Shown one piece after another: positions 1-64,000 of a stretch of 64,000 nucleotides of DNA (within the stretch, counting starts at the first letter, position 1; each line of letters starts with the position of its first letter). The translations under genes and the position numbers were made by a program. Origin of the DNA: Verrucomicrobiota bacterium (lineage in GTDB: Bacteria > Verrucomicrobiota > Verrucomicrobiia > Limisphaerales > UBA11358); the NCBI GenBank assembly GCA_036803685.1, contig DAIRTX010000001.1:6766-70765 (forward strand), read 5' to 3'. The notes beneath the pieces are model-generated. The model searched no databases, had not been told where the DNA came from, and saw nothing but the letters and a program-made list of their open reading frames with translations.

Positions 1-2
1 CG

Positions 3-122
3 CCGTCTTCGGACAATCATCAACCATCCCCTTCCGCCCCCCCGAAAAACAAAGTGCCCGTTTCGGACGAACCGCAGTCCGGCGGATTGAACAATCCGTT
101 CGCCAAACTGGAAGTGAAGTGA
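3..122 (+). CDS. 3' end of a gene entering from outside the window (last 39 codons, ...NPFAKLEVK*)
   Basis: Frame open from the window edge to TGA at 120-122. A hairpin and T-rich tract follow 9 nt later. No recognisable domain. Confidence 0.3.
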   Translation, partial: PSSDNHQPSPSAPPKNKVPVSDEPQSGGLNNPFAKLEVK

Positions 123-130
123 TTTTGCGG

Positions 131-184
131 CACAGGCTTCCAGCCTGTGATTTGGTTTAATTTCCCACAGGCTGGAAGCCTGTA
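131..184. repeat. Two inverted copies of a 19-nt palindromic unit (cacaggcttccagcctgtg / cacaggctggaagcctgta). The first probably terminates the upstream + gene.
   Basis: 131-149 forms a 7-bp stem (cacaggc/gcctgtg) with a 5-nt loop, followed by atttggtttaattt. 166-184 is its reverse-complement variant and lies inside the last codons of the convergent DUF2851 gene. Confidence 0.6.
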
Positions 185-1614
185 CCACTATTCCAACCGC
201 GCACCAGTTCCGGGAACCGGCAATGTTCGCAGATCGCATTCGAGTGTTCGCAAAAGTCGCGCGTGATTTGAATCAAACCCTGTTGCGCTGAAGCGCTCCG
301 CAACACGCGGCTTCGCCCAACACCCAACAAACGCTGACGCGCCAATTTCAAAATGGAATTGTCTTCCGCCTGCGGCCAGGCGGCGTAGCGGTGTTCAATG
401 ACCCGCTGGAGCCTTCCATTTTTACCTTCGGCGGCGCGCGTCCAAAGCCACGGCAGAATCACGTTCACCGCCAAATCCGTCACCCGCGCATCACCCAACA
501 GCGGTTGCGGCTTTTTCAGCCGCGCCGAGCGGAACGTCCAGTGCCACGACCAAAATTCGTCGCGTTCCACTTCAAAAATTTCCCGCAGCGAACCGGGCAA
601 CATTTTGTCCGGCAATTCCCGGGCGCACCAGTTTTCGAGTTTTTGAATCAAATGGTCCGCCGCCAGCCAATGCGCCGCCAGCGCGAGCCGGCGTTGGGGA
701 TGATTTGCCGGACGCAATCCGTGAAATTTCCAGACGGCGCGCGGCAGAATGCAATCGCTGAACGCATCGCGTTCCCGCCACCAGCAATCCCAGACGCGAC
801 GCAGATAACCCTCGCTGCCCGCCTGCGCCCGGGTCAGTTCCGCCGGCAGCAAACCGCTGATGCCGAGCAGCCGGGCTTGAAGTGCGAAAGCCGGGTCCGC
901 GCCGGGCGTCCAGCGCAAACGTGATTCGGCAAGATTTTGCATCGGCCAGATGTTGTGTTTATAGCCGAGCGCGCGGAACAAGCCTTCCCACAGCGCCTGC
1001 TCCCAGCCGGCGTGCCGGGCGCGGGCGCGAAATTGTCCGGCTTTGGCTTGAAAACGAACGCGTGCGGCAGAGTCCAAAATTTTGCTTTGTCGCGTTTCAT
1101 CCAATTCGCGCAACACCACGCAACATTGGCCGCGCAAATTTTCGGGCAGGACGCGCGGTGATTCGTTTTCCAGCCACAAGCCGAGTTCGCCCAACGGCGC
1201 GTCCAGCGAATGGCTCAACGGCAAAACTGGAGGCGCATTTGGCATTGGCCGCGCGTCGTCCCAAACGACGTGAAGCAGGACGTTTTTAAAATTCGGGTTG
1301 CGGTCGTGACCGTGGGCGCGCCAGCCGCCGGCGCGCAGGTCAATCTCCACGTCACCGGAACGCGGCGCGGCGTCGCCGATTTGAATGACCGCGCCGCGAA
1401 AATCCGGCCCGCCTTCGACACTCACAAAACCGGGATGCAAAATGCGAACGGCCTGTCCATCAGCGGTCCGGAGCTGGTCGCGGCGGAGGCGTTGATGGCG
1501 CCAGATGGCCTGCAGGAGGCGTTCGGGCGGCGCCTCCTTTTCGTCGCGCAGGACGTTCCCCGGTCCATCCGGCATTCGCCAGCGGGCGTAAAAATTTTCA
1601 GGCGGCGGAGACAC
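157..1614 (-). CDS. DUF2851 family protein
   Basis: 485-aa ORF. The N-terminal region (LLQAIWRHQRL...ILHPGF.N.GPDF...A.I.I......GDVEIH...S.W..HGH) matches my memory of DUF2851. Overlapping ORFs in other frames are low-complexity shadows. Confidence 0.7.
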   Translation of the reverse strand: MSPPPENFYARWRMPDGPGNVLRDEKEAPPERLLQAIWRHQRLRRDQLRTADGQAVRILHPGFVSVEGGPDFRGAVIQIGDAAPRSGDVEIDLRAGGWRAHGHDRNPNFKNVLLHVVWDDARPMPNAPPVLPLSHSLDAPLGELGLWLENESPRVLPENLRGQCCVVLRELDETRQSKILDSAARVRFQAKAGQFRARARHAGWEQALWEGLFRALGYKHNIWPMQNLAESRLRWTPGADPAFALQARLLGISGLLPAELTRAQAGSEGYLRRVWDCWWRERDAFSDCILPRAVWKFHGLRPANHPQRRLALAAHWLAADHLIQKLENWCARELPDKMLPGSLREIFEVERDEFWSWHWTFRSARLKKPQPLLGDARVTDLAVNVILPWLWTRAAEGKNGRLQRVIEHRYAAWPQAEDNSILKLARQRLLGVGRSRVLRSASAQQGLIQITRDFCEHSNAICEHCRFPELVRGWNSGTGFQPVGN

Positions 1615-1781
1615 TGCGGGTTGCTTTTGCGCCTGCGGTTGAGCAAAGTCAAGCCGGCACGCATAATTTTGAACGCATCCAACGGCGGTTTTGCGGGTTT
1701 ATAAAGCAAGGTTTTGTTTTGTGGCGGAATTTTTGTTGGCCGGAATCCCGAATTTCCTGCTAGACTCCACCCAACGTTTCG

Positions 1782-2747
1782 ATGAGCGACACTGCGATGA
1801 TTGAAGTGACAAATTTGACGAAACGCTACGCCGGACACACGGCGGTGGCGGGCATTTCGTTCACGGTCGCGCGCGGCGAAATTGTCGGTTTGCTCGGACC
1901 GAATGGCGCGGGCAAAAGCACGACGATGCGGATTCTTTCGTGTTTCATGCCGGCGACGTCCGGCACGGTGCGCGTCGCGGGTTTCGATGTCTTTCACCAG
2001 TCGGATGAAGTGCGCCGCCGCATCGGTTACATGCCGGAAAACAATCCGCTGTATCCCGAAATGCGCGTGCGGGAATACCTGAAATTCCGCGCGCGGCTCA
2101 AGGGCCTCAACTGGCGGCGTTCGCGCGAGCGCGTGACCACGGTGATGGAGCAATGCGGGTTGACGGAGGTGGGTCGCCGCATCATCGGCCAGCTTTCCAA
2201 GGGTTACAAGCAGCGGGTCGGTCTGGCGGACGCGCTGGTGCACGAGCCGGAATTGATCATTCTGGACGAACCGACCCTCGGCCTCGATCCGCATCAGATT
2301 CGCGCGGTGCGGCAATTGATCAAAAGTCTCGCGCAGAAGCACACGGTGCTGATTTCGACGCACATTTTGCCCGAGGCGGAAATGACGTGCAACCGGATGC
2401 TCATCATGTACGACGGCAAAATTCTGGCCGCCGACACGCCGGACAATTTGCAGCGGCTCATGGCGGGCAGCAGCCAGATCATCGCTGAAATCGCCGCGCC
2501 AGCGGACGAACTGCGCGAAGTCTGGTCGCAAATGCCGGGAATCGAACAATTCGACGTGTCGCCAAGCGAAGGTGAATTCCAACGCTGCGCGCTGACGCCG
2601 CGCGATGGATACGATCTGCGTCCGGCAATTTTCTCATTGGCGCAGGAACGTGGCTGGATAATGCGCGAATTGACGCGCAGCCGCCATTCGCTCGAAGATA
2701 TTTACGTGCAGGTGACCAAACCGGCCGAGGAGGAGGAAGGCGAATGA
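1782..2747 (+). CDS. ABC transporter ATP-binding protein (ABC-2 / GldA-like subfamily)
   Basis: Walker A GPNGAGKST, signature LSKGYKQRV, Walker B LIILDEPTLGLD, H-loop ISTHIL. Confidence 0.95.
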   Translation: MSDTAMIEVTNLTKRYAGHTAVAGISFTVARGEIVGLLGPNGAGKSTTMRILSCFMPATSGTVRVAGFDVFHQSDEVRRRIGYMPENNPLYPEMRVREYLKFRARLKGLNWRRSRERVTTVMEQCGLTEVGRRIIGQLSKGYKQRVGLADALVHEPELIILDEPTLGLDPHQIRAVRQLIKSLAQKHTVLISTHILPEAEMTCNRMLIMYDGKILAADTPDNLQRLMAGSSQIIAEIAAPADELREVWSQMPGIEQFDVSPSEGEFQRCALTPRDGYDLRPAIFSLAQERGWIMRELTRSRHSLEDIYVQVTKPAEEEEGE

Positions 2748-3496
2748 AAATTTTCTGGACACTCGCGCGCCGGGAGTTGGCCGCGTTTTTCTGTTCCATC
2801 ACGGGCTACGTAATCATCGCGGCCGTGACGCTTTTGATCGGGTTGAGTTTCGTGGTGCTGATGACAAATCTCGGCAGCGACCCGTCGCCGATGCCGGTGA
2901 CGGAAATGTTTTATCGGACTTACTTTTTCTGGCTGATTGTGCTGCTGGCGACGCCGGCACTCACGATGCGGTTGTTCGCGCTGGAAAAATTCTCGGGCAC
3001 TTTTGAAACGCTGATGACCACGCCGGTGAGCGATTTGCAGGTGGTCGCGGCGAAATTCGCCTCGGCGCTCGTGTTTTACATTGTGATGTGGCTGCCGATG
3101 CTCGCGTGTCTCTTCGTGGTGCGACATTTTACGAATCAGCCGGGCACGCTGGACGCGGGCATGATTGGCGGAATGTATCTGGGCGTGTTTTTGGTCGGCT
3201 GCCTGTTTTTGTCGCTGGGCTGTTTTGCGTCGTCGTTGACGCGCAGTCAGATGGCGGCGGCGATGATCAGCTTTGTCATTGGCGTGAGTTTGTTTTCGCT
3301 CGGGTTTCTGGCCGAAGCCATCCCCGTGCCCGCGCACTGGCAGTCACAGGTGCTGTCGTATTTCGGCCTGTTCGAGCAAATGCACAACTTTGCGCGCGGC
3401 ATGGTGGACACCCGCGCGGTGATTTTTTACGTCAGCCTGACGTTTTTCTTTTTGTTCCTGACCTTGCGCGTGGTGGAAAGCCGGCGCTGGAAATAA
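2744..3496 (+). CDS. ABC-2 type transporter permease (GldF-like)
   Basis: 250 aa with about six hydrophobic helices. ATGA overlap with the ATPase stop. Sits in the canonical position of the GldA/F/G-type module. Confidence 0.85.
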   Translation: MKIFWTLARRELAAFFCSITGYVIIAAVTLLIGLSFVVLMTNLGSDPSPMPVTEMFYRTYFFWLIVLLATPALTMRLFALEKFSGTFETLMTTPVSDLQVVAAKFASALVFYIVMWLPMLACLFVVRHFTNQPGTLDAGMIGGMYLGVFLVGCLFLSLGCFASSLTRSQMAAAMISFVIGVSLFSLGFLAEAIPVPAHWQSQVLSYFGLFEQMHNFARGMVDTRAVIFYVSLTFFFLFLTLRVVESRRWK

Positions 3497-3497
3497 A

Positions 3498-4973
3498 ATG
3501 CCGGCCGATTCCAAATCTCAACCCAGCTTTTCGCCCGGCCGCCGGTGGAAAATCGGCTTGGACGTCGTTGTGCGCACGGCGCTGGTGCTGGCCGTGGTGG
3601 TGATGGTGAATTACCTCAGCGCACACTTCTTTGGGCGGTTTTATCTGAGTTCGCAGACGCGCATCCAATTGGCCCCGCAAACACTGGACATTCTCAAGTC
3701 GCTGACCAATCACATAACCGTGACGCTTTATTACGACACCAAGGACGAGAATAATTTTTATCCGGACATCGTCGCGCTGCTGAACGAGTATCGCTCGGTG
3801 AACCCGCGCATTTCCGTTCGGACAGTGGATTATGTGCGTGACGCGGGCGAGGCCGAAAAAGTAAAGGAACAATACAAGCTGAATTCGCAGACTGACAAGA
3901 ACCTCGTCATCTTTGACTGCGACGGACGCATTAAAATCGCCCCCGGCGATGCGCTCACGCAATACACGCTGGAGCAGATACCGAACGAAAAGGAACGCGA
4001 GTTCCGGCGCAAGCCCGTCGCGTTTCACGGCGAGATAACGTTCACCTCGATGCTGCTCGCGCTGGAAAATCCCAAGCCGCTCACGGCGTATTTTTTGCAA
4101 GGCCACGGCGAACCTGCGCTCGACAACAGTGGTAATGCCGGCTATCTGAAATTCGGTTCCATCCTCGCCCAAAATTACATCGCGGCGATAAATCTCCAAT
4201 TGCTCGGCGACAGCGCCGTGCCGATGGATTGCAATTTGCTCATCATTGCCGCGCCCACCGGGCCGTTGTCCAAACTTGAATTGCAAAAGATTGACCAATA
4301 TCTCGCACAAGGTGGACGGCTGTTTGTGCTTTTCAATTACGCCTCCATCAGACAACCGACCGGACTCGAACCCATTTTGCAGCGCTGGGGTGTCAACGTC
4401 GTCGCCGATTTTGTAAAGGACTTGAAAAGCACGGTCACCGGTGACGATGTCGTCGTTCGCCGGTTCAGTCAGCATCCTGTCGTCAACCCGCTCACGCAGC
4501 TTTCGTTGCAGATGGTTCGGCCGCGGCCGGTCGGTCGCGTGGAATGGCAGAACCCGTCCGCCAACGCGCCGCAAGTTGATGAAATCGCAGCCTCCAGCCC
4601 GGATTCCGTGCTTGAGGGGGATCCCGCCGAACCAGCGCGCAGTTACCCGCTCATGGTCGCCGTTGAACAAAAATCCGTGGCCGGCGTCGCCAATCCGCGT
4701 GGCAACACCCGCATCATCGTCGTCGGCGACTCCGTTTTTCTCGGCAATTATTATATCCAGGGCGGCGCCAATGCCGATTTTGCCGGTTACGCCGTCAACT
4801 GGTTGCTTGACCGTACCACGTTGCTCAAAGGCATCGGGCCGCGACCCGTCACCGAATTCCGGCTGTTGATGACGCGAACCCAGCAACGCGAAGTCCGCTG
4901 GCTGCTGCTGGGCGCATTGCCCGGCGCGGTGCTGCTGTTCGGCTGCCTGGTCTGGCTGGCCCGGAGAAAATAA
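3498..4973 (+). CDS. GldG-family ABC transporter auxiliary protein
   Basis: 491 aa with N- and C-terminal TM anchors flanking a large periplasmic domain. Motifs (ITVTLYYD, YFLQGHGE, LLIIAAP, GGRLFVL) are typical of GldG/ABC_transp_aux. Starts 2 nt after the permease stop. Confidence 0.85.
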   Translation: MPADSKSQPSFSPGRRWKIGLDVVVRTALVLAVVVMVNYLSAHFFGRFYLSSQTRIQLAPQTLDILKSLTNHITVTLYYDTKDENNFYPDIVALLNEYRSVNPRISVRTVDYVRDAGEAEKVKEQYKLNSQTDKNLVIFDCDGRIKIAPGDALTQYTLEQIPNEKEREFRRKPVAFHGEITFTSMLLALENPKPLTAYFLQGHGEPALDNSGNAGYLKFGSILAQNYIAAINLQLLGDSAVPMDCNLLIIAAPTGPLSKLELQKIDQYLAQGGRLFVLFNYASIRQPTGLEPILQRWGVNVVADFVKDLKSTVTGDDVVVRRFSQHPVVNPLTQLSLQMVRPRPVGRVEWQNPSANAPQVDEIAASSPDSVLEGDPAEPARSYPLMVAVEQKSVAGVANPRGNTRIIVVGDSVFLGNYYIQGGANADFAGYAVNWLLDRTTLLKGIGPRPVTEFRLLMTRTQQREVRWLLLGALPGAVLLFGCLVWLARRK

Positions 4974-6769
4974 TGAATTCGAAAACCACCGGAATCTGGT
5001 TCACGATTGCCGCGGCGCTGTTCGCGCTGATTTTTATTTTTGAACATTTCCTGCGGCCAGCCGCCGCGGAGCCGTCCCGTATCCTGCCGGAATTGCGTCC
5101 GCCCGCCGTCACGAGCGTTCAAGTGAGTCCGTCCGGCGCGTTTGAAATTCGCGCCGACCGCACGAACGGCGCGTGGCTGCTGACCAAACCCATTGCCTAT
5201 CCCGCGCAGTCCGCCGCCATCGAAGCCCTGCTCGACGCGCTCCAAAAACTCACGCCCGCCACCCGCATCAGCGCCGCCGAACTCCGCAACCACCGCAATG
5301 CTGACGTGGAATTCGGTTTTGAAACGCCCCGCATTTCACTCGTCATCGAAACCGGCGGCCAGCGCCGGCAGCTTTTGGTCGGCAACAAAACCCCGCCCGA
5401 CGATCAGGTTTTTTTGCGCGTCGTCGGTGTGGACGGCGCCTTTGTCGCCGATGCCGACTGGCTCAAATTTATTCCACTTTCGGCCAACGACTGGCGCGAC
5501 ACCGCGCTGGTGAATGCGAACAACAGCGGCCTGGATTGGATTGTGTTGACCAACGGCACGAAAGTCATTGAACTTCGACGCGACGCGACGAACCATTTCT
5601 GGCGCATGATTCGTCCGTTTCCGGCGCGCGCCGACGCCGAGCGCATCACCGATGCGTTGCAGCACCTGCAAACCGCGCGCGTCACCCAATTCATCACCGA
5701 CGACCCGAAGGCGGATTTGGCCGCGTTCGGTTTGCAACCCGCCGATCTCGACCTGTGGCTCGGTCACGGCACAAATTTCATTTCCGCCATTCACGTCGGC
5801 AAAAGTCCGACGAATGATCCAACGCAAGTCTTTGCCAGACGCGAAAGGTGGAATGCCATTGTTACGACCGCCAAAGAGCCGTTGTCGCCGTGGCGCGGCT
5901 CGGTGAATGACTTCCGTGATTCGCATCTGCTGGAATTGACCGCGCCCGTCGCGGAAATTGAAGTGCAGGGGCAGGACAATTTCACGTTGCAACGGCAAGG
6001 CTTGAACGACTGGCAAATCGTCGGCGAAAAATTCCCCGCGGACGCCGAAAATGCGCAGCTATTCATCAAAACCCTCGCCGGATTGCGCGTCGCGGAATTC
6101 GTGAAGGACGTCGTGACCACGCCCGATTTGTCCGCTTACGGGCTGGCGACGCCGACGCGCCAAATCACTTTGCGTTCGGCGGCAGGCGATACGAACGGGG
6201 TCATTGTCCAATTGTCCTTCGGCACGAACCAAAACAATGAAGTCTTTGTCCGGCGCGCCGATGAGGATTTTGTTTATGCCGTGACGGCGGAAGATTTCAA
6301 CCGGCTGCCCGAAGCGGCCTGGGAATTTCGCGAGCGCAGAATTTGGAACTTCACCGAGGGCGACGTGGCGCAAATCACAATCCACCAAAACGGCAAGACG
6401 CGGCAAATGGTCCGCACCGGACCGAACAAATGGTCGCTCGCCGCCGGTTCGCAAGGCATCATCAACCCGCCGGCCATCGAGGAAACCGCGCACCGGTTCG
6501 GCGGGTTGACTGCCGCCGGCTGGGTGGGACGCAACGTGACCGAGCCGGAAAAATTCGGCTTGAACACGAACAATTTGCAGATCGTCATCGAACTCAAAAA
6601 CAGCACGAAATACACCGTGGATTTCGGCGCGGAACTCCCCGCCTCGCAAACCGCCCTGGCCGCCGTGACGCTGGACGGTGAGCGCTGGGCGTTCGTCTTT
6701 CCGCCGGTGCTTTACCAGTTCGTCTTGAGTTATCTCACCATTCCGGTCCCGCAAGGCGGGATTCCCTGA
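4973..6769 (+). CDS. DUF4340 domain protein (periplasmic, N-terminal TM anchor)
   Basis: 598 aa. TAATG overlap with the GldG-like gene. Single N-terminal helix followed by repeated beta-rich modules, as in the DUF4340 proteins that usually follow GldG genes. Confidence 0.7.
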   Translation: MNSKTTGIWFTIAAALFALIFIFEHFLRPAAAEPSRILPELRPPAVTSVQVSPSGAFEIRADRTNGAWLLTKPIAYPAQSAAIEALLDALQKLTPATRISAAELRNHRNADVEFGFETPRISLVIETGGQRRQLLVGNKTPPDDQVFLRVVGVDGAFVADADWLKFIPLSANDWRDTALVNANNSGLDWIVLTNGTKVIELRRDATNHFWRMIRPFPARADAERITDALQHLQTARVTQFITDDPKADLAAFGLQPADLDLWLGHGTNFISAIHVGKSPTNDPTQVFARRERWNAIVTTAKEPLSPWRGSVNDFRDSHLLELTAPVAEIEVQGQDNFTLQRQGLNDWQIVGEKFPADAENAQLFIKTLAGLRVAEFVKDVVTTPDLSAYGLATPTRQITLRSAAGDTNGVIVQLSFGTNQNNEVFVRRADEDFVYAVTAEDFNRLPEAAWEFRERRIWNFTEGDVAQITIHQNGKTRQMVRTGPNKWSLAAGSQGIINPPAIEETAHRFGGLTAAGWVGRNVTEPEKFGLNTNNLQIVIELKNSTKYTVDFGAELPASQTALAAVTLDGERWAFVFPPVLYQFVLSYLTIPVPQGGIP

Positions 6770-6770
6770 C

Positions 6771-9461
6771 ATGCCTTCGCAACCCGGCTTCTGGCGGAAG
6801 TGCCGCGCAGGCTTTCGCTGGTTTCGCGTCACCGTTCTTTTCGCGGTGCTCGCGCTGGTTTGCGCCCTCGTCTGGTTCAACCGCATCGGCCTGCCGGATT
6901 TTTTGAAAAGGCGTCTGGTGGAAACATTGCAAACGCGCGGAATCGAATTGGAATTCACCCGGATGCGCCTGCATTTCGTCCACGGGCTGGTCATCGAAAA
7001 CGTCCGCATCGGCCACGCTGAACCGCCCGACAACCCGGTGCTTTCACTGGCCGAAATTCAACTGCAATTGAACTACCGCGCACTGTTGCGCCGGCAATGG
7101 CAGGTTGATGGACTCATTTTGCGTCAGGGTAAATTCGTCTGGCCGCTCACGCCAACCAATGTGTTCACGCTCGGCAACATTCAGACCGAATTGCGCTTCC
7201 AAACGAACAACACCTGGTCGCTCGACCATTTTCAAGCTGACTTCGCCGGCGCGAAACTCGCGTTGTCAGGCGACATCATCCACGCGCCGGAGATTCGCAA
7301 CTGGGACATTTTTCATGTCAAAAAATCCGCCGGCCGTGACGTTTGGCCGGCACAATTGCGGAAATTTTCCGACACGCTCGACCGGATACATTTCACGGGC
7401 ACGCCGCAATTGAGCCTGGTCGTGGACGGCGACGCGCGGGACATTCACTCGTTCGCCGTCCGGCTGAACCTGAACGCGACCTCGATTCAAACGCCCTGGG
7501 GCGGCGCGCGCGACATCCGGCTCACCGGCAACCTCACCGCGCCCGCCGGAACTCCAACCAATTTCGTCTCGTCGTGGGCGTGGTGGACAAACGCGCAGCC
7601 GTATCGGTTGACTTGGACGGCGAAATTCAGGGAATTGAAATCCGAAAAACTGAATGCGGACTTCGTGGAGTGCAACGGCCTCTGGCAGGCGCCCGAATTG
7701 GCCGTCACTAAATTGTCCGCCGGGCTGGGCGGTGGACAACTTGATGCCACTGCGCGGCTGAACCTTGCCACGCGCGAGCTCACCTTCACCAATTCCTCAT
7801 GTTTCAACGTTCATGCGATTGCCGCATTGCTGACGGAAAAAACGCGCGAACGGCTGGCGGATTTTTCGTGGACCCAACCGCCATCACTCCGAGCCCGCGG
7901 CTCGCTGATTCTGCCCGCGTGGATCCCGCTGATGCGGGACCAGCCGGATTGGCGCGACGAAGTGCAACCGACCATTCAATTAAATGGCGAACTGGCCATC
8001 ACCAATGGTGTGTTCAGTGGCGTTGCGATTGACTCGGCGCGCACGCATTTTTCCTACTCAAATCTCCTGTGGCAACTGCCCGATCTAGCGGTCGTGAAAT
8101 CAAAGAGCCGGCTCAAATTAAGCGGTGGCGAGGACGACGCGACAAAAGATTATCACTGGCACATCCGCGGCGTGTTGGATCCGGAAGTCGTCCGGCCGTT
8201 TTTGACGACGAGCAACGCGGTGCGCGGTTTTGAGATCGTGAAGTTCACCGAGCCGCTGGCGTTGGACGTGGAGGTAAGCGGGCGTTTGTATGATTACGAC
8301 CGCATCATGGCGAGCGGGCGCGTGGCGTTAACGAATTTTGCGGTGCGCGGCCAGGCGTTTGGCGACGTGGTGTCAGCGTTGAATTACACGAACCGGGTGC
8401 TGGAATTTGTCAATCCGCTGATGCACACCGGCGCGCAGATGATGACGGCGGACAAGGTGACTTTGGATTTCAACACGCGGCTGATCTGTTTCACGAACGG
8501 TTTCAGCACCGCCGACCCGGGACCCGTCACGCGCGCCATCGGGCCAAAAACGGCGCGGCAGGTGGACCCGTATCATTTTCTGCAACCGCCGACGGTGCGG
8601 GTGAACGGCCAGGTGCCGTTGCACGACATGAACGGCGGGCGCGACATGACGGACGTGGATTTGCAGTTTGATATCATCAACGGCGCGCCGTTTGAATGGA
8701 TGAAGTTCAAGACGACAAACATTGTCGGCACCATTCACTGGCGGGGACAGACGCTGATTTTGACCAATGTGGCGGCGGCGTTTTACGGCGGTGATGGAAA
8801 TGGTTTTGCGAATTTTGATTTTCGCGCGCCGCATGAAGGCGCGGATTATCAGTTTGTCGTGAGCGTGACGAATGTGAATCTACATTCGCTGGCGGCGGAT
8901 TTATCTTCGCCGACGAACCATCTCGAAGGCACATTGGCCGGACGACTCGTCGTGACGGACGCGGATTCAAGGGATTGGCGGACGTGGGATGGTTTCGGCC
9001 ACGCGAACCTGCACGACGGGTTGCTTTGGGACATTCCGATTTTCGGCATTTTGTCGCCGGTGTTGAACACGCTTTTGCCGGGTTTGGGCAACAGCCGCGC
9101 AACGGACGCTGCGACGAAATTTTCCATCACCAATGGCGTGATTTACACAGACTCATTGGAAACTCGCTCGACCATGATGCGGCTGGAATACACGGGCACG
9201 GTGGATTTGAAGCAAAACGTCCATGCGCGCGTCACCGCACAGTTGCTGCGCGACACCTGGGTGGTCGGCCCGCTGGTCAGCACGGTGCTTTGGCCGGTGA
9301 GCAAATTGTTTGAATACAAAATCACCGGCACGCTGAAAAATCCGAAGAGCGAACCGGTTTATGTCCCGAAATTCCTGCTGCTGCCGTTGCACCCGATTCG
9401 CACTTTGGAGGGAATGTTCCCCAGCGGCGAAACTGGAACGAACGCGCCGCCGGAGAATTGA
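6771..9461 (+). CDS. AsmA/TamB-like envelope protein
   Basis: 896 aa with one N-terminal TM helix (VTVLFAVLALVCALVWF), then a long beta-rich body. The AsmA-like N-terminus is (GIELEFTRMRLHFVHGLVIENVRIG). The C-terminus (TGTVDLKQNVHARV...YKITGTLKNPKSEPVY) is typical of AsmA_2/TamB ends. Starts 1 nt after the DUF4340 stop codon (TGA-C-ATG). Confidence 0.65.
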   Translation: MPSQPGFWRKCRAGFRWFRVTVLFAVLALVCALVWFNRIGLPDFLKRRLVETLQTRGIELEFTRMRLHFVHGLVIENVRIGHAEPPDNPVLSLAEIQLQLNYRALLRRQWQVDGLILRQGKFVWPLTPTNVFTLGNIQTELRFQTNNTWSLDHFQADFAGAKLALSGDIIHAPEIRNWDIFHVKKSAGRDVWPAQLRKFSDTLDRIHFTGTPQLSLVVDGDARDIHSFAVRLNLNATSIQTPWGGARDIRLTGNLTAPAGTPTNFVSSWAWWTNAQPYRLTWTAKFRELKSEKLNADFVECNGLWQAPELAVTKLSAGLGGGQLDATARLNLATRELTFTNSSCFNVHAIAALLTEKTRERLADFSWTQPPSLRARGSLILPAWIPLMRDQPDWRDEVQPTIQLNGELAITNGVFSGVAIDSARTHFSYSNLLWQLPDLAVVKSKSRLKLSGGEDDATKDYHWHIRGVLDPEVVRPFLTTSNAVRGFEIVKFTEPLALDVEVSGRLYDYDRIMASGRVALTNFAVRGQAFGDVVSALNYTNRVLEFVNPLMHTGAQMMTADKVTLDFNTRLICFTNGFSTADPGPVTRAIGPKTARQVDPYHFLQPPTVRVNGQVPLHDMNGGRDMTDVDLQFDIINGAPFEWMKFKTTNIVGTIHWRGQTLILTNVAAAFYGGDGNGFANFDFRAPHEGADYQFVVSVTNVNLHSLAADLSSPTNHLEGTLAGRLVVTDADSRDWRTWDGFGHANLHDGLLWDIPIFGILSPVLNTLLPGLGNSRATDAATKFSITNGVIYTDSLETRSTMMRLEYTGTVDLKQNVHARVTAQLLRDTWVVGPLVSTVLWPVSKLFEYKITGTLKNPKSEPVYVPKFLLLPLHPIRTLEGMFPSGETGTNAPPEN

Positions 9462-9503
9462 TACTGATTCCCGTTGGTAATCGGCACAGCCTTGCTGGCT
9501 GGG

Positions 9504-11393
9504 TTACTGCAAAACCGCCCGATAAAAGCGCCAAGGATAGTTTGTAGCAAGCAGATCGGTGAACTGGATCATGCCGCTTGGACCCACCGTGTTGGTCAAT
9601 AATGGCAGCCAGCTCGACAAATTGGTGGAGGCATCAATCCGCCAGGTGGTATTTGACAGGGTGTGAAAAGAGAACTGAAAACTGTGGCTGCTGGTCAACA
9701 GATTGGAGACGATCAAAACCGGTGGAGACGGGGTCACTATGACCTTAAAGCTATTGGTGGCGGAAAGCGGCGGCACGCTGTTGTCCGTCACTTTGACGGA
9801 AACAAGGTTGGTGCCGGGCGGGACCGCAGTGTTGGTCCAAGCCAGCACTCCATTCGTGGTGATCCAGACATTGGTTGAAGGCGACGGCAGCTTGAAGGTG
9901 TAGATGGCATTGGTCAGAACAATGTTGGTGGCCGAATTGGTAACGGTGAACGTCCGCCCAACGTAAATCGTCTGGTTGGTGGGAACGGTCAAGGTCGGTG
10001 GGAGCGGAGGCAAGAAAACCAACTCAAAGCTGTTGGTGGATAAAAGGGGTGGGTTACTATTGTCCGTCACTTTGACAGGAATGGTTCTGGTGCCGGGTGA
10101 CACGGAATTATTTGTCCAAGTCAAGACGCCGTTTTTTATGCCGGTGTTCGTCCAAGTCAGCACGCCATCCGTTGTGATCCAGTAATTGGTTGAAGGCGAT
10201 GGCAAACTGAAGATGAACGTGGAATCGGGCAGGAAACTATTGTTGGCAGAAAAGGTTACGGCGAGCGTCTGCCCGGCATAAATCGTTTGCGTGTCCGGAA
10301 CGGTCACCACGGGCGCGGCCATCAGTGAAACATCATCCACATACCAGCCCTTGCCGGCGCTGCCGCCGTTGAGGGAAGTAAAATGAAAGGCCGCCTGCAC
10401 GGTCTGGCCGGCATAGGCACTCAAATCAAGGGAAACATTCGTCCCGTTGCTGCCGGTGTGGCCAAGGATATAATTTATCGAGATTTGCTGCCAACTGCTG
10501 CCGGCATCGGTGCTGATTTCAACGTAACCCAAAGCGTCCGAAACCGTCGGGAAATTATACCAGTGCCAGAAGCGCAAAGCCGGGCTGTTCGAAGGAACGG
10601 GAAAGGGCGGGCTGATCAGCCGGGAGTCAACATTGGGACCGTATTTGCCGCTCAAGACGGTCGCCGCACAATTGGTGCCCCCGTGCGCCTTGCTCGGCCC
10701 GGCGGTCGGCTTGCCGATTTCCCAGGTTCCCGAATCCACTGACCAATCACCAAGGCCCGATTCAAAACCTTCCGGGTTGTTGAAAACCGGCTCGTCGGTG
10801 ACCACCGCAACGTCGTCAACATACCAGCCCGGGGCAGTGCCGCCACCGCTGCCGGAGCTAAAATGAAAGGCGATTCGCACGCTCTGCCCGGCAAAGGGGC
10901 GGAGGTCAAGGGAAGGAGGCGACCAGACACCGCTGCTGCTCATATCAAGGTAATTTGGCGAAATTTGCTGCCAACTGCTGCCGGCATCGGTGCTGATTTC
11001 AACGTAACCCAGGGCGTTCACGAAATTAAACCAGTGCCAGAAACGCAGCCGGGGAAATTCATCCGCAGAGGGAACCACAAAAGAACTGGCGCCGTTGTAA
11101 TTGATGCAAACGAGCCGGGCGTCGGCGTTGTAGGGATAGTTCGACTTCAAGCCGGTGGTGGCGCAATTGGCGCCGGAATGCGTGCGGTAACCCGCGGAAT
11201 TGATTGCGGGTCCAATGGTCGGCGAGCCAATGCGCCAGATACTATTGGTAGTCCAGCGTCTGCCGGCATTGGTTTCAAAATTGTCCGACCAAAAAAAGTT
11301 AGTCTGCGCGCGGCTCATGTCCGCCGCCAGCAAAAGCGCCGCGCACAAACAAAAAAATATGTTTCCGGAACGGTTCATTTTTTTACACCACAT
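9504..11393 (-). CDS. Secreted multi-domain protein: signal peptide, 2x MAM/choice-of-anchor-J-like modules, 2x Ig-like repeats, C-terminal beta domain ending WRFYRAVLQ
   Basis: 629 aa with the signal peptide MNRSGNIFFCLCAALLLAADMSRA. Duplicated module (...RFWHW.NF...ALGYVEISTDAGSSWQQIS...GWYVDDV). Repeated VLTWTNT/VLAWTNT Ig-like units. Starts 15 nt downstream of the secretin gene. Confidence 0.85.
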   Translation of the reverse strand: MWCKKMNRSGNIFFCLCAALLLAADMSRAQTNFFWSDNFETNAGRRWTTNSIWRIGSPTIGPAINSAGYRTHSGANCATTGLKSNYPYNADARLVCINYNGASSFVVPSADEFPRLRFWHWFNFVNALGYVEISTDAGSSWQQISPNYLDMSSSGVWSPPSLDLRPFAGQSVRIAFHFSSGSGGGTAPGWYVDDVAVVTDEPVFNNPEGFESGLGDWSVDSGTWEIGKPTAGPSKAHGGTNCAATVLSGKYGPNVDSRLISPPFPVPSNSPALRFWHWYNFPTVSDALGYVEISTDAGSSWQQISINYILGHTGSNGTNVSLDLSAYAGQTVQAAFHFTSLNGGSAGKGWYVDDVSLMAAPVVTVPDTQTIYAGQTLAVTFSANNSFLPDSTFIFSLPSPSTNYWITTDGVLTWTNTGIKNGVLTWTNNSVSPGTRTIPVKVTDNSNPPLLSTNSFELVFLPPLPPTLTVPTNQTIYVGRTFTVTNSATNIVLTNAIYTFKLPSPSTNVWITTNGVLAWTNTAVPPGTNLVSVKVTDNSVPPLSATNSFKVIVTPSPPVLIVSNLLTSSHSFQFSFHTLSNTTWRIDASTNLSSWLPLLTNTVGPSGMIQFTDLLATNYPWRFYRAVLQ

Positions 11394-11407
11394 GACTTGT
11401 CAGATCA

Positions 11408-13678
11408 TTACGGATTCGGAAATGTGACGCCGTTGGTATCAACTGGCGCGTTGGGCGACACGGGATTGAAACTGCCGCCTTTGTGACCCTGGGCTTTTAC
11501 GCGTCTTAGTTCCGCCCGGCGTTCGGCTTCAACTTGTTTGCGTTGGTCGGCGTCGTCTTCTGCTGAGGCATGGGCGATGCCGGGCAGGCGCTGCTGTTCC
11601 TTGACGGCCTGGGCGGCGGCGAGTTCGGGGGTCTTCAAAACTGTCGGGCGTATCAGCACAATAGTTTCATCGCGATCTTTCTTGTCATCGCGTTGAGAGA
11701 ACAGGTTGCCGAGCAGCGGAATGTTTTGCAACCACGGAACTCCACTCTTGGTAGTGCTCTTATTCGAACGGACAAATCCGCCGAGGATGATGGTGTCGCG
11801 ATCTCTGACGGCAATTTCAGAGGAAAGCGTGCGTTTGGTGGTGTTGGGCACTGGATTGCCATCAATGGTTGTGTAAGAGGAGATGTCATCAATTTCCTGC
11901 TGGATGTCCATCACCACCAGACCATCCGGATTGATGAAGGGTGTGACATCCAGCTCCACACCGACCGACAACTGCGAGTATTGCGAGCTGTTGCCGCCGC
12001 CGTAACCCCCCCCGTAATAGCTGCCAGTGACATAGGGCACGGTCTGGCCGACAAAGAACGAAGCCGCCTTCGCCTGCGAAGTCTGGATGCGCGGACGTTG
12101 GATGACCGTGGCGCTGTTATCGCCGGCGATGGCTTTGATCGCTACGTCCCACGTCGGTCCGATGCTGCCGAAATAACTAAAGCCACCCGGCAATGAATTG
12201 GCGAAAGATGAGCCGGAATTGGTTCCCCCCAGCGATCCGGTCAACGTGGAAGTAATGCTGGACAAGTTCGTGTTGATGGAGCTGGGGTTGCCGGTGACTT
12301 GTTGCAGGAACGTGGCGAAGGGCTGGCCGTTGTTCATGCCGCCGGCTCCATAGATGGGAACACTGGGGCTGAGAGTTTTGGGATTTTGCGCCGCAGAAAC
12401 TCCCAAGGAAAATGTATGACCAAGAGACACTTCCACAATGATGGATTCGATGAGCACCTGCGCCAGCAGCACGTCCAATTTCGCCACAACCTCCTTGATC
12501 CGCACCATGTCCGCCGCAGTGGCAAAAACGAGCAGTGAATTGCTCCGCACATCAGCAATGATTTTCGTCTGGCCAAAAACCTGGATCTGTTCCGGCTGTC
12601 CTCCCGTCGAGGCGCGTTGAATGATGGACTGCAACCTTTGCTGAAAAGTCGTGCCGCCCGTCGGTGTGCCGCCGGGCGTCGCTTGTGAGCCAAATTGCCG
12701 TTGCTGACCTCCCGGGGTGTTGCCCCCCTGATACGAGCTGCCCCCGCCAACCCCGCCCATGCCGCCCATACCGCCGGGGCGTGAAATGCCGCTGACCGAT
12801 GGCGTGGCCGCCGAACTGCCGAAGCTGACCGTGCTTCCCCCGCTGCCACCGAGACTGTTCAGCGCGTTGGCAATGTCTTCGGCCATCGCGTATTTGATTG
12901 GAATGACTTCAGAGATGTATTCCGCCGGCACCGACACGTCTATCTGATCAATCATTTCCAGCATCCGCTTGACGTTTTCGGCGTTGTCGCGGAGCACGAG
13001 GATTCCATTGTCGTCAATCGGGAAAATGGCATTGGCCAATTTCGCAAACGGCAGGATGAGCGGCATCATGACGCTGGGCTTGACGTATTTCAACTGGACG
13101 ATGTGCGTCACATAGGAACCCATCTCCGGCAGCAGGCTCGCATCCCCGCGATCAATCTTCGCGCCGGCCGAATTCGCCTGGTCAATCGGCAGCACTTTTA
13201 CAAATTTGTCGCCCACATTCACCAGGGCGATGCCGTTGAGGGCGAGCACCGCCTGCAACGCCTGAATCGCCTCGGTTTTGGTCAATGGCGTTTCCGTGCG
13301 CAAAATAATCTGCGCCGCCGGCAGCCCGGCGCGCAACATCGTGCGCCCAACCAGTTGCGCATAAACATCGAGCACCTGGCTCACGTCCACCCCCTGAAAA
13401 TTGATGTTGCCGGCGGGAATCATTTCTTCCGGCGGCGCATTATTGGTCGAAGCGGTTTTCGGCGTCACCGTCACCAGAGAAGGCAATGACTTGGGCGCCG
13501 GCGCAAGGGACGGTGGCGGGATTAAACCCGGCATTTGTGGCGGCACGGCTGGCATAACGGGAGCGTTATTGGTCACGATGTTGGCGCGCTGCGGCAGACG
13601 GCGCGGGCTGGGCGACGGTTGCGCCCACAATTCAAGGGCGGTTAAGAACAAAATCAGGATAAGCGTGGTTGTTTTCAT
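11408..13678 (-). CDS. gspD: GspD/PilQ-family secretin
   Basis: 756 aa. Signal peptide; N0-like motif NFQGVDVSQVLDVYAQLVGR; secretin core (VIQRPRIQTSQAKAASFFVG, GVPWLQNIPLLGNLFS, VLIRPTVL). Carries a long Gly/Ser/Thr-rich insert. Confidence 0.93.
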   Translation of the reverse strand: MKTTTLILILFLTALELWAQPSPSPRRLPQRANIVTNNAPVMPAVPPQMPGLIPPPSLAPAPKSLPSLVTVTPKTASTNNAPPEEMIPAGNINFQGVDVSQVLDVYAQLVGRTMLRAGLPAAQIILRTETPLTKTEAIQALQAVLALNGIALVNVGDKFVKVLPIDQANSAGAKIDRGDASLLPEMGSYVTHIVQLKYVKPSVMMPLILPFAKLANAIFPIDDNGILVLRDNAENVKRMLEMIDQIDVSVPAEYISEVIPIKYAMAEDIANALNSLGGSGGSTVSFGSSAATPSVSGISRPGGMGGMGGVGGGSSYQGGNTPGGQQRQFGSQATPGGTPTGGTTFQQRLQSIIQRASTGGQPEQIQVFGQTKIIADVRSNSLLVFATAADMVRIKEVVAKLDVLLAQVLIESIIVEVSLGHTFSLGVSAAQNPKTLSPSVPIYGAGGMNNGQPFATFLQQVTGNPSSINTNLSSITSTLTGSLGGTNSGSSFANSLPGGFSYFGSIGPTWDVAIKAIAGDNSATVIQRPRIQTSQAKAASFFVGQTVPYVTGSYYGGGYGGGNSSQYSQLSVGVELDVTPFINPDGLVVMDIQQEIDDISSYTTIDGNPVPNTTKRTLSSEIAVRDRDTIILGGFVRSNKSTTKSGVPWLQNIPLLGNLFSQRDDKKDRDETIVLIRPTVLKTPELAAAQAVKEQQRLPGIAHASAEDDADQRKQVEAERRAELRRVKAQGHKGGSFNPVSPNAPVDTNGVTFPNP

Positions 13679-14274
13679 TTTGCGATTTTGGTTGCAGGCT
13701 TGGAATTGGTTGGAGCGGCAGCGCGCGCTGGCGCGGCTGGATTTTTTTGATAGCTGGCGACGAGCCGGATGTTCGCGTTGAGGTGCAGGCGCGGGGTGTC
13801 CGGCTGGAGTTCCAGATCACGCACGCGGATCATTGAGGCGCCAGAGCCGAGCTTGTAAAGGAAATCCACGAGCTGCTGGTCGGTGGCGACCACATTGATG
13901 TTCTGCACTTGTTCGATAAAAAACGCGTCGTTCGTATGCATTATCGAGCGCGAGTAATTGGCTCTGCCAACTCCGCTGGCTTCGGCTTGCGCCTGAATCG
14001 TGCGCATGAAATTGATGGCCTGGTCTTCGGGCGCGACAAATTCACCCTGGCCTTCCAAGCTTTTCACCTGCGCCTGGTAATTGGTCGCTTGGGCGATGGT
14101 CGCCTGGTAGCTCGCCCATGTGTCATGGGCATTTTTCAGCCGGGTTTTTAATTTGCTCCAGTCGGAAAAGTGCGGCCAGATGAACACGAAATTCAGCACC
14201 AGGATCAAAACCACCACCACCCCGACGGCCAGGCGGCGCTCCAGCGGACGCAGACGTGCGAAGTATTTTTTCAT
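13675..14274 (-). CDS. PilO/GspM-like inner-membrane assembly protein
   Basis: 199 aa with an N-terminal TM helix (VGVVVVLILVLNFVFIW), a coiled-coil, then a small periplasmic domain. 4-nt overlaps with both neighbouring genes. Confidence 0.65.
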   Translation of the reverse strand: MKKYFARLRPLERRLAVGVVVVLILVLNFVFIWPHFSDWSKLKTRLKNAHDTWASYQATIAQATNYQAQVKSLEGQGEFVAPEDQAINFMRTIQAQAEASGVGRANYSRSIMHTNDAFFIEQVQNINVVATDQQLVDFLYKLGSGASMIRVRDLELQPDTPRLHLNANIRLVASYQKNPAAPARAAAPTNSKPATKIAK

Positions 14275-15722
14275 GGCGTCCCCTTCGCGTTTTGCAGTTG
14301 CAAACTGAAACTCCAGGTCACGGTGTTTCCAGTCTGGCGGGGATTGACCGGTTCGCCGCCCTGGGAATTGAACATGGGGCGTCCGTTGGCCGTGACTTTT
14401 TGCAAGGCGGTGTTGAAATCAAAAAGCGTGTTGATTTGATCGGGTGCCGCCGTGCCGCCCAAGGAAAGTTTCTTGCCGTCCGCAAAGCTGAATCGCTGCA
14501 AGGTAATGTTGGATGGCAATTGTTCCGCGACAATTTTCCAGCAATCCAGCGCCGCGTATTTCAACTCCTGCCGCTCCTTGAGCACGTCGTATTGCGCCTT
14601 GAGTTGCAACGCATTCGTGTAACTGCCGCTCTGGTCCGCGACCGCCTGCTCGACCTTGTGCGTTTGAATGGAGAGAAAAACGACCGCGCAAAAATAGATT
14701 GCCACGCCGATGGCATACAACACCCCGGTCGTCACCAGGCCGCGCAGCCAAAGATGGTCAACAAATTGTTGATGGTAACGCGCGGGAAATTCCACCGGCA
14801 GCAACGTCGCGCGCGAACCTGACGACGCCGCGCGCCGCGCCGTGTGTGCGGCCAGTTCCGCCGGCGGCAACGGCGGGGTGACCTGTACCGGTTCGCTCAA
14901 ACCTTCGCGCAACGCGTTTTCCCATTCCGCGGCGTTGACGGGATCCGCGATCAGGTGCCAGTTGCCCGGCGGCACGGTCAGCCAGCCCTCCAGCTCGCCG
15001 GCCCAGGCCAGTTGCGCGAGCTGGGCCTTCAAATTATTCGCGCGGTCGCCGGTGGGCGGCAACACGACATAACTCAAACTTCGCAACGCGCCGCCGCACC
15101 ACCACGCCACGAGCACGGCATTCTGTCCGGCAAGCACCAGCGGATACATCCAGGCGCCGTCTTCCGTCGCGGGCGTGGCTTCCAACTGGTCCAGCATCGG
15201 CACTTCCAGCCGGTCGGCGAGATAACCCCGGCCTTCGAGCTTGCCGAGAAATTCCTCAACCACGCTGCGCTCGGCGATGACCACGACCACGGTTTGCAAA
15301 TCCTCCGCCTTCGTTTCAGCGGAAGTCGCGGCCTCCGCCTTCGCCTCCGTCTCTGCTTCGTTTTGACGCGGCGAGTCGCCGTGGCACGACAAGACATGAA
15401 TTGTCCAGACGATTTGCGTCACCGGCATCGGGGAGAGTTTCTCCAATTGCAACTCCACCATCGCGAATGTTTCCTCGAAACTACTTTTGGGCAATTCGAT
15501 GACGCGCAGAAAGACATTTTCCGGCGGCAGCCACGCGACGTTCAACCGCGGCTGCCACAATGAACTCCATGATTTTGCGATCAATCTGGACGGCAACGGC
15601 TCGTCAAGCGCGGCGCGATGCTCGCGATTCAGGGCAAAACCGCCGCCCTTGGCGTCGAATTGCCAGAGGCAATTCGCGTCGGACGCGATTTGCAGGATGT
15701 TGCAGGAATGCCAGCGAGCCAT
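14271..15722 (-). CDS. GspL-like protein (PilM-like cytoplasmic domain fused to TM + PilN-like periplasmic domain)
   Basis: 483 aa. The N-terminal ~330 aa carry PilM-like segments (VFLRVIELPKSSFEETFAMVELQLEKLSPMP; VVVIAERSVVEEFLGKLEGRGYLADRLEV). The TM helix is LVTTGVLYAIGVAIYFCAVVFLSI. A coiled-coil plus ferredoxin-like tail resembles PilN/GspL. Confidence 0.6.
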   Translation of the reverse strand: MARWHSCNILQIASDANCLWQFDAKGGGFALNREHRAALDEPLPSRLIAKSWSSLWQPRLNVAWLPPENVFLRVIELPKSSFEETFAMVELQLEKLSPMPVTQIVWTIHVLSCHGDSPRQNEAETEAKAEAATSAETKAEDLQTVVVVIAERSVVEEFLGKLEGRGYLADRLEVPMLDQLEATPATEDGAWMYPLVLAGQNAVLVAWWCGGALRSLSYVVLPPTGDRANNLKAQLAQLAWAGELEGWLTVPPGNWHLIADPVNAAEWENALREGLSEPVQVTPPLPPAELAAHTARRAASSGSRATLLPVEFPARYHQQFVDHLWLRGLVTTGVLYAIGVAIYFCAVVFLSIQTHKVEQAVADQSGSYTNALQLKAQYDVLKERQELKYAALDCWKIVAEQLPSNITLQRFSFADGKKLSLGGTAAPDQINTLFDFNTALQKVTANGRPMFNSQGGEPVNPRQTGNTVTWSFSLQLQNAKGTP

Positions 15723-15767
15723 ATCAGGAAATTTTTGGGAGTGCCGGGGTCAATGTCACGTCTCGAC

Positions 15768-17507
15768 CTACATTTCGGTTTTGGTGTCGCCGCCGAGCGT
15801 GTCCATGTGCTCCTCGATTTGTGTGACGCGCAAAACTTCCTCGATGGTCGTCTCGCCGTTTTTGACCTTGGTCCAGCCGTCGGTGCGCAATGTGCGCATC
15901 CCCTGTTCTATGGCCTTCGCCGCAATGGTCGAAGCGGGTGCGCGACTCAAAAGCAGCGGACGCATGGCCTCGTTGACGATGAGCAGCTCGTAAATGCCTT
16001 TGCGTCCTTGATAGCCAAATTGCCGGCACTCTTCGCAACCGGTGCCGCGCCAGAATTTCGCCGTGCTGATTTCCTCTTCCGGAAAACCGATGCGCCGAAG
16101 GTAATCGGGCTCGACCTTTTGCTCGGTTTTGCAATGCGGACAAATCGTGCGAATGAGGCGCTGAGCCATGACGGCCTCGACCGACGACGCCACGAGAAAC
16201 GGCTCAATGCCCATGTCAATCAACCGCGTGAACGCGCTCGGCGCGTCGTTCGTGTGCAGCGTGCTGAAGACCAGGTGACCGGTCAACGACGCGCGGATGG
16301 CGATCTCGGCGGTTTCGAGGTCGCGAATTTCGCCGACCATGATGACATTCGGGTCCTGGCGCAAAATGTGGCGCAAACCCATCGCAAACGTCAGGCCGAT
16401 GTCCGGTCGCACCGAGATTTGGTTGATGCCTTTGAGTTCGTATTCGACCGGCTCCTCAATCGTGATGATGCGTTTATGCACGGAATTGATCGTGCTGAGA
16501 AAAGCGTAGAGCGACGTGGACTTGCCCGAGCCGGTCGGCCCGGTGACGAGGAAAATGCCGTGCGGTTTGATGATGATTTCGCGGATCATCGCCTCGTCGT
16601 TCGACGCGAAACCCAGTTTGTCGAGACTCAGGAATATTTTCCCGCGCGTCAGCAAACGCAGTGAAACGCTTTCACCGTAAACCGTCGGCACAGTTGAAAC
16701 GCGGATGTCAATCTCCTCGCCCTTGATGCGGACGTTGATGCGGCCGTCCTGCGGCAGGCGTTTCTCGGAAATGTTCATGCCGCTCATCACTTTGATGCGC
16801 GAAATGAGCGCGGCCTGATAGCGTTTCAACTGCGGCGGCATCGGCGTCTGATGCAAAATGCCGTCAATGCGGTAGCGAATGCGCAGTTCGTCCTCCGCCG
16901 GTTCAAAGTGAATGTCCGTCGCGCGGTCCTTGAACGCCTCCCAGATGACCTGGTTGACGAATTTGATGACGCTGGCCTCCTGATCGTCCTCGGTGATTTC
17001 CTTGTCGTTGGCGATTTCCAATTCCATCGGCTCGTCATCGCCCATTTCATCGAGCGTTTCGGCGCCGACGCCGTAGTATTTCTTCAGCGCCTTTTCAATC
17101 TCAGCTTTCGGCGCGAGCGCGAATTGCACCGGCATCCGCGCGTCGAACCGCACAGCATTCATCATCGCGGCATCGAATGGATCGCTTACGGCCACTTGCA
17201 ATGCGCCATCGTTCACGTCCGTGGGCAGGATGGAATATTGAAACGCGATCTTCGTGGAAATTTTGTTCCGCGCCTCCGGCGGAGTTGTGTGCTTGGGCAA
17301 ATCCAAAAACGGCCAGCCGAGCGTTTGCGCCAGCTTTTGGAGAAAAGCGTCCTCGGCCACGCCGCGCTCGCGGGCGATAAACCCCAGCAGCGGCTCCGCC
17401 GAGCCGTTGTTCGCTGCGGCGCGCCACGCCTTGCGCCAGTCGTCAAACTGGACGGGCGTCGCGTCGGCGACCGATGCGACCAGATTTTTTACCGAGCTAA
17501 AACCCAT
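15768..17507 (-). CDS. gspE: Type II secretion / type IV pilus assembly ATPase (GspE/PilB family)
   Basis: Walker A GPTGSGKST, Asp box, Walker B IMVGEIRD, His box GHLVFSTLHTNDA, tetracysteine CPHC...CEEC. Confidence 0.95.
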   Translation of the reverse strand: MGFSSVKNLVASVADATPVQFDDWRKAWRAAANNGSAEPLLGFIARERGVAEDAFLQKLAQTLGWPFLDLPKHTTPPEARNKISTKIAFQYSILPTDVNDGALQVAVSDPFDAAMMNAVRFDARMPVQFALAPKAEIEKALKKYYGVGAETLDEMGDDEPMELEIANDKEITEDDQEASVIKFVNQVIWEAFKDRATDIHFEPAEDELRIRYRIDGILHQTPMPPQLKRYQAALISRIKVMSGMNISEKRLPQDGRINVRIKGEEIDIRVSTVPTVYGESVSLRLLTRGKIFLSLDKLGFASNDEAMIREIIIKPHGIFLVTGPTGSGKSTSLYAFLSTINSVHKRIITIEEPVEYELKGINQISVRPDIGLTFAMGLRHILRQDPNVIMVGEIRDLETAEIAIRASLTGHLVFSTLHTNDAPSAFTRLIDMGIEPFLVASSVEAVMAQRLIRTICPHCKTEQKVEPDYLRRIGFPEEEISTAKFWRGTGCEECRQFGYQGRKGIYELLIVNEAMRPLLLSRAPASTIAAKAIEQGMRTLRTDGWTKVKNGETTIEEVLRVTQIEEHMDTLGGDTKTEM

Positions 17508-17647
17508 TTGTTGCCTTTAGTTTGGTTACCTTCAGTTTAACAGCGAAAAACCGGGAAAGTTGCGGTTTTACGCAAAAAATTCAAGCAAACAATACGCCAT
17601 CTTCATTCGTGCAATTGGGGCGAAAATCCGCTATTTCCTGCTCCAAT

Positions 17648-18493
17648 ATGAAACAATTTGCCACCGTCACCGTCATCGGACGGGACAAGACCGGCGTCAT
17701 TGCGCGCGTCACCGCCCTTCTCTTCGAGCAACACGCCAACATTGAGGCGCTGGAGGAACAAGTCACCCGCGGCCAGTTCAGCATGACCCTCCAGGCCTCG
17801 TGGCGTCCGGCGGATTGCAACGCCGCGAGCCTTCGCGCCGGACTGGACACCCTCGCCCGCCGGCTCGGCATGGAAATCAAGGTGCGCTTCACCGAACCCA
17901 ACCGCCGCCAGCGCTTCGCCATCATGGTGACGAAGGAAACGCATTGCTTCGACGCGCTCCTGGCCGCGCACCGCCGCCGCCAATTCAAAGCCGATCCCAT
18001 GCTCGTGATTTCCAACCGGCCCGACCTCGCGCCGCTCGCGCGAAAAAACAAATTGCCGTTTGCGCACATTCCGTGGAACGACCGCGCGCAGGCCGAGAGC
18101 CAGGCGTTGCGACTGCTCGAAGAATACCAGATTGATTTCATCGTGCTCGCGCGCTTCATGAAAATTCTCTCGCCGAACTTTGTGTGGCGTTACAAAAACA
18201 AGATCATCAACATTCATCCGTCGTTGCTGCCGAGTTTTCCCGGCCCGCAGGCGTATCGTCAGGCGTATGAAAACGGCGTGAAGATTGCCGGCGTCACCGC
18301 GCACTTCGTTTCGATGCGGCTGGACGAAGGACCGATCATCGCGCAAGGCTCATTTCAAATTCGACCCGGCATGGCGCTCAAGGAACTCGTCGCGCGCGGC
18401 CAGCAACTCGAAGCCGGCGTGCTCGTCAAAGCCGTGAAACTTTTCCTCGGCAAACGCCTCGACGTTTATTGGGGCGTGGTGAAGGAGGTTTGA
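17648..18493 (+). CDS. purU: Formyltetrahydrofolate deformylase
   Basis: ACT domain (TVIGRDKTGVIARVTALLFEQHANIEAL) plus formyltransferase motifs (NIHPSLLPSFPG, HFVSMRLDEGPIIAQ). I prefer the start at ATG 17648; the 42-codon upstream extension of the listed ORF shows no homology. Confidence 0.9.
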   Translation: MKQFATVTVIGRDKTGVIARVTALLFEQHANIEALEEQVTRGQFSMTLQASWRPADCNAASLRAGLDTLARRLGMEIKVRFTEPNRRQRFAIMVTKETHCFDALLAAHRRRQFKADPMLVISNRPDLAPLARKNKLPFAHIPWNDRAQAESQALRLLEEYQIDFIVLARFMKILSPNFVWRYKNKIINIHPSLLPSFPGPQAYRQAYENGVKIAGVTAHFVSMRLDEGPIIAQGSFQIRPGMALKELVARGQQLEAGVLVKAVKLFLGKRLDVYWGVVKEV

Positions 18494-18681
18494 TTCAAAC
18501 CTGCCCGATCTCCGCGGAACCGGGCCGGAATCAACACGCGCATTTCTCCCCACTCCACCGGTGTTGTCTTCATTTTTGACAATGCTGCGGCGCGGGCGGA
18601 TTTTTTTAAAAAAACTTTCCCACATGGTTGAACTGATTTCGCGTGGTTGTGTCAGAAAGGGGAAAGGAGAAATAAAATCGT

Positions 18682-19248
18682 ATGCGTGCCATTGCTACAG
18701 AGGAGAAAAGTTTGTTTGAAATGACGCTGAAAGCAGCGGTCATTTACGATGACTTCGATTTTGCCGCGCGAGCCGCCGCGCTGTTGGAGCGCGCGGCGAT
18801 TCGCGCGGACGAAGCCATGAAGTGGGATGTCAAGCCGTGGAGGCTCGACGTGCTGAAATCATCATTCCTGGCCAGCGCCGCCCTCGGCGAAACCGCCGAC
18901 GCGGACTTGATTGTGGTTGCCCTGTGCCAGACCCATTCGCCGCCGGATGAATTGAGGAGTTGGCTGGAGCGTTGGGCGATGAAACGGCAAACCGTGGACG
19001 CCGCCGTGATGGTGCTATGCCCGGAGGAAAACGCCGCGTCAACGCCGCTTTGGCGCGAACTGAAAGAATTCGCGGAAAGGCACGATCTACCTTTTCTGGG
19101 CAGCCGCATTTTGCGGGATGAGGGGGATTCGATGGATTTTGTCCATGGGTTGTGGCAGCAGAAACAGCCGCCTCAACCGGTTGTGCCAACGCTTGAATTG
19201 TTTGCAGAGTCGTCGCGCCCGCCACGTCATTGGGGCATCAACGAATAA
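18682..19248 (+). CDS. Hypothetical protein (alternating beta/alpha pattern, no family recognised)
   Basis: 188-aa ORF preceded by a strong RBS (aaaggagaaataaaatcgtATG). The composition looks coding, but I recognise no motif. Confidence 0.5.
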   Translation: MRAIATEEKSLFEMTLKAAVIYDDFDFAARAAALLERAAIRADEAMKWDVKPWRLDVLKSSFLASAALGETADADLIVVALCQTHSPPDELRSWLERWAMKRQTVDAAVMVLCPEENAASTPLWRELKEFAERHDLPFLGSRILRDEGDSMDFVHGLWQQKQPPQPVVPTLELFAESSRPPRHWGINE

Positions 19249-19337
19249 AATTTGTTTGACGTTTGCGTTGTCGCGGCTTCGGACTAAGATTGCATGAGGG
19301 CTTGGAGTTTTGCGGCCCTTGGAAAGGAAAAAAAGTT

Positions 19338-19631
19338 ATGGCAAAGAAAACGAACTCAAGGAACGGCGGCCGTGGTCAAAAACAATTCTTCGCGTTCTCC
19401 GCACCCGGCGCGGTGAGCGTGCAGTTGGTGGGTGATTTTACGCATTGGCAGGAGCGTCCCATCAATTTGCAAAAAAGCGCGGACGGCCTGTGGCGGACAA
19501 CGGTGGAATTGAAACCGGGCACGCACCACTACCGTTTCCTCGTGGACGGCGAATGGCGCGACGACCCTGAATGCGCTCTTCGCACGCAGAATCCTTACGG
19601 CAGCGAAAACATGATGCGGCAAGTGGCGTGA
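19338..19631 (+). CDS. Stand-alone CBM48 / AMPK-beta-like glycogen-binding domain protein
   Basis: FFAFSAPGAVSVQLVGDFTHWQERPINLQKSADGLWRTTVELKPGTHHYRFLVDGEWRDDPEC is a typical CBM48 (isoamylase N-terminal / E_set) sequence. Start chosen at ATG 19338, after ggaaaggaaaaaaagtt. Confidence 0.8.
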   Translation: MAKKTNSRNGGRGQKQFFAFSAPGAVSVQLVGDFTHWQERPINLQKSADGLWRTTVELKPGTHHYRFLVDGEWRDDPECALRTQNPYGSENMMRQVA

Positions 19632-19799
19632 GCGTCATCGCCTTCGTCTGACATAAGATTGAGAACCGGATTTTCGCAGCGCGCGGTTGAAAGGTTCATT
19701 GGCGCGCAAAGGTGGGAAGTTTGTTTTTGACGCGCCACAACCTGCCTTCACAAGCTGCTTGCGCCTCGACTGAAGCTTCCAAAGTGATACGTTGTTCGC

Positions 19800-20969
19800 G
19801 TGAACGACCTTCTCATCGGTCTGGTTGGCGCATTGATAGCCACGAATCAACCGCTGGCCGTCAGTAATTTGATTCAGCAGAACGCCGGTGTCTCGGTCAC
19901 GATTGTGAATCCCAACGACCCGGCGGAGAAGGAATTGACGCAGTTGATGGCCGAGGACGAAGCGGCGCTGGTCGAGGTGGACAAATGGATTCGCGATAAC
20001 AACGCCTTTGCCGCGCAGGGGGCGGGCGAGCCGAGGGAGGCATTGAACCGGCGCATCCTCGCGCGCTTCAAGCCGGTGCGCAAAAACTACGAGGATTTTC
20101 TGCGGCGTTATCCGGATTTCGCGCGCGGGCATCTGGCCTATGGCAGCTTTCTGAACGACATCAGCGAAGAAGAAGCGGCGGGGGCGCAATACGGGAAAGC
20201 CGCGCAGCTCGACCCCAAAAATCCGGCGGTGTGGAACCAGCTCGCCAACTATTACGGCGAACATGGCCCGCTCACCAACGCCTTCGTGGATTACGCCAAA
20301 GCCATCGAATTGAATCCAGCGGAGCCGGTGTATTACCAAAATCTCGCGACAACGGTTTATCTTTTCCGCAAGGACGCGAGGGCATTTTACGGCATCAGCG
20401 AGGAGCAGGTTTTCGACAAGGCGCTTGCGCTGTATCGCAAAGCCATGCAATTGAACCCGCAAAATTTCCTGCTCGCGGCCGATTACGCGGAAAGCTATTA
20501 CGGCATCCGCCCGCTCCGCACCAACGATGCCCTCGAGGCCTGGACGAATGCGCTCCAAATCGCCCACGACGACAATGAGCGCGAAGGCGTTTACATCCAT
20601 CTGGCCCGGATCAAAATGGTCGTCGGCCGTTTCGCCGAGGCCCGGGCGCATCTCAACGACGTGACCAATGCGGCATTCGCCGACACCAGGCACCGGCTCG
20701 AAAAGAGTCTCGCCGAACGCGAAAATCCACCGACGAATTCAATCGTCGCCGGCATTTCAACGAATGCTCAAAGTTTTCCAACAAATGCCGCGACCGCTGC
20801 CAGTAATACAATTATTGTTCCAACCAACCCGTTGCCCATTCTTACAAATGGAGTGCCGGTTCTCACAAATCCGCCGGCTTTCTCCACGAAGATGGTTACT
20901 GTTTTGACGAATGTTCCGCCCATTCCTCCAAATGGCTCCTATTTGTCGCAGCCTCAAAAAGTTCTGTAA
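19800..20969 (+). CDS. TPR-repeat protein with hydrophobic N-terminus and Thr/Asn/Pro-rich tail
   Basis: GTG start, the first start after an in-frame stop. Several TPR units (e.g. AVWNQLANYYGEHGPLTNAFVDYAKAIELNP). The 352-aa antisense ORF is Arg/Gly-rich shadow. Confidence 0.8.
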   Translation: MNDLLIGLVGALIATNQPLAVSNLIQQNAGVSVTIVNPNDPAEKELTQLMAEDEAALVEVDKWIRDNNAFAAQGAGEPREALNRRILARFKPVRKNYEDFLRRYPDFARGHLAYGSFLNDISEEEAAGAQYGKAAQLDPKNPAVWNQLANYYGEHGPLTNAFVDYAKAIELNPAEPVYYQNLATTVYLFRKDARAFYGISEEQVFDKALALYRKAMQLNPQNFLLAADYAESYYGIRPLRTNDALEAWTNALQIAHDDNEREGVYIHLARIKMVVGRFAEARAHLNDVTNAAFADTRHRLEKSLAERENPPTNSIVAGISTNAQSFPTNAATAASNTIIVPTNPLPILTNGVPVLTNPPAFSTKMVTVLTNVPPIPPNGSYLSQPQKVL

Positions 20970-21013
20970 ATTCAACTTTTGTCCCGACCGCTTTACGCTA
21001 AAATGACCACCGC

Positions 21014-21406
21014 ATGAGCTTTTACGACAAACTGAAATTTGATTCGAACGGCCTGATTCCGGCCATTATTCAGGAACAAAAAAACGGTCGCGTCGTAATG
21101 ATGGCGTGGATGAACCGCGCCGCGCTCGAAAAAACCATTGAGACCGGCAAGACGCATTTCTGGAGCCGGTCGCGCCAGAAATTCTGGATGAAAGGCGAGG
21201 AAAGCGGCCACACGCAGACGGTCAGGGACATCGCCTTCGATTGCGACGGCGACACGCTGTTGATCCAGGTGGACCAAATTGGCGCGGCCTGTCACGAAGG
21301 CTACCAGTCGTGCTTTTTCCGCTCCATCGAAGGCCCCGGCGGCGCCTTCAAAATCACCGAGCCGCAACTTGAAACCCCGGAACAGATTTACGGCAGGAAA
21401 AAATAA
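21014..21406 (+). CDS. hisI: Phosphoribosyl-AMP cyclohydrolase
   Basis: HFWSRSRQKFWMKGEESGHTQTVRDIAFDCDGDTLLIQVDQIGAACHEGYQSCFF is the canonical HisI core. Confidence 0.93.
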   Translation: MSFYDKLKFDSNGLIPAIIQEQKNGRVVMMAWMNRAALEKTIETGKTHFWSRSRQKFWMKGEESGHTQTVRDIAFDCDGDTLLIQVDQIGAACHEGYQSCFFRSIEGPGGAFKITEPQLETPEQIYGRKK

Positions 21407-22026
21407 TGGATGTCACTTTTCCATTCGCCAGCCGCGAATACTGCCTGTTGCTGCTGCTGCTGGTTTTTGCGCGGGGAATGGATTTTCTCAGCACCTGGAT
21501 CGCGACGCCGAACCTCGTGCTCGAAGGCAATCCCCTCGCCAAAAAACTCGGCTGGCAATGGGGTTTGCTGCTCAACATTGTTCTCGTCGGCGTGCTCGCC
21601 ATGTGGCCGTTGTCGGCCATCGTCGTCGCCACCGCGAGCGTGCTCGTGGCCGCGCGTAATTTTCAATCCGCATGGCTGATGCACTCGCTCGGCGAGGAAC
21701 ATTACCGGCAATGGCATGTCGAGCGGATTCAGGAGACGCGCATCACGCTCTACCTGTTTTGCCTCGCGGGCAACACACTGCTGACCGCCGGCGTTGGGGC
21801 GGCGCTGATTTATTTCAGCCACCTTCGGCTGGTGCCGTTCGCCATCGGCATGGGCATGGTGGCCTACGCGGCCGCCGTGGCGCTTTATACGCTGCTGGCG
21901 ATCTGGCGAATCCGGCGCGCGGCCAAAAAAATGGAAGCGCGGAATAATTCCCTCCCGAATGGCAAAGGTTTTACGGCGGATGCCTGGGTGCGCGTTGAAA
22001 ATCGCTCGCCCGACAATATCATTTAG
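21406..22026 (+). CDS. Polytopic membrane protein (DUF5658-like)
   Basis: 206 aa with about five TM helices. TAATG overlap with hisI. The N-terminal motif ARGMDFLSTWIATPNLVLEGNPLAK resembles DUF5658. Confidence 0.65.
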   Translation: MDVTFPFASREYCLLLLLLVFARGMDFLSTWIATPNLVLEGNPLAKKLGWQWGLLLNIVLVGVLAMWPLSAIVVATASVLVAARNFQSAWLMHSLGEEHYRQWHVERIQETRITLYLFCLAGNTLLTAGVGAALIYFSHLRLVPFAIGMGMVAYAAAVALYTLLAIWRIRRAAKKMEARNNSLPNGKGFTADAWVRVENRSPDNII

Positions 22027-22029
22027 CCA

Positions 22030-23574
22030 ATGTATTCACCGACCCCGGATGAATTTTTGAAGCTGGCCGCGCAGGGCAATGTGATTCCCATCACACGCCG
22101 CCTGCTGGCCGACATCGAAACGCCGCTTTCGGCCTACCGAAAAATCCGCGGCGCGGGCGAATCGTTTTTGTTCGAATCGGTCGAAGGCGGCGAGCATCTC
22201 GGGCGCTATTCGTTCGTTGGTTGCAATCCGCGCGCGGTCATCAAGCAAACCGGCAATCGCGTCGAAGTCATTGAAAATGGGAAGGTTGTCGAAAGTTTTA
22301 ACGTTGGTAGGGACGCGCTGCCGCGCGTCCAGATCCCGCAATGCGGGACCGGCCCTACCGTCCGCGACGGTCTGGCGGTCGTCGAGCGCGTGATGAAAAA
22401 ATATCGCGCGGTCCTGCTGCCGGGTTTGCCGCGTTTCACCGGCGGCGCCATCGGTTTCATCGGCTACGAATTCATTCACGACGTTGAACCCGTCGTGCCG
22501 CGCCCGCCCAAGGACGAATTGCAAACGCCCACCATGGTTTTTCTCATCGCCGACCAATTACTGATTTTTGACCGGGTGGCACAGACCATCACCGTCTTGG
22601 TCAACGCCTTTCTCGACGGCGCAGCGGGGCCGGCCGAGGTTTACGAAGATGCCGTCGGCGAAATTGAGCGGCTTGTTTCGTTGCTCGAACAGCCGAGCGA
22701 ACACCATCCGGTCAGCCTGCCGGGCGAAGTGCCGCCGGTGCCATTTGAGTCGAACGTCACCAAGGAGAAGTTTTTTGCGAACGTGCTCAAAGCCAAGGAA
22801 TACATCACGGCGGGCGACATCATCCAGGTCGTCGGTTCGCAACGGTTTTCCACGCCGGTGAAGGCGTCGCCGATTGATGTTTATCGCGCCGTGCGTTCGG
22901 TGAATCCGTCGCCCTACATGTTTTTGCTGGAATTGGACGGCTTTTCGCTCGTGGGCGCTTCACCGGAAATTCACGTGCGCTGCGAGGACGGCAGGGTGGA
23001 AATCCGTCCCATCGCCGGCACGCGCCGTCGCGGCAAAACACCGGAGGAAGACGCTACGCTCGAAAAGGAATTGCTGGCCGACCCGAAGGAACGTGCCGAG
23101 CACGTGATGCTCGTGGATCTGGCGCGCAACGACATCGGGCGCGTGTGCGATTTCGGCAGCGTGCGGGTGAAGGACCTGATGATCATTGAGCGTTACAGCC
23201 ACGTCATGCACATTGTGTCGCAGGTGGAAGGCAAACTTTCCGCCGACAAGACGCTTTACGATTTGATGCGCGCGACGTTTCCGGCGGGCACGGTCAGCGG
23301 CGCCCCGAAAATCCGCGCGATGCAGATTATTTCCGAGCTCGAACAGACCACCCGCGGACCGTACGGCGGCTGCGTCGGTTATTTTTCGTTCAACGGCAAT
23401 CTCGACACGTGCATCACCATCCGTACCGCGCTACTCAAGGACGGCAAAGCTTACGTGCAGGCCGGGGGCGGCTGGGTCAGCGATTCGACGCCCGAAGGCG
23501 AATTTCAGGAAACCGTCAACAAATCCAAGGCCATGCTCAAGGCCGTGGCGATGGCGGAAGGATTCGCGCGCTGA
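22030..23574 (+). CDS. trpE: Anthranilate synthase component I
   Basis: Chorismate-binding core ([62 protein letters not shown]). Carries an 18-codon in-frame repeat insertion at 22306-22359. Confidence 0.95.
22306..22359. repeat. 54-bp nested-hairpin REP-like element, copy 1 (inside trpE, in frame)
   Basis: GGTAGGGACGCGCTGCCGCGCGTCCAGATCCCGCAATGCGGGACCGGCCCTACC. Outer stem GGTAGGG/CCCTACC. Inner hairpins GGACGCGC-tgcc-GCGCGTCC and TCCCGCA-a-TGCGGGA. 51/54 identical to 36513-36566. Confidence 0.9.
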
Positions 23575-23589
23575 AAATTTAATCCGCCT

Positions 23590-23718
23590 GTAGCAGCCGA
23601 GGTAACGAGGCTGATCGGGTTGAGGGTTCATGGTTGAGAGTTGAGAGTTATGAAAAGTCAGAGCCCCCTCACCAGTCTTCGCACCAAGTGCTACGACCCG
23701 GTAGGCGTCGGCTGCTAC
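23590..23718. repeat. 129-bp MITE-like intergenic element bounded by 11-bp inverted repeats
   Basis: GTAGCAGCCGA at 23590-23600 and its exact complement TCGGCTGCTAC at 23708-23718. The interior holds a GGTTGAG-type heptamer array (23618-23649). Lies just after the trpE stop. Confidence 0.6.
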
Positions 23719-23808
23719 GATTTCGGCCATGTTCTTCACGCGACATTCGGAATTAAATCGTTTGCGGCCGGTGGGTCTTTTGTTAAGCTGCCTTAAGTCT
23801 GGGAAGTT

Positions 23809-25089
23809 ATGAAGCGTTGGCATTTCATCACCATGGCGGGACTGCTTCTGGGCACAGTGGCGGTTCCAGCCGCACAGGTGGGGCTGATCAAAATTGACGG
23901 TGCCATCGGTCCGGCCACGGCCAGTTACATCGCACGCGCGGTGGACATAGCGGCGGCGCAGAACGATGAATGCCTCATCATTCAACTCGACACGCCCGGC
24001 GGCCTGCTCGAATCCACCAAACAAATCGTCCAGACCTTTTACACCTCGAAAGTGCCCACGGCCGTTTACGTCGCGCCCTCGGGCGCATGTGCCGGCAGCG
24101 CGGGCGTGTTCATTACCCTGGCTGCTGACGTTGCCGCAATGGCGCCAAACACCAGCATCGGTGCGGCACACCCGGTCGAGATTGGCACCAGTGGCAGCGT
24201 CGAAAAAACCGACGACGTGATGAAACAAAAGATGGAGAATTACGCTTCCAGCTTCATTGAAACCATCGCGGACAAACGGAGCCGCAACGTGGAGTGGGCC
24301 AAATCCGCCGTCGTCCAAAGCGTGGCAACAACCGCCGAAAAGGCGCTCGATATCGGTGTCATTGACCTCATCGCGGATGATATGCCGGATTTGCTCAAAC
24401 AACTGGATGGCCGCGAATTCAACGGCCGGACGCTTCACACGGCCAACGCCAAAGTCGTTGAAATCCCCATGAACCCGTGGGAGCGATTTTCCCAACTATT
24501 CCTGCGGCCGGAAGTAATGTTCATCCTGATGTTAATGGTGATTTACGGGATCATCGGCGAGTTGAGCCATCCGGGCGCGATCCTGCCGGGCATTGTTGGG
24601 GCGATTGCGCTGATCCTCGTGCTTTACATGTCGTCCATCCTGCCGGTCAACGTCACCGGACTGGTATTGATCGGGCTGGCGATCGCATTGTTCATCGTGG
24701 ACGTTTTTTCGCCGACGCACGGCGTGTTGACGGCGGGCGGCATTGTGGCCTTTTTCCTCGGCGCGATGATGCTGTTCAGCCACATCGGGCCGGGCTTTGG
24801 ATTACCACTGTCCTGGATCATTCCGGCGACGCTCGTCACGGCAGCGTTCTTTGTATTCGTCGTCGGCAAGGGTATTCGCGCGCAGTTCAAGCCCGTTCGC
24901 GCCGGCAAGGAAACGATGCTCGGCCAGACGGTCAACGCGCTTTCGCGCATTGACTCGCAGGGCGGCAGGGTGTTTATCGAGGGCGAAACTTGGAATGCCG
25001 TGAGCGAAACGCCGGTCGAAGCCGGACAGCCCGTCGAAGTCACCGGCATCAAAGGATTGACGTTGAAAGTAAAACCTAAAAAACCATAA
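23809..25089 (+). CDS. nfeD: NfeD-family membrane-bound serine protease
   Basis: Signal peptide, ClpP-like domain (IIQLDTPGGLLESTKQIV, APSGACAGSAGVFI), four TM helices, and a C-terminal OB domain (GRVFIEGETWNAVSE...VEVTGIKGLTLKV). Confidence 0.92.
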   Translation: MKRWHFITMAGLLLGTVAVPAAQVGLIKIDGAIGPATASYIARAVDIAAAQNDECLIIQLDTPGGLLESTKQIVQTFYTSKVPTAVYVAPSGACAGSAGVFITLAADVAAMAPNTSIGAAHPVEIGTSGSVEKTDDVMKQKMENYASSFIETIADKRSRNVEWAKSAVVQSVATTAEKALDIGVIDLIADDMPDLLKQLDGREFNGRTLHTANAKVVEIPMNPWERFSQLFLRPEVMFILMLMVIYGIIGELSHPGAILPGIVGAIALILVLYMSSILPVNVTGLVLIGLAIALFIVDVFSPTHGVLTAGGIVAFFLGAMMLFSHIGPGFGLPLSWIIPATLVTAAFFVFVVGKGIRAQFKPVRAGKETMLGQTVNALSRIDSQGGRVFIEGETWNAVSETPVEAGQPVEVTGIKGLTLKVKPKKP

Positions 25090-25100
25090 CGGAGAAAATT

Positions 25101-25883
25101 ATGAACGAACTCATTGGCGGACTTATGAAAGCATTGGGCGTATCGGCCCCATTCGTAATCATTGTCGTGGTGCTGGCAATTTTCATCTTGCCGCAGTCAA
25201 TCCGCATCCTGCGCGAATACGAACGCGGTGTTATTTTCCGGCTCGGCAAATTGCAGAGCGCAAAAGGGCCGGGACTCATTTTCCTCATTCCCATCGTGGA
25301 CAAGATGGTGCGGATGGATTTGCGCGTGGTGACCATTGACGTGCCCAAACAGGAAATCATGACGCGCGACAACGTGCCCGCCACGGTGGACGCGGTGATT
25401 TATTTCCGCGTCGTGGATCCGAACGCGGCGATGGTGAAGGTGGAAAATTTCTGGAAGGCGACTTCGCTCATCGCGCAGACGACCTTGCGCAGCGTGCTCG
25501 GTCAATCGCCGTTGGACGACCTGCTGGCACAACGCGATATCATCAACCAGAAGTTGCAGGAGATCATTGATAAACAAACCGAGCCGTGGGGCATCAAAGT
25601 CACCGCCGTGGAAGTGAAGGACGTGGCGTTGCCAGACAGCATGAAACGCGCGATGGCCAAACAAGCCGAAGCCGAACGCGAACGCCGCGCGAAAGTCGTG
25701 AACGCGGAAGGCGAATTTCAAGCCGCCGAAAAAATGGTGCAGGCCGCCGCGTTGATCGCCAAGGAGCCGATTGCGCTGCAACTGCGTTATCTCCAGACCA
25801 TGCGCGAAATGGCCAGCGAACACAACACCACCACATTCCTGCCGCTGCCGATAGATTTGTTCAGCGCATTTTTGAAGAAGTAG
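25101..25883 (+). CDS. SPFH/band-7 (stomatin-like, slipin) protein
   Basis: N-terminal TM helix, then ILREYERGVIFRLGKL...DLRVVTIDVPKQEIMTRDNV...AVIYFRV, followed by an EAERE coiled-coil. Classic nfeD partner. Confidence 0.95.
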   Translation: MNELIGGLMKALGVSAPFVIIVVVLAIFILPQSIRILREYERGVIFRLGKLQSAKGPGLIFLIPIVDKMVRMDLRVVTIDVPKQEIMTRDNVPATVDAVIYFRVVDPNAAMVKVENFWKATSLIAQTTLRSVLGQSPLDDLLAQRDIINQKLQEIIDKQTEPWGIKVTAVEVKDVALPDSMKRAMAKQAEAERERRAKVVNAEGEFQAAEKMVQAAALIAKEPIALQLRYLQTMREMASEHNTTTFLPLPIDLFSAFLKK

Positions 25884-25890
25884 AAATTAA

Positions 25891-26001
25891 ATGCCCGATA
25901 TGAAAGCCAACTCTTGTTGGTATTTCATCTGCGAAAGCGGCTGCATGGTATGCGGTGGGAAGTTAACCTTACGCCGCTCGTTGTGTACATTTTTCCGGTA
26001 G
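25891..26001 (+). CDS. Unlisted 36-aa Cys-rich small ORF, paralogous to the N-terminal half of the zinc-ribbon protein at 27031-27276
   Basis: MPDMKANSCWYFICESGCMVCGGKLTLRRSLCTFFR*. The segment ICESGCMVCGGKLTLRRSL aligns with LCEGDCKVCGGKFTLRRPL at 13/19 identities. Starts 8 nt after the SPFH stop. Too short for the ORF track. Confidence 0.4.
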   Translation: MPDMKANSCWYFICESGCMVCGGKLTLRRSLCTFFR

Positions 26002-26056
26002 GCGCATTTCTACCATCATCCCGTCAATATTCGCGCATATCACCCATCTTGCCGTA

Positions 26057-27028
26057 TTGGCGTTCTCCGGTCTGGCGGCCTGGTGGTTGAGCGGGTACGA
26101 CTCAAAATTGACGGGCGCGAATAAAAGGGAAGACTCCATCCGCAGAGCCATACGCTGTGGCATAACATTGCCCTTGGTGGCAATGTTTTTTGGGTTGTCC
26201 GCTGCAGGAGAGACCATGCTGCTGGCGCTTATAATTGGAGGGATGCTGGCCCTGATCTGGTGCGGTTGTATTGCTGAATTGTTCGCGCGGTGGTTTCATC
26301 ATCTGGTTGATCCCCCGGATAAGCGGGAGTTTGATCCCAACAAGGGCCTTCGCGATCTGGACATAATTGCCAGCCTGATTAAAAACGGCCAGCGGGAGGA
26401 GGCCGTTCAATTATGCCAGATGCTCAAGGAATCCGGAGCTGTCAGCATCCTCGCACTGGAAACAACGCTGGAACACCTTGGCGTCAAACAAGAAAGTGTC
26501 CAAAAACCCAAGCCGTTGACCGAAGCTTATCACCTGCGCATGCAGGGACGGTTCCAGGAAGCGGAATCCATTTTAAAGCCGTTGCTGGCCGAAGATCCGC
26601 GCAATGTGGATGCGGCCATGATGCTTATGCGGGTTTACGCACAGGATCTGCACCGCCCGCATAAAGCCATGGAAATCCTTCAGGCGCTTGAAAAGCAACC
26701 TTATATTTCACCTGCCCATGTTGAATTTGCCCGCCGTTCGATCGGCGAATGGAGCCACGCGAAACCCAGGCCGGAAAAGGTTGACGCCCCGCCGGAATCC
26801 ATTGACGAACTCCTGGTCCAAGGGTGTCTCGGCACGGTCATTGAAGTCCTGGAACAAAAAATCAAGGAACAAGCCGGGGATTTTGATTTAAGGATCAAAC
26901 TGGCCGAGGTCCACGCCTTGCATTGCGGCAACGTCCATCAAGCCGGGAAAATCGTGCAAAAGATTGAAGCCCACCCCGGTTGGACAATTTGTTTGATTGA
27001 CGAAGCGGGTTTCCAATTCGACATTTAG
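26057..27028 (+). CDS. Membrane protein with helical-repeat (TPR-like) C-terminal domain
   Basis: 323-aa ORF with a TTG start; the frame is open upstream to 25967, so the true start is uncertain. Hydrophobic helices in the first ~85 aa, then amphipathic helical repeats. No family recognised. Confidence 0.6.
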   Translation: MAFSGLAAWWLSGYDSKLTGANKREDSIRRAIRCGITLPLVAMFFGLSAAGETMLLALIIGGMLALIWCGCIAELFARWFHHLVDPPDKREFDPNKGLRDLDIIASLIKNGQREEAVQLCQMLKESGAVSILALETTLEHLGVKQESVQKPKPLTEAYHLRMQGRFQEAESILKPLLAEDPRNVDAAMMLMRVYAQDLHRPHKAMEILQALEKQPYISPAHVEFARRSIGEWSHAKPRPEKVDAPPESIDELLVQGCLGTVIEVLEQKIKEQAGDFDLRIKLAEVHALHCGNVHQAGKIVQKIEAHPGWTICLIDEAGFQFDI

Positions 27029-27030
27029 CG

Positions 27031-27276
27031 ATGCCCCTTTACGAATACGAACTGTGCGAAGGCGACTGCAAGGTCTGCGGCGGAAAATTCACCCTGCGCC
27101 GGCCGCTTTCGGCCAAGCCGCTGACGCATTGTCCGGCGTGCAAAAAGCCGGTGCGCAAAATCATTTCCACCTTCAATTCGCCGCACAAGCTCAAGCCGTT
27201 GTCCATCTCCGACGCGAAAAAGGCCGGGTTCACCGTGCTTAAAAAAATCAGCAAGGGCGAATACGAACGGCAGTGA
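27031..27276 (+). CDS. FmdB-family putative regulatory zinc-ribbon protein
   Basis: MPLYEY.L C...C..CG..F......  ...CP.C is the FmdB/CxxC_CxxC_SSSS pattern: MPLYEYELCEGDCKVCGGKF...THCPACKKPV. Starts 2 nt after the upstream stop. Confidence 0.85.
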   Translation: MPLYEYELCEGDCKVCGGKFTLRRPLSAKPLTHCPACKKPVRKIISTFNSPHKLKPLSISDAKKAGFTVLKKISKGEYERQ

Positions 27277-27282
27277 AGTTCT

Positions 27283-27314
27283 GGTTGAGGGCTGAAGGTT
27301 GAGGGTTGAGGGTT
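27283..27314. repeat. Heptanucleotide tandem array (GGTTGAG GGCTGAA GGTTGAG GGTTGAG GGTT)
   Basis: Read directly from the sequence, 7 nt after the zinc-ribbon stop. The same GGTTGAG heptamer array occurs at 23618-23649. Confidence 0.8.
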
Positions 27315-27429
27315 TGAATCACCGCATGGCGGTTTTGCTGCCAGAATTGCCATTAACTTCAAAAGGATTCACGGGTTTTGAATTTATTTTTGACGCAGAG
27401 TGTCCAATTGATTAGCCTGATAGTCTGAG

Positions 27430-28518
27430 ATGGATTTTAGCTTTGCATATTTGAAACGCGTGTTGCCTTTGGCCGCCGCCGTGTTGGGTGCGGTATTTTC
27501 CGTCCAAGCCCAGCGCGCAGCACTTCGCCCGGGACAATCTATTTTGTTTTCCTCGCCGGAGAGCGACACTGTTTTCTCCAACATGCCGTCGCTTTCGCCC
27601 AAGCCGCCGGAGTCGCTGGATTTTGGCAACACTTTGCAGGCTCCGCCATCGTTCAGCTTCAGCGGTCCGTCCGTTGACACACCGTTGCCGGTGGGCGTGC
27701 CGGTGGTTTCACCCGCCAAGGCGTTACGGCTGCAGGACCTGCTGGATAAGCGCAAGAATTGGATGCTGATGACGCCCGCGGAAATCCTCGGCGCGACCAC
27801 GCCGGAAAAGATTCTGGGAATCCAGGAACATGACGCGGCCGGCCGGCCAAAAAATTTAACGGCGCTGGAACGCTACACCGAAAGGCAGAATCAAACGCCG
27901 ACGGTCAACACCAATGCGTTTCCAACCTGGAATTTTTCCGGTAAACGGCCCGACACGTTGAACTCCATCCCCGGTGAATTGGGAAGTCCAGCCAACATGG
28001 CCAGCCCGCTGCTTAATCCCGCACCGAACAATCAAACATTTGCCGGGCAAAATAAAAACAACAGATGGTCAAAATTGTTCGGCTCACCGTCGCCGTCGCC
28101 GGTTGTCACCATGGCGCAACAGATGAACATGGAACGGTTCAGACAATTGCTTAAGCCAGGCTCGTCATCCACCGCCGCGGCAACAACCCCTTCATTGGGC
28201 GGCATAAAAACCTCCCTGCCGCAAACGGAGCTGAGTTCCGGCCTTGGCCAGTCTTCACTGACTCCGGTCGGCGCGTCATTCCCTCTGAAGCTCGTCGAGT
28301 TCGTGCCATTGGTTGAACGACAGTCTTTACTGACTCCGGTCGGCGCGTCATTCACTCCATTGAATAACGGGATTGGCAAGCCCGCCGAGATGCCGAAGTT
28401 ACCCAGTATCTGGAGTCTAAGTTTAACGTCGCCTCCATCGGCCGCCTGGGGACCGCAGCCGCCGCCTTGGTTGTCGCTCACACCGCAGCCATTCGCTATT
28501 CCGCAACGGAAATTTTGA
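27430..28518 (+). CDS. Secreted Pro/Ser-rich hypothetical protein
   Basis: Signal peptide (LKRVLPLAAAVLGAVFSVQAQ). Low-complexity P/S/T-rich body. In-frame 72-nt direct duplication (28249-28281 vs 28321-28353, 32/33 identical, SLTPVGASF twice). Confidence 0.6.
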   Translation: MDFSFAYLKRVLPLAAAVLGAVFSVQAQRAALRPGQSILFSSPESDTVFSNMPSLSPKPPESLDFGNTLQAPPSFSFSGPSVDTPLPVGVPVVSPAKALRLQDLLDKRKNWMLMTPAEILGATTPEKILGIQEHDAAGRPKNLTALERYTERQNQTPTVNTNAFPTWNFSGKRPDTLNSIPGELGSPANMASPLLNPAPNNQTFAGQNKNNRWSKLFGSPSPSPVVTMAQQMNMERFRQLLKPGSSSTAAATTPSLGGIKTSLPQTELSSGLGQSSLTPVGASFPLKLVEFVPLVERQSLLTPVGASFTPLNNGIGKPAEMPKLPSIWSLSLTSPPSAAWGPQPPPWLSLTPQPFAIPQRKF

Positions 28519-28540
28519 CTCCGACACCCGGGATCGGAGG

Positions 28541-30280
28541 TCAATGCGCCGAGGTGATCAGGAGCACTTGTTCCAGCGTCGAGACGCCCTCGCGCGCGCG
28601 GTCGAGTCCGACCATGCGGAGTGTGCGCATTCCCTGGCTGATGGCCACCTTGCCCAGCTCGCGCGTGTTGGCGCGGGCAATGACGAGTTTGCGGATCTGG
28701 TCGGTGATGGTCATGGCTTCAATGATGGCCATGCGGCCGGCGTAACCGGAATTTTTGCAACGGTCGCAGCCGCGGCCGCGGTAAAGTTGCACACCGCTGA
28801 AAGTGGCGGGGTCAATACCGAGGTCTTCAAACATTTTGGGTGGATAAGTCACCGGCTCGCGGCAATGCGAACAAATGCGGCGCATGAGGCGTTGCGCGCA
28901 GGAAAGAATGACGGACGAGGAAATCAAAAACGGCGCAATGCCCATGTCATCGAGTCGCGCGATGGCGCCGGGCGCGTCGTTGCAGTGCATGGTGCTCAAG
29001 ACCTGGTGTCCGGTGAGCGCGGCTTCGATGGCGATTTCGGCGGTCTCGGTGTCGCGAATTTCACCGATCATGATGATGTCCGGGTCCTGGCGCAGAATGG
29101 AACGCAGGGCGTTGGCAAAAGTGAGGCCGATTTCCTTTTTGGTCGGCACCTGGTTGATGCCAGGAATCTGGAATTCCACCGGGTCTTCGACGGTGATGAT
29201 GTTGTAAATGGGGTTGTTCAGTTCGTTGAGCGCGGAGTAAAGGGTCGTGGTTTTGCCCGAACCCGTCGGGCCGGTGACGAGAATCAATCCGTGCGGCGCA
29301 TCAATGGCGCCCTTGAATCGCTTGAAGGTTTCGGGATCCAAACCGAGCTTGTCTATGCTCGCGGACAGATTTGTCTTGTCGAGAACGCGCAGGACGACTT
29401 TCTCACCGTGAACGGTGGGCATCACGGACACGCGCAGGTCAAAGTCCTTGCCGCTGACGCGCACGCGCATGCGACCGTCCTGCGGCAGGCGGCGTTCGGC
29501 AATGTCCAGGCTGCTCATGATTTTGAAGCGCGAGGCCAGCGCCAGTTGCATGTGCTTGGGCGGCGGCGTTGCGTCCATGAGCACGCCGTCCACCCGGTAA
29601 CGCAGGCGCATGTTTTTTTCAAAAGGCTCCAGGTGAATATCGCTGGCGCGATCCTTGATGGCCTGGATGATGATGAGATTGGCGAGTTTGATGACCGGCG
29701 CTTCTCCGCTGGAAGCGGCGAGCTGGTCAAGGTTGACCTCTTCCATCCCCTCCTTGACAGCTTCGATGGAATCGGCTTCCGCGTCGGCTTCATTCTGCTT
29801 TTGAGCGTCCTGAATGATATCTTCCATCGAACCGCTCTTGGCGGCATCGAAGGCGTTCAACTTGTCAACGATGGCTTTTTCAGACGCGATGAGCGGAGAT
29901 ATTTCGAGTTTGGTGATGCGCTTGACGTCGTCAATTGCCAGGACGTTCAGCGGGTCGGCCATCGCGAGGAACAGCCTGTTTTCCAACCGTGAAACGGGAA
30001 CAACCTTGTAATTGTGCGCCGTGTCGCGCGGCAGCAATTCAACGATTTCCGGCGGAATACTCACACGCGCAAGATTGATGGGCAGTACGTTCAGCACGCG
30101 CCCCATGGAAACAGCCAGGTCCTGCTCGCTGACGTAGGATTTGTCGACAATGAGTTTGATGAGGCGCGCCCCCTCCTTTTTTTGCTGTTCAAGCAGTTCC
30201 CCGATCTGCCCCGCCGACAACAAGCCGTCCTCGACGAGTGCGTCAGCGATGCGTTCTCCGAATGATTTGACTTTGGCCAT
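28541..30280 (-). CDS. GspE/PilB-family secretion ATPase, second paralogue, with MshEN-type N-terminal domain
   Basis: Walker A GPTGSGKTT, Walker B IMIGEIRD, His box GHQVLSTMHCNDA, CSHC...CDRC. The N-terminus carries RIADALVEDGLLSAGQIGELLEQQ, a 5-aa spacer, then RLIKLIVDKSYVSEQDLAVSMGRV. Confidence 0.95.
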   Translation of the reverse strand: MAKVKSFGERIADALVEDGLLSAGQIGELLEQQKKEGARLIKLIVDKSYVSEQDLAVSMGRVLNVLPINLARVSIPPEIVELLPRDTAHNYKVVPVSRLENRLFLAMADPLNVLAIDDVKRITKLEISPLIASEKAIVDKLNAFDAAKSGSMEDIIQDAQKQNEADAEADSIEAVKEGMEEVNLDQLAASSGEAPVIKLANLIIIQAIKDRASDIHLEPFEKNMRLRYRVDGVLMDATPPPKHMQLALASRFKIMSSLDIAERRLPQDGRMRVRVSGKDFDLRVSVMPTVHGEKVVLRVLDKTNLSASIDKLGLDPETFKRFKGAIDAPHGLILVTGPTGSGKTTTLYSALNELNNPIYNIITVEDPVEFQIPGINQVPTKKEIGLTFANALRSILRQDPDIIMIGEIRDTETAEIAIEAALTGHQVLSTMHCNDAPGAIARLDDMGIAPFLISSSVILSCAQRLMRRICSHCREPVTYPPKMFEDLGIDPATFSGVQLYRGRGCDRCKNSGYAGRMAIIEAMTITDQIRKLVIARANTRELGKVAISQGMRTLRMVGLDRAREGVSTLEQVLLITSAH

Positions 30281-30284
30281 GGCT

Positions 30285-31139
30285 TTAACGGAACGCGATG
30301 CGGAGGTTGGAGATCAGGTCGGTGGGCGGCGCCAAATACCACAGCAGCCGGTGCGTGGTGGCTTCAGCCAGATCCTTCACTGCCTGCTGATTAAACGGAT
30401 TGGCGGTTGCCACCAAAATGGATTTGCTCATCCGGTCGAACGGCAGCACGCACCAGCGGCGGCAAACTTCCGCCGGAAAGCCGCGCGTCAAGTCAATGTC
30501 CACATCGTACTTTTCCAGCGGCAAAAACGCCGTGCGTGACCTGTCGGCCAGCAACTTAAGGGATTTTTCCACGGTAAAAATCTTTTTCTCCGCGAGGGCG
30601 TGGATGAACGGTTCGACCACATCCGATGCCGCCGCGGTCAAGTCCACCGTGCGCCAGCACAAATCAAAATCACCCGCGGCGATGATTTTGCTCTCGACGA
30701 AAATTTTGCGCATCGTCTTGCGGCCATCGTCAATTTCCGTTGTCGCCGTGTGCGCCTTTTTGCGAAATCTCGCTGTGTCGGACGGAGACACCGACACCGA
30801 CGCCGCCGATTCCACGCCTGCGGATTGCACCGCCACGTTGTTCGCCTTGTCCTCAATTTGCTTGAGTGCCGCCTGCACGTCAGCATCGTCCGGACGCCGT
30901 TGTAAAACTGTCTCGTATTCCAAAATCGCCGATGAAAGCTGCCCCGACTGCATGTAAGCTTGCGCGATGCGCTTGGATGTGTTGATGACATCCTGTTCGC
31001 GACCCATCTTGGTATAGGCTTCCTTGAGAATTTCCAGTGACTGGCAATCGTTGGGCTGCGATTGGGTAATGACTTCGAACATCTCAATCGTCTGTTGCAA
31101 TTGAGCTTCTTCATTGGGACTTAATGCCGTCGTGTCCAT
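30285..31139 (-). CDS. TPR + T2SSE_N (GspE N-terminal-like) domain protein
   Basis: 284 aa. N-terminal TPR helices (LEILKEAYTKMGREQDVINTSKRIAQAYMQSGQLSSAILEYETVLQRRPDD). C-terminal FLPLEKYDVDIDLTRGFPAEVCRRWCVLPFDRMSKSILVATANPFN is typical of the T2SSE_N fold. Ends 4 nt before the ATPase start. Confidence 0.8.
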   Translation of the reverse strand: MDTTALSPNEEAQLQQTIEMFEVITQSQPNDCQSLEILKEAYTKMGREQDVINTSKRIAQAYMQSGQLSSAILEYETVLQRRPDDADVQAALKQIEDKANNVAVQSAGVESAASVSVSPSDTARFRKKAHTATTEIDDGRKTMRKIFVESKIIAAGDFDLCWRTVDLTAAASDVVEPFIHALAEKKIFTVEKSLKLLADRSRTAFLPLEKYDVDIDLTRGFPAEVCRRWCVLPFDRMSKSILVATANPFNQQAVKDLAEATTHRLLWYLAPPTDLISNLRIAFR

Positions 31140-31314
31140 GATTTGATTGTCTGCCAGTCTAGAACCAGCAATCCGCGCGCCATTTTACACCCTAAAAAAC
31201 AACAACGCAATCTCCGCTTAAACCACCTTAAACCACCAGATGCACTTGCGGCATTGCTTTCCGCCACCGTCTGCGGAATCGTAATGTCGTCCGGCAAACC
31301 ACCGGGACGAAAAA

Positions 31315-34300
31315 ATGCCGCAACCCGTTCCAATCATGAAACCCGCGACCGGCGAACGCCTCGTGCGTTTCGTCGGCGACCGCATCCGTTTCACGCTCCA
31401 CGACGGCAGCGGGCGCAACGGCTGGCGCGCTTTGCTCCGCACCAATCTCGGTCGCGCCGCAGCGCTCCGGCGCGAAATCATCGCCGCGCACGCCGGCGGC
31501 CCGGTTCACGCCGGCGAATCCTGGCGCGACGTGCCGATGCAACAAAACGGCGATGCCTGGCAAATCGAATTGCCGCTCGCTGAAGCCGGCTTCTTCAAAG
31601 CCAAAGCGTATCTGCTCGACCCGAAAGGCTGGCAGCATTGGCCCGATGGCCAGGACGTCGGCATCAGTGTTCATCCCAATTTTGCCCGCACCGCCAATAC
31701 AATTTATTGCGCCTTCACCCGACTTTTTGGTGCGACGAAAAATTTGTCATCCCCGCGCGACAAAAAACTCGAAGTTCAACTCCAGCAGCTCGATGAAAAA
31801 AACTTCACCGTCATTCCACCCTCCGGCAAGCTCCGCGATCTGGCCCGCCAGTTGCCGCACATCGTCCAAACGCTTGGTTGCCGTATCATTCATTTGCTGC
31901 CGATTCATCCCACGCCCACAACTTTCGCGCGCTTTGGGCGTTTTGGCAGCCCGTATGCCGCGCTGGACCTGACCGCGATTGATCCGGCACTCGTCGAATT
32001 CGACAAACGCACCACCGGGGTGGATCAATTTTGCGAATTCACCCATGCCGCGCACTCGCTCGGCGCACGGGTGTTCCTTGACATCGTCATCAACCACACC
32101 GGTTGGGGCGCGGCCTTGCAGGAAAATCATCCCGAATTTTTTCTGCGAAACTCCGACGGCACATTCGCCAGCCCCGGCGCCTGGGGCACAATCTGGGAAG
32201 ACCTCGTCGAATTGAAACAGGATGATGTCGCGCTGTGGGACAAAATCGCCGACGCGCTTTTAATCTGGTGCCGTCGCGGCGTGGATGGTTTTCGTTGTGA
32301 CGCCGGCTACAAAATTCCCGTGCCCGCCTGGCAATACATCATCGCCCGTGTGCAGGACGAATTTTCCGAAACCATCTTCCTGCTCGAAGGACTCGGCGGC
32401 CCGTGGGAAGCCACCGAAAATTTGCTCACCGACGGTGAAATGCAATGGGCTTACTCCGAACTTTTCCAAAATTACTCCGGCCGCCAGATCGCCGACTACC
32501 TCGACTACGCCAATCGCCAGAGTTCGCGCGTCGGCACCTACGTTCATTACAGCGAGACCCACGACAACGACCGCCTGGCCGCCCGCGGGCGCGCGTGGTC
32601 GCTGTTGCGAAACCGACTTTGCGCGCTGACCAGTGTGAGCGGTGGTTTTGGTTTCACCGGGGGTGTCGAATGGCTCGCCACGGAAAAAATCAAAGTCCAC
32701 GGCTGTGCCGGCCTCGCGTGGGACAACCCGGACAACATCGTTTCCGAACTCGCGCAACTCAACTGTCTGCTCGCCGACCACCCGTGCTTTTTCGACGGCG
32801 CAAAACTCACGCGACTCAGCACGCCCGACTCGCCGGTTTATGCGCTGCTTCGCGAATCCGTCCCGCAGTTGCGGGACAAGGATTCTGTGCTGGTTCTGGT
32901 CAACCCCGATGTCGAAAAAACAAATTCGTTCACGCTCGCGGTCTCCGATGTCAAATCTCCAATTTCAGATTTCAAATTCGATTTGCTCGGCCAGCCGCCG
33001 CCAAAGACTGACGTCACAAAAGATAAAATTACTTTCACGCTCGCACCCGGCGCGTGCCATTGCCTCGCACCCACGGCAGAGCCGCAAGGTTTGAGCGGCG
33101 ATGCTTACCGTCGCGCCCGCGCGCAAGCCGCCTGGGCGCTCGAAGCACTGGGTAAAATCGTGCCGGTCGAAACGATTGACGGCCTCGACTGGCGCTGGTT
33201 CGCCGGACAAGTCGAGCGTTCGCCGGCCAATTTTCTTGCCGCCGCCAGTGAATTTGCCACGCGTGGCTCAAAATCTTCCCTGGTCGAACTGTTACGTGAC
33301 GCGGAACAACAAAAAAATTTCCCGCGCGTCATCATCTGGACTTTGCTCGACCACCGCCGCGTGACGCTGGTCCCGCCCGGCCATTGGCTGCTCATCCAGG
33401 ACAGTGCTCCCTTCCGGGCCACACTGCAAATGCAGAATGCGGAATGCGGAATGCAGAATGAAAACGGGCGTGCCGAACATGTCCAATCCATCGCTGTAGC
33501 TGACGGACACATTGCCTGTTTTGCGCCGCGCAAAACGGCGACTGATGCTGAATTAATTTTGGAACGTTATGCCACCGCATCGCAGCAGGTGACAGGCGCG
33601 GTTCGATTTCTCCCGGCCGAACCGGCCGGCCCGAAATCCAAGACCCAAAATCCGAGACCCGAAGATGTAGTTTTGCTCACCAACGGCATCGGCGGCATGG
33701 CGCGGCTCTGCGTGGACTTGGGCCGTGTGAATTCCAAATACGACTGCGTGCTCGGCGCAAACCTGAACTCCAGCGTCCCGGTGGATCGTCATGTCTTTGT
33801 CAAACGCCTCCGGGCATGGGTCAATGCCAACGGCTTCCTTTCACCGCTCAACGTGAAAAATCTCGCGTCGTTTGCCGCCGGTCCGCCAGCCGTCTGGCAG
33901 TTTGTCGCCAATGCCGGCGACGGGCGGACGGTCGAAATCGAGTTGCGCGCCGAAATGCTCGAAGGGGAAAATGCAACGGTGTTTCATTTTGCCCGACCGA
34001 CGGCCGAACGCGCGTGCGGCAAACAATTGCCCGCCGACGCCGACGTTCGCCTGACGGTGCGTTTCGACATCGAAGACCGGAATTTTCATTGGGAAACCAA
34101 ACGCAACGGCGGCGCGGAACATCATTTTTCCACAAACACGCACGAATTATCCGAGGTAGGGCGCGTCACTCCGTGCGCGCCGCAGTTGAATGAAGGCGAA
34201 CGGCGCGCACGGAGTAACTCGCCCGACCAGAAGATTGGCTTCGCCTTCACGCCCGCACCCGACCGCCAATTGCGCGCGTTTGCCAACGCGGGCGAATATC

Positions 34301-35910
34301 ATCCGCAACCGGAATGGTGCGAAAACATCCCGCACCCGGTCGAACAAAGCCGTGGCCAGACCGGCAGCGGCGACGCCTACAGTCCGGGCTGGTTTGAGAT
34401 TCCGCTGCCCAAGGGCGCAAACGTCATGCTCGTGGCCACGGCGGAAACGACCGGTTTGCCGCCTTCGGAATTTCAAATTTTTGATTTGGAACTGGAAATG
34501 GCGAAAACCGGCGACGCCTTCGGCAACCAACTTTTGCGCGCCTCCAGACAATTCGTCGTCCGGCGCGGCAAAGGCAAAACCGTCATCGCCGGTTATCCGT
34601 GGTTTTTGGACTGGGGCCGCGACACGTTCATTGCCTGTCGCGGTTTGCTCGCCGCCGGAATGATTGACGAAGTAAGGCAAATTTTGCTCGCGTTCGCGAA
34701 ATTCGAGAAGGACGGCACGCTGCCCAACGCCATTTTCGGCGACAACGCCTCCAACCACGACACCTCCGACGCGCCGTTGTGGTTCGCTCTCGTGTGCGAA
34801 GAATTTGCTGATCTTGGGAGGGACGGCGTGCCGCCGTCTCTGACTTCATCCAAAAAAATGGGACGCCGACACGGCGTCCCTCCCACCGATGATTTTTATT
34901 CCGTATTGGTTGATGAAAATGGGCGCACAATCCGCGATGTGTTGTTCAGCATTGCCGTGAATTACGCGAAGGGCACGCCGAACGGCATCCGCATGGACGC
35001 CGATTCCGCGTTGATCTGGAGTCCGGCTCATTTCACCTGGATGGACACGAACCATCCCGCTGGCACGCCGCGCGAAGGGTATCCGGTGGAAATTCAAGCT
35101 CTGTGGATCCGTCTCTTGCGTCAGCTTGAAAAAATCAGCGCGACTGGAAGTGCCACCGGGCAACGAGGCGGAAAATCGTTTGGAGTTACGCCTTCAGGCG
35201 GCAAGGCTGCGAATGAACACCAAGGCCGCGTAAACGCGGAACTCCAAACGGTGTCAGCCGAACAAAAAAAATGGCGCGATCTTGCCGACCGCGCACTGGC
35301 CTCGCTCGAAAAATTTTTCTGGCTCGAAGACAAGGGCTGGCCGGCTGACGTGCTGCTGGCCAAACCCGGTGTCGCTGCTCGCGAAGCCACCCCCGACGAC
35401 GCGCTCCGCGGCAATTATCTGTTTGCCGTCAGCCTCGGACTCGTGACCGGCGAACGCGCCAAACGCTGTGTTGAGGTGGCGCAAAAATATCTGGTTGTGC
35501 CTGGTGCGTTGCGGTCACTCGCGCCATTGCCGGTTTCGGTCCCGCTGCCGATCTGGCGCGATGGCCAACTGCTCAACAACCCCATCGAGCCCTATTGGCC
35601 GCATTACGAAGGTGACGAGGACACGCGCCGCAAACCGGCCTATCACAACGGCACGGCGTGGACGTGGACGTTTCCGGTTTTTTGCGAAGCGCTCGCGCGC
35701 GCGTGGTCCCGCGATGCGGGAGCGGCGGAAGCCGTCGCGGCGGCGAAAGCGTATTTGGGCAGCGTGGAGCAATTGCTGAACGAAGGCTGCCTCGGCCAGA
35801 TTCCGGAAATTCTGGATGGCGACGCGCCACACGCACAACGCGGTTGTGACGCACAGGCGTGGGGCGTGACCGAGGCGTTGCGCGTGTGGAGATTGTTGTC
35901 GAAATTGTAG
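31315..35910 (+). CDS. 1531-aa fusion enzyme: GlgE-like N-domain + GH13 alpha-amylase-family catalytic domain + GDE_N/GDE_C amylo-alpha-1,6-glucosidase (glycogen debranching type)
   Basis: GH13 regions FLDIVINHTG, GFRCDAGYKIP, FLLEGLGG, HYSETHDND. GDE_N-like VVLLTNGIGGMARL. GDE_C motifs GYPWFLDWGRDTFIA, TSDAPLWF, FTWMDT...PREGYPVEIQALW, AYHNGTAWTWTFPVF, CDAQAWGVTEALR. The start could also be Met8 (31336). Confidence 0.9.
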   Translation: MPQPVPIMKPATGERLVRFVGDRIRFTLHDGSGRNGWRALLRTNLGRAAALRREIIAAHAGGPVHAGESWRDVPMQQNGDAWQIELPLAEAGFFKAKAYLLDPKGWQHWPDGQDVGISVHPNFARTANTIYCAFTRLFGATKNLSSPRDKKLEVQLQQLDEKNFTVIPPSGKLRDLARQLPHIVQTLGCRIIHLLPIHPTPTTFARFGRFGSPYAALDLTAIDPALVEFDKRTTGVDQFCEFTHAAHSLGARVFLDIVINHTGWGAALQENHPEFFLRNSDGTFASPGAWGTIWEDLVELKQDDVALWDKIADALLIWCRRGVDGFRCDAGYKIPVPAWQYIIARVQDEFSETIFLLEGLGGPWEATENLLTDGEMQWAYSELFQNYSGRQIADYLDYANRQSSRVGTYVHYSETHDNDRLAARGRAWSLLRNRLCALTSVSGGFGFTGGVEWLATEKIKVHGCAGLAWDNPDNIVSELAQLNCLLADHPCFFDGAKLTRLSTPDSPVYALLRESVPQLRDKDSVLVLVNPDVEKTNSFTLAVSDVKSPISDFKFDLLGQPPPKTDVTKDKITFTLAPGACHCLAPTAEPQGLSGDAYRRARAQAAWALEALGKIVPVETIDGLDWRWFAGQVERSPANFLAAASEFATRGSKSSLVELLRDAEQQKNFPRVIIWTLLDHRRVTLVPPGHWLLIQDSAPFRATLQMQNAECGMQNENGRAEHVQSIAVADGHIACFAPRKTATDAELILERYATASQQVTGAVRFLPAEPAGPKSKTQNPRPEDVVLLTNGIGGMARLCVDLGRVNSKYDCVLGANLNSSVPVDRHVFVKRLRAWVNANGFLSPLNVKNLASFAAGPPAVWQFVANAGDGRTVEIELRAEMLEGENATVFHFARPTAERACGKQLPADADVRLTVRFDIEDRNFHWETKRNGGAEHHFSTNTHELSEVGRVTPCAPQLNEGERRARSNSPDQKIGFAFTPAPDRQLRAFANAGEYHPQPEWCENIPHPVEQSRGQTGSGDAYSPGWFEIPLPKGANVMLVATAETTGLPPSEFQIFDLELEMAKTGDAFGNQLLRASRQFVVRRGKGKTVIAGYPWFLDWGRDTFIACRGLLAAGMIDEVRQILLAFAKFEKDGTLPNAIFGDNASNHDTSDAPLWFALVCEEFADLGRDGVPPSLTSSKKMGRRHGVPPTDDFYSVLVDENGRTIRDVLFSIAVNYAKGTPNGIRMDADSALIWSPAHFTWMDTNHPAGTPREGYPVEIQALWIRLLRQLEKISATGSATGQRGGKSFGVTPSGGKAANEHQGRVNAELQTVSAEQKKWRDLADRALASLEKFFWLEDKGWPADVLLAKPGVAAREATPDDALRGNYLFAVSLGLVTGERAKRCVEVAQKYLVVPGALRSLAPLPVSVPLPIWRDGQLLNNPIEPYWPHYEGDEDTRRKPAYHNGTAWTWTFPVFCEALARAWSRDAGAAEAVAAAKAYLGSVEQLLNEGCLGQIPEILDGDAPHAQRGCDAQAWGVTEALRVWRLLSKL
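33432..33459. repeat. Heptanucleotide tandem array inside the debranching-enzyme CDS (GCAGAAT GCGGAAT GCGGAAT GCAGAAT)
   Basis: Read directly from the sequence. Encodes QNAECGMQN. Confidence 0.8.
34155..34228. repeat. 74-bp inverted-repeat (hairpin) element embedded in frame in the debranching-enzyme CDS
   Basis: Left arm GGTAGGGCGCGTCACTCCGTGCGCGCCG. The right arm's reverse complement is GGTCGGGCGAGTTACTCCGTGCGCGCCG (25/28 match). 18-nt spacer. Shares the GGTAGGG(A)CGCG core with the 54-bp element. Confidence 0.8.
34815..34885. repeat. 71-bp double-hairpin element embedded in the debranching-enzyme CDS
   Basis: Terminal arms TGGGAGGGACGGCGTG / CACGGCGTCCCTCCCA (15/16 complementary). Internal hairpins GACGGCG-tgc-CGCCGTC and GGGACGCCG-aca-CGGCGTCCC. 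Encodes LGRDGVPPSLTSSKKMGRRHGVPPT between conserved GDE_C blocks. Confidence 0.8.
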
Positions 35911-35976
35911 CAGCGGACATGAGTCCGCTCATTCTTCTTAAAAGAAAAGTCCGAGCCGACTCACGTCGGCTGCTCC
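35907..35976. repeat. 70-bp inverted-repeat element / probable terminator after the debranching-enzyme gene
   Basis: The arms GTAGCAGCGGAC and GTCGGCTGCTCC are complementary at 10/12 positions. Nested hairpins AGCGGAC-atga-GTCCGCT and GAGCCGAC-tcac-GTCGGCT(G)C. Related to the ends of the 23590-23718 element. Confidence 0.6.
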
Positions 35977-36022
35977 GGCGGTAAATCATTGCCAAGCGGA
36001 GCGGCACGGGCAAAATGACGGC

Positions 36023-36508
36023 GTGAACTTCCGTGAGAAAATCATTGCGTGGGACAAATTGCCAGAGTGGCGGGCGGTCATGCGCGCCAGTGGCAGGAAA
36101 CTGGTCGTCACCAACGGCTGTTTCGACATCCTGCATCTGGGTCATGTGACCTACCTCGAATCGGCGCGCCGTTTCGGAGACGCGCTGCTCGTCGGTGTCA
36201 ACGGCGATGACGCAACGCGGCAGTTGAAGGGTTCGGGGCGACCGGTAAATGTCGAAGCCGACCGCGCCGCTGTGCTCGCCGCACTGGCGAGCGTGGACGG
36301 GGTTTGCGTTTTTGCGGAAAAGACCGCCACGAAATTCCTTTCGGCCGCCAAACCCGATATTTACGTCAAAGGTGGCGATTACACCCTGGACACGTTGAAT
36401 CAGGACGAACGGCGCGCGGTGGAGTCGACGGGCGGGAAAATCGTCATCATCCCATTTGTGCCGGGCAAATCCACGACGGCGTTGCTCGAAAAAATTTCAC
36501 GGCTGTGA
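36023..36508 (+). CDS. hldC: D-glycero-beta-D-manno-heptose 1-phosphate adenylyltransferase (RfaE domain II only)
   Basis: GRKLVVTNGCFDILHLGHVTYLESARRFGDALLVGVNGDDATRQLKGSGRPVN...KGGDY is the cytidylyltransferase-like HldC/RfaE-II signature. GTG start. No fused kinase domain. Confidence 0.9.
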   Translation: MNFREKIIAWDKLPEWRAVMRASGRKLVVTNGCFDILHLGHVTYLESARRFGDALLVGVNGDDATRQLKGSGRPVNVEADRAAVLAALASVDGVCVFAEKTATKFLSAAKPDIYVKGGDYTLDTLNQDERRAVESTGGKIVIIPFVPGKSTTALLEKISRL

Positions 36509-36512
36509 AAAT

Positions 36513-36566
36513 GGTAGGGACGCGCTGCCGCGCGTCCAGGTCCCGCAATGCGGGATCAGCCCTACC
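36513..36566. repeat. 54-bp nested-hairpin REP-like element, copy 2 (intergenic, hldC to GT9)
   Basis: GGTAGGGACGCGCTGCCGCGCGTCCAGGTCCCGCAATGCGGGATCAGCCCTACC. Begins 4 nt after the hldC stop codon and ends 14 nt before the GT9 ATG. Confidence 0.9.
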
Positions 36567-36580
36567 AAGAATTGCAACAA

Positions 36581-37645
36581 ATGAAAATTCTGGTCATTTC
36601 GCTCGCGGGTATCGGCGACACGCTGCTGGCCACGCCATTGATTCACGAACTGCGCGCGAATTTTCCCGACGCGACCATTGACGCGTTCGCGCTTTGGAAC
36701 GGCTCGAGGGGTTTGCTGGAAAACAATCCGCACCTGAACCGCGTCCATCAAAAAAACCTGATGCAATGCGGCAAGCTGGAGGCACTGCGGTTTCTCTGGA
36801 GTCTGCGGCGGGAGCATTACGACTTTTCCATCAACACGCATCCACAAAGCCGGATTCATTATCGTGTGACAGCGCGTATCGTCGGCGCAGCGACACGTAT
36901 CAGCCATGAATACGAATGTTTCGGCGCGCTCGACCGCTGGTTGGTGAACCGCACGTTGCCGCAGGATTACACCCGGCACTCGATTGAAAATAATTTCGCC
37001 GTGCTGCCGTTGCTCGGTGCGCAGATAAAACTGCCGGCGCATCAAATTGAAGTTTTTTTGACGGCGGACGAGGAACAATGGGCGGATGATTTTCTCGCCC
37101 GGCACAAACTCGCAGGACAAAAATTGCTCGGCGTTCACGCCGGTTCCGGCGGCACGAAAAATCTGCCGCTGAAGCGCTGGCCATTAAAAAACTACGCGGG
37201 GTTGGTCCGGCGATTGACCGGCGAGCGGTCTGACATTCGCATGCTTTTGTTTGGCGGACCGGAGGAGGTCAAAGACCATGAAGTGATTTTGGCGCAAGGC
37301 AATTTGGGGCGTGTGCTGCAAGCCAACACAAAAAATTTGCGGCAGACGGCGGCATTGATGAAACGTTGCAGCGCATTTTTGAGCGTGGATACGGCTTTGA
37401 TGCACTTGGCTGCCGCAATGAAAGTGCCGAAACAAATCGTCATCGAAGCGCCGACGCTGAACGTGACCAACTTTCCTTACGGTAATCCGTTCACACTCGT
37501 GAAAAATCCCGTCGTGAACGGGCGCGGACTGGATTACTACCGTTACGACGGTGGCGACATTAAAGGCACACGCGAAGAATTGTTGGCGTGCATGGCATCG
37601 GTGACGGTTGAAAGTGTTTTCGACACGATCAACAAACTGATTTAA
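36581..37645 (+). CDS. Glycosyltransferase family 9 (ADP-heptose:LPS heptosyltransferase-like)
   Basis: MKILVISLAGIGDTLLATPLIHELR and GVHAGSGG....KRWP...Y..L are typical of GT9. I prefer the start at 36581; the listed upstream ATG (36548) lies inside the repeat element. Confidence 0.9.
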   Translation: MKILVISLAGIGDTLLATPLIHELRANFPDATIDAFALWNGSRGLLENNPHLNRVHQKNLMQCGKLEALRFLWSLRREHYDFSINTHPQSRIHYRVTARIVGAATRISHEYECFGALDRWLVNRTLPQDYTRHSIENNFAVLPLLGAQIKLPAHQIEVFLTADEEQWADDFLARHKLAGQKLLGVHAGSGGTKNLPLKRWPLKNYAGLVRRLTGERSDIRMLLFGGPEEVKDHEVILAQGNLGRVLQANTKNLRQTAALMKRCSAFLSVDTALMHLAAAMKVPKQIVIEAPTLNVTNFPYGNPFTLVKNPVVNGRGLDYYRYDGGDIKGTREELLACMASVTVESVFDTINKLI

Positions 37646-37655
37646 GCTGTGCGGA

Positions 37656-38375
37656 TTACAAAGAAAAGCCTGCCGCCTTCGCGTCAGCGGCGAACATCTT
37701 CACGGTATCCAGCGACAATTCTTTCAAGTCCATTCCGGTCATCTTCATCGCCTTGGCCAGAATGTCGTGCGGCACGGTCACGATGGCGCAGCCGCAATCG
37801 TCCGCCTGAAAAATGTTCAGCACTTCACGGACACTCGCCCAGAGCAATTCCGCCTGGGGCAGACCGGCCAGGAGTTTTTTGCCCTCACACATCTGCGACA
37901 TCGGGTCAACGCCGGTGTCCGCAATGCGACCGGCGAACACGGACACGACCGCCGGTACTTTGGAATTCAGCGTCTTGGCAACACCGGCGACCTGCTCCAG
38001 GGTAAGAATCGCAGTGACGTTGAGCTTCACGCCTTCAAGTGCCAGTTCGCGGACGAGCGGCAGTGAAGATTCGTCGCGCGTGTTGGTGATGGGAATTTTG
38101 ACATAGACGTTTTTCGCCCAGTCCTTGATTTTCAGTGCCTGCCGCCGCATTTCTGGAAATTCATCGGAAAACACTTCGAGCGAAATCGGTTTCTCCGTGA
38201 TGTGCTGCAAAATGTCGCGCGCGAACGCTTCAAAATCGGTGAGCCCGGCCTTGCGCATGAGCGTGGGGTTGGTGGTCATGCCTTTGATGAGCGGATTTGC
38301 GTTCAGTTGCAACATTCCCGCTTTGTCCGCACCGTCGGCGAAAATTTTTACTTTGAGGCTGGCCAGATTTTTCAT
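37656..38375 (-). CDS. Transaldolase-family protein (short type, fructose-6-phosphate aldolase-like)
   Basis: KIFADGAD...MTTNPTLM plus the Schiff-base lysine context NVYVKIPIT. Start chosen at MKNLASLKVKIFADG; the 17-codon extension is Arg-rich and unsupported. Confidence 0.85.
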   Translation of the reverse strand: MKNLASLKVKIFADGADKAGMLQLNANPLIKGMTTNPTLMRKAGLTDFEAFARDILQHITEKPISLEVFSDEFPEMRRQALKIKDWAKNVYVKIPITNTRDESSLPLVRELALEGVKLNVTAILTLEQVAGVAKTLNSKVPAVVSVFAGRIADTGVDPMSQMCEGKKLLAGLPQAELLWASVREVLNIFQADDCGCAIVTVPHDILAKAMKMTGMDLKELSLDTVKMFAADAKAAGFSL

Positions 38376-38434
38376 GCGTCGTGTTTTTGTTGCCGTGCGC
38401 AACGGAAGATAAGGCCGCCGCGCCAATGTTCAAC

Positions 38435-38986
38435 TCATTTTCCGCCGGCCAGAATAATTTCCGCTGCTTCCAACAAATTCTTTGCGCGGAAATCGGGCTG
38501 TTGTTTCAACGCTTCCGTGTAACCACGATCAATGAAAATCGTCCGGCAGCCGGCGGCATGGCCGCAATCAATGTCCCGCCAGCGATCGCCCACCATCCAG
38601 CTTTGGGCGAGGTCAATGCTGAGTTCGCGCGCGGCGCGCAGCAACATCCCCGGCTTTGGCTTGCGGCAGTCGCAGTCGGACGTGCCCTGGCCGGGATGGT
38701 AACAAACTTCGACGCGGTCAATCGGCAACTGGCGGCACATTCCGGCATGGATGGCTTCGACGATTTCTTTTTGGAGCGTGCCACGCCCCACGTCCGGCTG
38801 GTTGGTCACCACGACAAGCAAAAACCCGGCCTGCTTGAGTTTCGCACACGCAACAGGAACATCGGGAAGAATTTCAAATTCACCCATGCTGGTCGGCGGA
38901 TATGGCAATCCGGCATGCTCTAAAGCACGATTGATGACACCGTCACGGTCGAGAAAAACAGCTTTTTGCAACTGGACGTTCGACAT
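38435..38986 (-). CDS. gmhB: D-glycero-D-manno-heptose 1,7-bisphosphate phosphatase (HAD-IIIA)
   Basis: VFLDRDGVIN, VVVTNQPDV, the Zn-site pattern C.H......C.CRKPKPGML, and MVGDRWRDIDCGHAAG. Confidence 0.9.
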   Translation of the reverse strand: MSNVQLQKAVFLDRDGVINRALEHAGLPYPPTSMGEFEILPDVPVACAKLKQAGFLLVVVTNQPDVGRGTLQKEIVEAIHAGMCRQLPIDRVEVCYHPGQGTSDCDCRKPKPGMLLRAARELSIDLAQSWMVGDRWRDIDCGHAAGCRTIFIDRGYTEALKQQPDFRAKNLLEAAEIILAGGK

Positions 38987-38988
38987 GA

Positions 38989-39372
38989 CTACTCCTTGTT
39001 CCGTATGGCGCTTAATTTTTTCTCTGGTGGAATCAAGCGATGCTTCCTTTCCATCGGTAAAATTCGTTCAACTATTTCATACCAAACTTCATCAGCTTCG
39101 CATCCCGGGTCTAGGCAAAGTAATTCCAAGACACCGACAAATTCAAAACAGAATGGATTTCCGTCTGTATTTTTATACTTGTATTGGGCGGCATACCCCT
39201 TCCTCTTAGCTTCACGCAAAGCAGCTTTGCCGTCGGTTGCGGTAAGCGAAACAATCCGCTCCTCACACAATCTGCGTTTTCCTGAATCGCCTTCAACCAC
39301 GACACGAAATTGAAAGAGCAATTTTGCTGCAAATCGCTTCTCGGAAGTTTTGGTCAACGGGTGCTTTCCCAT
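38989..39372 (-). CDS. DUF4288 domain protein
   Basis: 127 aa. FAAKLLFQFRV...EERIVSLTA.DGKAALREAKRKGYAAQYKYKNTDGNPFCFEFVGVLEL matches my memory of DUF4288. The listed 228-aa ORF is an unsupported extension running antisense through gmhA. 19-nt overlap with the gmhA end. Confidence 0.6.
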   Translation of the reverse strand: MGKHPLTKTSEKRFAAKLLFQFRVVVEGDSGKRRLCEERIVSLTATDGKAALREAKRKGYAAQYKYKNTDGNPFCFEFVGVLELLCLDPGCEADEVWYEIVERILPMERKHRLIPPEKKLSAIRNKE

Positions 39373-39950
39373 TTTGTTTGGGCGACTTTGAGTTTGGGAT
39401 GCGACACGAACAAATGCCAGATCACCGCCTGAAACGCTTCGCTGTGCGGCGTGACGTGAGCCGGATTGACCGTCGGCACGATGACGCACGCCGTCGCTTC
39501 CTTCGCGGTGTAACCGCCGTCGCGTCCAACGACGCCGACAACCGAGGCGCCAACCTGCCTGGCGAGTTGAATGGCGCTGACCAGGTTGGGACTGACGTTT
39601 TTCTCCAGATTGCCGCCGCCGACGGAAAAAATGAGCAGGCCGTCCTTCGCGTTCAGCCGGCTGCCTTTGAGCCACTCGGCGAAAATCGTGGCCCAGCCTT
39701 CGTCGTTGGTGCGGGCAGTCAGTTCAGAAACGTTGTCGGTGGGCGCATAAGCCTCGAATCCGCAGATTTTGCGGAAGTCGTTGACGGCGTGGCTGGCGTT
39801 GGCCGCGCTGCCGCCGACGCCGAGGATGAACAGCCGTCCGCCGCGCTCGCGCACGCGCGCCAGTTCGGCCACGGATTTTTCGATGGCGTCCGGGTTGAGT
39901 TCGGAGACAAGTTTTTGGACTTCGTCGAGGAATTGTTTGGTAAAGCTCAT
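39354..39950 (-). CDS. gmhA: Phosphoheptose (sedoheptulose-7-phosphate) isomerase, SIS domain
   Basis: GGRLFILGVGGSAANASHAVNDFRK and LLIFSVGGGN are the SIS/GmhA pattern. Confidence 0.88.
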   Translation of the reverse strand: MSFTKQFLDEVQKLVSELNPDAIEKSVAELARVRERGGRLFILGVGGSAANASHAVNDFRKICGFEAYAPTDNVSELTARTNDEGWATIFAEWLKGSRLNAKDGLLIFSVGGGNLEKNVSPNLVSAIQLARQVGASVVGVVGRDGGYTAKEATACVIVPTVNPAHVTPHSEAFQAVIWHLFVSHPKLKVAQTKWESTR

Positions 39951-40082
39951 GGTTTGTTGTCAGAAAAATGAGGCACGGACGCTCAAAAAAAAAGCCCTAA
40001 TTTCCAAATCCTAATGACGAAACAAGCCCGAAGCCCGAATGATTTGGATCTGGGACATTGATCATTATTTCGAAATCAGGAT

Positions 40083-40790
40083 TTAGGGGCTTAGGATTTT
40101 TTCCAATTCAGCCAACCCGGCGGGCGAGCCCATCTCGTAAAATCTTTCCCGAACTTCAAAGCCGGCCAATTGCTTTTGACGGACGAGCTTGCTCATGACT
40201 TCGGCCAGGTCGAACGGCTCGTCGGCGGAATATGAATTAAACACTGCCGCTTTGAACAGGCTCAGGCCGTAATCAATGTGCCGCATTTCCGGCGGGCGGT
40301 TCTTTTTGTCATAAACCGCGATTTCACCGTCGCGAAAAACGACGTTGCTGGTGTCGTAACGCCCCTCGTTGCGATAGGCGGTCATGCAGCCGAGCTTGCC
40401 GCTATGCCGGAAAAATTCCGCGATGGGACGGTATTCAACCGGCAAATACGAATCCCCGTAGAGCACAAAAAACTCATCGCCGAGCAGCGGCAGCGCGCGT
40501 TTGATTGCGCCACCCGTGCCAAGCGGTTTCGGGCCATCGAATGAATAATCCAGCCGGATGCCATAGGTCGAGCCGTTGCCGAACTCGCGTTGAATCATTT
40601 CGCCGAGATAACCGATGCACAGCACTGCGCGGCGGATGCCGCGGGACTGAAGCAAATCGAGCTGGTGCGCCAGAAACGGTTTGCCCGCGACGGGCACGAG
40701 CGATTTGGGAATTTTTTCCGTGATGGGCCGCAATCGTGTGGCGAGTCCGCCCGCAAGAATGGCGACGGGAATGTCGAGCGGCGCGCTCAC
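40083..40790 (-). CDS. hddC: Sugar-1-phosphate nucleotidyltransferase (HddC-like D-glycero-alpha-D-manno-heptose 1-phosphate guanylyltransferase)
   Basis: AILAGGLATRLRPITEKIPKSLVPVAGKPFL, LGTGGAIK, VLYGDSY. GTGA overlap with the upstream GHMP kinase. The nucleotide specificity is inferred from context only. Confidence 0.8.
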   Translation of the reverse strand: MSAPLDIPVAILAGGLATRLRPITEKIPKSLVPVAGKPFLAHQLDLLQSRGIRRAVLCIGYLGEMIQREFGNGSTYGIRLDYSFDGPKPLGTGGAIKRALPLLGDEFFVLYGDSYLPVEYRPIAEFFRHSGKLGCMTAYRNEGRYDTSNVVFRDGEIAVYDKKNRPPEMRHIDYGLSLFKAAVFNSYSADEPFDLAEVMSKLVRQKQLAGFEVRERFYEMGSPAGLAELEKILSP

Positions 40791-41767
40791 GAGATGACCA
40801 GTTTCGTGCCTTCGAAATCAAAACGAAAGCGGACTTCCTTGAGCCCGGCCTGCCGCATGGCGTGGCGGAGCCTGGCCTTGTCGTCGGCATAAAACATCAG
40901 AAAGCCGCCGCCGCCCGCACCGATGAGTTTGCCGCCGAGCGCGCCGCTGGCCATCGCGAGGTCATACCACTCGTTAATCTTCGGATTGCTCATCCCACCG
41001 CTGCGCTGTTTTTTGCGTTGCCAATGCACATCCATGAGCCGCGCAAACTCGCGCAAATCCCCGGCTTCCAACGCACGCTGGCTTTGCAGGCCGAGGTCTT
41101 TGATGAAGTGCAGATTTTCAATCATCCCCGCGTCGGCTTGTTTCGATTTCTGGTCCTGCTCTTTCAGAATCGCCGACGCCGAACGCGAATAACCGGTGAA
41201 AAAGAGGAGCAAATTGTCTTCGAGATTGTCGCGCGTTTCATCGGCAAGCTTCAGTGGCCACGCTTCAACTTTGCCATCGGGAAGAAATTTGAAACAAGTG
41301 ATGCCGCCGTAAGCCGCGATGTATTGATCCTGTTTGCCGATGGGTTCCTTGAGGCGCCCCAGTTCGATTTCGCACGCCTGCGCGGCGAGTTCGGCGGGAT
41401 GCACCAGGTCTTTTTTGTGGGCGTGCAGCGCCTTGAGCAGTGCGATGGTGAAACTGCCGGACGAACCGAGTCCCGTGCCGGCGGGAATGTCGGCCATCGA
41501 GGCCAGTTCCAGTCCGCGCCCGTCCAAGCCAAGCAGGGCAAAAGCTTCACGGAGGATCGGGTGCTTCAATTGCGCCGCGTCCGGCACACGCTCCAGTTCG
41601 GAATATTTGACGATGAGGTCGGGTACGAATGTTTCATGCACGGTGATGTAAACATATTTATCAATTGCCGCGGCGATGAGGAAGCCGCCGAACTTTTCGT
41701 AATACGACGGCAAATCCGTCCCGCCGCCGCCGAGCGTGACACGAAGTGGAGAACGCGCGATGATCAT
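40787..41767 (-). CDS. hddA: GHMP-family sugar kinase (HddA-like D-glycero-alpha-D-manno-heptose 7-phosphate kinase)
   Basis: IIARSPLRVTLGGGGTDLPSYY and the GHMP motif PAGTGLGSSGSF. ATGA overlap with the upstream gene. Confidence 0.85.
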   Translation of the reverse strand: MIIARSPLRVTLGGGGTDLPSYYEKFGGFLIAAAIDKYVYITVHETFVPDLIVKYSELERVPDAAQLKHPILREAFALLGLDGRGLELASMADIPAGTGLGSSGSFTIALLKALHAHKKDLVHPAELAAQACEIELGRLKEPIGKQDQYIAAYGGITCFKFLPDGKVEAWPLKLADETRDNLEDNLLLFFTGYSRSASAILKEQDQKSKQADAGMIENLHFIKDLGLQSQRALEAGDLREFARLMDVHWQRKKQRSGGMSNPKINEWYDLAMASGALGGKLIGAGGGGFLMFYADDKARLRHAMRQAGLKEVRFRFDFEGTKLVIS

Positions 41768-42753
41768 AAATCCGACATTCCGCTTTTCTTATAAATTTCT
41801 TCGACAATTTGGAGTGCCGCGCGCGCTTCCGCAAGACCGGCGTCCGGCTTGCGTTGTTGACGGATATCCTCTTCGAATTCGGTCATCTCGATTCGCCATG
41901 ACTCGTCCGGGCCTGGAAATTCATACAACTTCGTATCTGGAGGTCCCATTTCCGGCTTCATCTGGTAATGATAAAGCTTCTCGACACCGTAACTGCCGCC
42001 AAGACCCTCGATGTGCAGCTTGGTGTTACGCCCGTAAATCTCGAATGAGAAAAGATTCTTCCACTCGGTGCAACTGACGTGCAGCCACGCCGTCCGGCCT
42101 TTGGCCGTCTGCAAATTCAAAAAAGCATTGTCGTCCACCGGCATGTTCCAGAAATACGTCGTCGCCTGACCCTCCACTTTTGTGAAAGAACCAAGAAACC
42201 AGCCCGCCAGATCAATCAAATGGATTCCCTGGTCAATCAATTCGCCGCCCCCGGAAAGCTTCGGGTCAGCGCGCCATTCCTTGTCGTAACCCACACGCCC
42301 GCCATGGCCGTAACGCGCGCGAATAAACATCAATTCGCCCATCACGCCGGACGCAAAAATCTCGCGTGCCTTGATGAACGCCGGATGATAACGATGATTG
42401 AACCCGACACGGACGCAAACGCCGCGCTTCTCCGCGAGTGAAATCAATTCGTCAATTTGCTTCACGGAAATGCCCGCCGGTTTTTCAACGATGACGTGTT
42501 TGCCCGCGCGGATGGCGGCGGCGGCAACCCCGGCAAGCACGGAATTGATGGTCGCCACGATCACCGCGTCCACCTGCGGATCGGCGACGGCTTGTTTGAA
42601 ATCGGCGACGGCGCGGCCGGTTTTGGCGAGCTTCACCAATTCTTCGGCGCGCGCCAGATTCGTATCACATGCCACGGCGAGTTTGAAACCGGCGGGCAAA
42701 CCGGCCAGCCGCTTTTTCCCAATCAATCCGCATCCAATGATGGCGTAATTCAT
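41764..42753 (-). CDS. Gfo/Idh/MocA-family NAD(P)-dependent sugar oxidoreductase
   Basis: MNYAIIGCGLIGKKR Rossmann N-terminus and the EKP motif (HVIVEKPAG). Typical length of 329 aa. Confidence 0.88.
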   Translation of the reverse strand: MNYAIIGCGLIGKKRLAGLPAGFKLAVACDTNLARAEELVKLAKTGRAVADFKQAVADPQVDAVIVATINSVLAGVAAAAIRAGKHVIVEKPAGISVKQIDELISLAEKRGVCVRVGFNHRYHPAFIKAREIFASGVMGELMFIRARYGHGGRVGYDKEWRADPKLSGGGELIDQGIHLIDLAGWFLGSFTKVEGQATTYFWNMPVDDNAFLNLQTAKGRTAWLHVSCTEWKNLFSFEIYGRNTKLHIEGLGGSYGVEKLYHYQMKPEMGPPDTKLYEFPGPDESWRIEMTEFEEDIRQQRKPDAGLAEARAALQIVEEIYKKSGMSDL

Positions 42754-42886
42754 TCAAATTCCTTTTATGGACTGCGGTGGCAGAGCGCAGCGACGACACC
42801 GCTTTGGGGGCGCCGTGAAGAACCATGAAAGCGGCGTGGCGCTTCGCTTCCCGCCGCACTCCAAAAGGTGCGCTTCATTTTGGGGT

Positions 42887-43750
42887 TCATCTATCCCCCC
42901 ACGTTTTGCCGCGGTCCTTCGGCACGATGCGGCGCAGCGTGTAAATGTCGCTGTTCAAGTCATCCTTGAGTTCGTGGAGTTTTTCCCACGGATCCCACTG
43001 GGCGCTGATGAGCTTGCCAGTAATACCATCGCTTTGCGCACTGGCGAGATAGACCGCGAGGTTCGCGCCAAGTTCAAGCGGCGTGGCGCCTTTATCTTTC
43101 CATTGCTTGTTCTTCTCGTAGAACGCCGCGCCGACTTTTTCCGGACCGGCGGCCAGAACTTCGTCCACCAGCCGCGTCGCCAAAGCTCCGGGTGCAATTG
43201 CGTTCACGTCCACGCAAAACGTTTTCAATTCCTCCGCCAACGTTTCCATAAGGCGGATCACCGCGGCCTTCGATGCGGCGTAAGCACTGATGTTCGGCAA
43301 TGGATTCGTCGCACCACCGCCGGAAAGAATGACAATTTTGCCATGACCGCTTTTTTTGAAATGCGGAATGACCGCGCGGCACGGGAGCAACACACCGTAA
43401 AGATTGATGTCCATCGCGCGACGCCATTCTTCGAGCGAAACGGATTCCGTCGCGCCCATCGGGCCGTAAATACCAGCGTTCAATACCAGCGCGTGAAGCG
43501 GTCCGAGTTCATGCAACGCGAACGCGACGAGTTCGTTCACTTGGGTTTCGCTGGAAACGTCGCAAATCTTTGCCGGGACTTTTTGCGAAGGAAATTGTTT
43601 TGCCAGTTCGTCGCGCGTGGCGAGCAACTCCTTTTCCCCGCGCGCACAAAGGACGACGTTCGCGCCTTCGACCAGGAAATGCCCGGCGATGGCTTTGCCG
43701 AGTCCCTGGCTGCCGCCGGTGATGAGCGCATTGATACCTTTAAGTTTCAT
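42887..43750 (-). CDS. Short-chain dehydrogenase/reductase (SDR)
   Basis: ALITGGSQGLGKAIA, NAG, and the YAASKAA catalytic motif. Start chosen at MKLKGINALITGG (43750), 2 nt after the upstream stop. Confidence 0.88.
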   Translation of the reverse strand: MKLKGINALITGGSQGLGKAIAGHFLVEGANVVLCARGEKELLATRDELAKQFPSQKVPAKICDVSSETQVNELVAFALHELGPLHALVLNAGIYGPMGATESVSLEEWRRAMDINLYGVLLPCRAVIPHFKKSGHGKIVILSGGGATNPLPNISAYAASKAAVIRLMETLAEELKTFCVDVNAIAPGALATRLVDEVLAAGPEKVGAAFYEKNKQWKDKGATPLELGANLAVYLASAQSDGITGKLISAQWDPWEKLHELKDDLNSDIYTLRRIVPKDRGKTWGDR

Positions 43751-43752
43751 AT

Positions 43753-45021
43753 TCAAACGCGACCAACGGAAAAATGTTCGACGGCGGGCAGGTTTTTCAA
43801 TTCCTTTTCCAAAAAACGGTTGGCGTCCACAAAAATGCGCTGGCGCATGGCCGGGGCAATTTTCGCCCAATCCGCCCCACGAAATTCAGGCCACTCGGTG
43901 CAAACCACAGCGGCGTCCGCGCCGTTCAGCGCCCCGGTTATTTGGGAAGCGAGCCGCACCCCGGCGAGTTCGGCGGGCAATTGTTTCACCGCCGGGTCAA
44001 AGGCGTGAACGCCCGCGCCCTCCGCCAGAAGATTCCGGCACAATTCCACCGCCGCGCTGCGGCGGAGTGTGTCAGTGTTGGTGGTGTAAGTCAGGCCGAG
44101 CACGGCGATTTTCTTTCCGCGCAAATCGCCGAGACGCGATTGCAATCGCCGCAACGCCCAACCACGATGCAGATCGTTGCTCTGCGTGATGGCCGAAATG
44201 ACGGAAATTTTTTCATTTTTCGCGGCCGCCAGTTTGGTCAGCATAACAACGTCACGCGCGAGCGTGCCGCCGGCAAACGGACCACCGGGACCGAGATAAG
44301 CCTTTGGCCCGATGCGCGGTTCACTTTTCAAACCGGCGGAAACCTCCTTGGCGTCCGCGCCGACGTGTTCGCCCAATCGTGCAATCTCGTTGATGAACGT
44401 GATGGAAAGCGCGAGAAATGAATTAAGAGCGTGCTTCACCATCTCGGCCGACTCGGTGCGCATGAATAAAATTTGCGGAGTGAACGGTGTGAACAGTTTT
44501 TCGAGCAGTGCTTTTTTCGCGTCGTCACGGATGCCGACGATAACGCGCCCGGCTTTTTCAAACGCGTCAATCGCCCTGCCCAGCCGCAGATTTTCGGGTG
44601 AGCAGGCGAAATGAAATTGCGGAAATTCGGCTTCCAGCCGGCGGCAGGTGCCGACGGGCAGTTGGGCGGAAATCAATACCAGCGCGCCTTTGGGCAGCTG
44701 CGGCAGCGCGCGGCGGAGATTGGCGAGAACGAAGTCCACATCCGATTCGTCGTTTTCATTGACCGGCGTGTCGTAGCAAAGCCAGAGCACGTCGGCGCGG
44801 GCGCACGCGATTTTGGGATCGGTGGTGAACGAAAGTTTCTTTGCGGCAAGACCGGCAGTGATGAGTTCATTCAGCCCCGGCTCGAAAAGCGGAGCCTGGC
44901 CGGAATCAAGTTTGGCGATGTTCGCCTCGTCGAAGTCGAGTCCGACAACCTGGAAATGCCGCGCGCCGCACGCAGCGGTGACGCAGCCGAGATGCCAGAG
45001 GCCGAGGACGGTGACATTCAT
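43753..45021 (-). CDS. UDP-glucose/GDP-mannose dehydrogenase-family protein lacking the catalytic cysteine
   Basis: N-terminal VTVLGLWHLGCVTAA Rossmann fold; central EPRIGPKAYLGPGGPFAGGTLARDV; C-terminal UDP-binding domain (KIAVLGLTYTTNTDTLRRSAA). Start at 45021 forms an ATGA overlap with the epimerase stop. Confidence 0.85.
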   Translation of the reverse strand: MNVTVLGLWHLGCVTAACGARHFQVVGLDFDEANIAKLDSGQAPLFEPGLNELITAGLAAKKLSFTTDPKIACARADVLWLCYDTPVNENDESDVDFVLANLRRALPQLPKGALVLISAQLPVGTCRRLEAEFPQFHFACSPENLRLGRAIDAFEKAGRVIVGIRDDAKKALLEKLFTPFTPQILFMRTESAEMVKHALNSFLALSITFINEIARLGEHVGADAKEVSAGLKSEPRIGPKAYLGPGGPFAGGTLARDVVMLTKLAAAKNEKISVISAITQSNDLHRGWALRRLQSRLGDLRGKKIAVLGLTYTTNTDTLRRSAAVELCRNLLAEGAGVHAFDPAVKQLPAELAGVRLASQITGALNGADAAVVCTEWPEFRGADWAKIAPAMRQRIFVDANRFLEKELKNLPAVEHFSVGRV

Positions 45022-45989
45022 CGGCGTTGGAGCACCCATTGGTTCTGCTGGAGCCATTGGAGCGTGCGGATGACGGATTGCTCAATGGTGAGTGTGGTTT
45101 TCCAGCCGGTGGCGCAGATTTTTTTGGTGTCGAGAAAAATAAACGGGTTGTCGCCGACCCAACCTTTATTGCCGCCGGAGTATTCCAATTTTGGCTTGAG
45201 GCCGAGCGCGCGACAAATGAAACGAATGGAGTCGTTAACCTGAACGTATTCGTCCGTGCCGAGGTTGTAGGTTTCGACACCATGTTTGGCTTGTTTGGCC
45301 GTGGCGCGAGTTACGACGTGCAGCATCGCGTCCAGGCAGTCCCCGATGTAGAGATAGGATTTCCGCTGCGTGCCATCACCCAAAACTTTCAAGTGGCCGG
45401 AATGAGCAAGCAGTTGTTTGTAAAAATCCAACACGTGACCGTGCGTGTAGCGTTCGCCGAGAATCGAGACAAACCGGAAAATGTAACCTTCAAATCCGTA
45501 GCCCTCGCAATAAGCGTGAATGAATCCTTCGCCGGCGACTTTGGACGCGGCATAAAGGGAGGTCTGGATCGGGAACGGATGATTTTCCGGCGTCGGGATA
45601 ATCTCCGCCTCGCCATAGACGCTGCCGGTGGAGCTGAAGGCGATGCCTTTGATGCCGTTGGCGCGCATGGCTTCCAGCACGTTGAAAGTAGCAACGGTGT
45701 TTTGTTGCAAATCCTTGTGCGGGTGGTCGAGGCCGAAACGGACGTCTGCATTCGCCGCCAGATGAAAAACGAAATCGCATCCCGCCATCGCGCGGATCAA
45801 CGCGGACAAATCCAGACAATCGCCTTCGATGAGTTTGAATTTGGGATTGGTTGACGCCGATTCCAGAAATTCACGCTGGCCGGTGGAGAAATTGTCCCAG
45901 CCGACGACGTGTTTCCCGCCGGCAAGCAGCCGGTCAACGAGATTGCTGCCGATAAAACCGGCGGCCCCGGTGACAAAAACTTTTTCCAT
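45018..45989 (-). CDS. NAD-dependent nucleotide-sugar epimerase/dehydratase
   Basis: VFVTGAAGFIGSNLVDRLL, SSTGSVYG, and YAASKVAGE (YxxxK). Confidence 0.9.
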   Translation of the reverse strand: MEKVFVTGAAGFIGSNLVDRLLAGGKHVVGWDNFSTGQREFLESASTNPKFKLIEGDCLDLSALIRAMAGCDFVFHLAANADVRFGLDHPHKDLQQNTVATFNVLEAMRANGIKGIAFSSTGSVYGEAEIIPTPENHPFPIQTSLYAASKVAGEGFIHAYCEGYGFEGYIFRFVSILGERYTHGHVLDFYKQLLAHSGHLKVLGDGTQRKSYLYIGDCLDAMLHVVTRATAKQAKHGVETYNLGTDEYVQVNDSIRFICRALGLKPKLEYSGGNKGWVGDNPFIFLDTKKICATGWKTTLTIEQSVIRTLQWLQQNQWVLQRR

Positions 45990-46141
45990 GATTGGGCGCG
46001 AAGTTTAATGCGTGCTGGCAGGGCTAGCCAGCATTTTTGGCGCGTTCCAGCCTGCAAATGTCACCCCGCCCCCACCGGGTTTCGATTCACTTTGCCACAA
46101 CCGGCCATTTCTGTTACTGAAGACAAAAAATACAATTCTCA

Positions 46142-46891
46142 ATGGCAAATTTTATCCTGAAAACACTCCAGCGTTTTGGCGACCGCCAGCGGCATCTGGG
46201 CATTCAACGTTGCAATGATTGGGGGGGGCGAGCTGTAGTTGATCTATCACCGCAGAGTTTGTTGGATGTGGGTTGCGGTGACGGGAACATGTTATTCCGG
46301 TATTTCAAGCAGGTTCCGACTGAATTTTACGGGGTGGAAGGCGCGCCACCGCTCAAAGCCAAAGCCGAACAGCGCGGGATCAAGGTATTCAGTTACGATT
46401 TGAACGGACGCTGGCCCTTTGAAGACGGCAAATTCGATGTGGTGTTCAGTTCCCAGGTGATCGAGCATCTGCACAACACACGGTTATTCGTCGAGGAAAC
46501 TTACCGGGTACTCAAACCCGGCGGCACGGCAATCATCATGTCAGAAAATCTGTCCAGCTTGTTGAATTGCTTTGCGTTGTGCCTGGGTTATACGCCATTT
46601 TCGCTAATGCAGATTTGCGGGCGTTACCTCGGTAATCCACTAGGACTTCATTACAACGAGCCAATAGTTGAACACGTGCCCATTGACCACCCCGCCTTTG
46701 CCGGCATCTCAGGTCATGTGCGTGTGTTAACAGTGCACCAAGCCCGGGAGTTGTTTGCACTTGCCGGCTTTGACGCCGAGGTGCGTTCCATCAGCCTTCT
46801 GCCGCTGCCCGACGGCCTGAGTCGAGTGCTGGAGCGAATCGCTTCCAAGCGCGGTCATTTTTTGCTGATTCGCGCCCGCAAGCCTCATTAA
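46142..46891 (+). CDS. Class I SAM-dependent methyltransferase (contains a G8 tract at codons 27-29)
   Basis: Motif I LLDVGCGDGN and post-I/II motifs (FDVVFSSQVIEHL, LKPGG). Confidence 0.85.
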   Translation: MANFILKTLQRFGDRQRHLGIQRCNDWGGRAVVDLSPQSLLDVGCGDGNMLFRYFKQVPTEFYGVEGAPPLKAKAEQRGIKVFSYDLNGRWPFEDGKFDVVFSSQVIEHLHNTRLFVEETYRVLKPGGTAIIMSENLSSLLNCFALCLGYTPFSLMQICGRYLGNPLGLHYNEPIVEHVPIDHPAFAGISGHVRVLTVHQARELFALAGFDAEVRSISLLPLPDGLSRVLERIASKRGHFLLIRARKPH

Positions 46892-47004
46892 CCTGAAACG
46901 TGTAGAATCCGCTTGCGCCCGAAGCCCACTCCCACTGAAGCTGTTTATTTAAGCGTAAAAACGGCCTGTCGGAAAAAATTTTCTCCTGACGCCGCCAATT
47001 TTTT

Positions 47005-48060
47005 ATGAGCACTGTAATTGTAACTGGCGCAGCCGGCTTGATTGGTTCAGAAAGTGTTAAGCGATTTGCTCAAGCGGGCCTCAAGGTGGTCGGCATTGAC
47101 AATGACTTGCGACGCTGGTTCTTCGGTGACGGCGCCTCCACGCTGGCCAACCGCCGGAAACTCATCGAGTCCATCCCGAATTATCAACATCACGACTTTG
47201 ACATCCGCGACCGTCGGGCTGTCGAAAATCTGCTCCGCCAACTCGGCAAGGACATCACCCTGATCATCCACACGGCGGCGCAACCCTCACACGATTGGGC
47301 AGCGCGCGATCCGCACGCGGACTTCAGCGTCAACGCCACCGCGACACTCAATTTGCTGGAGGCGACGCGACAATTTTGTCCGGAGGCCGTTTTCATCTTC
47401 ACCTCCACCAACAAGGTTTATGGCGACACGCCCAATTACCTGCCGTTGGTCGAGCTGGAAAAGCGCTGGGAAATCAAACCCGGTCACGCCTGCGAACCCG
47501 GCATCCCGGAAACAATGAGCATTGACCAGACCAAACACTCGTTGTTCGGCGCATCGAAAGTCGCGGCGGACGTGCTGGTGCAGGAATACGGGCGTTATTT
47601 TGGAATGAAGACGGCGTGTTTCCGTGGCGGATGTCTGACTGGACCGGCCCATGCCGGCACGGAATTACACGGTTTCCTTGCTTACCTGATGCGCTGCACC
47701 GTGACCGGCACACCCTATCGGGTGTTCGGCTACAAAGGCAAACAGGTGCGCGACAACATTCACAGCCACGATTTGGTGGAAGCCTTCTGGCAATTTTTCC
47801 TCAAGCCGCGCTCGGGCGAGGTTTACAACATCGGCGGCAGCCGCCATTCAAATTGTTCCATGCTCGAAGCGATTGACCTGTGCGAACAAATCAGCGGCCA
47901 CAAATTGAAATGGACTTACGAGGAAAACAACCGCATCGGCGACCATATTTGGTGGATCAGCGACGTGCGGAAATTCCAAAGTCACTATCCCGCCTGGAAA
48001 TTTCAATATAACCTGGGGCAGATTCTCGAAGAAATCCATCACGCCTGCCTGGCCAGTTGA
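47005..48060 (+). CDS. NAD-dependent epimerase/dehydratase (CDP-paratose 2-epimerase-like family)
   Basis: [50 protein letters not shown]. Confidence 0.85.
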
Positions 48061-48063
48061 ATC

Positions 48064-49131
48064 ATGCCTGCCTTTCCAGAAAGCATTTTGATCGCCGGCG
48101 GCGCGGGCTTTGTCGGCGGCAATCTCGCCGTGTTCCTGAAGCGACGCCACCCTCAAACTCGCGTCATCGCCATGGACAACTTGCACCGGCCCGGTTCCGA
48201 ATTAAATCTGCCCCGGCTGCGTGAAGCCGGGGTGGAGTTCGCCAAAGGCGACATCCGGTCCGCTGAGCAGTTCCCCACCGGGCCGTTTGAGGCCATCATT
48301 GAATGTTCCGCCGAACCTTCCGTGCTGGCCGGTTACGCCGACTCGCCGGACTATCTCATGGAAACAAATTTTCTGGGCACCTACCGCTGCCTTGAAAAAG
48401 CCCGGCAATGGCAAAGCCATTTTTTGTTTCTTTCCACCAGCCGCGTTTATCCCATGGCCCCGCTGGAAGCGCATCCCTGGCGCGAAAGCGAAACGCGTTT
48501 TGAGTGGCTGGACGCCGCCGGAGCGCTGATTTCCTCGCAAGGCGTCCGCGAAGAATGCGCGGCCCAAGGCGCGCGCTCGCTTTACGGGCTGACCAAGTTT
48601 GCCAGCGAAGGGTTGATTGAGGAATACCGCGCCGGATTTGGACTTCGAGCGGCCATCAACCGTTGCGGCGTCATTGCCGGACCGTGGCAAATGGGCAAGG
48701 TGGATCAAGGCGTCGTGTCGTTGTGGGTGCTGCGTCACTATTTCGGCAAACCGCTTTCTTACATTGGCTACGGCGCCATCGGCAAACAGGTCAGGGACGT
48801 GCTGCACGTGGCCGACCTTTGCGAACTGGTCGAAGAGCAAATTTCCAACTTCGACCGTTGGGACGGCTGGCTCGGCAACGTTGGCGGCGGGCTGGAAATT
48901 TCCGTTTCGCTTCAAGAACTGACCGCCGTGTGCCGGAAAGTTGTCGGACGAGAAGTGCCGGTTGGCGCCGAACCGGAAAACCGCCAGGCCGATTTGCGGA
49001 TTTTCCTCGCCGATTGTTCCAAATTGTTTGCGCGAACCAACTGGCGTCCGAAACGCGGCGTGACCCAAACCGTCGCTGACATTTTTGAATGGGTGCGCGC
49101 CCACGAAAAGGCATTGCACCCGCTGGTATGA
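48064..49131 (+). CDS. NAD-dependent epimerase/dehydratase (CDP-paratose/tyvelose 2-epimerase-like)
   Basis: ILIAGGAGFVGGNLA, DNLHRPGSELNLPRL, YGLTKFASE, QGVVSLW...GKQVRDVLHVADL, and GNVGGG resemble Salmonella RfbE as I recall it. Confidence 0.85.
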   Translation: MPAFPESILIAGGAGFVGGNLAVFLKRRHPQTRVIAMDNLHRPGSELNLPRLREAGVEFAKGDIRSAEQFPTGPFEAIIECSAEPSVLAGYADSPDYLMETNFLGTYRCLEKARQWQSHFLFLSTSRVYPMAPLEAHPWRESETRFEWLDAAGALISSQGVREECAAQGARSLYGLTKFASEGLIEEYRAGFGLRAAINRCGVIAGPWQMGKVDQGVVSLWVLRHYFGKPLSYIGYGAIGKQVRDVLHVADLCELVEEQISNFDRWDGWLGNVGGGLEISVSLQELTAVCRKVVGREVPVGAEPENRQADLRIFLADCSKLFARTNWRPKRGVTQTVADIFEWVRAHEKALHPLV

Positions 49132-50365
49132 AAAGCGATTCACGCGCCGGAAATCTGTTGCGGAGCGGCATCATTTTCTCCGCCATCAGTTTTGTCACCG
49201 GGCTGGGCCATCTGGCCTTTCAAGGCGTGCTGGGCCGGGCCAATACGGCAACGCGAACAGCGCGTTGGGCGGTTTGATGACGCTGCTGGGTCTGCTGCCA
49301 GCGGTGGCCACCTTTGCCGTCACGCATTACATCGCGCATTTCAATGCCAGCGGCGACAGCGCACGGCTGCAAGGCTTGCTCCTGGGCTGCCGGAAATTTC
49401 TGTTCCGATTCACCATTGCCGGTTCGGTGCTGGCGGTGATTGTCACCAAGCCTTTGAGCGATTTTTTCCACTACCCCGAAAGCCTGATGCTGGTGACGCT
49501 CGGCTGCGCGCTCCTGGGTCTGTGGGCTTCGCTGGCCACGGCGTTGTGCCAGGGTCTCGCGTGGTTCAAACGGCTCGCGCTCATCGGATTTCTGGCCATG
49601 CTGCTGCGCGTTTCTTTCGGCTGGCTCATCACCTTCAAATGGCCGTCGGCGGAAACCGCCGTGCTCGCCTCGGCCTTCGCGCTGCTGGCCAATCTCGTCC
49701 TGCTTTTCTGGCGAAAGGATTTGTCGCTGCACGGCGAGCCGGTCCCGCCGTGGAACCGCGAGTTCGCCCAATACTTCATCGTCAGCGCGGCGTTTGTGGC
49801 CGGCAACTTTTGTTTTTTTCAAGGCGACTACCTGGTGGCAAACAAATTTTTCGCTAAAGAAGAACTCGATGCCTATGCCGCCGTCGGGATTTTGGCGCGC
49901 GCGCTGCCCCTGACCGTTGCGCCGCTGCTGATGGTATTGTTCACCTCGCGTTCCGGCCAGCGCGCGGGTGGTATCGTGGCGGAGCAGCTCAAATTATTCG
50001 GGCTTTCCGGCCTCGCCTTGGTTTTTGGCGCAATCTGTCTTTTTGTGCTGCGGGCGTTCTGCCTGAAAATTCTCGGTAAATATACACCGCCAGCCGCCGA
50101 GCTGGTCGGCCCATTTGCGGTGACAATGGTCTTCGTCGGGCTGCTGCAGGCGCTCGCGCTTTGGGCGCTTGCCAGCCGTTGGTTAAAAATTTCCCTGCTC
50201 TATGGCGCGCTCGGCCTCACTTACTGGCTGACACTGCTCGGAACCGGAAAAACTCCGGCGGCGTTGCTGCAAACGATGCCAATCACCGCCGGTGTCGCGT
50301 TCGGCATTTTATTTTTCGTCTGGCTCTTCACCATGAAACAGCACAAGCCCTGCGCGCAAAGCTGA
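49128..50365 (+). pseudogene. Polysaccharide flippase (Wzx/MOP-like) interrupted by a single frameshift near 49236-49241 (or an assembly error)
   Basis: ATG 49128 overlaps the epimerase stop (ATGA). It encodes a credible first TM segment (MKSDSRAGNLLRSGIIFSAISFVTGLGHLAFQGVLGR) that stops at 49275-49277. The remaining ~375 codons of a 10-12-TM protein continue in the -1 frame (..QYGNANSALGGLMTLLGLLPAVATF..). Confidence 0.6.
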
Positions 50366-50401
50366 TTTGAATTTACCGCCGTCTTCGGCCACACTCACCT
50401 T

Positions 50402-51415
50402 ATGCAGTCCGGTTCAGAAAATCTGCCGCGCGTCAGCTTCATCATGCCCACACTCAACGTGGAGGCGTTGCTGGATAATGTCCTGTCGTCCATCACGCGC
50501 CAGACATATCCACGCGACCACTACGAAATTCTGCTGGCCGACGCGCACTCGACCGATCGCACACGCGAAATAGCCAAACGTTACGGCGCGATCGTCATTG
50601 ACGACAACGGCAAAAACATGGAGGAAGGCAAACGCCTCGCGCTTCAGCACGCGACCGGCGAATACATCGTGTTTGTGGATGCGGACAACGAAATTACCCA
50701 TCCCGATTACATCGAACTGGCCGTGAAGGCGCTCACAGCAAATCCTCAGGCGCTCGGCGTGGAAAGTTACTATTTACCGTCGCCCAAAATGAGCTCGTTC
50801 TGCGCCTATCTCACCCACCGGCTGCACATCAGCGATCCGATTGCCTGGTTGATGAGCACGAACCCGAAGCTCGTGGCCCAGGCCGGCGAAGTGGAGCGCT
50901 GGACGCTGCCCGGCGATTCGCTTTCGTATCCGCTCGGCGCCAATGGATTTGTTTTTCGCCGCACCGATCTGGAATTGGTGAAGGCCCAGGTTCATTTCCA
51001 GGACACGCATGCGGCCCTGCACCTGATGCGCGGGGGCAAGCGCGAATGGCTGCGGATTCGCGGACGTGGCGTGCATCATTACTACGTTCAGACGCTCTGG
51101 GGTTTTGTGCAAAAGCGCCGCCGGGCCACGGTGCATTTTCTCCGCGTCCAGGAGGAGGCAAAAACAAATTGGATGAAAGAAAAACCGCCGGTGCCGCTCT
51201 GGCTGGCGGGCGTCTATTGCGTCACATTCGCCGGCCCAATGTGGCACACGTTGCGTGGATTGGTTCGTGACGGTGACCCGCGCTGGCTCTGGCATGTGCC
51301 GGCAAGCCTCGCCAATGTGCTGGGCAACGCGTGGGGCGTGCTGACGTACCGGCGACACGGCAAGGACAAGACCCTCATCGCCAGGTTGCAGGTAAAACAA
51401 ACCTTGAAAAAATGA
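50402..51415 (+). CDS. Glycosyltransferase family 2
   Basis: VSFIMPTLNVEALLDNVLSSITRQTYP and the DxD motif (FVDADNE). Confidence 0.9.
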   Translation: MQSGSENLPRVSFIMPTLNVEALLDNVLSSITRQTYPRDHYEILLADAHSTDRTREIAKRYGAIVIDDNGKNMEEGKRLALQHATGEYIVFVDADNEITHPDYIELAVKALTANPQALGVESYYLPSPKMSSFCAYLTHRLHISDPIAWLMSTNPKLVAQAGEVERWTLPGDSLSYPLGANGFVFRRTDLELVKAQVHFQDTHAALHLMRGGKREWLRIRGRGVHHYYVQTLWGFVQKRRRATVHFLRVQEEAKTNWMKEKPPVPLWLAGVYCVTFAGPMWHTLRGLVRDGDPRWLWHVPASLANVLGNAWGVLTYRRHGKDKTLIARLQVKQTLKK

Positions 51416-51434
51416 ATCTGACCGCCTGCGGTTT

Positions 51435-52631
51435 ATGAAGCGCGCCAAAATCCATTTTTTCTGCAATGGCATATTCGGAACCAATGTCGCCGGCGGTGAC
51501 ATCCATTTTTTGAAATCCGCCCGGGCCGCCGCGGAAGAGGGTTATGAATTGAATTATTTCGGCGGGCAGGCGTTCCGGAAAATCATCGAGGCGTACAACC
51601 TGCCCGGCACCGTCACGTTGACGGATGATGCCAAAATGGCGGAGGTCAACCAGGGTTCGTTGCGCGGACAGTTGGCGATGTTCCGGGATTTTTACGGCCG
51701 CTACCGGCGGTCGCTGGAATTGTGCGGGCGCGTCACCCCGGATGATTACGTCTATGCGACGAGCGATTACTGGTTTGATGCGATTCCCGTTGTCCGCTGT
51801 CCGGCCCGCCGGAAGTTGATGATCGTGCATACGCAGGCGCCGGGACTGATGCAAATCGTGCGGCGGGGACGTCCGGATGTTGACGTCAAGCGGCTGGCTT
51901 CGCTCCACTTTTTCCTGAGCCAGAAATACGCGCTTTCACGATTCCGATCCTGCCCGAACAAACGGCTGTTGTATGTCCATCCCGCCATGCAGCCGGCCTT
52001 TTTGCGGATGGATTATGATGAATCGGAATTGTTTTTCACTTCCGAAGGTTTTGACCTGGCGGCGGCGGAAAACACCCCGGCGCAGCCCAAACAGTTTGAT
52101 GTCATCTGGATTGGCCGGGTGCATCGCCAAAAAGGCATCGAGGACCTTCTGGCAACGCTGGCTTATCTGGCGGGCAAAGTGCCGGATTTCCGCGCCATCC
52201 TAGTCGGGAAGGTGGAAGGACCATTGCGACCGCAAATTGAAGCCTTGGGACTGCAAAAGCACGTGTCGTTTGCGGGAGTGGTTCTATCGGAAACCGAAAA
52301 ATCCCGTTTGCTCAAGGCGAGCCGGGTGTTTCTCATGCCCAGCAACTTTGAAAGCTGGGGCATCGTCATCGCCGAAGCGCTGGCCAGCGGCATTCCCGTG
52401 GTGGCGTATGAATTGGATGCTTATCGTCCCATCTTTGGAAACCTGTTGCGTTATGTCCGTCCCTTCGATCTGCGCGCGTTCCAACAGGAGGCATTGGATG
52501 AAGTGAACCGCGCCCGGGCGGGACAAACCTGGCTTGATGCGGCCAGCCTGCAGGCGTTCAAACAAGCCCATTCCTGGCAGGCAACTCAAAAGCGGTTTTT
52601 GCAGGCTCTGAACTCGTTCACCGACCGGTAG
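51435..52631 (+). CDS. Glycosyltransferase family 1 (GT4-type)
   Basis: The C-terminal GT-B motif RVHRQKGIEDLL...FLMPSNFESWGIVIAEALASGIPVVA. Confidence 0.9.
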   Translation: MKRAKIHFFCNGIFGTNVAGGDIHFLKSARAAAEEGYELNYFGGQAFRKIIEAYNLPGTVTLTDDAKMAEVNQGSLRGQLAMFRDFYGRYRRSLELCGRVTPDDYVYATSDYWFDAIPVVRCPARRKLMIVHTQAPGLMQIVRRGRPDVDVKRLASLHFFLSQKYALSRFRSCPNKRLLYVHPAMQPAFLRMDYDESELFFTSEGFDLAAAENTPAQPKQFDVIWIGRVHRQKGIEDLLATLAYLAGKVPDFRAILVGKVEGPLRPQIEALGLQKHVSFAGVVLSETEKSRLLKASRVFLMPSNFESWGIVIAEALASGIPVVAYELDAYRPIFGNLLRYVRPFDLRAFQQEALDEVNRARAGQTWLDAASLQAFKQAHSWQATQKRFLQALNSFTDR

Positions 52632-52649
52632 GACATTGCGGCAGCGCCG

Positions 52650-52735
52650 TCATTTCACAATCCACGGTTTGAACCGGTTCCGCAACCGCCGCCAGAATTG
52701 TTCGCGCGATGAGAGCGGCCGTCCATCATTCGAGA
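52650..52735 (-). pseudogene. 3'-terminal remnant of a GT8-like glycosyltransferase gene (third copy)
   Basis: Encodes ...NDGRPLSSREQFWRRLRNRFKPWIVK*. This is homologous to the C-termini of 53712-54293 (NDGRPLTPHEQFWRRLRNRFKP*) and 58685-59488 (PDGRPLTNREQFWRRLRNKFRPWAVG*). No upstream homologous body is present. Confidence 0.5.
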
Positions 52736-52804
52736 TTTGCGGCAGACTTGGCGGTGGTGGTGGTATTGGTGAATGACGCTTCCGCTGCTTCCTTGAGAAA
52801 ACCG

Positions 52805-53710
52805 TCAGTGACCCGCTTGTCCAGACGGTTTCAGCACGATGGCCAGACCGCGACCAGCCCATTTGCCGAAACGGGCGATTGGACCTTTGCTCTGCTTCCA
52901 CCAGCCGACCGTCTCAAAGCCACAATAAGTGGTCAGGTCATGAAGCCCACGCGGAGTGAAATCGCGGATGTGTCCCGATGGTGAAAATTTTTCCAATTTA
53001 GGCTGCAACGAGGTTGGCCAAAAACCATAGGTGACTTTCTCCGTGCCGAGTTCCGAACCAAGCGGCTGGCTGGCGAACAGAAAAAGGATCCGGTTCACCC
53101 ATGCAGCAGTGTTCGGCACGCTGATGACGCACAGTCCTTGCGGGGCAAGCACCCGACGAAATTCGCGAACCAGTTTTTCCGTCTCAAAAATGTGTTCGAG
53201 CACATGATTGCAGCTCAAGAAGTCAAAACTCCCATCCGCGAACGGCAACGGTTGACCATCGAGGTTTTGCTGGACGAATTTGAAATCCAAACAGACTTCG
53301 CTGAAATGATCACCGGGGCTTCGCACTAAATCAATGCCTGCGGCTTGGACGGTTTGAACACCGTAACGCTGTTTTAATCCCGAAGCGAAATCGCGCGGAA
53401 ACAAACCTTTGCCACAACCCACGTCGAGCATTCGGAACGGACGGTCATTAAAGGTCTTCGCCCAGGCCCCGACAACGCCCAGAGACAGAAGCGAATTCAT
53501 GTGGTATTCACCCGCAGAGTAGGTTTGATCCTTCGCGTGCAATTTTGGATAAAATTCTTCATCTCGGCTCATGGCAATTTTTTGGTAAATTCTGTTCACC
53601 CCATGCGTTAAAGCAAGAATGAAAGTCCCCATTTTTGAGATTGCTGTGTGCTTAATCTTTGCAAGAAAGCCGGAAGAAAATAATGGCGGCCCCAAGTTTT
53701 TACTTGGCAA
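52805..53710 (-). CDS. Class I SAM-dependent methyltransferase
   Basis: Motif I MLDVGCGKGLF, then FDFLSCNHVLEHI and LAPQG. The start is uncertain: 53710, or the internal Met at MSRDEEFY. Confidence 0.82.
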   Translation of the reverse strand: MPSKNLGPPLFSSGFLAKIKHTAISKMGTFILALTHGVNRIYQKIAMSRDEEFYPKLHAKDQTYSAGEYHMNSLLSLGVVGAWAKTFNDRPFRMLDVGCGKGLFPRDFASGLKQRYGVQTVQAAGIDLVRSPGDHFSEVCLDFKFVQQNLDGQPLPFADGSFDFLSCNHVLEHIFETEKLVREFRRVLAPQGLCVISVPNTAAWVNRILFLFASQPLGSELGTEKVTYGFWPTSLQPKLEKFSPSGHIRDFTPRGLHDLTTYCGFETVGWWKQSKGPIARFGKWAGRGLAIVLKPSGQAGH

Positions 53711-53711
53711 T

Positions 53712-54293
53712 TCACGGCTTGAAACGGTTTCGCAACCTTCGCCAAAATTGTTCGTGCGGAGTCAGTGGACGCCCGTCGTTGACCAAAGGCGGCAACTCGG
53801 CGCGTGACTTGGTTGGCAACATTTTTTTTGCCTCATCCATGCACGTGGCGTTGTGATAAATCATGACGCCGTCCAGATGTTCGACCGTCGGCCAGCCGCG
53901 CCGTCCGTTCTTGAAATAGGCACGGAAATTGTATTGGCACGGCAAAATCCTGAGGCGGTCGAAGTATCTGGTCAGGATGACTTCGTTGAGACAGAGTTGA
54001 TCGTCGGCCAGGGTGCGGAAATGGGATCGTCCGCGGGCGACGATTTCCGCGCGAATGTCCCGGCTGCGCGGCACATTCCAGAGACAAACGCCGCCGTTCA
54101 AAAAGTTCGCCGTGTAACCCGGCCCCAACACGTAGCGGCTGCCGTGATGTTCGACACAGGCGGCCACATCCGCATTGCCAAGCAATTGTTCAAACGGCGG
54201 CAGGGGTTGAAGACACCGCACGTCAAAACTGTCCACCGTCATCGCATAATCCACCCCCAGGCCATCGAGCACTTCCAGCCGGCGGGCAGTCAT
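53712..54293 (-). pseudogene. N-terminally truncated copy of the GT8-like glycosyltransferase (copy B)
   Basis: 193-aa ORF, about 95% identical to residues 75-267 of 58685-59488. It lacks the first ~74 residues (the Rossmann beta1/nucleotide-binding part). Its ATG lies in unrelated sequence just beyond the duplication boundary at 54285. Confidence 0.6.
53815..54285. repeat. 471-bp duplicated segment, copy B (pairs with 58800-59270)
   Basis: My hand alignment is gap-free at a constant offset of 4985 nt, with 12 mismatches in 471 (459/471). 53896-54203 is a 308-bp run of perfect identity. Confidence 0.9.
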
Positions 54294-54468
54294 TCAGAAG
54301 AACCCATAACTTTACCCGTAATCCTCCCAGCGAGTTTTTGAAGGACTTCAGGCAAAATTCAGCCAGCTTAAATTTATCTTCGGCGAAAATCGGAGGGCGG
54401 CTGGCGGACATTTTGGGATAAATCCGGTAAGCCACCGCTACATCATAACTAAATCGGCTCATAATCAT
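54286..54468 (-). pseudogene. 5' fragment (61 codons) of an unrelated gene truncated by the duplication junction
   Basis: ATG 54468 overlaps the upstream gene's stop (ATGA). It reads MIMSRFSYDVAVAYRIYPKMSASRPPIFAEDKFKLAEFCLKSFKNSLGGLRVKLWVLLNDC, then enters the duplicated segment out of frame and stops at 54223. The N-terminus resembles some glycan-cluster glycosyltransferases (recollection only). Confidence 0.45.
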
Positions 54469-55454
54469 TTCATTTGCGTCTTGGATTCTCCCTTGAAAAA
54501 AGCGCGATACCATTGGCAGGTGCGGGATAAGCCTTCTGCCAGAGAATATTGGCTTTTCCATCCGAGCACAGTTTGTTCAAACTCCGGCGCATAGAAAGTA
54601 TCAACCCGTTCTTCCGATTTTTCGTTTAAGACACGCGGCTCAATGTCAGGCAATCCTGCTGCGCGGGCAATCTGTTTTACCATATCCAAAACACTTGTTC
54701 CTAATCCGGTGGCCACGCGGAACAATTGCCCTTTCACCGCCGGATTATCCAGACGCGCGCCGATGGCCATGTATGCCGCCACCGCATCCTCGATGTAAAC
54801 GTAATCCCGTTGAAACAGACCGTTGCTGCGAATCACGGGCGTCTCACCGTGAAGGATTGCGCGAATCGTGCCGGGCACCAGCCGGGACCAATTGAAATCG
54901 CCGCCGCCATAGATGTTGTCGGATCGCACGAGCGCCACGAGAAGGCCGAACGTGTCGCCGTAAGCGCGGGTCACCAATTCGGCGGCGGCTTTGGAAGTCA
55001 TGTAGGGATGATGCAACCGGTTCACGCCGGGCAAAAAACAATCTTCAACTTCCTTGCTGGAGGCGACGACGGCACACGCGGGTTTTGGCGCGGTGCGGCA
55101 CGCTTCGAGAATGGTATAGACGCCGCGAATGTTCGTTTCAAAAATTTCATAGGGCGACAAATCCGATCCTGTGTTCGTGTTAATCGCGGCCAGATGATAA
55201 ACGATCTCAATTGCCGAATCGGCAATAAGTCTGGAAACAAAATTCAAGTCAGTGATGTCTCCCTGTACGACCTTGATGCCGGTTTTACGCGGCCGGAATT
55301 TTTCATTACCTGGGGAATTTGGCCCGATCAACGCGCAGGTCTGCGCGCCGCGCGCCGCCAAAGCGTTGGCCAGCCAATATCCCACGAAACCATCCGCTCC
55401 CGTAACCAGCACGCGCCGCGAAGTCCATTTGAGCAGTTGCGGCTGTTGATTCAC
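54465..55454 (-). CDS. NAD-dependent sugar dehydratase/epimerase/reductase (diverged paralogue of the rfbG-like gene)
   Basis: VLVTGADGFVGYWLANAL, YMTSKAAAE (YxxxK), NIYGGGDFNWSRLVP. The usual SSDKAYG serine motif is replaced by SSKEVEDC. GTGA overlap with the upstream gene. Confidence 0.82.
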   Translation of the reverse strand: MNQQPQLLKWTSRRVLVTGADGFVGYWLANALAARGAQTCALIGPNSPGNEKFRPRKTGIKVVQGDITDLNFVSRLIADSAIEIVYHLAAINTNTGSDLSPYEIFETNIRGVYTILEACRTAPKPACAVVASSKEVEDCFLPGVNRLHHPYMTSKAAAELVTRAYGDTFGLLVALVRSDNIYGGGDFNWSRLVPGTIRAILHGETPVIRSNGLFQRDYVYIEDAVAAYMAIGARLDNPAVKGQLFRVATGLGTSVLDMVKQIARAAGLPDIEPRVLNEKSEERVDTFYAPEFEQTVLGWKSQYSLAEGLSRTCQWYRAFFKGESKTQMK

Positions 55455-56761
55455 AAGGAATAGGCCAGGTCTTCAAACGAACGTTCCAGATAACGTTCGT
55501 AGTTGGACGCGTCCACAATATGCAATCGCGGCAAGTCGAAAACCATTTTGCAGCCGTTCTTCAGAAGCGCGATTTCATCGCGAATCACTTCCTTGCGGAA
55601 ATGCCAGATCAACACGAAGAGATATCCGGGATTCAGTTTCCGAAGTTTTTCGTGGGAAATAATTGGAATGCGGGTGCCCGGCGTGACCAAACCGTCCTTT
55701 TCAGGATTTCGATCTCCGATGGCAACCAAATCTGCGGCGCCGAGACCGCAGTAATTCAAAACTATATTACCTTTGGTCGAAGCGCCATAGCCATAGACCT
55801 TTTTGCCCGCCGCGTTCATCATTGAAAAAAAACCGCGCACGTCGTCCCGATGTGTGAGAATGCGATTGCGAAGCCGGGAAAAAGGCTCGTCGGTATCCAG
55901 TAAAGCCTCGTCGTCGAGCAGTTTTTTTATTTTTCCCATTTGAGGCTGATACGGCCCGTCCTCGCGACCGGCAATGATATAGAAACTTCCGCCGTTCATG
56001 TCGTTGAACGAAACGTCCAGAATTTTAAGTCCCGTTTTTTTCATCATCCAATCCATCTGCCGAAGACCAAGATAAGTGACATGCTCGTGACAGATTTGAT
56101 CGTAAGTGAGTTGTTTGAGCAACAACGGCAAATAGGATAGTTCCAATGCCCAGACACCATCTTTGGAAAGCAGCGCCCGAATATCGCGCATGAATTTCAT
56201 CGGTTCATCCAAATCGTAGAACATGGCGATTGAGGTGATGATTTTACAGCTTTTATCTCCGATAAGAGACCGCGCGCCTTTTTCAGAGAAGAAATCGTAA
56301 ACTGTCTTGATGTCCGGCTGGAAATGGCTCGCAAACTTTTTGCTGGATGGATCCATGCCGATGCGCATGAGACCGGCCTTCGATCCATAAGCATTCAAAA
56401 GAGTGCCGTCGTTGCAGCCGATGTCCAACACCACGTCGTCCGATTTCGGTTTGGCGAAATCAACGAGCGCGCGCACTTTGGATTCCAGATGCGAAACCAT
56501 CGTGGGACTGATTGAGGAATAGTATCCGTAAGTGGTGCCGTACATTTCGCTCAACTCGGCGGTGTGCAGAAGCTGAACCAGTCCGCAGGCTCCCGGTTTG
56601 GCCTGAACATCGCATCGAACCAATTTCAATGGAGAAATTGACGGATCCGGCGCGTCGGAACGCGGAAACACTCCGCTAAGCGGCTGATTTCCGAGATCAA
56701 TAATCTCTTTAAGATTTGGATTTCCACAAATTCGACAGTGAGTCCAGGTTTTTAACGGCAT
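55451..56761 (-). CDS. NDP-hexose C-methyltransferase (TylCIII-like; zinc-finger + SAM MT + C-methyltransferase C-terminal domain)
   Basis: N-terminal CRICGNPNLKEIIDLGNQPLSG, SAM motif VLDIGCNDGTLL, and a C-terminal domain with YGYGASTKGN. Confidence 0.88.
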   Translation of the reverse strand: MPLKTWTHCRICGNPNLKEIIDLGNQPLSGVFPRSDAPDPSISPLKLVRCDVQAKPGACGLVQLLHTAELSEMYGTTYGYYSSISPTMVSHLESKVRALVDFAKPKSDDVVLDIGCNDGTLLNAYGSKAGLMRIGMDPSSKKFASHFQPDIKTVYDFFSEKGARSLIGDKSCKIITSIAMFYDLDEPMKFMRDIRALLSKDGVWALELSYLPLLLKQLTYDQICHEHVTYLGLRQMDWMMKKTGLKILDVSFNDMNGGSFYIIAGREDGPYQPQMGKIKKLLDDEALLDTDEPFSRLRNRILTHRDDVRGFFSMMNAAGKKVYGYGASTKGNIVLNYCGLGAADLVAIGDRNPEKDGLVTPGTRIPIISHEKLRKLNPGYLFVLIWHFRKEVIRDEIALLKNGCKMVFDLPRLHIVDASNYERYLERSFEDLAYSL

Positions 56762-56805
56762 AAAAGGGTTTCAATCTATGGGTTGATCTTGGCAAATGGT
56801 CTGCA

Positions 56806-57801
56806 TCAAAATTGAGCCGCCAGATATTCGCGATACCACGCAATCGTTTCGTTCAATCCCTCTTCCAGCGTGTATTGCGGTTTCCATTTCAAAACGCGAT
56901 GCGCCTTTGTCGTGTTGAGATATTGCTCGCGAATTTCGCCGGTGGCGGTGTTTTGCACGTCGGGTTCGAGATGCTTGCAGTTCATCAATTGCTGAATCAC
57001 TTTGACGAGTCCGAGCACGGTCATGGGACGTTCGAGACTGAAGTTGAATGCCTGACCGGGCACTTTTTTGTCCGAGAGACATTCCGCGGCTCTCATATAG
57101 CAGCGGCTCACATCTTTGACGTAAATGTAATCGCGCACATATCGGCCGTCGCTGCGGATGACCGGTCGTTGATTGTTCAAAAAACAGCGAATCGCGTAAG
57201 GCACGATGCGGCTCCAGTTCAAATCGCCGCCGCCATAGATATTTCCGCAACGAAGAATCACGACGGGCAAACCGTAAGTATGATGATACGCCTGCGTGAT
57301 GAGGTCAGCGCAGCTTTTCGAGACTTCGTAGGGATGCTTGCCTTGCAGCGGCATGTCTTCAGTGTAAGGCAGGTGTTCGTGTTCGCCGTAAGCTTTGTCG
57401 CTTGAAGCGATGACAACGCGCTTCACGAGATCGGAATGAATGCGGCACGCTTCGAGCAAATTGTAAGTGCCGCTGACATTCGTTTCAAAAGTCGGCAATG
57501 GATAACGATGCGCGACATTCACGATCGGCTGGGCGGCCAGATGAAAAACCGTGTCCGCTTCATTTTCATTCAGTGCGCGTTCGAGACTCGAAAAATCCTC
57601 AACGTTTCCCTGCACGAGCGAAGTCTGCCGGTAATCGCCGGAGCGAAAAAAACCGGATTGCGGATCAGGATCGCGCACGAGTGCAATCACGCGCGCGCCG
57701 GATGCGATCAAATCTTTCACGAGCCAATAACCGACCATGCCCGTCGCGCCGGTCACGAACACACGGCGGTCGCGCCAAAAATTATTTTTGGATGTTTTCA
57801 T
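56806..57801 (-). CDS. rfbG: CDP-glucose 4,6-dehydratase-like enzyme
   Basis: FWRDRRVFVTGATGMVGYWL, SSDKAYGE, HPYEVSKSCADL, NIYGGGDLNWSRIVP. Start at 57801 gives an ATGA overlap with the rfbF stop. Confidence 0.82.
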   Translation of the reverse strand: MKTSKNNFWRDRRVFVTGATGMVGYWLVKDLIASGARVIALVRDPDPQSGFFRSGDYRQTSLVQGNVEDFSSLERALNENEADTVFHLAAQPIVNVAHRYPLPTFETNVSGTYNLLEACRIHSDLVKRVVIASSDKAYGEHEHLPYTEDMPLQGKHPYEVSKSCADLITQAYHHTYGLPVVILRCGNIYGGGDLNWSRIVPYAIRCFLNNQRPVIRSDGRYVRDYIYVKDVSRCYMRAAECLSDKKVPGQAFNFSLERPMTVLGLVKVIQQLMNCKHLEPDVQNTATGEIREQYLNTTKAHRVLKWKPQYTLEEGLNETIAWYREYLAAQF

Positions 57802-58586
57802 TTCCAGATTTTCCACGGGGCTTTGCCCGTCTTCCAGACATTGTTGAGGACTTCAAATTCATACGGCGTGTCCATGTGATGCCAATAGCCGTCGTGCTGG
57901 TAAATCATGAGTTCGCCGTCCACCGCCATGCGCTGCAACGGCTCGCGTTCAAGAATTAGATTTTCCTGATTGTTCAAGTAGCGGTCGAAGATGGACGCAT
58001 TGAATACGAAAAATCCGCCGTTGAGATAACCGCCGCTGAATTCCGGCTTTTCATTGAACTTCACAACCTTGTCGCCCTTGAGCACCAGATCGCCAAAACG
58101 CCCCGGCGGATGCGCGCCGGTCAATGTCCCAACTTTACCGTGCGATTTGTGAAATTGAATAAGCGCAGGAATGTCAATGTTCGCGACCCCATCGCCATAA
58201 GTCGCGCAAAAAATTCCTTCCGGCTCCAGATATTTCCGCGCGCGCCAGAGCCTCGCGCCGGTCATCGCATCTTCGCCCGTGTCCACGCACGTGATGCGCC
58301 ACGGCTCGGCGGACTGGCTGTGAAAGGCGACACGGTCGGGGCCGTTGCGGCTGAGGTCAACAGTGATGTCATTCGTCACTGCGGCAAAGTTAAGAAAAAA
58401 ATCGCGAATGTAATCACCCTTGTAGCCGAGCAGCAAAACAAATTCGTTAAAGCCATAAGCGCTATAAATTTTCATGATGTGCCACAAAATCGGGCGATTG
58501 CCAATCAGTGTCATCGGCTTGGGAAGAACATCGCTGACTTCACGGAAGCGCATGCCGCGGCCTCCGCATAGAATTGCAACTTTCAT
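57798..58586 (-). CDS. rfbF: Glucose-1-phosphate cytidylyltransferase
   Basis: MKVAILCGGRGMRFREVSDVLPKPMTLIGNRPILWHIMKIYSAYGF..FVLLLGYKG and the C-terminal WHHMDTPYEF/APWKIW are the RfbF signature. I prefer the start at 58586; the 38-codon extension is unsupported. Confidence 0.92.
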   Translation of the reverse strand: MKVAILCGGRGMRFREVSDVLPKPMTLIGNRPILWHIMKIYSAYGFNEFVLLLGYKGDYIRDFFLNFAAVTNDITVDLSRNGPDRVAFHSQSAEPWRITCVDTGEDAMTGARLWRARKYLEPEGIFCATYGDGVANIDIPALIQFHKSHGKVGTLTGAHPPGRFGDLVLKGDKVVKFNEKPEFSGGYLNGGFFVFNASIFDRYLNNQENLILEREPLQRMAVDGELMIYQHDGYWHHMDTPYEFEVLNNVWKTGKAPWKIWK

Positions 58587-58613
58587 TTTCAACGAAGATA
58601 CCGAATACTTGAC

Positions 58614-58642
58614 ATAGTATTCAATAACTAATGGGATTTCAA
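58614..58642 (-). promoter_or_regulatory. Candidate sigma70-type promoter for the rfbF operon
   Basis: On the minus strand: TTGAAA (58642-58637), a 17-nt spacer, then TACTAT (58619-58614), about 28 nt upstream of the rfbF ATG. Preceded by a weak hairpin plus T7 tract (58641-58665) that could terminate the upstream GT8 gene. Confidence 0.3.
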
Positions 58643-58684
58643 AAAAAGCAGCGCGCGGACGTTGCAGGAAGACCGACCGGTGGC

Positions 58685-59488
58685 TCACCCGACCGCCCAC
58701 GGTCTGAACTTGTTCCGTAACCGCCGCCAGAATTGCTCGCGGTTTGTCAGCGGACGCCCATCGGGTGGCAACCCGGGCAGCGCGGCACGGGGTTTTACCG
58801 GCAATATTTTTTTTGCCTCATCCATGCACGCGGCGTTGTGATAAATCATGACGCCATCCAGATGTTCGACCGTCGGCCAACCGCGCCGTCCGTTCTTGAA
58901 ATAGGCACGGAAATTGTATTGGCACGGCAAAATCCTGAGGCGGTCGAAGTATCTGGTCAGGATGACTTCGTTGAGACAGAGTTGATCGTCGGCCAGGGTG
59001 CGGAAATGGGATCGTCCGCGGGCGACGATTTCCGCGCGAATGTCCCGGCTGCGCGGCACATTCCAGAGACAAACGCCGCCGTTCAAAAAGTTCGCCGTGT
59101 AACCCGGCCCCAACACGTAGCGGCTGCCGTGATGTTCGACACAGGCGGCCACATCCGCATTGCCAAGCAATTGTTCAAACGGCGGCAGCGGCTGAAGACA
59201 CAGCACGTCAAAACTGTCTACCGTCATCACATAATCCACCCCCAGACCGTCGAGCACCTCCAGCCGGCGGTAATAAACCTCGCGTAACGGGTGTGAAAAA
59301 TCGGGCGAGGGAGCGAGCAGATGGTATTGGATGCCGGGAATCCGGCGCTGGGGCAGCTGCCCGCCAAGGATGAACGCATGCAACTCCGCGTTGGGACACC
59401 GGGCAAAGCTGGAGAACGTGTGGTCCAGATTTTCCGTGGCCTTGCCCATGGCCAGCGTGACCACGGCGGAGCGGGAAGATTGATTCAT
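58685..59488 (-). CDS. GT8-like glycosyltransferase (full-length copy A)
   Basis: 267 aa. AVVTLAMG, a DxD-like VDSFDV, FLNGGVCLWN, DDQLCLNEV and LPCQYNF match the GT8 (LPS glucosyl/galactosyltransferase-type) motif pattern. Confidence 0.78.
   Translation of the reverse strand: MNQSSRSAVVTLAMGKATENLDHTFSSFARCPNAELHAFILGGQLPQRRIPGIQYHLLAPSPDFSHPLREVYYRRLEVLDGLGVDYVMTVDSFDVLCLQPLPPFEQLLGNADVAACVEHHGSRYVLGPGYTANFLNGGVCLWNVPRSRDIRAEIVARGRSHFRTLADDQLCLNEVILTRYFDRLRILPCQYNFRAYFKNGRRGWPTVEHLDGVMIYHNAACMDEAKKILPVKPRAALPGLPPDGRPLTNREQFWRRLRNKFRPWAVG
58800..59270. repeat. 471-bp duplicated segment, copy A (pairs with 53815-54285)
   Basis: See 53815-54285. 459/471 identical, with no gaps. Confidence 0.9.
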
Positions 59489-59541
59489 ATGCGCGGTTGC
59501 TGACCTCGGATGTAGTTCAGAGGCGTATTATGACTGCACTG

Positions 59542-60315
59542 TCAACTCAGCTTTACAGCCAACCGGCCCGAAAAATCAAGTTTGATCAACAGTGGCACAA
59601 ATGTCTGCCTGGCAAAATAATCATCCACCGCCTTTCGACAGCCCCGCCAAAAGCCGTAATCGTCGATGATGAGCACGCCGTTGGAGCAGAGCAAGGGATA
59701 AAGATGCGTGAGTTCGTGATAAGTGGATTCATACCAATCAGTATCCAGTCGCAGAAGCGCGATTCTCTTGGGCATGGAAGCAGGCAGGGTATCCTCAACC
59801 CGGCCCTTGATGAAATGAATCTTGTCTTTGGGATAACCGGTGGAAAAAACATTCCTTTGCACGTCATTCAGCCCGGCGACACACCAATAGGAATGTCCCT
59901 CTTTATCATTTTCTGAAATCGCCAGGAGGTCTGCTGCACGTGTATGGTCATATGTTACATCTTTGTCGGTCGGGGGCGTCATGCCCTCATAAGTATCATA
60001 AAGATAAAAATGCCGCGAAGTATCGCCGAGTTGCAAAAGAGTCAACATTGCCGCCATCATGCTGCCCCCTCGCCAGACGCCACATTCCACAAAATCGCCC
60101 TCTATCCGGTTGTGGGAAAGGTATTTCACGGCATTGATCAGACCGCCAATGCGCTCGATCCCGGTGGCTGTGAAAGGTTTTACTTTGACCATGATTTCCA
60201 ATTCATCCGGGGTGTAATCTCCCCCTATTTTAACAATCTCATACCCAAAGAACCGAAAGAAACGGTGAATAGCTACTTGCACAGGGTCGAGAATAAAACG
60301 ATATCTTACATTCAT
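59542..60315 (-). CDS. TylF/MycF-family (macrocin-type) sugar O-methyltransferase
   Basis: GDFVECGVWRGGS, LYDTYEGM, and LRLDTDWYESTYHELTHLYPLLCSNGVLIIDDY are hallmark TylF motifs. Confidence 0.88.
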   Translation of the reverse strand: MNVRYRFILDPVQVAIHRFFRFFGYEIVKIGGDYTPDELEIMVKVKPFTATGIERIGGLINAVKYLSHNRIEGDFVECGVWRGGSMMAAMLTLLQLGDTSRHFYLYDTYEGMTPPTDKDVTYDHTRAADLLAISENDKEGHSYWCVAGLNDVQRNVFSTGYPKDKIHFIKGRVEDTLPASMPKRIALLRLDTDWYESTYHELTHLYPLLCSNGVLIIDDYGFWRGCRKAVDDYFARQTFVPLLIKLDFSGRLAVKLS

Positions 60316-60432
60316 TTTTAATGTCAGTTCATGTCAGTTCAAACCTAATACATAGGTAAAACCGGCGGTAATCAGCAAGTGGAAACTATCAAAGTTAAGA
60401 CCCTTTATTGACCGTTGATGTCGGATCCCATG

Positions 60433-61155
60433 TCAGTAAAGCTGGGTGGGAATTACGGATTCGGATGAATAGGTGGAATCTTTTTCCTTGGTCGCAGCCA
60501 CCACCACCGTGTACGCCCACGAAGGAAGGTATGTGGCCAGTGGCGACCAAAATTCTTCAATCTTGGGCAAGTAAAATGCGCTGCCTATGGCCCGCTCAAA
60601 CCGGAACCCATGGGCTTTCAACACGATCTTGATGGTGCGCAAGGTGAAGTCGCGGAAATGCGCCGAACGATAGCGCGCCGCATACATGGGCGGCAGGTCA
60701 AAAAACAGCATCATGCCCAGACCTAAAATTGTGCGGATGTTGGGAAATGTCAGCACCAATTTGCCGCCCGGCTTCAACACGCGGTTGATCTCAAACATCA
60801 ACCAGTCGGTGTCTACTTGATGTTCAATGGTTTCGCCACAGAAGATGGCGTCGAACTTGCCCGCCGGATACGGCAGTGGGCCACTCTCAAGGTTGTGGTG
60901 GACGGCATGAATCCCGTTTTTAATCGCACGTTCTACAAGACCGGGCGCTATGTCCACGCCGTGGATTTCGTGAACCTTCGTCAGGGGTCCCAAGATGTCG
61001 CCGCTGGCACAACCCACATCGAGGATCATTCTGCCCGCGGCCATCTCAGAAAAAATGCGCCTTACTTTTTGAACACGCCGACAAGAGGGATCGGGAGCGT
61101 ACCCTTCATGTCTTGTTCCCTCATTAAGCAACAATTGTAATTCATAACTTTTCAT
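60433..61155 (-). CDS. Class I SAM-dependent methyltransferase
   Basis: Motif I ILDVGCASGD, then FDAIFCGETIEH and LKPGGKLVL. Confidence 0.88.
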   Translation of the reverse strand: MKSYELQLLLNEGTRHEGYAPDPSCRRVQKVRRIFSEMAAGRMILDVGCASGDILGPLTKVHEIHGVDIAPGLVERAIKNGIHAVHHNLESGPLPYPAGKFDAIFCGETIEHQVDTDWLMFEINRVLKPGGKLVLTFPNIRTILGLGMMLFFDLPPMYAARYRSAHFRDFTLRTIKIVLKAHGFRFERAIGSAFYLPKIEEFWSPLATYLPSWAYTVVVAATKEKDSTYSSESVIPTQLY

Positions 61156-61405
61156 TACAGTCTTTTTGTGTTCTGTTCTTTTTGCTGTGGTGTGGGGTGA
61201 TGCTTTGTTGTTTTATATGTAAGTCAGTTGGAACATTTATGGAAGCTAAATCTTGTTGAAAATGAAGCCGCGAATAGCGCGCCTTGACAACTTTCCATAC
61301 TGCATCAAGAATTATGAGCTTAATTTCATTTGCCAGACGGGCGTATTTGCCACAGTGATGCTCGACCCGAATGCAGACTCGGTCGTATAATAATCCTTAT
61401 CATTT

Positions 61406-64000
61406 ATGAAAAACACCAGACCGGCTTCTCAAAACAAGTTGCAAGCTCTAAAGTTCTCCACTCTTTTGGTGGCACTTCTGGTCTTGCTGTTTTGGCGAAG
61501 TTTTTTGCCTAACTTCGTCCATTTTTCGAACGACGGTCCTCTGGGGCAACTAAACGCTGATTGGGTGCGACTCCCTGCCGCTTTTACCGCAATTTGGGAT
61601 GATTTGAATGATATCGGCAGTAGTGGTGGGGCTTTTCCGCCAGATTTTAATGCATTATCTCAATGGTTGCTCGGCCCCACCGGCTACGCAAAATTCTTTG
61701 CGCCCATCGCTTTGTTTTTTTTGGGATTCAGCGCGTGGTGTTTTTTTAGGCAGTTGAAATTTTCGCCATTGGCGGCGACGCTGGGCGCATTGGCCGCCGC
61801 CTTGAATTCCGCCTTTTTTACCACTGCATGTTGGGGCGTGGGCGGCCAGTTGGATGCTTTCAGCATGGACTTTCTTGCTTTGGCGCTGGTTGTATCCATC
61901 ACCTTGGAAACGTCCGCGCTCATTCGCTGGATCCGGCTGGCCCTAGCGGGGCTACTCGTCGGAATCAACGTGATGGAGGCCGCGGACATCGGCGCCATCT
62001 TCAGCCTGTTTGTCGCGGCCTTCGTGATTTATTTGGCGTTTGTCGGCGAATTGGCGTGGACACGAGTTGAACGCATCGTGGTATGGATTGTTGCTAATTT
62101 GGGTTTTGTTCTGTTGTTGTTTGTTATTTTGTTCGCAGGATACGGAACTAATTATTATTTACGCGGGAAACTGTTGATTCCTTTGCTGGTGGTCCCCGCT
62201 TGCGTTTGGAATTGGGCGATGGCCACGCGTTACACGCTGGCAAATCGGCTAGCGCATAGCATAGCGCGTGTCGGCGTTGTCGCTATTTTTGCCGGGTTTA
62301 TCGCCACGCAAACCGTCGTGGCGCTCGTCGGCTCGCAAATCACCGGCATCGCCGGCACCGGACAGGACGCGGAAACCAAAGTTCGCAACTGGGACTGGGC
62401 CACACAATGGAGCCTGCCAAAAATTGAAGCGCTCGGGCTGTTTATCCCCGGCCTGTTCGGCTATCGGATGGACACGCCAAAAAACATGATGGACTTTTCT
62501 CAAGACGCCTACAAAGGCGGCAATTATTGGGGCGGTGTCGGACGCGATCCGGTAATTGACCGCTTTTTTGCAAGCGGGAAAGAAGATTCCCCACCGCCCG
62601 GAATGATGCGCTTCACTGGCGGCGGCAATTATGCCGGGGTGCTGGTGACACTGGTGGCGTTGTGGGCGATTGCGCAATCGTTGCGACGACAAAATCCGGC
62701 ATTCACCGAAACGCAACGGCGGTTCATTTGGTTTTGGTCGGTGATACTGATTGTGTCGCTGTTGCTGGCCCTTGGCCGCTTCGCGCCCTTCTACAAATTG
62801 CTCTATATGCTGCCGTATGTCTCGACGATGCGGAATCCAAGCAAGTTCATGGCGGTTTTTTCGTGGGCGCTGGTCATTCTGTTTGCTTACGGCATCCATG
62901 GTTTGAGCCGGCGTTATTTGGAAATTTCGGCGGCTAATTCCACTTCGCCGCTGGCGCAATTCAAAAATTGGCGGATGAAAGCACGCGGCTTTGATCGAAA
63001 TTGGACGTTGGTCTGTGTCCTGGCTGTTATCGGCAGCGTGCTCGGGTGGCTGATTTACGCAATGGAGAAGCCGGGCCTTGTCCGTTACCTGCAGAAGGTC
63101 GGGTTTCCCGACGAAGGCATGGCCAAAGACATCGCCGCGTTCAGCCTCGGGCAGGTCGGCTGGTTCATCATGCTCTTCGCGCTGGCGGTCGGACTTTGCA
63201 CGCTCATCATTGCGGGAGTTTTTGCGGGGCGACGTGCAAAATTAGGCGGCTTTTTGCTCGGGGCGCTGCTCGTCATGGATTTGGGCCGGGCGAATCTGCC
63301 CTATATCATTCACTTGGATTACAAACAAAAATACGAGATTGGCTCGCTCAACCCCATTGTTGATTTCCTGCGCAACAAACCCTACGAATATCGTGTCGCC
63401 GACCTGCCGTTTGACACCCAGCAACGATTGAAATTCTACGACAATTATTTCGGCGGCAACGGGCTTTATCGCATTGAATGGGCCCAACACCATTTTCCCT
63501 ATTATAACATCCAATCGCTCGACAAAATTCAAATGCCGCGTATGCCGGCGGATTTGGAGGCTTACGAAATGGTCTTGATGCCCCGTTCGGAAAATACCTA
63601 TTCCCTCATGGCTCGTCGTTGGGAATTGACCAACACCCGCTATCTGCTCGGCGTGGCGGGTTTCTTGGGCATTTTGAACGAGCAACTCGACCCGGTGCAA
63701 CACCGTTTCCGTATCGCCCAACGCTTTGACGTGATACCCAAACCCGGCATCACCCAACCAACGGGACTGGAGGAACTCACCGCCATGCCCAGCGACGACG
63801 GCGATCTGGCTCTCATTGAGTTCACCGGGGCTTTGCCCCGTGCCAGGCTTTATTCCAACTGGCAGGTCAGCACGAATGACACCGCCACGCTGCAAACGCT
63901 GACGAATACAAATTTTGATCCGTGGCAAACCGTTTTGGTTTCCACGCCGTTGCCGACTGCGCCGGCCGCGGACGCGACCAATCAAAACGTTGGCTCGGTT
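61406..64000 (+). CDS. Large polytopic membrane protein, YfhO-like / GT-C-type candidate glycosyltransferase (5' 865 codons; continues beyond the window)
   Basis: I translated 61406-64000 codon by codon: 865 sense codons and no stop. There are many TM helices. FIPGLFGYRMD...YWGG...GGGNYAGVLVTLVALWAI and the C-terminal ...ARLYSNWQVSTNDTATLQTLTNTNFDPWQTVLV resemble the YfhO family. Absent from the ORF track because it has no in-window stop. Confidence 0.85.
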   Translation, partial: MKNTRPASQNKLQALKFSTLLVALLVLLFWRSFLPNFVHFSNDGPLGQLNADWVRLPAAFTAIWDDLNDIGSSGGAFPPDFNALSQWLLGPTGYAKFFAPIALFFLGFSAWCFFRQLKFSPLAATLGALAAALNSAFFTTACWGVGGQLDAFSMDFLALALVVSITLETSALIRWIRLALAGLLVGINVMEAADIGAIFSLFVAAFVIYLAFVGELAWTRVERIVVWIVANLGFVLLLFVILFAGYGTNYYLRGKLLIPLLVVPACVWNWAMATRYTLANRLAHSIARVGVVAIFAGFIATQTVVALVGSQITGIAGTGQDAETKVRNWDWATQWSLPKIEALGLFIPGLFGYRMDTPKNMMDFSQDAYKGGNYWGGVGRDPVIDRFFASGKEDSPPPGMMRFTGGGNYAGVLVTLVALWAIAQSLRRQNPAFTETQRRFIWFWSVILIVSLLLALGRFAPFYKLLYMLPYVSTMRNPSKFMAVFSWALVILFAYGIHGLSRRYLEISAANSTSPLAQFKNWRMKARGFDRNWTLVCVLAVIGSVLGWLIYAMEKPGLVRYLQKVGFPDEGMAKDIAAFSLGQVGWFIMLFALAVGLCTLIIAGVFAGRRAKLGGFLLGALLVMDLGRANLPYIIHLDYKQKYEIGSLNPIVDFLRNKPYEYRVADLPFDTQQRLKFYDNYFGGNGLYRIEWAQHHFPYYNIQSLDKIQMPRMPADLEAYEMVLMPRSENTYSLMARRWELTNTRYLLGVAGFLGILNEQLDPVQHRFRIAQRFDVIPKPGITQPTGLEELTAMPSDDGDLALIEFTGALPRARLYSNWQVSTNDTATLQTLTNTNFDPWQTVLVSTPLPTAPAADATNQNVGSV

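Follow-up and report, generated by a model that had tools for sequence, protein, structure and literature searches.

An in-frame GTAG-tagged REP heterodimer in verrucomicrobial trpE, at a junction where close relatives carry unrelated palindromes

The trpE gene of a peat-soil Verrucomicrobium contains, in frame, a 54-bp palindromic element that belongs to a known kind of "selfish" intragenic repeat. The case is real and unusually dynamic, near-identical strains having unrelated palindromes at the same codon junction. The 54-mer is a tail-to-tail heterodimer of two different GTAG-tagged REPs and, as judged from sequence alignment, a lineage-specific insertion in TrpE. Beyond the literature that we found are the predominance of intragenic, phase-locked copies in its family, the series of unrelated palindromes that near-identical strains have as alleles of a single codon junction, and the replacement of one type of dimer by another at orthologous junctions.

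RESULTS

The element in trpE and its intergenic copy

The window, i.e., the whole 64,000-nucleotide stretch of DNA that was analyzed, contains the following features.

22030..23574, + strand: trpE (anthranilate synthase component I), an intact gene for 514 aa that is under purifying selection with any of the insert alleles
22306..22359, + strand: palindromic element of 54 bp, "type a," encoding TrpE residues 93-110 in frame
22306..22330, + strand: REP module 1, with GGTAG tag, stem GGACGCGC (22311-22318), loop TGCC, and stem GCGCGTCC (22323-22330)
22334..22359, read on the - strand: REP module 2, with GGTAG tag, GGCCGG, stem TCCCGC, loop ATT, and stem GCGGGA
36023..36508, + strand: cytidylyltransferase-like (hldC/RfaE-II type) gene, upstream of the intergenic copy
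36513..36566, + strand: intergenic copy of the 54-mer, identical at 51/54 positions, in a 74-nt spacer between co-directional genes
36583..37645, + strand: GT9 heptosyltransferase gene, downstream of the intergenic copy

The exact sequence of the element, GGTAGGGACGCGCTGCCGCGCGTCCAGATCCCGCAATGCGGGACCGGCCCTACC, makes up 18 in-frame codons of trpE (codons 93-110), as a preliminary description of this DNA had stated. The surrounding ORF has what identifies a TrpE, namely both Pfam domains, Anth_synt_I_N and Chorismate_bind (E=3e-35 and 2e-92), and full-length similarity to the solved Mycobacterium tuberculosis TrpE, 5CWA (E=1.7e-119 over residues 6-513). An assembly artifact is excluded by 11 contigs, drawn from four public sources (NCBI, ENA, JGI, and Logan assemblies), that all encode an identical TrpE, and the junction between trpE and the element recurs in independent metagenome contigs (L147, L150, and L162). 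No chance matches to the 54-mer are expected, according to 100 dinucleotide-preserving shuffles.

The near-identical copy reported between the hldC-like and GT9 genes was also found, with three mismatches, and so the same family does occur in both coding and intergenic contexts within 15 kb. This copy begins 4 nt past the stop codon of the cytidylyltransferase-like ORF and ends 16 nt upstream of the likely ATG of the GT9 gene (36583); the list of ORFs has the GT9 gene start at an ATG within the element (36548), where it probably does not truly begin. The spacer between the two genes is occupied by the element in four other loci as well (L141, L151, L153, and L160).

Anatomy and fold of the 54-mer

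Both copies fold, on either strand, into the outer stem enclosing two hairpins that had been described, with energies of -31 to -36 kcal/mol and z scores of -3.3 to -4.4; none of 200 shuffles folded as well. A GTAG-tagged REP is a short GC-rich imperfect palindrome with a stem of 5-13 bp, a loop of 2-20 nt, and GTAG at one end. The stems of the 54-mer are 8 bp and 6-8 bp long, the loops are 4 and 3 nt, and GGTAG stands ahead of each hairpin on its own strand, i.e., before hairpin 1 on the + strand and before hairpin 2 (also written TCCCGC-AAT-GCGGGA) on the - strand. Since both ends read GGTAG followed by a GC-rich hairpin, the arrangement is that of a tail-to-tail dimer of GTAG REPs, with 7-bp inverted termini, GGTAGGG/CCCTACC.

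Module 1 is identical in the "type b" dimers, which are the commonest in related genomes, and it is in module 2 that type a departs from type b. In type b, module 1 is joined to a different second hairpin to give a 51-nt dimer, ...CCNGGCCGACCGGCAGGTCGGCCCTACC, the usual form in Verrucomicrobiae/Limisphaerales metagenome-assembled genomes (MAGs). Across 26 distinct type-b copies, pairing is present in 98% of cells, and hairpin 2 has five pairs with compensatory changes, a number that none of 500 shuffles reached.

Several other classes of repeat were considered. No Rfam family was matched at its gathering score anywhere in the window. A REPIN consists of two inverted copies of one REP that form one long hairpin, and the two hairpins of the 54-mer have unrelated stems, with complementarity limited to the 7-bp termini. 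A MITE is derived from an IS and has terminal inverted repeats of 15-30 bp and a target-site duplication. The termini here are 7 bp long, no parent IS was seen, and there is neither a direct duplication flanking any copy nor a clear target motif, but only a bias at the junctions toward a pyrimidine at -1 and a purine at +1.

The insert loop of TrpE

The window TrpE was aligned with 139 diverse representatives at 43-55% identity, as the preliminary description had proposed. The extra segment is absent from all of them (0/139), so that distant taxa have no homologue of the insert, and in 124 of the 139 just three residues separate the flanking strand from a DPL-type helix. Among 120 closer orthologues (85-100% identity), the insert junction is the sole internal indel site of the protein, and one of these (P0063/L125) has an empty site with GKD, a short generic loop. 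The insert sits within the N-terminal regulatory domain, in a loop between a β-strand (residues 85-92) and the downstream helix; the normal loop has about three residues. An AlphaFold2 model calculated with 65 close orthologues aligned was poor (mean pLDDT, 45) and supports the strand-coil-helix context only. The loop would be surface-exposed, to judge from its tolerance of 0-59 unrelated residues.

Outside the insert, the window trpE differs from L130, a close relative described below, by 20 synonymous versus 3 nonsynonymous codons and from the empty-site gene L125 by 114 versus 27. The gene outside the insert is under strong purifying selection, and this preponderance of synonymous differences indicates that trpE is functional whatever it carries at the junction. 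The insert itself has a length of 3n and is stop-free in the phase used, and its peptide is hydrophilic and rich in Gly, Pro, Arg, Asp, and Gln. From these constraints on the frame, we infer that the insert is translated within TrpE.

An allelic series at the trpE junction

Comparison of the residues between ...VESFxV and V(R/K/H)... in the 120 orthologues gave the following alleles.

Type a, n=11: the window's 54-mer
Type b, n=51: 51-nt dimer, module 1 in common with type a
Type c, n=15-16: ARGTGFQPVSELKNGDRQDACPT
Type d-long, n=~20: 36 residues
Type d-short, n=2: 10 residues
Type e, n=5: LTRPxDTLS..GEGRGEG
Type h, n=4: SPSDGERVAxPGEG
Type f, n=6: GRAGSPLPAA..APYQ
Composite, n=1: 59 residues (P0060/L128)
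Short loops, n=3: 11 residues, apparently nonpalindromic (P0110, P0111, and P0120)
Empty site, n=1: GKD (P0063/L125)

Some palindrome is present in 112 of the 120 genes, and at least seven sequence-unrelated palindrome families share this one junction, which is thus an insertion hot spot. At the DNA level (8-11 alleles), every insert is a strong palindrome of a distinct family, 30 to 168 nt long, and all sequenced inserts lie between the same Val/Ile codon and the next Val codon; two alleles (L126 and L127) have a few extra flanking bases, so the exact junction can vary by some nucleotides. Collapse of the 108-nt type-d allele has given the 30-nt one, which still forms a perfect 12-bp hairpin, and the composite allele has an outer palindrome with further hairpins nested within it.

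The insert types are scattered over a TrpE tree that was built without the insert. One type-c protein (P0014, encoded by the gene L130) is 99.2% identical to the window backbone, and the DNA identity of L130 to the window trpE is 98.4-98.5% on either side of the site. A type-d gene, L131, is 93.3% identical to the window upstream of the site and 98.7% identical downstream, with an upstream flank like that of another type-d allele. The pattern is that of a recombination tract, by which homologous recombination carries insert alleles between backbones. The view that palindromes colonize this gene in frame, in the manner known from Rickettsia, is supported, and the occupation of the junction by multiple families is an addition to the preliminary description.

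Replacement of type b by type a at orthologous junctions

Three genes have, at exactly the same junction, a type-a element in the window's lineage and a type-b element in others: trpE, aroA (type a in L136, L157, and others; type b in L022), and a GT9 gene (type a in L154, type b in L088, and no element in two further orthologues). The two types have module 1 and the last 10 nt in common, and their second stems are unrelated, which excludes parallel point mutation. The options that remain are repeated insertion at preferred junctions and conversion or replacement of resident copies. A clean switch from b to a throughout the lineage is not supported, since the two types coexist on some contigs, with two type-b copies on type-a contigs.

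Copies of the family in other genes and genomes

The preliminary description had made its reading depend on further copies of the element, and these exist in number. Module 1 was found at 117 or more loci in a scan of one genome per species, the exact pattern of which may under-sample degenerate intergenic copies, and there are several copies per MAG (e.g., seven in CAWDPX01). A metagenome scan for module 2 gave 35 loci, representing about 14 distinct genomic sites and all of them the 54-nt type a. The family is thus dispersed and multicopy, as is usual for GTAG-tagged REPs, but it is not predominantly extragenic as they are. Of 67 module-1 matches in Verrucomicrobia-labelled loci, 33-35 lie inside long ORFs, compared to 8-10 of 57 in other phyla, and at least 26 of 32 51-nt type-b dimers do so. 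Tabulated as had been suggested, the loci found thus include both coding and intergenic sites, mostly intragenic in the case of the 51-nt dimers; the coding calls were based on ORF length, GC3, and, for 20 hosts, Pfam, rather than on gene models.

Copies embedded in ORFs are 51, 54, 78, or 99 nt long, and with few exceptions their phase is GGT AGG, whichever way they are oriented, one form of the peptide being GRADLPVGQDAQQRVPT. Copies with lengths other than 3n are mostly outside long ORFs (3 of 14 were scored as coding, probably through mis-set ends), and one copy, in a pseudouridine synthase, uses the other open phase. It is chiefly from this constraint on length and phase that we take the inserts to be translated and not excised from the mRNA. 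Pfam domains flank or surround the element in 19 of the 20 host ORFs scanned, and the insertions are in frame in otherwise intact conserved genes, as is typical of the Rickettsia palindromic elements (RPEs). The hosts include the following.

Repair and replication: DNA polymerase I (polA), MutS (mutS), and RecQ (recQ, inside the zinc-binding domain)
Biosynthesis: PurL (purL) and EPSP synthase (AroA, aroA)
Transport and energy: P-type ATPase, ABC-F protein, and Nuo antiporter-like subunit
Other: dihydrolipoamide-dehydrogenase-type flavoprotein, aminotransferase, pseudouridine synthase, GH2, and GT9

Search for a mobilizing enzyme

RAYT and TIRYT sequences (PMC3733652, supplement 5) were compared by phmmer with the ORFs of the window and of 129 loci. 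The window has no Y1 transposase or RAYT, and there were four matches elsewhere (L088, L056, L072, and L077). The protein in L088 and L056 matches Rhodopirellula RAYT RB11751 (E=1.6e-36), and its only match in the PDB is Escherichia coli TnpArep, 4ER8 (E=1e-5), with the HUH and Tyr motifs aligned. This gene is flanked by inverted GTAGCCGCCGACGTCAGTCGGCGC REPs and is a genuine REPtron of another GTAG REP family. The proximity of type-b dimers to it was dropped as an association, because the two loci are orthologous and represent one event, and because the RAYT's own flanks belong to the other family. The match in L072 is a TIRYT-like gene, 4.5 kb from the repeats. Among the RAYTs found in related MAGs, none is flanked by the repeat studied here (GGTAGGGACGCGC...GCGCGTCC). 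Mobilization of the 54-mer family by a RAYT-type enzyme is nonetheless suggested by its GTAG-hairpin anatomy, together with precedent.

The fourth match, in L077, lies in a threonyl-tRNA synthetase ORF (thrS) with an in-frame insert of about 200 residues, which comprises a complete RAYT-like Y1 transposase between 43-nt inverted repeats. A search of the literature found no paper pairing a RAYT with threonyl-tRNA synthetase. The same architecture is present in more than 50 protein clusters at 66-99% identity, on contigs of up to 2 Mb, and the composite trpE allele contains the repeat by which the thrS RAYT is flanked (peptide SGVAPET).

DISCUSSION

Relation to known repeats

[quoted passage not shown] The O. 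terrae families GTAG-17 to -20 include intragenic REPs and REP dimers, DNA repair genes are enriched among the hosts of intragenic REPs, and different REPs are found at about the same site in Xanthomonas recB (PMC3733652). Our family resembles that of O. terrae in belonging to the same phylum, in having the GTAG tag beside a short GC-rich hairpin, in forming tail-to-tail or head-to-head dimers 1-2 bp apart (heterodimers were also described there), and in adding 15-30 residues in frame to known enzymes, prominently those of DNA repair. It differs in its sequences and in its order, the MAGs here being of Limisphaerales type. The trpE gene is absent from the published list of intragenic REP hosts (PMC3733652), and while REPs in general are mostly intergenic, about half of the matches here and most 51-nt dimers are intragenic.

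Like the BIMEs of Escherichia coli, which are mosaics of REPs Y and Z, the element combines REPs of different types in alternating orientation. The BIMEs themselves lie outside genes, contain defined linker motifs, and are bound by IHF and gyrase. In REPIN-RAYT systems (bioRxiv 10.1101/2021.07.10.451892), reportedly from the work of Bertels and Rainey in 2011, REPs are presumed to be copied by the RAYT. Our element shares with these systems inverted pairs of GTAG REPs and RAYT homologues in related genomes, but its two hairpins differ from each other, it is 51-54 bp long and mostly intragenic, and no cognate RAYT was found.

The RPEs are likewise palindromic repeats in both coding and noncoding DNA that are kept in frame as an extra peptide, and the comparison drawn in the preliminary description is apt in the sense of "works like." RPE-1 is longer than the element here. 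The 54-mer, with its GTAG tag and verrucomicrobial host, is set apart from the RPE families, which are alphaproteobacterial and of which RPE-4 and RPE-6 have a CGTC tag (PMC3733652). The share of RPEs within ORFs, 85 of 728 in Rickettsia felis (PMC1166351), is also much lower than that of our family. The 54-mer thus works like the RPEs but is not one of them, and it falls outside the definitions of both REPIN and MITE.

Origin and turnover of the inserts

We consider it likely that the 54-mer is a nonautonomous copy of a GTAG-type REP that rides in frame in TrpE as a passenger, under the following model of spread and selection taken as a whole. Copies would be made in trans, via single-stranded hairpin intermediates, by a RAYT-type HUH tyrosine transposase. 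Insertions would land widely, and selection would keep only those that are of 3n length, free of stops, and in permissive surface loops. A site that already bears a palindrome may be likelier to be hit again or converted than to be emptied cleanly, which would explain why three orthologous sites have a in place of b. The inserted peptide would have no function of its own. Homologous recombination spreads the insert alleles among backbones.

The specificity of a transposase does not by itself account for the reuse of one exact junction by families whose ends are unrelated. Selection may favor a hairpin at this position, given the palindrome in 112 of 120 orthologues; carried further, this would make the hairpin itself an RNA or DNA signal in trpE that any strong palindrome could supply, for example, in translational pausing between folding units, in mRNA processing or stabilization, or as a protein-binding or topological site. 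The constancy of a palindrome despite differing families, the perfect 12-bp hairpin retained in the collapsed type-d allele, and the covariation of stems are what such a signal would give, but shortening of palindromes and stem covariation are also expected of REPs without any host function. Moreover, dozens of unrelated genes and also intergenic spacers contain these elements, in one orientation or the other, the empty-site gene and the three short, apparently nonpalindromic loops are under the same purifying selection, and the window has no Rfam match, all of which make the signal quite improbable. Alternatively, the junctions could be dedicated landing pads, at which resident palindromes are swapped by a RAYT-type enzyme or by gene conversion, so that turnover would be replacement instead of independent insertion followed by selection. 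The replacement of b by a at one junction in each of three genes with module 1 and the last 10 nt unchanged, the seven or more families in trpE, the nested composite allele, and the different inserts in backbones that are 98.4% identical in DNA all fit this, yet recombination between strains explains much of the scatter. The extra flanking bases in L126 and L127, the lack of any link between this family and the RAYTs found, and the presence of a and b types together on some contigs also count against dedicated sites, which we regard as improbable.

Two further explanations concern the peptide and the authenticity of the insert. That the peptide has been recruited for a role in the protein, such as TrpE-TrpG assembly or tryptophan feedback, with adaptive variation among strains, would suit its place in the N-terminal regulatory domain and the strong preference for phase 0 over the other open phase. 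But the peptides found there have no sequence relationship to one another and vary in length from 0 to 59 residues, the same peptide is found in unrelated enzymes, and there is no conserved motif beyond what the palindrome dictates; we give this reading very little credence. As for a chimera of the assembly, or a chance likeness between an ancestral TrpE loop and an intergenic sequence, HMMER did align the insert segment with GGDPLRALQV of M. tuberculosis TrpE. That pairing is spurious, since in the broad alignment the DPL helix aligns instead with RDGLAVV, downstream of the insert. With the identical gene on 11 contigs from four sources, no match expected by chance in the shuffles, and dozens of further copies, an artifact or chance resemblance is refuted, and we leave it practically no weight.

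The passenger model remains our preferred reading, and a bolder one is conceivable, although we think it rather unlikely: the REP/RAYT system of these Verrucomicrobiota could have become essentially intragenic, with dimers that sit at fixed codon junctions of housekeeping genes and, at "landing pads" such as the trpE loop, repeatedly give way like cassettes to other palindrome families, by a single-strand mechanism that targets hairpins. If this were true, indispensable genes would shelter the whole system and pass it on, as the RAYT gene kept in frame inside the essential thrS would suggest.

Use of the trpE locus

In-frame palindromic repeats are one of the few routes by which new peptide segments are added to old bacterial enzymes, and how they arrive and whether they continue to move have so far been hard to study. 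The trpE locus is a natural experiment in this respect, with an empty site, at least seven palindromes, and collapsed and nested derivatives, in backbones from related peat metagenomes that are up to 98.4% identical in DNA. It would allow one to measure how fast palindromes are inserted, replaced, and recombined and how much the protein tolerates; a RAYT assay would make the mechanism accessible as well. The elements also call for caution in annotation, since they create spurious start codons and short hypothetical ORFs and split profile alignments.

A second aromatic amino-acid gene with the element, and other palindromes of the window

Besides trpE, a second enzyme of the aromatic amino-acid pathway hosts the element: aroA (EPSP synthase) of the window's lineage carries the type a 54-mer in frame (five loci, L136, L139, L140, L157 and L166). 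The aroA junction is identical in another MAG (L022) but is filled there by the 51-mer of type b, the related dimer that has its first hairpin in common with type a. At the start of the window, a palindrome that apparently lies 3' of a stop codon is similar to the hairpins of type c, the unrelated allele that sister strains have at the trpE site; at least one alternative trpE-site family is thus also resident in the window's genome. Three more strong palindromes, all of families other than the 54-mer, are in frame within a single gene for a 1531-aa amylase/glycogen-debranching fusion (ORF 31315..35910), in which the Pfam matches are stretched by ~36 residues (GDE_N) and ~80 residues (GDE_C).

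Palindromes in the window and, where in frame, their encoded peptides
129-186: GGCACAGGCTTCCAGCCTGTG...CACAGGCTGGAAGCCTGTACC, type c-like
34155-34228: in frame, VGRVTPCAPQ..RRARSNSPDQ
34815-34885: in frame, GRDGVPPS..GRRHGVPPT
35177-35250: in frame, SFGVTPSGG..RVNAELQT

The intergenic 54-mer copy supplies an in-frame ATG at window position 36548 (ATGCGGGATCAG...), which lengthens the GT9 ORF by 12 codons when ORFs are listed mechanically. False starts and short hypothetical ORFs can arise from elements of this family.

RAYT homologues in the scanned genomes

A complete RAYT-like Y1 transposase is nested in frame within a threonyl-tRNA synthetase (ThrRS) ORF (proteins P0271-P0388), and a genuine REPtron, in which inverted GTAGCCGCCGACGTCAGTCGGCGC REPs sit on either side of a RAYT homologue, was found at two other loci.

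Loci with RAYT homologues
L077:1353-3815, plus strand: ThrRS with nested RAYT-like ORF (PLQC01000009.1, Limisphaerales MAG bog_1460)
L088:3001-3862 and L056:2420-3412: REPtron, RAYT homologue with flanking GTAGCCGCCGACGTCAGTCGGCGC REPs

The ThrRS insert that carries the RAYT spans ~200-260 residues at the site ...ESMFPPMEL / YxLKAMNCP, and the nested gene is bounded on both sides by 43-nt inverted repeats encoding the peptides GSARVSRAVSGVAPETS and APRRDAEESTRDACAP. This architecture is common to >50 protein clusters (66-99% identity, contigs of up to 2 Mb); in RAYT-less ThrRS orthologues the same loop holds inserts of 20-120 residues. A literature search found no pairing of a RAYT with threonyl-tRNA synthetase. 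The REPtron's RAYT homologue has the E. coli TnpA-REP structure 4ER8 as its sole PDB match, and Pfam Y1_Tnp was undetected in it at E<0.001; its REPs are of a different family from the trpE 54-mer.

The hairpin in other phyla

Among the matches listed, the GGTAGGGACGCGC-loop-GCGCGTCC hairpin is also repeated in MAGs outside Verrucomicrobiota, where the copies are chiefly intergenic and differ in arrangement, from classic REPIN-like pairs in the acidobacterium to a 29-nt tandem array in Chloroflexaceae (L014:11-122). The distribution suggests convergence or, alternatively, that a RAYT/REP system was transferred. Co-assembled bins named after gut or enteric genera hold these elements within PVC-typical genes (DUF7133, PSCyt2/PSD1), and their taxonomic labels are probably wrong.

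Loci outside Verrucomicrobiota with the hairpin
Chloroflexaceae F17_50: L002, L011, L014, L024, L031-L033, L042, L063
Acidobacteria BP6.bin107: L007, L047, L076
'Duncaniella' SC0308_comb_2: L012, L027, L046, L048, L075

Element-bearing loci of gut- or enteric-named bins
'Klebsiella': L005, L057, L078
'Bifidobacterium/Bifidobacteriaceae': L069, L082, L089, L108, L111

Follow-up and report, generated by a model that had tools for sequence, protein, structure and literature searches.

Organization of the locus

The window, i.e., the whole stretch of 64,000 nt that was analysed, derives from an uncultured peat-soil Verrucomicrobium of the Limisphaerales/Pedosphaera type and carries a sugar-polymer gene cluster in which a glycosyltransferase gene is present as one intact copy and two remnants. 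The three copies recur in many independent assemblies, and one contig (L003) covers both the intact and the truncated copy. The intact gene (58685-59488, minus strand; an ORF of 267 aa, hereafter the F copy) is conserved and forms the left border of the region, with a TylF-like O-methyltransferase gene situated upstream of it (59542-60315, minus strand; Pfam TylF, 2.2e-42). The right border is fixed and consists of a convergent GT4 glycosyltransferase gene (51435-52631, plus strand), as seen from the ORF list and the loci of relatives. Downstream of the 267-aa gene, the gene content differs among 71 genomes. Within 50-62 kb, the ORF list and domain scans contain only sugar-pathway, methyltransferase, and glycosyltransferase genes and no transposase or integrase gene, and a repeat search found neither inverted repeats nor attachment-site repeats at the junctions.

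Between the intact and the truncated copy, a 5-kb CDP-sugar cassette is situated, all genes of which lie on the minus strand: a glucose-1-phosphate cytidylyltransferase gene (57798-58586; TIGR02623 at 4.1e-95, above its cut-off), a CDP-glucose 4,6-dehydratase-like gene (56806-57816; TIGR02622 at 4.6e-63, below its cut-off, and Pfam GDP_Man_Dehyd), a sugar C-methyltransferase gene (55451-56761; Pfam Methyltransf_13/_14), and an SDR epimerase/reductase gene (54465-55454; Pfam Epimerase, 5.9e-38). The latter is coupled to the first 61 codons of a further gene, termed X (54286-54468, minus strand; recognized from the ORF and from homologues). The ATG of this foreign fragment at 54468 overlaps the TGA of the SDR gene (ATGA), and its frame runs on into the repeat with a shift of one base and reaches a stop at 54223; the translational coupling, the wrong frame, and the stop had been described in the first-pass annotation of this DNA. 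In its intact form, gene X encodes a GT-A-type glycosyltransferase of 294 aa with a weak match to Glycos_transf_2 (E=0.15), and its homologues read on as CPPEYE or CPTEYE past the junction point. The junction itself is illegitimate, i.e., without homology except for the short GC-rich motif CCGCCGG (54279-54285, minus strand), which is common to the end of the X fragment (..TGC CCG CCG G) and to the 267-aa gene (..TAC CGC CGG C); this 7-nt microhomology is deduced from X homologues of 80-87% identity, not from the actual donor.

The truncated copy following this junction (53712-54285, minus strand; hereafter the T copy), delimited by ORF, alignment, and tblastn, corresponds to residues 74-263 of the intact protein and, judging from the modelled secondary structure, is without the initial three beta-strands of the fold. 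Its ATG at 54293 is fortuitous and derived from gene X sequence, and its stop codon is TGA at 53712, replaced by TGG in the diverged strain L025. The junction is the same in L025 and in P0124, P0126, and P0130; in L025, the X fragment is exchanged for other sequence. The frame is open over 193-197 aa in several strains, and all three changes found between strains are non-synonymous or hit the stop codon. The T copy, 5'-truncated and out of frame, is almost certainly non-functional.

Next to it lies a methyltransferase gene, MT275 (52805-53632, minus strand; Pfam), which travels with the T-type 3' end and has the same neighbourhood in L009 and L010. It is followed by a third remnant (52650-52735, minus strand; repeat search and tblastn), which comprises the last approximately 28 codons of an older copy, ending in NDGRPLSSREQFWRRLRNRFKPWIVK and the stop codon, and which is separated by 18 nt from the stop codon of the convergent GT4 gene. 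This remnant, likewise noticed before, is matched by the 267-aa protein in tblastn at 52727-52656 (residues 243-266, 79%, E=1e-9). The three copies share a 66-nt repeat family, D2 (52662-52727, 53712-53777, and 58697-58762), with 76-82% identity.

Concerning the 267-aa protein, there are 517 homologues of about 266 aa with 67-82% identity, every one of them annotated as hypothetical; clustering at 50% yields 46 representatives, none of which belongs to a named family. The AF2 model of the protein (pLDDT 91.9) matches GT6 and GT8 enzymes in Foldseek over about 250 residues (E 5e-10 to 3e-9, TM about 0.55); among the GT8 matches are LgtC (21% identity), LARGE1, XXYLT1, and WbbM, and GT6 enzymes score equally or better. 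The predicted fold is thus like that of the CAZy families GT8 and GT6 (LgtC, the xylosyltransferase domain of LARGE1, and XXYLT1; alpha-1,3-GalT and the blood-group enzymes GTA/GTB), whereas membership in GT8 or PF01501 at the sequence level is not seen: no match was obtained in Pfam including PF01501 (E<=1), in NCBIfam, or among PDB chains with phmmer and the family profile (E<=10). The label GT8-like given at first pass accordingly holds for the fold, which matches GT6 equally well, and not for the sequence. The residues D91, D94, D167, D168, Q169, and H217 are invariant across 41 family sequences, and D91/D94, D167-D168-Q169, and H217 may correspond to the DXD, DQ, and His motifs known from GT8. 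From its fold class, the protein is predicted to be a retaining GT-A glycosyltransferase; it represents an unannotated, Verrucomicrobiota-specific family of such predicted enzymes, situated at the border of a variable slot for cassettes.

Arrangements in related genomes

A comparison of the locus across related genomes, as proposed in the first-pass annotation, yields a nested series of arrangements that begins with a GT4-abutting gene. In L021-L024, the 267-aa gene abuts the convergent GT4 gene with a gap of 18 nt; in L010 and L011, the order is 267-aa gene, MT275, and GT4, with the remnant present; at the third stage, the cassette lies between the intact and the truncated copy. In L021-L024, the 3' end of the GT4-abutting intact gene is colinear with the third remnant and is its positional orthologue; the remnant is still in frame in the window and is decayed, with stop codons, in L010. 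Cassette-free arrangements are thus found in the close relatives L009, L010-L012, and L021-L024, among which L009 (a MEGAHIT contig, k=141) is a hybrid in which the expressed 5' part is fused to the orphan 3' part and the cassette is missing. Since the relatives preserve every stage of the series, the copies appear to be scars of cassette insertion and not of duplication in place, and the earlier view of a polysaccharide locus scarred by cassette shuffling is strongly backed by these intermediates.

The repeat tract inside the intact gene (58800-59270, minus strand; repeat family D1) is identical to 53815-54285 at 459 of 471 positions in the window, in register at an offset of 4985, and at 427 of 471 in the other assemblies. 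Just as had been reported, the identity breaks off abruptly upstream of 54285/54286, and divergence is far greater at the 3' ends (147/196 = 75%; gene positions 608-803). In their native state, the two copies are direct repeats 5 kb apart with 90.7% identity over the 471 nt and about 75% at the 3' end, such that the usual T copy constitutes a different allele. Its central block (the T core) carries outgroup or ancestral, family-consensus states and is nearer to distant species than to the F copy; its 3' end is 97% identical to L010, and the F 3' end is 90% identical to L021. Alleles of this population, that of L010 for instance, alternate between F-like and T-like segments. The intact copy, together with the genes upstream of it, shows patchwork relationships to several alleles, with no single crossover point emerging. 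Together with the hybrid L009 and the replaced X fragment in L025, the patchworks of L010 indicate that genuine recombination occurs at this locus.

Given this series, we infer that incoming modules would each have brought their own 3' part, or the whole allele, of the 267-aa gene together with cargo genes, each insertion pushing the 3' end of the previous copy downstream as a dead fragment. MT275 would have arrived first and left the 28-codon remnant; the CDP-hexose cassette, comprising the genes for the cytidylyltransferase, the 4,6-dehydratase, the C-methyltransferase, and the SDR as well as the start of glycosyltransferase X, would have followed, its far end joining the resident gene at codon 75 via the GC-rich 7-nt microhomology. 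This second step may have proceeded by homology-facilitated illegitimate recombination (HFIR), for which a non-homologous junction at a short, GC-rich microhomology as well as the cassette-free arrangements of close relatives speak, or by single-crossover integration of a circularised fragment, which fits equally well as linear HFIR. No record exists of an intact donor allele in which a T core and an F 3' end precede the cassette; L028 is only loosely donor-like.

Origin of the copies and of the identical core

Within the repeat tract, the run of 308 perfectly identical nt at 53896-54203 noted at first pass is reproduced in the window; however, it is a property of this contig only. Seven contigs (L001, L002, L003, L006, L007, L008, and L015) are otherwise 100% identical to the window and show 427/471 in the tract; in total, the native state exists on at least seven contigs, which stem from six or more samples or assemblies. 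The 31-32 differences between the window and the other assemblies all lie within 53956-54147, and identity elsewhere is 100% over up to 10 kb. In this block, the 32 marker positions carry the F state here and the T state in the other covering contigs (seven listed), which gives the truncated copy of the window the marker pattern T12/F32/T57 and is the cause of the perfect run. The converted version (P0122) is present on one contig and the native one (P0121) on 5-7 contigs, and scans of the metagenome collection returned nothing at all. The block is bounded by two stretches that are identical in native F and T, one of 56 nt (54148-54203), the left switch point, and one of 60 nt (53896-53955), the right switch point and at the same time the crossover site of the L009 deletion hybrid. 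These two are the only native identical runs longer than 25 nt, and they lie exactly at the switch points.

De Bruijn graph assemblers of the SPAdes, MEGAHIT, or Velvet type collapse diverged repeats by bubble or bulge removal. The situation found here resembles such a collapse in that two paths of equal length run between two shared nodes, resulting in two copies with an identical core; in that the shared stretches, of 56 and 60 nt, match or slightly exceed 55, a common maximum k in general use; and in that other assemblies break at the shared nodes, contigs L001, L002, L016, and L018 ending at these repeat edges. Moreover, a single assembly carries the variant, whose edges fall on shared stretches no shorter than a usual k-mer size, which fits collapse by a short-read assembler. 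The perfect core is thus probably the product of bubble collapse at k<=55, a later overlay in which the assembler would have merged two diverged cores between the only stretches of 55 nt or more that they have in common. "Recent gene conversion or duplication", as originally put forward, is not upheld in that form: the T copy is a different allele (90.7%/~75%), and its near-identity exists in a single contig.

A genuine and very recent conversion, in which the intact copy would have templated 192-308 nt of the truncated copy by a RecA-type process, is less probable than the artefact, although it is a serious competitor, and it would leave the history of insertion scars unchanged. The identity block is flanked by diverged paralogous sequence, the double switch T12/F32/T57 is clean, and the longest identical stretches would be favoured by a real exchange as well; the single-crossover product at the same 60-nt stretch (L009, k=141) and the exchanges visible in L010 and in the X patch of L025 raise the prior for a real event. 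The exact C-methyltransferase, furthermore, is found in nine listed places, and the sample of L009 is not among them. Against this stand the seven or more native contigs, the absence over 10 kb of any other SNP marking a separate lineage, the exact agreement of the tract with the bubble between the shared stretches, at whose edges other assemblies break, and the lack of reproduction of P0122 in independent data. In view of at least seven same-strain assemblies without the core and of its bubble-like boundaries, apparent recent gene conversions in metagenome-assembled genomes require confirmation at the read level. Tandem duplication of the 267-aa gene in place with subsequent divergence and decay, making the copies recent paralogues of the same genome, would agree with two equally oriented direct repeats at a distance of 5 kb and with the high identity in the window. 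It is very unlikely because native divergence is uneven (9.3% in the tract vs. about 25% at the 3' end), each segment is closer to the copy of another genome than to its paralogue, the left edge of the copy is fused to an unrelated gene, and cassette-free arrangements exist.

It is also conceivable, if improbable, that truncated copy and remnant persist as functional elements of a variation system, namely as silent 3' cassettes, which by recombination would switch the C-terminal part of the expressed gene and drop the sugar cassette; models of this kind are likened to Rhs/CDI orphan modules and pilS cassettes. The open frame of 193-197 aa across strains, the remnant still in frame in the window, and the hybrid L009, in which the orphan 3' part directly continues the expressed 5' part and the cassette is gone, are in its favour. 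The deletion is irreversible, however, the remnant of L010 contains stop codons, and the between-strain changes of the T copy (3/3) do not spare protein sequence or stop codon. Among 71 reference loci, tblastn (E<=1e-5) detected one further partial copy not due to a contig end (L085), and a stricter scan for the C-terminal motif detected no extra copy, both scans being blind to decayed remnants of about 28 codons. That the intact gene and its 3' orphans form a working variation system, with the conversion in the window and the L009 deletion as its outcomes, is correspondingly doubtful; if true, it would generate glycan heterogeneity in the population and constitute a glycosyltransferase counterpart of Rhs/CDI orphan modules. 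Taken as a whole, a variable slot in a polysaccharide (O-antigen, capsule, or EPS-type) gene cluster, filled by successive insertions and overlaid by a collapsed core, is the best explanation, to which we assign a probability of roughly 0.6.

Comparison with known systems

Polysaccharide loci of mosaic structure that retain gene remnants are familiar from enterobacteria and pneumococci, and the mosaic described here is of this ordinary kind. It provides a clean example of a remnant-bearing mosaic locus from an uncultured phylum of peat and soil, and because all intermediate stages still exist in public metagenomes, the probable order of events can be read from them.

Sequential displacement leading to "orphaned 3' regions" and attributed to HFIR is described for Rhs/CDI and for the T6SS effector-immunity arrays of V. 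cholerae (Kirchberger et al. 2017, PMC5361080, and references there). As in these arrays, the conserved 5' part of the gene here would serve as an anchor, the module brings a new 3' part together with cargo, and the old 3' part is moved downstream, resulting in a string of orphans. According to a passage of that paper citing earlier work, a main gene and an orphan can recombine in Salmonella Rhs and thereby lose what lies between them, to which the deletion in L009 may be compared. Unlike in these systems, the gene concerned is a glycosyltransferase and not a toxin, the cargo consists of sugar-nucleotide biosynthesis or methyltransferase genes instead of immunity genes, and use of the orphans is improbable here.

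The S2 (Abe) O-antigen module of Yersinia pseudotuberculosis carries a tyv remnant (Kenyon, Cunneen and Reeves 2017, PMC5399914). In both cases, a CDP-sugar module lies inside a polysaccharide cluster without a mobile element and with junctions within the cluster, and a replacement that terminated within a gene left a remnant, its opposite end lying in homologous sequence in Yersinia and possibly here as well. There are, however, differences between them: here, two nested rounds are seen, the host is an uncultured Verrucomicrobium, and the remnants belong to the same glycosyltransferase gene that is kept intact upstream, such that, unlike in Y. pseudotuberculosis S2, they form direct repeats.

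Gene order and the repeated gene

All genes from 61155 down to 52805 lie on the minus strand, in the order methyltransferase MT240, TylF-like O-methyltransferase, 267-aa gene (the intact F copy, 58685-59488), glucose-1-phosphate cytidylyltransferase (TIGR02623, above cut-off), CDP-glucose 4,6-dehydratase-like SDR, sugar C-methyltransferase, second SDR, a fragment of the glycosyltransferase gene X (54286-54468), the truncated T copy of the 267-aa gene (53712-54285) and methyltransferase MT275 (52805-53632). They are followed on the same strand by a third remnant of the 267-aa gene (52650-52735); GT4 (51435-52631), GT2 and a flippase-like gene are encoded on the plus strand, convergent on the minus-strand genes. 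Judging from the gene families, this would be a polysaccharide locus with a CDP-activated, C-methylated 6-deoxyhexose branch. The cytidylyltransferase ORF (57798-58700) has 38 codons ahead of the start supported by the models (MKVAILCGG, 58586), gene callers elsewhere picking 58553, and its overlap with the 3' end of the 267-aa gene is an ORF artefact only. The two SDR genes of the cassette share a direct repeat of 50 nt (55094-55143 and 57441-57490, 76% identical), which reflects a motif conserved among paralogous dehydratases/epimerases and was rejected as a recombination scar. The flippase-like gene (49085-50365, 426 aa) is missing in loci of the L021 type, where the alignment jumps from 50286 to 49131; in strain L025 it diverges by about 2%, versus 0.3-0.5% for its neighbours, and constitutes another variable patch of the cluster.

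The tract shared by both copies (53815-54285 and 58800-59270, offset 4985 nt) is identical at 459 of 471 positions, exactly as the first-pass annotation had claimed, and its longest perfect run of 308 nt was reproduced at 53896-54203 (repeat families D1 and D2 were also recovered). Identity drops sharply upstream of 54285/6, where the homology was said to end, and the 3' ends are indeed more diverged, F and T being only about 75% identical there. The ATG at 54468, described as coupled to the preceding gene, overlaps the SDR stop codon (ATGA); its frame comprises 61 unrelated codons, then continues into the repeat with a shift of one base and stops at 54223. The third remnant was confirmed at 52650-52735 (tblastn, E=1e-9) and codes for ..NDGRPLSSREQFWRRLRNRFKPWIVK*; tblastn found no additional copies of the 267-aa gene or gene X in the 64-kb window.

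Concerning the 267-aa protein, no Pfam, NCBIfam or PDB sequence match was obtained, also with a 41-sequence profile. The family comprises 517 matches of about 266 aa and 67-82% identity, all hypothetical, with 46 representatives only among 1.8 billion clustered proteins, and ranges over Verrucomicrobiota MAGs only (bogs, soils, groundwater). For the confident AlphaFold model (pLDDT 91.9, pTM 0.89), the matching structures are retaining GT-A enzymes from GT6 and GT8, including alpha-1,3-GalT, GTA/GTB, LgtC (21% identity), LARGE1, XXYLT1 and WbbM. Since the model fits these folds without any sequence match, the earlier label "GT8-like" is fair as a description of the fold, but not as a family assignment. 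Nine contigs with the gene that are binned as Bifidobacterium/Bifidobacteriaceae, Candidatus Acidoferrum or Methylomirabilota (L031, L032, L044, L045, L050, L057, L064, L068 and L088) are probably mis-binned in their MAGs. Two long proteins, P0166 (3709 aa) and P0182 (2055 aa), match residues 80-113 in 15 and 6 repeated stretches, respectively; a short recurring motif or low-complexity similarity may account for this.

Intact gene X encodes a GT-A-type protein of 294 aa that contains ..AEDDYFY.. and matches Glycos_transf_2 weakly, and in the locus L028 it adjoins the 267-aa gene at full length; a word-indexed search with the 61-aa fragment returned 7 short fragments only. An X homologue in L020 (495-1064), directly after a CDP-glucose-dehydratase-like gene on a scaffold that, going by its name, would come from Stordalen Mire (WOOD18), has an in-frame TGA behind ..FTKLW that could reflect a pseudogene, a sequencing error or recoding.

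The perfectly identical core

The presence of two copies cannot be put down to a single assembly, because the contig L003 (MEGAHIT k141) also covers both of them; several independent contigs (NCBI, ENA, JGI) encode the exact 267-aa protein. Neither the recent conversion nor the duplication previously read from the perfect core has been established; the core may well have arisen during assembly. Over up to 10 kb, three contigs (L001, L002, L003) deviate from the window in 31-32 positions only, all of them within 53956-54147, and four further ones (L006, L007, L008, L015) side with them against the window. The native tract identity of F and T amounts to 427/471, and along the T copy of the window the marker states run T x12, F x32, T x57. 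Native F and T have just two identical runs exceeding 25 nt, one of 56 nt (54148-54203) and one of 60 nt (53896-53955), which coincide exactly with both switch points; several contigs terminate at the edges (L001 at 53957, L002 at 53897, L016 at 54174, L018 at 54148). De Bruijn assemblers at k<=55 remove equal-length paths between shared nodes of at least 55 nt as a bubble; such a collapse, followed by paired-end repeat resolution, would presumably yield exactly the sequence of the window. The T product of the window (P0122, 193 aa) is known from one NCBI contig only (117,319 nt; cluster look-up), with no record by exact look-up in the gene-position index; the native product (P0121) occurs on 5-7 contigs, one of them of 112,566 nt. 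Two patterns for the left switch point (N-masked core markers; plain 75-mer) gave 0 matches in metagenome_contigs, a collection evidently without these samples; the left-switch-point pattern does match nine known loci.

An assembly artefact is the explanation we favour for the perfect core, at a probability of about 60%. A real, very recent gene conversion would give the same appearance as a collapse and is not implausible, as these sequences clearly do recombine with each other; we regard it as a serious contender, albeit with the odds somewhat against it.

A hybrid of both copies is present in L009 (ENA, k141), which contains TylF, a 263-aa hybrid gene, MT275 and GT4 without the 4985-bp cassette, in flanks equal to those of the window but for one SNP. 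Its markers are F x44, then T x57, which places the crossover within the same 60-nt stretch. L009 is either a direct-repeat recombination product or an uninterrupted predecessor; the exact C-methyltransferase of the cassette was absent among the matches listed for this sample (nine places listed, of 12 contigs read).

Origin and state of the truncated copy

Judged from its sequence, the T copy did not arise by recent duplication. At the 3' end it has 97% identity to L010 but 75% to the F copy, and its central block holds family-consensus and outgroup states, at which F, L010 and L021 have derived states in common. In-place duplication was considered and rejected. No intact donor allele (T core with F 3' end) was found among 184 family proteins, in which the T core is seen solely in truncated copies; L028 is loosely donor-like only, at the DNA level.

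The junction lies within CCGCCGG, common to X (..TGC CCG CCG G) and the 267-aa gene (..TAC CGC CGG CTG), and X homologues continue EYE past it. ORF list, repeat and domain scans revealed no transposase, integrase or terminal repeats. Most simply, the gain of a donor segment would have involved homologous sequence at one of its ends and, at the other, illegitimate joining across a GC-rich microhomology; a circularised donor fragment that integrated by a single crossover would fit equally well. Judging from the outgroup L010 and eight further genomes, either copy may have been the resident one (T under linear HFIR, the F core under circle integration), since L010 too combines F-like with T-like segments. 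The intact single copy of this related strain (10001-10804; also in L011 and L012) has derived states in common with F at window-equivalent 54147-54026 and 53871-53820, and with T at 54006-53982 and throughout the 3' end; the left boundary of this patchwork is situated inside the same 56-nt stretch as the switch point of the window.

A programmed frameshift joining X to the T copy was rejected: the fusion is a recombination junction conserved between strains, lacks any hint of a slippery site, and its product would be without a coherent fold. The X fragment (54286-54468) is 13.7% divergent from L025 (2909-3100), with 25 differences including a 9-nt indel (adding C-A-N); the flanking SDR and the truncated copy differ by 0.3-0.5% only, and the junction does not differ. 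It appears that recombination has replaced a small patch of a dead gene fragment, for which no donor exists within the window.

The T copy lacks residues 1-73, and with them strands 1-3 of the nucleotide-binding sheet in the model, and its start codon is a chance ATG from X sequence. Between the native copy and L025 there are 3 changes in 574 nt (2 non-synonymous, 1 stop-to-Trp), a number of substitutions too low for a formal dN/dS test; the T copy is regarded as a pseudogene. The stop codon TGA at 53712 is TGG in L025 and for the products P0124/P0130, whose ORFs are four codons longer (..KPWIAK/R).

Proposed staged history of the slot and comparison with known systems

The interpretation of these features as scars of cassette shuffling is supported by a nested series of arrangements in relatives. 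At stage 0, seen in four assemblies (L021-L024), an 18-nt gap separates TylF and the 267-aa gene from the convergent GT4; the gap, GT4/GT2 and roughly the final 78 nt of the 267-aa gene are colinear with 52727-50286 of the window at 91%, such that the third remnant is the positional orthologue of the 3' end of that gene. Stage 1 (L010-L012 and L009) exhibits the gene, MT275, the remnant and GT4, stop codons interrupting the remnant in L010. Stage 2 (L003, L006-L008 and strain L025, 98.8% identical) possesses the arrangement of the window with the same X/267 junction, and stage 3, with the homogenised core, is represented by the window alone. The slot that follows the 267-aa gene differs in content among 71 reference genomes, being empty or occupied by MT275 alone, by other sugar-nucleotide cassettes or by an X-like glycosyltransferase. 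Partial copies at these reference loci are found in L085 only, save for a copy in L095 cut by the contig end; in L085, a distant genome, an inverted partial copy (residues 147-262, 51%; upstream of 8001-8780) is situated beside a full-length gene.

The locus represents a known kind of locus evolution, what is new here being the unusual phylum and an unannotated glycosyltransferase family as anchor. Its pattern matches that of remnant-bearing O-antigen modules such as the Abe module of Y. pseudotuberculosis, which carries a tyv remnant and has one of its ends in homologous sequence and the other within a gene (PMC5399914), and also that of the "orphaned 3' regions" in Rhs/CDI/T6SS loci, where sequential displacement is attributed to homology-facilitated illegitimate recombination (PMC5361080).

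Follow-up and report, generated by a model that had tools for sequence, protein, structure and literature searches.

Gene content of the locus

The window, that is the whole 64-kb stretch of DNA that was analysed, carries four co-directional and partly overlapping genes on its minus strand (Table 1). In the order of reading, they encode RfbF, a diverged CDP-glucose 4,6-dehydratase, a C-methyltransferase (C-MT) and an extended SDR. The start of the dehydratase frame overlaps the end of RfbF by 19 nt, 44 nt separate the dehydratase from the C-MT, and the C-MT and SDR frames share 4 nt at the C-MT stop. Neither an RfbH/DegT-type gene nor an RmlC-type gene was detected among the window ORFs scanned, and the former result agrees with the absence of a C3-dehydrase pointed out in the initial annotation. 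Furthermore, no E3 of the CDP-3,6-dideoxyhexose pathway was found in the window, and neither a Gmd-like dehydratase nor a 3,5-epimerase is present within the 64 kb.

The genes named in the initial annotation were all recovered in place with strong family matches. They all fall within about 15 kb, in one low-GC glycan island.

Table 1. Features of the core operon and of its surroundings in the window
Feature	Position	Strand	Basis
Class I methyltransferase (MT249), neighbouring module, outside the core	46142-46891	+	
First CDP-tyvelose-2-epimerase-like SDR	47005-48060	+	PDB matches 9rl0, 1orr
Second CDP-tyvelose-2-epimerase-like SDR	48064-49131	+	PDB matches 9rl0, 1orr
Class I SAM methyltransferase, 301 aa, accessory	52805-53710	-	PF08241, PF13489
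Shortened copy of the GT-A-like gene, 193 aa	53712-54293	-	Protein and DNA repeat identity
Extended SDR, dehydratase paralogue, probable CDP-3-C-methyl-4-keto-6-deoxyhexose 4-ketoreductase	54465-55454	-	Identity to dehydratase, motifs, slot
NDP-hexose C-methyltransferase, TylCIII/TcaB9/MtmC family	55451-56761	-	Three domains, PDB matches
Diverged CDP-glucose 4,6-dehydratase	56806-57816	-	TIGR02622 below cutoff, PDB matches, motifs
RfbF/DdhA, glucose-1-phosphate cytidylyltransferase	57798-58586 (ORF open to 58700)	-	TIGR02623 equivalog
Pfam-less 267-aa protein, predicted GT-A fold, candidate glycosyltransferase	58685-59488	-	AF2 and Foldseek
TylF/MycF/NovP-family sugar O-methyltransferase (TylF257)	59542-60315	-	PF05711, 145.6 bits
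Class I SAM methyltransferase (MT240), accessory	60433-61155	-	PF08241, PF13489, PF13649

The four core enzymes

RfbF matches TIGR02623 with 318.1 bits (cutoff 300.25) over residues 39-299 and contains the G-rich loop LCGGRGMRF. Because homology begins at Met39, the true start is probably at 58586. The protein shares 46-48% identity with the rfbF products annotated in Bacillus cereus, B. mycoides and Sinorhizobium meliloti. The equivalog-level family match assigns to it the formation of CDP-D-glucose from CTP and glucose-1-phosphate.

The second enzyme is more diverged. Its best model, TIGR02622, scores 213.5 bits and thus stays under the curated cutoff of 278.45. Among PDB structures it comes closest to the CDP-glucose 4,6-dehydratases 1wvg (1.5e-41) and 1rkx, whose T-S-D-K and Y-S-N-S-K motifs align with S-S-D-K and Y-E-V-S-K, so that S-D-K and YxxxK are kept. 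In sister loci the same slot is occupied by canonical RfbG. This interchangeability and the conserved catalytic residues suggest that the enzyme would convert CDP-D-glucose to CDP-4-keto-6-deoxy-D-glucose.

The C-MT combines a zinc ribbon (PF08421), a class I methyltransferase domain (PF13489) and PF08484. Its PDB matches are MtmC (4rv9, 2.7e-54), TcaB9 (1.7e-45), 5t64 and KijD1, those to MtmC, TcaB9 and KijD1 spanning about E 1e-40 to 1e-54. The architecture and the MtmC match uphold the initial assignment to the TylCIII type. Across the C-MT clade, C9, C12, C50 and C59 do not vary, nor do the SAM motif DIGCNDG and the HEH motif; the latter aligns with that of MtmC, and the 4-Cys zinc site is kept. 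By analogy with characterised relatives, a 3,4-enediolate would arise by way of the 4-keto group, and C-3 would then receive the methyl group of SAM. In a neighbour-joining tree built without support values, the clade linked to RfbF by its gene neighbourhoods has a large, GDP-mannose-linked clade as its sister group. Since this nearest large sister clade (38-45% identity) adjoins Gmd/ManC genes, we infer the nucleotide preference of the C-MT from the gene neighbourhood only.

The fourth enzyme is 39% identical to the core dehydratase and keeps GxxGxxG and Y-M-T-S-K. In all eight members of its clade, the D-K of the dehydratase is replaced by K/R-E and accompanied by a 3-residue insertion; the fourth enzyme forms a clade of its own, in which the insertion E-D-C is conserved beside the catalytic Ser. 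The identity and the replaced dyad fit the earlier view of this protein as a non-dehydratase paralogue. At this position, a related locus (L005) instead encodes a reductase of the Bacillus type that shares 43% identity with the SDR of the B. cereus plasmid. Position and the missing dyad residue indicate that the fourth SDR is probably a 4-ketoreductase, and reduction at C-4 would then yield a CDP-3-C-methyl-6-deoxyhexose.

Conservation of the core

Synteny was compared among loci whose C-MT is at least 60% identical to that of the window. The order RfbF-dehydratase-C-MT-SDR recurs in at least ten loci, from Verrucomicrobiota, Elusimicrobiota, Kuenenia and a cyanobacterial MAG. RfbF and the dehydratase adjoin the C-MT in almost all complete loci of this clade, which covers several phyla, and the dehydratase slot holds either the window-type enzyme or canonical RfbG. 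The arrangement of the core is far beyond chance: independent loci of different phyla keep the four genes in this order. Together with family scores and conserved catalytic motifs, this synteny bears out the enzyme logic put forward in the initial annotation, from CDP-glucose to CDP-4-keto-6-deoxyglucose, C-methylation and reduction.

Comparison with known systems

The closest functional counterpart is found in B. cereus. Its four-gene operon reportedly encodes a CDP-Glc synthase, a CDP-Glc 4,6-dehydratase, a C-methyltransferase and a 4-reductase, and the products are said to be CDP-3-C-methyl-6-deoxygulose (cereose) and CDP-3-C-methyl-6-deoxyallose (cillose). PMC10050317 cites the paper on the CDP-cereose/CDP-cillose operon (Li et al. 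2017, J Biol Chem 292:7636) as its ref. 12 and also names cereose as a spore sugar, and PMC7725333 lists both CDP sugars under pathways that start from Glc-1-P and are told apart by their homologous C4-reductases. The genetics of a CDP-linked route, considered not established in the initial annotation, had thus been published for B. cereus in 2017. Plasmids of B. cereus and B. mycoides carry rfbF-rfbG-MT-SDR in the order of the window. The window shares with the cereose operon the four enzyme families, the gene order, CDP activation and the lack of a 3-dehydrase. However, identities to the Bacillus plasmid operon are 46% for RfbF, 32% for the dehydratase, 27% for the C-MT and 22% for the SDR, the characterised Bacillus operon being chromosomal. 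The window C-MT falls outside the clade of the Bacillus enzyme, in one that is sister to GDP-linked enzymes, and the last enzyme is a dehydratase paralogue instead of a Bacillus-type reductase. The settings also differ: an LPS-type island in a Gram-negative verrucomicrobial MAG versus a spore glycoprotein system.

A further CDP-linked arrangement is the trio rfbF-rfbG-C-MT on S. meliloti pSymB (SMb21416-SMb21418), which follows the window's order. We know of no characterisation of this trio. Its C-MT is 27% identical to that of the window and groups with the Bacillus clade, and no SDR comes after it, in contrast to the window. The same genes are described as ddhA-ddhB-NDP-hexose 3-C-methyltransferase in PMC4053727.

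In the CDP-3,6-dideoxyhexose pathway, RfbF and RfbG are followed by RfbH/E1 and RfbI/E3, then by RfbS/RfbE. The first two steps are common to the window, and CDP-tyvelose-2-epimerase-like genes lie near its core, but a C-methyltransferase follows the dehydratase. In secondary metabolism, TylCIII, TcaB9, MtmC and KijD1 act on dTDP-linked 2,6-dideoxy or 3-amino sugars. The window C-MT is built from the same three domains and shares with them the 4-Cys zinc site, the SAM motif and the catalytic HEH motif; in contrast to these antibiotic enzymes, it lies in an envelope glycan island and its neighbours are predicted to make a CDP-linked 6-deoxyhexose that keeps the 2-OH. GDP-linked C-methyl 6-deoxyhexose pathways, such as the one put forward for Coxiella burnetii virenose (PMC3539893), share the logic of 4,6-dehydratase, C-MT and SDR; they start from GDP-mannose via ManC/Gmd, the window from CDP-glucose via RfbF and an RfbG-like enzyme.

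Interpretation and alternatives

Taken together, the four genes probably constitute an operon functionally analogous to the cereose operon of B. cereus, with a CDP-activated, C-methyl-branched 6-deoxy sugar for the cell surface as its predicted product. It is a distant further example and not a new pathway, because the same gene logic has already been worked out in B. cereus.

The stereochemistry of the product leaves some room for another outcome, which we regard as a good deal less probable. The first three steps would be unchanged, and either the fourth SDR would also epimerise or an epimerase encoded elsewhere would act, giving another stereoisomer, for instance of the talo or L-series such as vinelose after 2-O-methylation. 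At 22% identity, the fourth SDR is no orthologue of the Bacillus reductase, and it has its own clade-specific insertion next to the catalytic Ser, an RmlC-like gene directly follows the dehydratase in the cyanobacterial sister locus L018, and a TylF-type sugar O-methyltransferase is close by. However, a vinelose-like L-sugar would require a 5-epimerase and none is present in the window, nor was an RmlC-type epimerase found there; the TyvE-like pair is part of a conserved module of its own, and the O-methyltransferases do not accompany the core in sister loci. Sequence fixes the stereochemistry in neither direction.

The readings that depart further from the cereose-like scheme fare worse. It is very unlikely that the adjacency of RfbF is incidental and that the C-MT acts on a GDP-linked 4-keto sugar, for example one drawn from the GDP-heptose-type pathway at 38.4-41.8 kb, or methylates C-5 like NovU. 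The Gmd/ManC neighbours of the sister clade speak for such a role, as do the window's genes for an SIS isomerase, an HddA-like kinase, an HAD phosphatase and an HddC-like nucleotidyltransferase; against it stand the overlapping frames of the operon, the pairing of RfbF and dehydratase with the C-MT across phyla, and the lack of a Gmd-like dehydratase or 3,5-epimerase in the window. Equally improbable is the full model of the initial annotation, in which C-methylation of a single sugar is joined by C-2 epimerisation through the epimerase-like pair and by several O-methylations from the four island methyltransferases. The clustering of these genes in one island is compatible with it, but none of them stands beside the core in 12 sister loci, one epimerase-like protein lacks the catalytic Tyr, and both the epimerase-like pair with MT249 and the GT-A/methyltransferase set occur elsewhere without the core or CDP genes, as detailed below.

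Neighbouring and accessory genes

The best PDB matches of the two plus-strand SDRs are the CDP-tyvelose 2-epimerases 1orr and 9rl0, in line with their earlier designation as epimerase-like. Their proposed link to the pathway is not supported, as the tandem is also found in Pedosphaera parvula and a Methylacidiphilales MAG, there without RfbF or C-MT. Homologues of MT249 elsewhere accompany methyltransferases without CDP genes. The pair and MT249 are a separate, highly conserved verrucomicrobial module and not part of the core. In the first SDR, Phe replaces the catalytic Tyr, as in 120 of 120 homologues; this loss and MT249, a fourth class I methyltransferase, were absent from the initial annotation.

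TylF257 matches the O-methyltransferases 5i10/4cdz, MycF and NovP (1e-24 to 1e-27) and contains the acidic motifs DTD and DD. No NCBIfam model scores above cutoff for MT240, which shares 38% identity with MT249 across a stretch of 103 residues, or for the 301-aa methyltransferase. Between TylF257 and RfbF lies the 267-aa ORF, likewise absent from the initial annotation, with no Pfam or NCBIfam match even at E<=5. Its 517 homologues are mostly hypothetical proteins on Verrucomicrobia-type contigs, and D91 and D94 (DSFD) are invariant. The AF2 model (pLDDT 76.6, pTM 0.79) retrieves GT6 enzymes (GTA/GTB/a3GalT), the GT8 protein 3tzt and WbbM in Foldseek (probability 1.0, TM about 0.5), which makes the protein a candidate accessory glycosyltransferase.

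The TylF257/MT240/GT-A block looks separable from the core, because neither TylF nor a class I methyltransferase is conserved beside the core in the 12 sister loci, and GT-A and MT249 homologues elsewhere adjoin methyltransferases without CDP genes. With the O-methyltransferases, the epimerase-like pair and the GT-A gene in separate modules, the "multiply O-methylated" sugar of the initial annotation can therefore only be presumed. Glycosyltransferases of the island would presumably attach the core product to a surface glycan, and any O-methylation by the TylF-like or class I enzymes would come after this transfer.

The GT-A-like gene has a second copy, which the initial annotation did not list. 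This 193-aa protein lacks the N-terminal 73 residues, matches the 267-aa protein at 93% identity over residues 74-263 of the latter and is probably a remnant. At the DNA level, a direct repeat of 86% identity relates 53713-54012 to 58698-58997.

Organization of the core gene cluster

Nine ORFs occupy the region from 52.8 to 61.2 kb, all on the minus strand and in the same direction. Searches against Pfam, NCBIfam and PDB sequences agree with the initial typing of these genes in seven of the nine cases. Four of them constitute the core: RfbF, a diverged dehydratase (DH336 type), a sugar C-methyltransferase (C-MT) and a fourth gene encoding a second SDR. The gaps inside the core are short (-19, 44 and -4 nt), a spacing which would fit a single operon. 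A scan of 52-62 kb for promoters and terminators gave the same counts as shuffled controls.

Features of the core, accessory genes and related ORFs in the window
Feature	Position	Strand	Basis or remark
TyvE-like SDR 1	47005-48060	+	best PDB matches 9rl0, 1orr
TyvE-like SDR 2	48064-49131	+	best PDB matches 9rl0, 1orr
Fourth class I methyltransferase	46142-46891
GT-A-like remnant (3' end), third copy	52650-52727	-	short
Class I methyltransferase	52805-53710	-	Pfam
GT-A-like copy, N-terminally truncated	53712-54293	-	193 aa
Second (fourth-gene) SDR	54465-55454	-	39% identity to the dehydratase
Three-domain sugar C-MT	55451-56761	-	PF08421 + class I MT + PF08484
CDP-glucose 4,6-dehydratase-like SDR	56806-57816	-	TIGR02622 best model; PDB 1wvg, 1rkx best
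RfbF (glucose-1-phosphate cytidylyltransferase)	57798-58700	-	TIGR02623
GT-A-like ORF between TylF and RfbF	58685-59488	-	267 aa
TylF-family O-methyltransferase	59542-60315	-	PF05711; PDB best matches include MycF, NovP
Class I methyltransferase	60433-61155	-	Pfam

Enzymes of the core

RfbF scores above the cutoff of its equivalog model (318.1 bits, cutoff 300.25) and covers model positions 1-255 of 255. Since the alignment begins at Met39, the real start is placed at about 58586. Specificity for CTP and glucose-1-phosphate is predicted from 46-48% identity to annotated rfbF genes.

The dehydratase reaches 213.5 bits against TIGR02622, below the cutoff of 278.45, yet this is its top-scoring model. 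Its SSDK and YEVSK motifs line up with TSDK and YSNSK in the two solved CDP-glucose dehydratases 1wvg and 1rkx, and the D-K and YxxxK motifs are kept in all DH336-like and RfbG-like sequences collected. In sister loci, the dehydratase slot is filled either by the diverged type of the window or by a canonical RfbG, which is 48% identical to Bacillus rfbG.

The fourth gene encodes a different kind of SDR. All eight members of its clade carry SS(K/R)E(V/A)(E/D)DC with a three-residue insertion in place of the D-K dyad, on which ground a dehydratase function is rejected, but they retain GxxGxxG and YxxSK. The protein is therefore a redox-competent paralogue without the full dehydratase dyad. Most simply, it would be a 4-ketoreductase.

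The three domains of the C-MT all exceed their cutoffs: the N-terminal zinc ribbon PF08421 (54.1 bits), the class I methyltransferase domain (58.8 bits) and the C-terminal PF08484 (133.7 bits). Its match to MtmC has an E-value of 2.7e-54, and TcaB9 and KijD1 are matched as well. Across the clade, C9, C12, C50, C59, DIGCNDG and H225-E226-H227 are invariant, and both the CxxC and the HEH motifs line up with MtmC. Methyl transfer is predicted onto C-3 of an NDP-4-keto sugar, and the sequence would also be compatible with a C-5 methyltransferase of the NovU type.

Comparison with known CDP-linked C-methyl pathways

A four-gene operon of Bacillus cereus reportedly encodes a CDP-Glc synthase, a CDP-Glc 4,6-dehydratase, a SAM C-methyltransferase and an NADPH-dependent 4-reductase. 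Its products are said to be CDP-3-C-methyl-6-deoxygulose and CDP-3-C-methyl-6-deoxyallose. The initial annotation regarded the genetics of a CDP-linked route as not established, which is wrong: the B. cereus operon is known (Li et al. 2017, J Biol Chem 292:7636) and CDP-cereose and CDP-cillose are listed among the pathways derived from Glc-1-P, where they are set apart by homologous C4-reductases (PMC7725333). The supplement of the same paper contains a nucleotide-sugar C-methyltransferase family built on experimentally characterised members. A related trio, rfbF-rfbG-methyltransferase, is found on pSymB of S. meliloti, where it is annotated as ddhA, ddhB and NDP-hexose 3-C-methyltransferase (PMC4053727).

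On plasmids of B. cereus and B. mycoides, the order rfbF-rfbG-methyltransferase-SDR is exactly that of the window. The proteins themselves are distant, and identity to the Bacillus plasmid proteins falls from 46% for RfbF to 32% for the dehydratase, 27% for the C-MT and 22% for the SDR. The window C-MT belongs to a clade other than that of the Bacillus enzyme, and the fourth SDR is nearer to dehydratases (28-39%) than to the Bacillus SDR. Orthology with the Bacillus operon is rejected on the grounds of this low identity and the separate C-MT clade. The pathway is real and correctly typed, as a distant relative of the kind already characterised in B. cereus, and we consider its core mechanism likely.

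By analogy with Bacillus, the product would be a CDP-3-C-methyl-6-deoxyhexose and may be the 6-deoxygulose or -allose form. The first reading had seen no RfbH/E1-type C3-dehydrase, and neither Pfam nor NCBIfam gives a DegT/RfbH-type match among the scanned window ORFs. RfbH, RmlC, Gmd and ManC are likewise absent from the ORFs scanned. A branched CDP-sugar is also found in Azotobacter vinelandii, the source of CDP-vinelose. A literature search returned no paper for vinelose, nor for the wording of a branched CDP-glucose C-methyltransferase.

Conservation of the core across genomes

We scored the neighbours of C-MT relatives at 79 genome loci against reference RfbF, RfbG, Gmd, ManC and RmlA-D. 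The window protein is also encoded on contigs of the Verrucomicrobiota MAG GCA_900291565.1. Loci with a C-MT at least 60% identical occur in Verrucomicrobia subdivision 3, Elusimicrobiota, Kuenenia stuttgartiensis and a cyanobacterial MAG. In almost every one of these loci with complete flanks, RfbF and a 4,6-dehydratase lie upstream of the C-MT, and an SDR of the fourth-gene type lies downstream. The B. cereus CDP route has a distant, uncharacterised counterpart which is conserved in several poorly cultured phyla.

A second group of C-MTs, far larger and 38-45% identical, has Gmd, Gmd-like reductases and ManC as neighbours, i.e. the GDP-mannose route. In a rough neighbour-joining tree without support values, the window C-MT clade together with RfbF-bearing SAR11 relatives is sister to this GDP-linked clade, and the CDP-linked C-MTs of Bacillus and Sinorhizobium branch deeper. 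From this placement, CDP linkage of the C-MT family appears to occur in at least two lineages. Sugar C-MT clades sort with the adjoining nucleotide pathway: the clades seen here go with CDP or GDP, and the characterised enzymes of antibiotic pathways go with dTDP.

Two loci differ in single slots. In locus L005 (3246-4151), the last position is taken by a Bacillus-type reductase (43% identity to the B. cereus plasmid SDR) and not by the dehydratase-derived SDR. In the cyanobacterial MAG (locus L018, 3654-5951), a gene for an RmlC-like epimerase follows immediately after the dehydratase, which could lead to a product of the L-series.

Accessory genes

The O-methyltransferases, the GT-A-like protein and the epimerase-like pair of the window are absent beside the core in sister loci. 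Proximity alone is a poor ground for assigning accessory methyltransferases and epimerase-like genes of such islands to the pathway.

The TylF-type protein is a convincing family member (145.6 bits against PF05711, cutoff 23) with an acidic DTD at 191 and DD at 218. Its gene adjoins the core in the window only and in none of 12 sister loci. The sugar had been described as multiply O-methylated, a claim which is not supported, as no O-methyltransferase lies beside the core in these 12 loci; for the same reason these enzymes are rejected as conserved pathway members. Relatives of TylF methylate deoxysugars already on the acceptor, so the branched sugar may be O-methylated, though conservation gives no support.

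The fourth class I methyltransferase, the 267-aa GT-A-like ORF and its truncated copy had been overlooked at the first reading. For the 267-aa ORF, as for a 426-aa membrane ORF and the ORF at 42767-44008, Pfam gives no match at E<=5; NCBIfam gives no match for the 267-aa ORF either. Its family counts at least 517 proteins of about 266 aa, mostly named "hypothetical", for which neither Pfam nor NCBIfam has a model and in which D91-x-x-D94 is invariant. Its AlphaFold model (pLDDT 76.6) matches GT6 GTA/GTB, GT8 and WbbM with probability 1.0 and a TM-score of about 0.5, and a retaining GT-A glycosyltransferase fold is predicted. Homologues elsewhere (e.g. at locus L095) often adjoin methyltransferases, one of which is a 60% homologue of the fourth class I methyltransferase, and no CDP genes. 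The truncated copy of this gene is 93% identical, and the copies lie as direct repeats at distances of 4985 and 1050 nt; they suggest a recent duplication or rearrangement of the island.

The TyvE-like pair on the plus strand had been assigned to the pathway as two CDP-paratose-epimerase-like genes. The family similarity stands, the best PDB matches of both being CDP-tyvelose 2-epimerases, and the link to the pathway does not. In SDR 1, phenylalanine replaces the catalytic tyrosine (HSLFGASK against HSPYGCSK in 1orr and 9rl0), a substitution found in 120 of its 120 best homologues (74-93% identity), and SDR 2 retains YGLTK. A pair of CDP-tyvelose/paratose 2-epimerases, each closest to TyvE and each with the catalytic YxxxK, is thus not what is found, because SDR 1 carries FGASK. 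The gene for SDR 1 always has as its partner a second TyvE-like SDR which retains YxxxK. Pedosphaera parvula and a Methylacidiphilales MAG have the same tandem; GT2 genes lie nearby, as does a class I methyltransferase, and there is no RfbF or C-MT around it. The tandem thus forms a conserved verrucomicrobial module of its own and is rejected as a part of the pathway. The two proteins may be a pseudoenzyme and its partner, or may use an unusual mechanism.

A candidate gene set for Kuenenia

C-methyl-branched sugars are rare in envelope glycans, and chemistry usually finds them first. In Kuenenia stuttgartiensis (locus L019, 6994-12336), a C-MT with 66% identity, an SDR of the fourth-gene type, RfbG and RfbF are encoded with an adjoining GT2. 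The S-layer O-glycan of this organism contains an unidentified residue of 174.09 Da, which has been called a "putative dimethylated deoxyhexose" (PMC5088730). A 6-deoxyhexose with one C-methyl and one O-methyl group has a residue mass (146.06 + 28.03) isobaric with it. We only hypothesise that the Kuenenia residue is such a sugar made by this module; the core module is a concrete candidate gene set for the methylated deoxyhexose of the S-layer.

A reading which joins these points is tentative and, as a whole, rather unlikely to be right. It combines an RfbF-linked C-MT clade of separate origin from the Bacillus/Sinorhizobium CDP clade with a dehydratase paralogue recruited as the fourth enzyme. 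The resulting CDP-branched 6-deoxyhexose may be stereochemically unlike cereose and cillose. Many surface glycans of uncultured Verrucomicrobiota, Elusimicrobiota and anammox bacteria could contain this sugar, and after one O-methylation it could correspond to the 174.09-Da residue. Known enzymology is unchanged, and the practical value therefore lies in annotation and in the choice of reconstitution targets.

Genomic setting

The GC content is 49-54% over 52-62 kb against 56-60% elsewhere in the window, which would fit lateral exchange of the glycan island. In its gene content the island is a mosaic. Upstream (36548-42753) lie genes for a GT9 heptosyltransferase, a transaldolase, a HAD phosphatase, a SIS isomerase, an HddA-like kinase and an HddC-like nucleotidyltransferase, which by their predicted families form an NDP-heptose-type pathway beside the glycan island; these heptose-nucleotide genes indicate an LPS-type island. 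A Gfo/Idh/MocA oxidoreductase is encoded in the same stretch.

Downstream, an ORF on the plus strand (61406-64000) runs past the window end. It encodes more than 864 codons of a large multipass membrane protein without significant Pfam match; on the matching public contig L001, the gene is called with a length of 970 aa. The product may be an envelope protein of the GT-C-like or polymerase type. Further genes (11408-17507 and 28541-31139) encode a secretin, two PF00437 secretion/pilus ATPases with MshEN domains and a further MshEN-domain protein. They belong to machinery of the type II secretion or type IV pilus-like kind and have no relation to the sugar pathway. Finally, a 1531-aa protein (31315-35910, plus strand) combines an alpha-amylase catalytic domain with the N- and C-terminal domains of glycogen-debranching enzymes.
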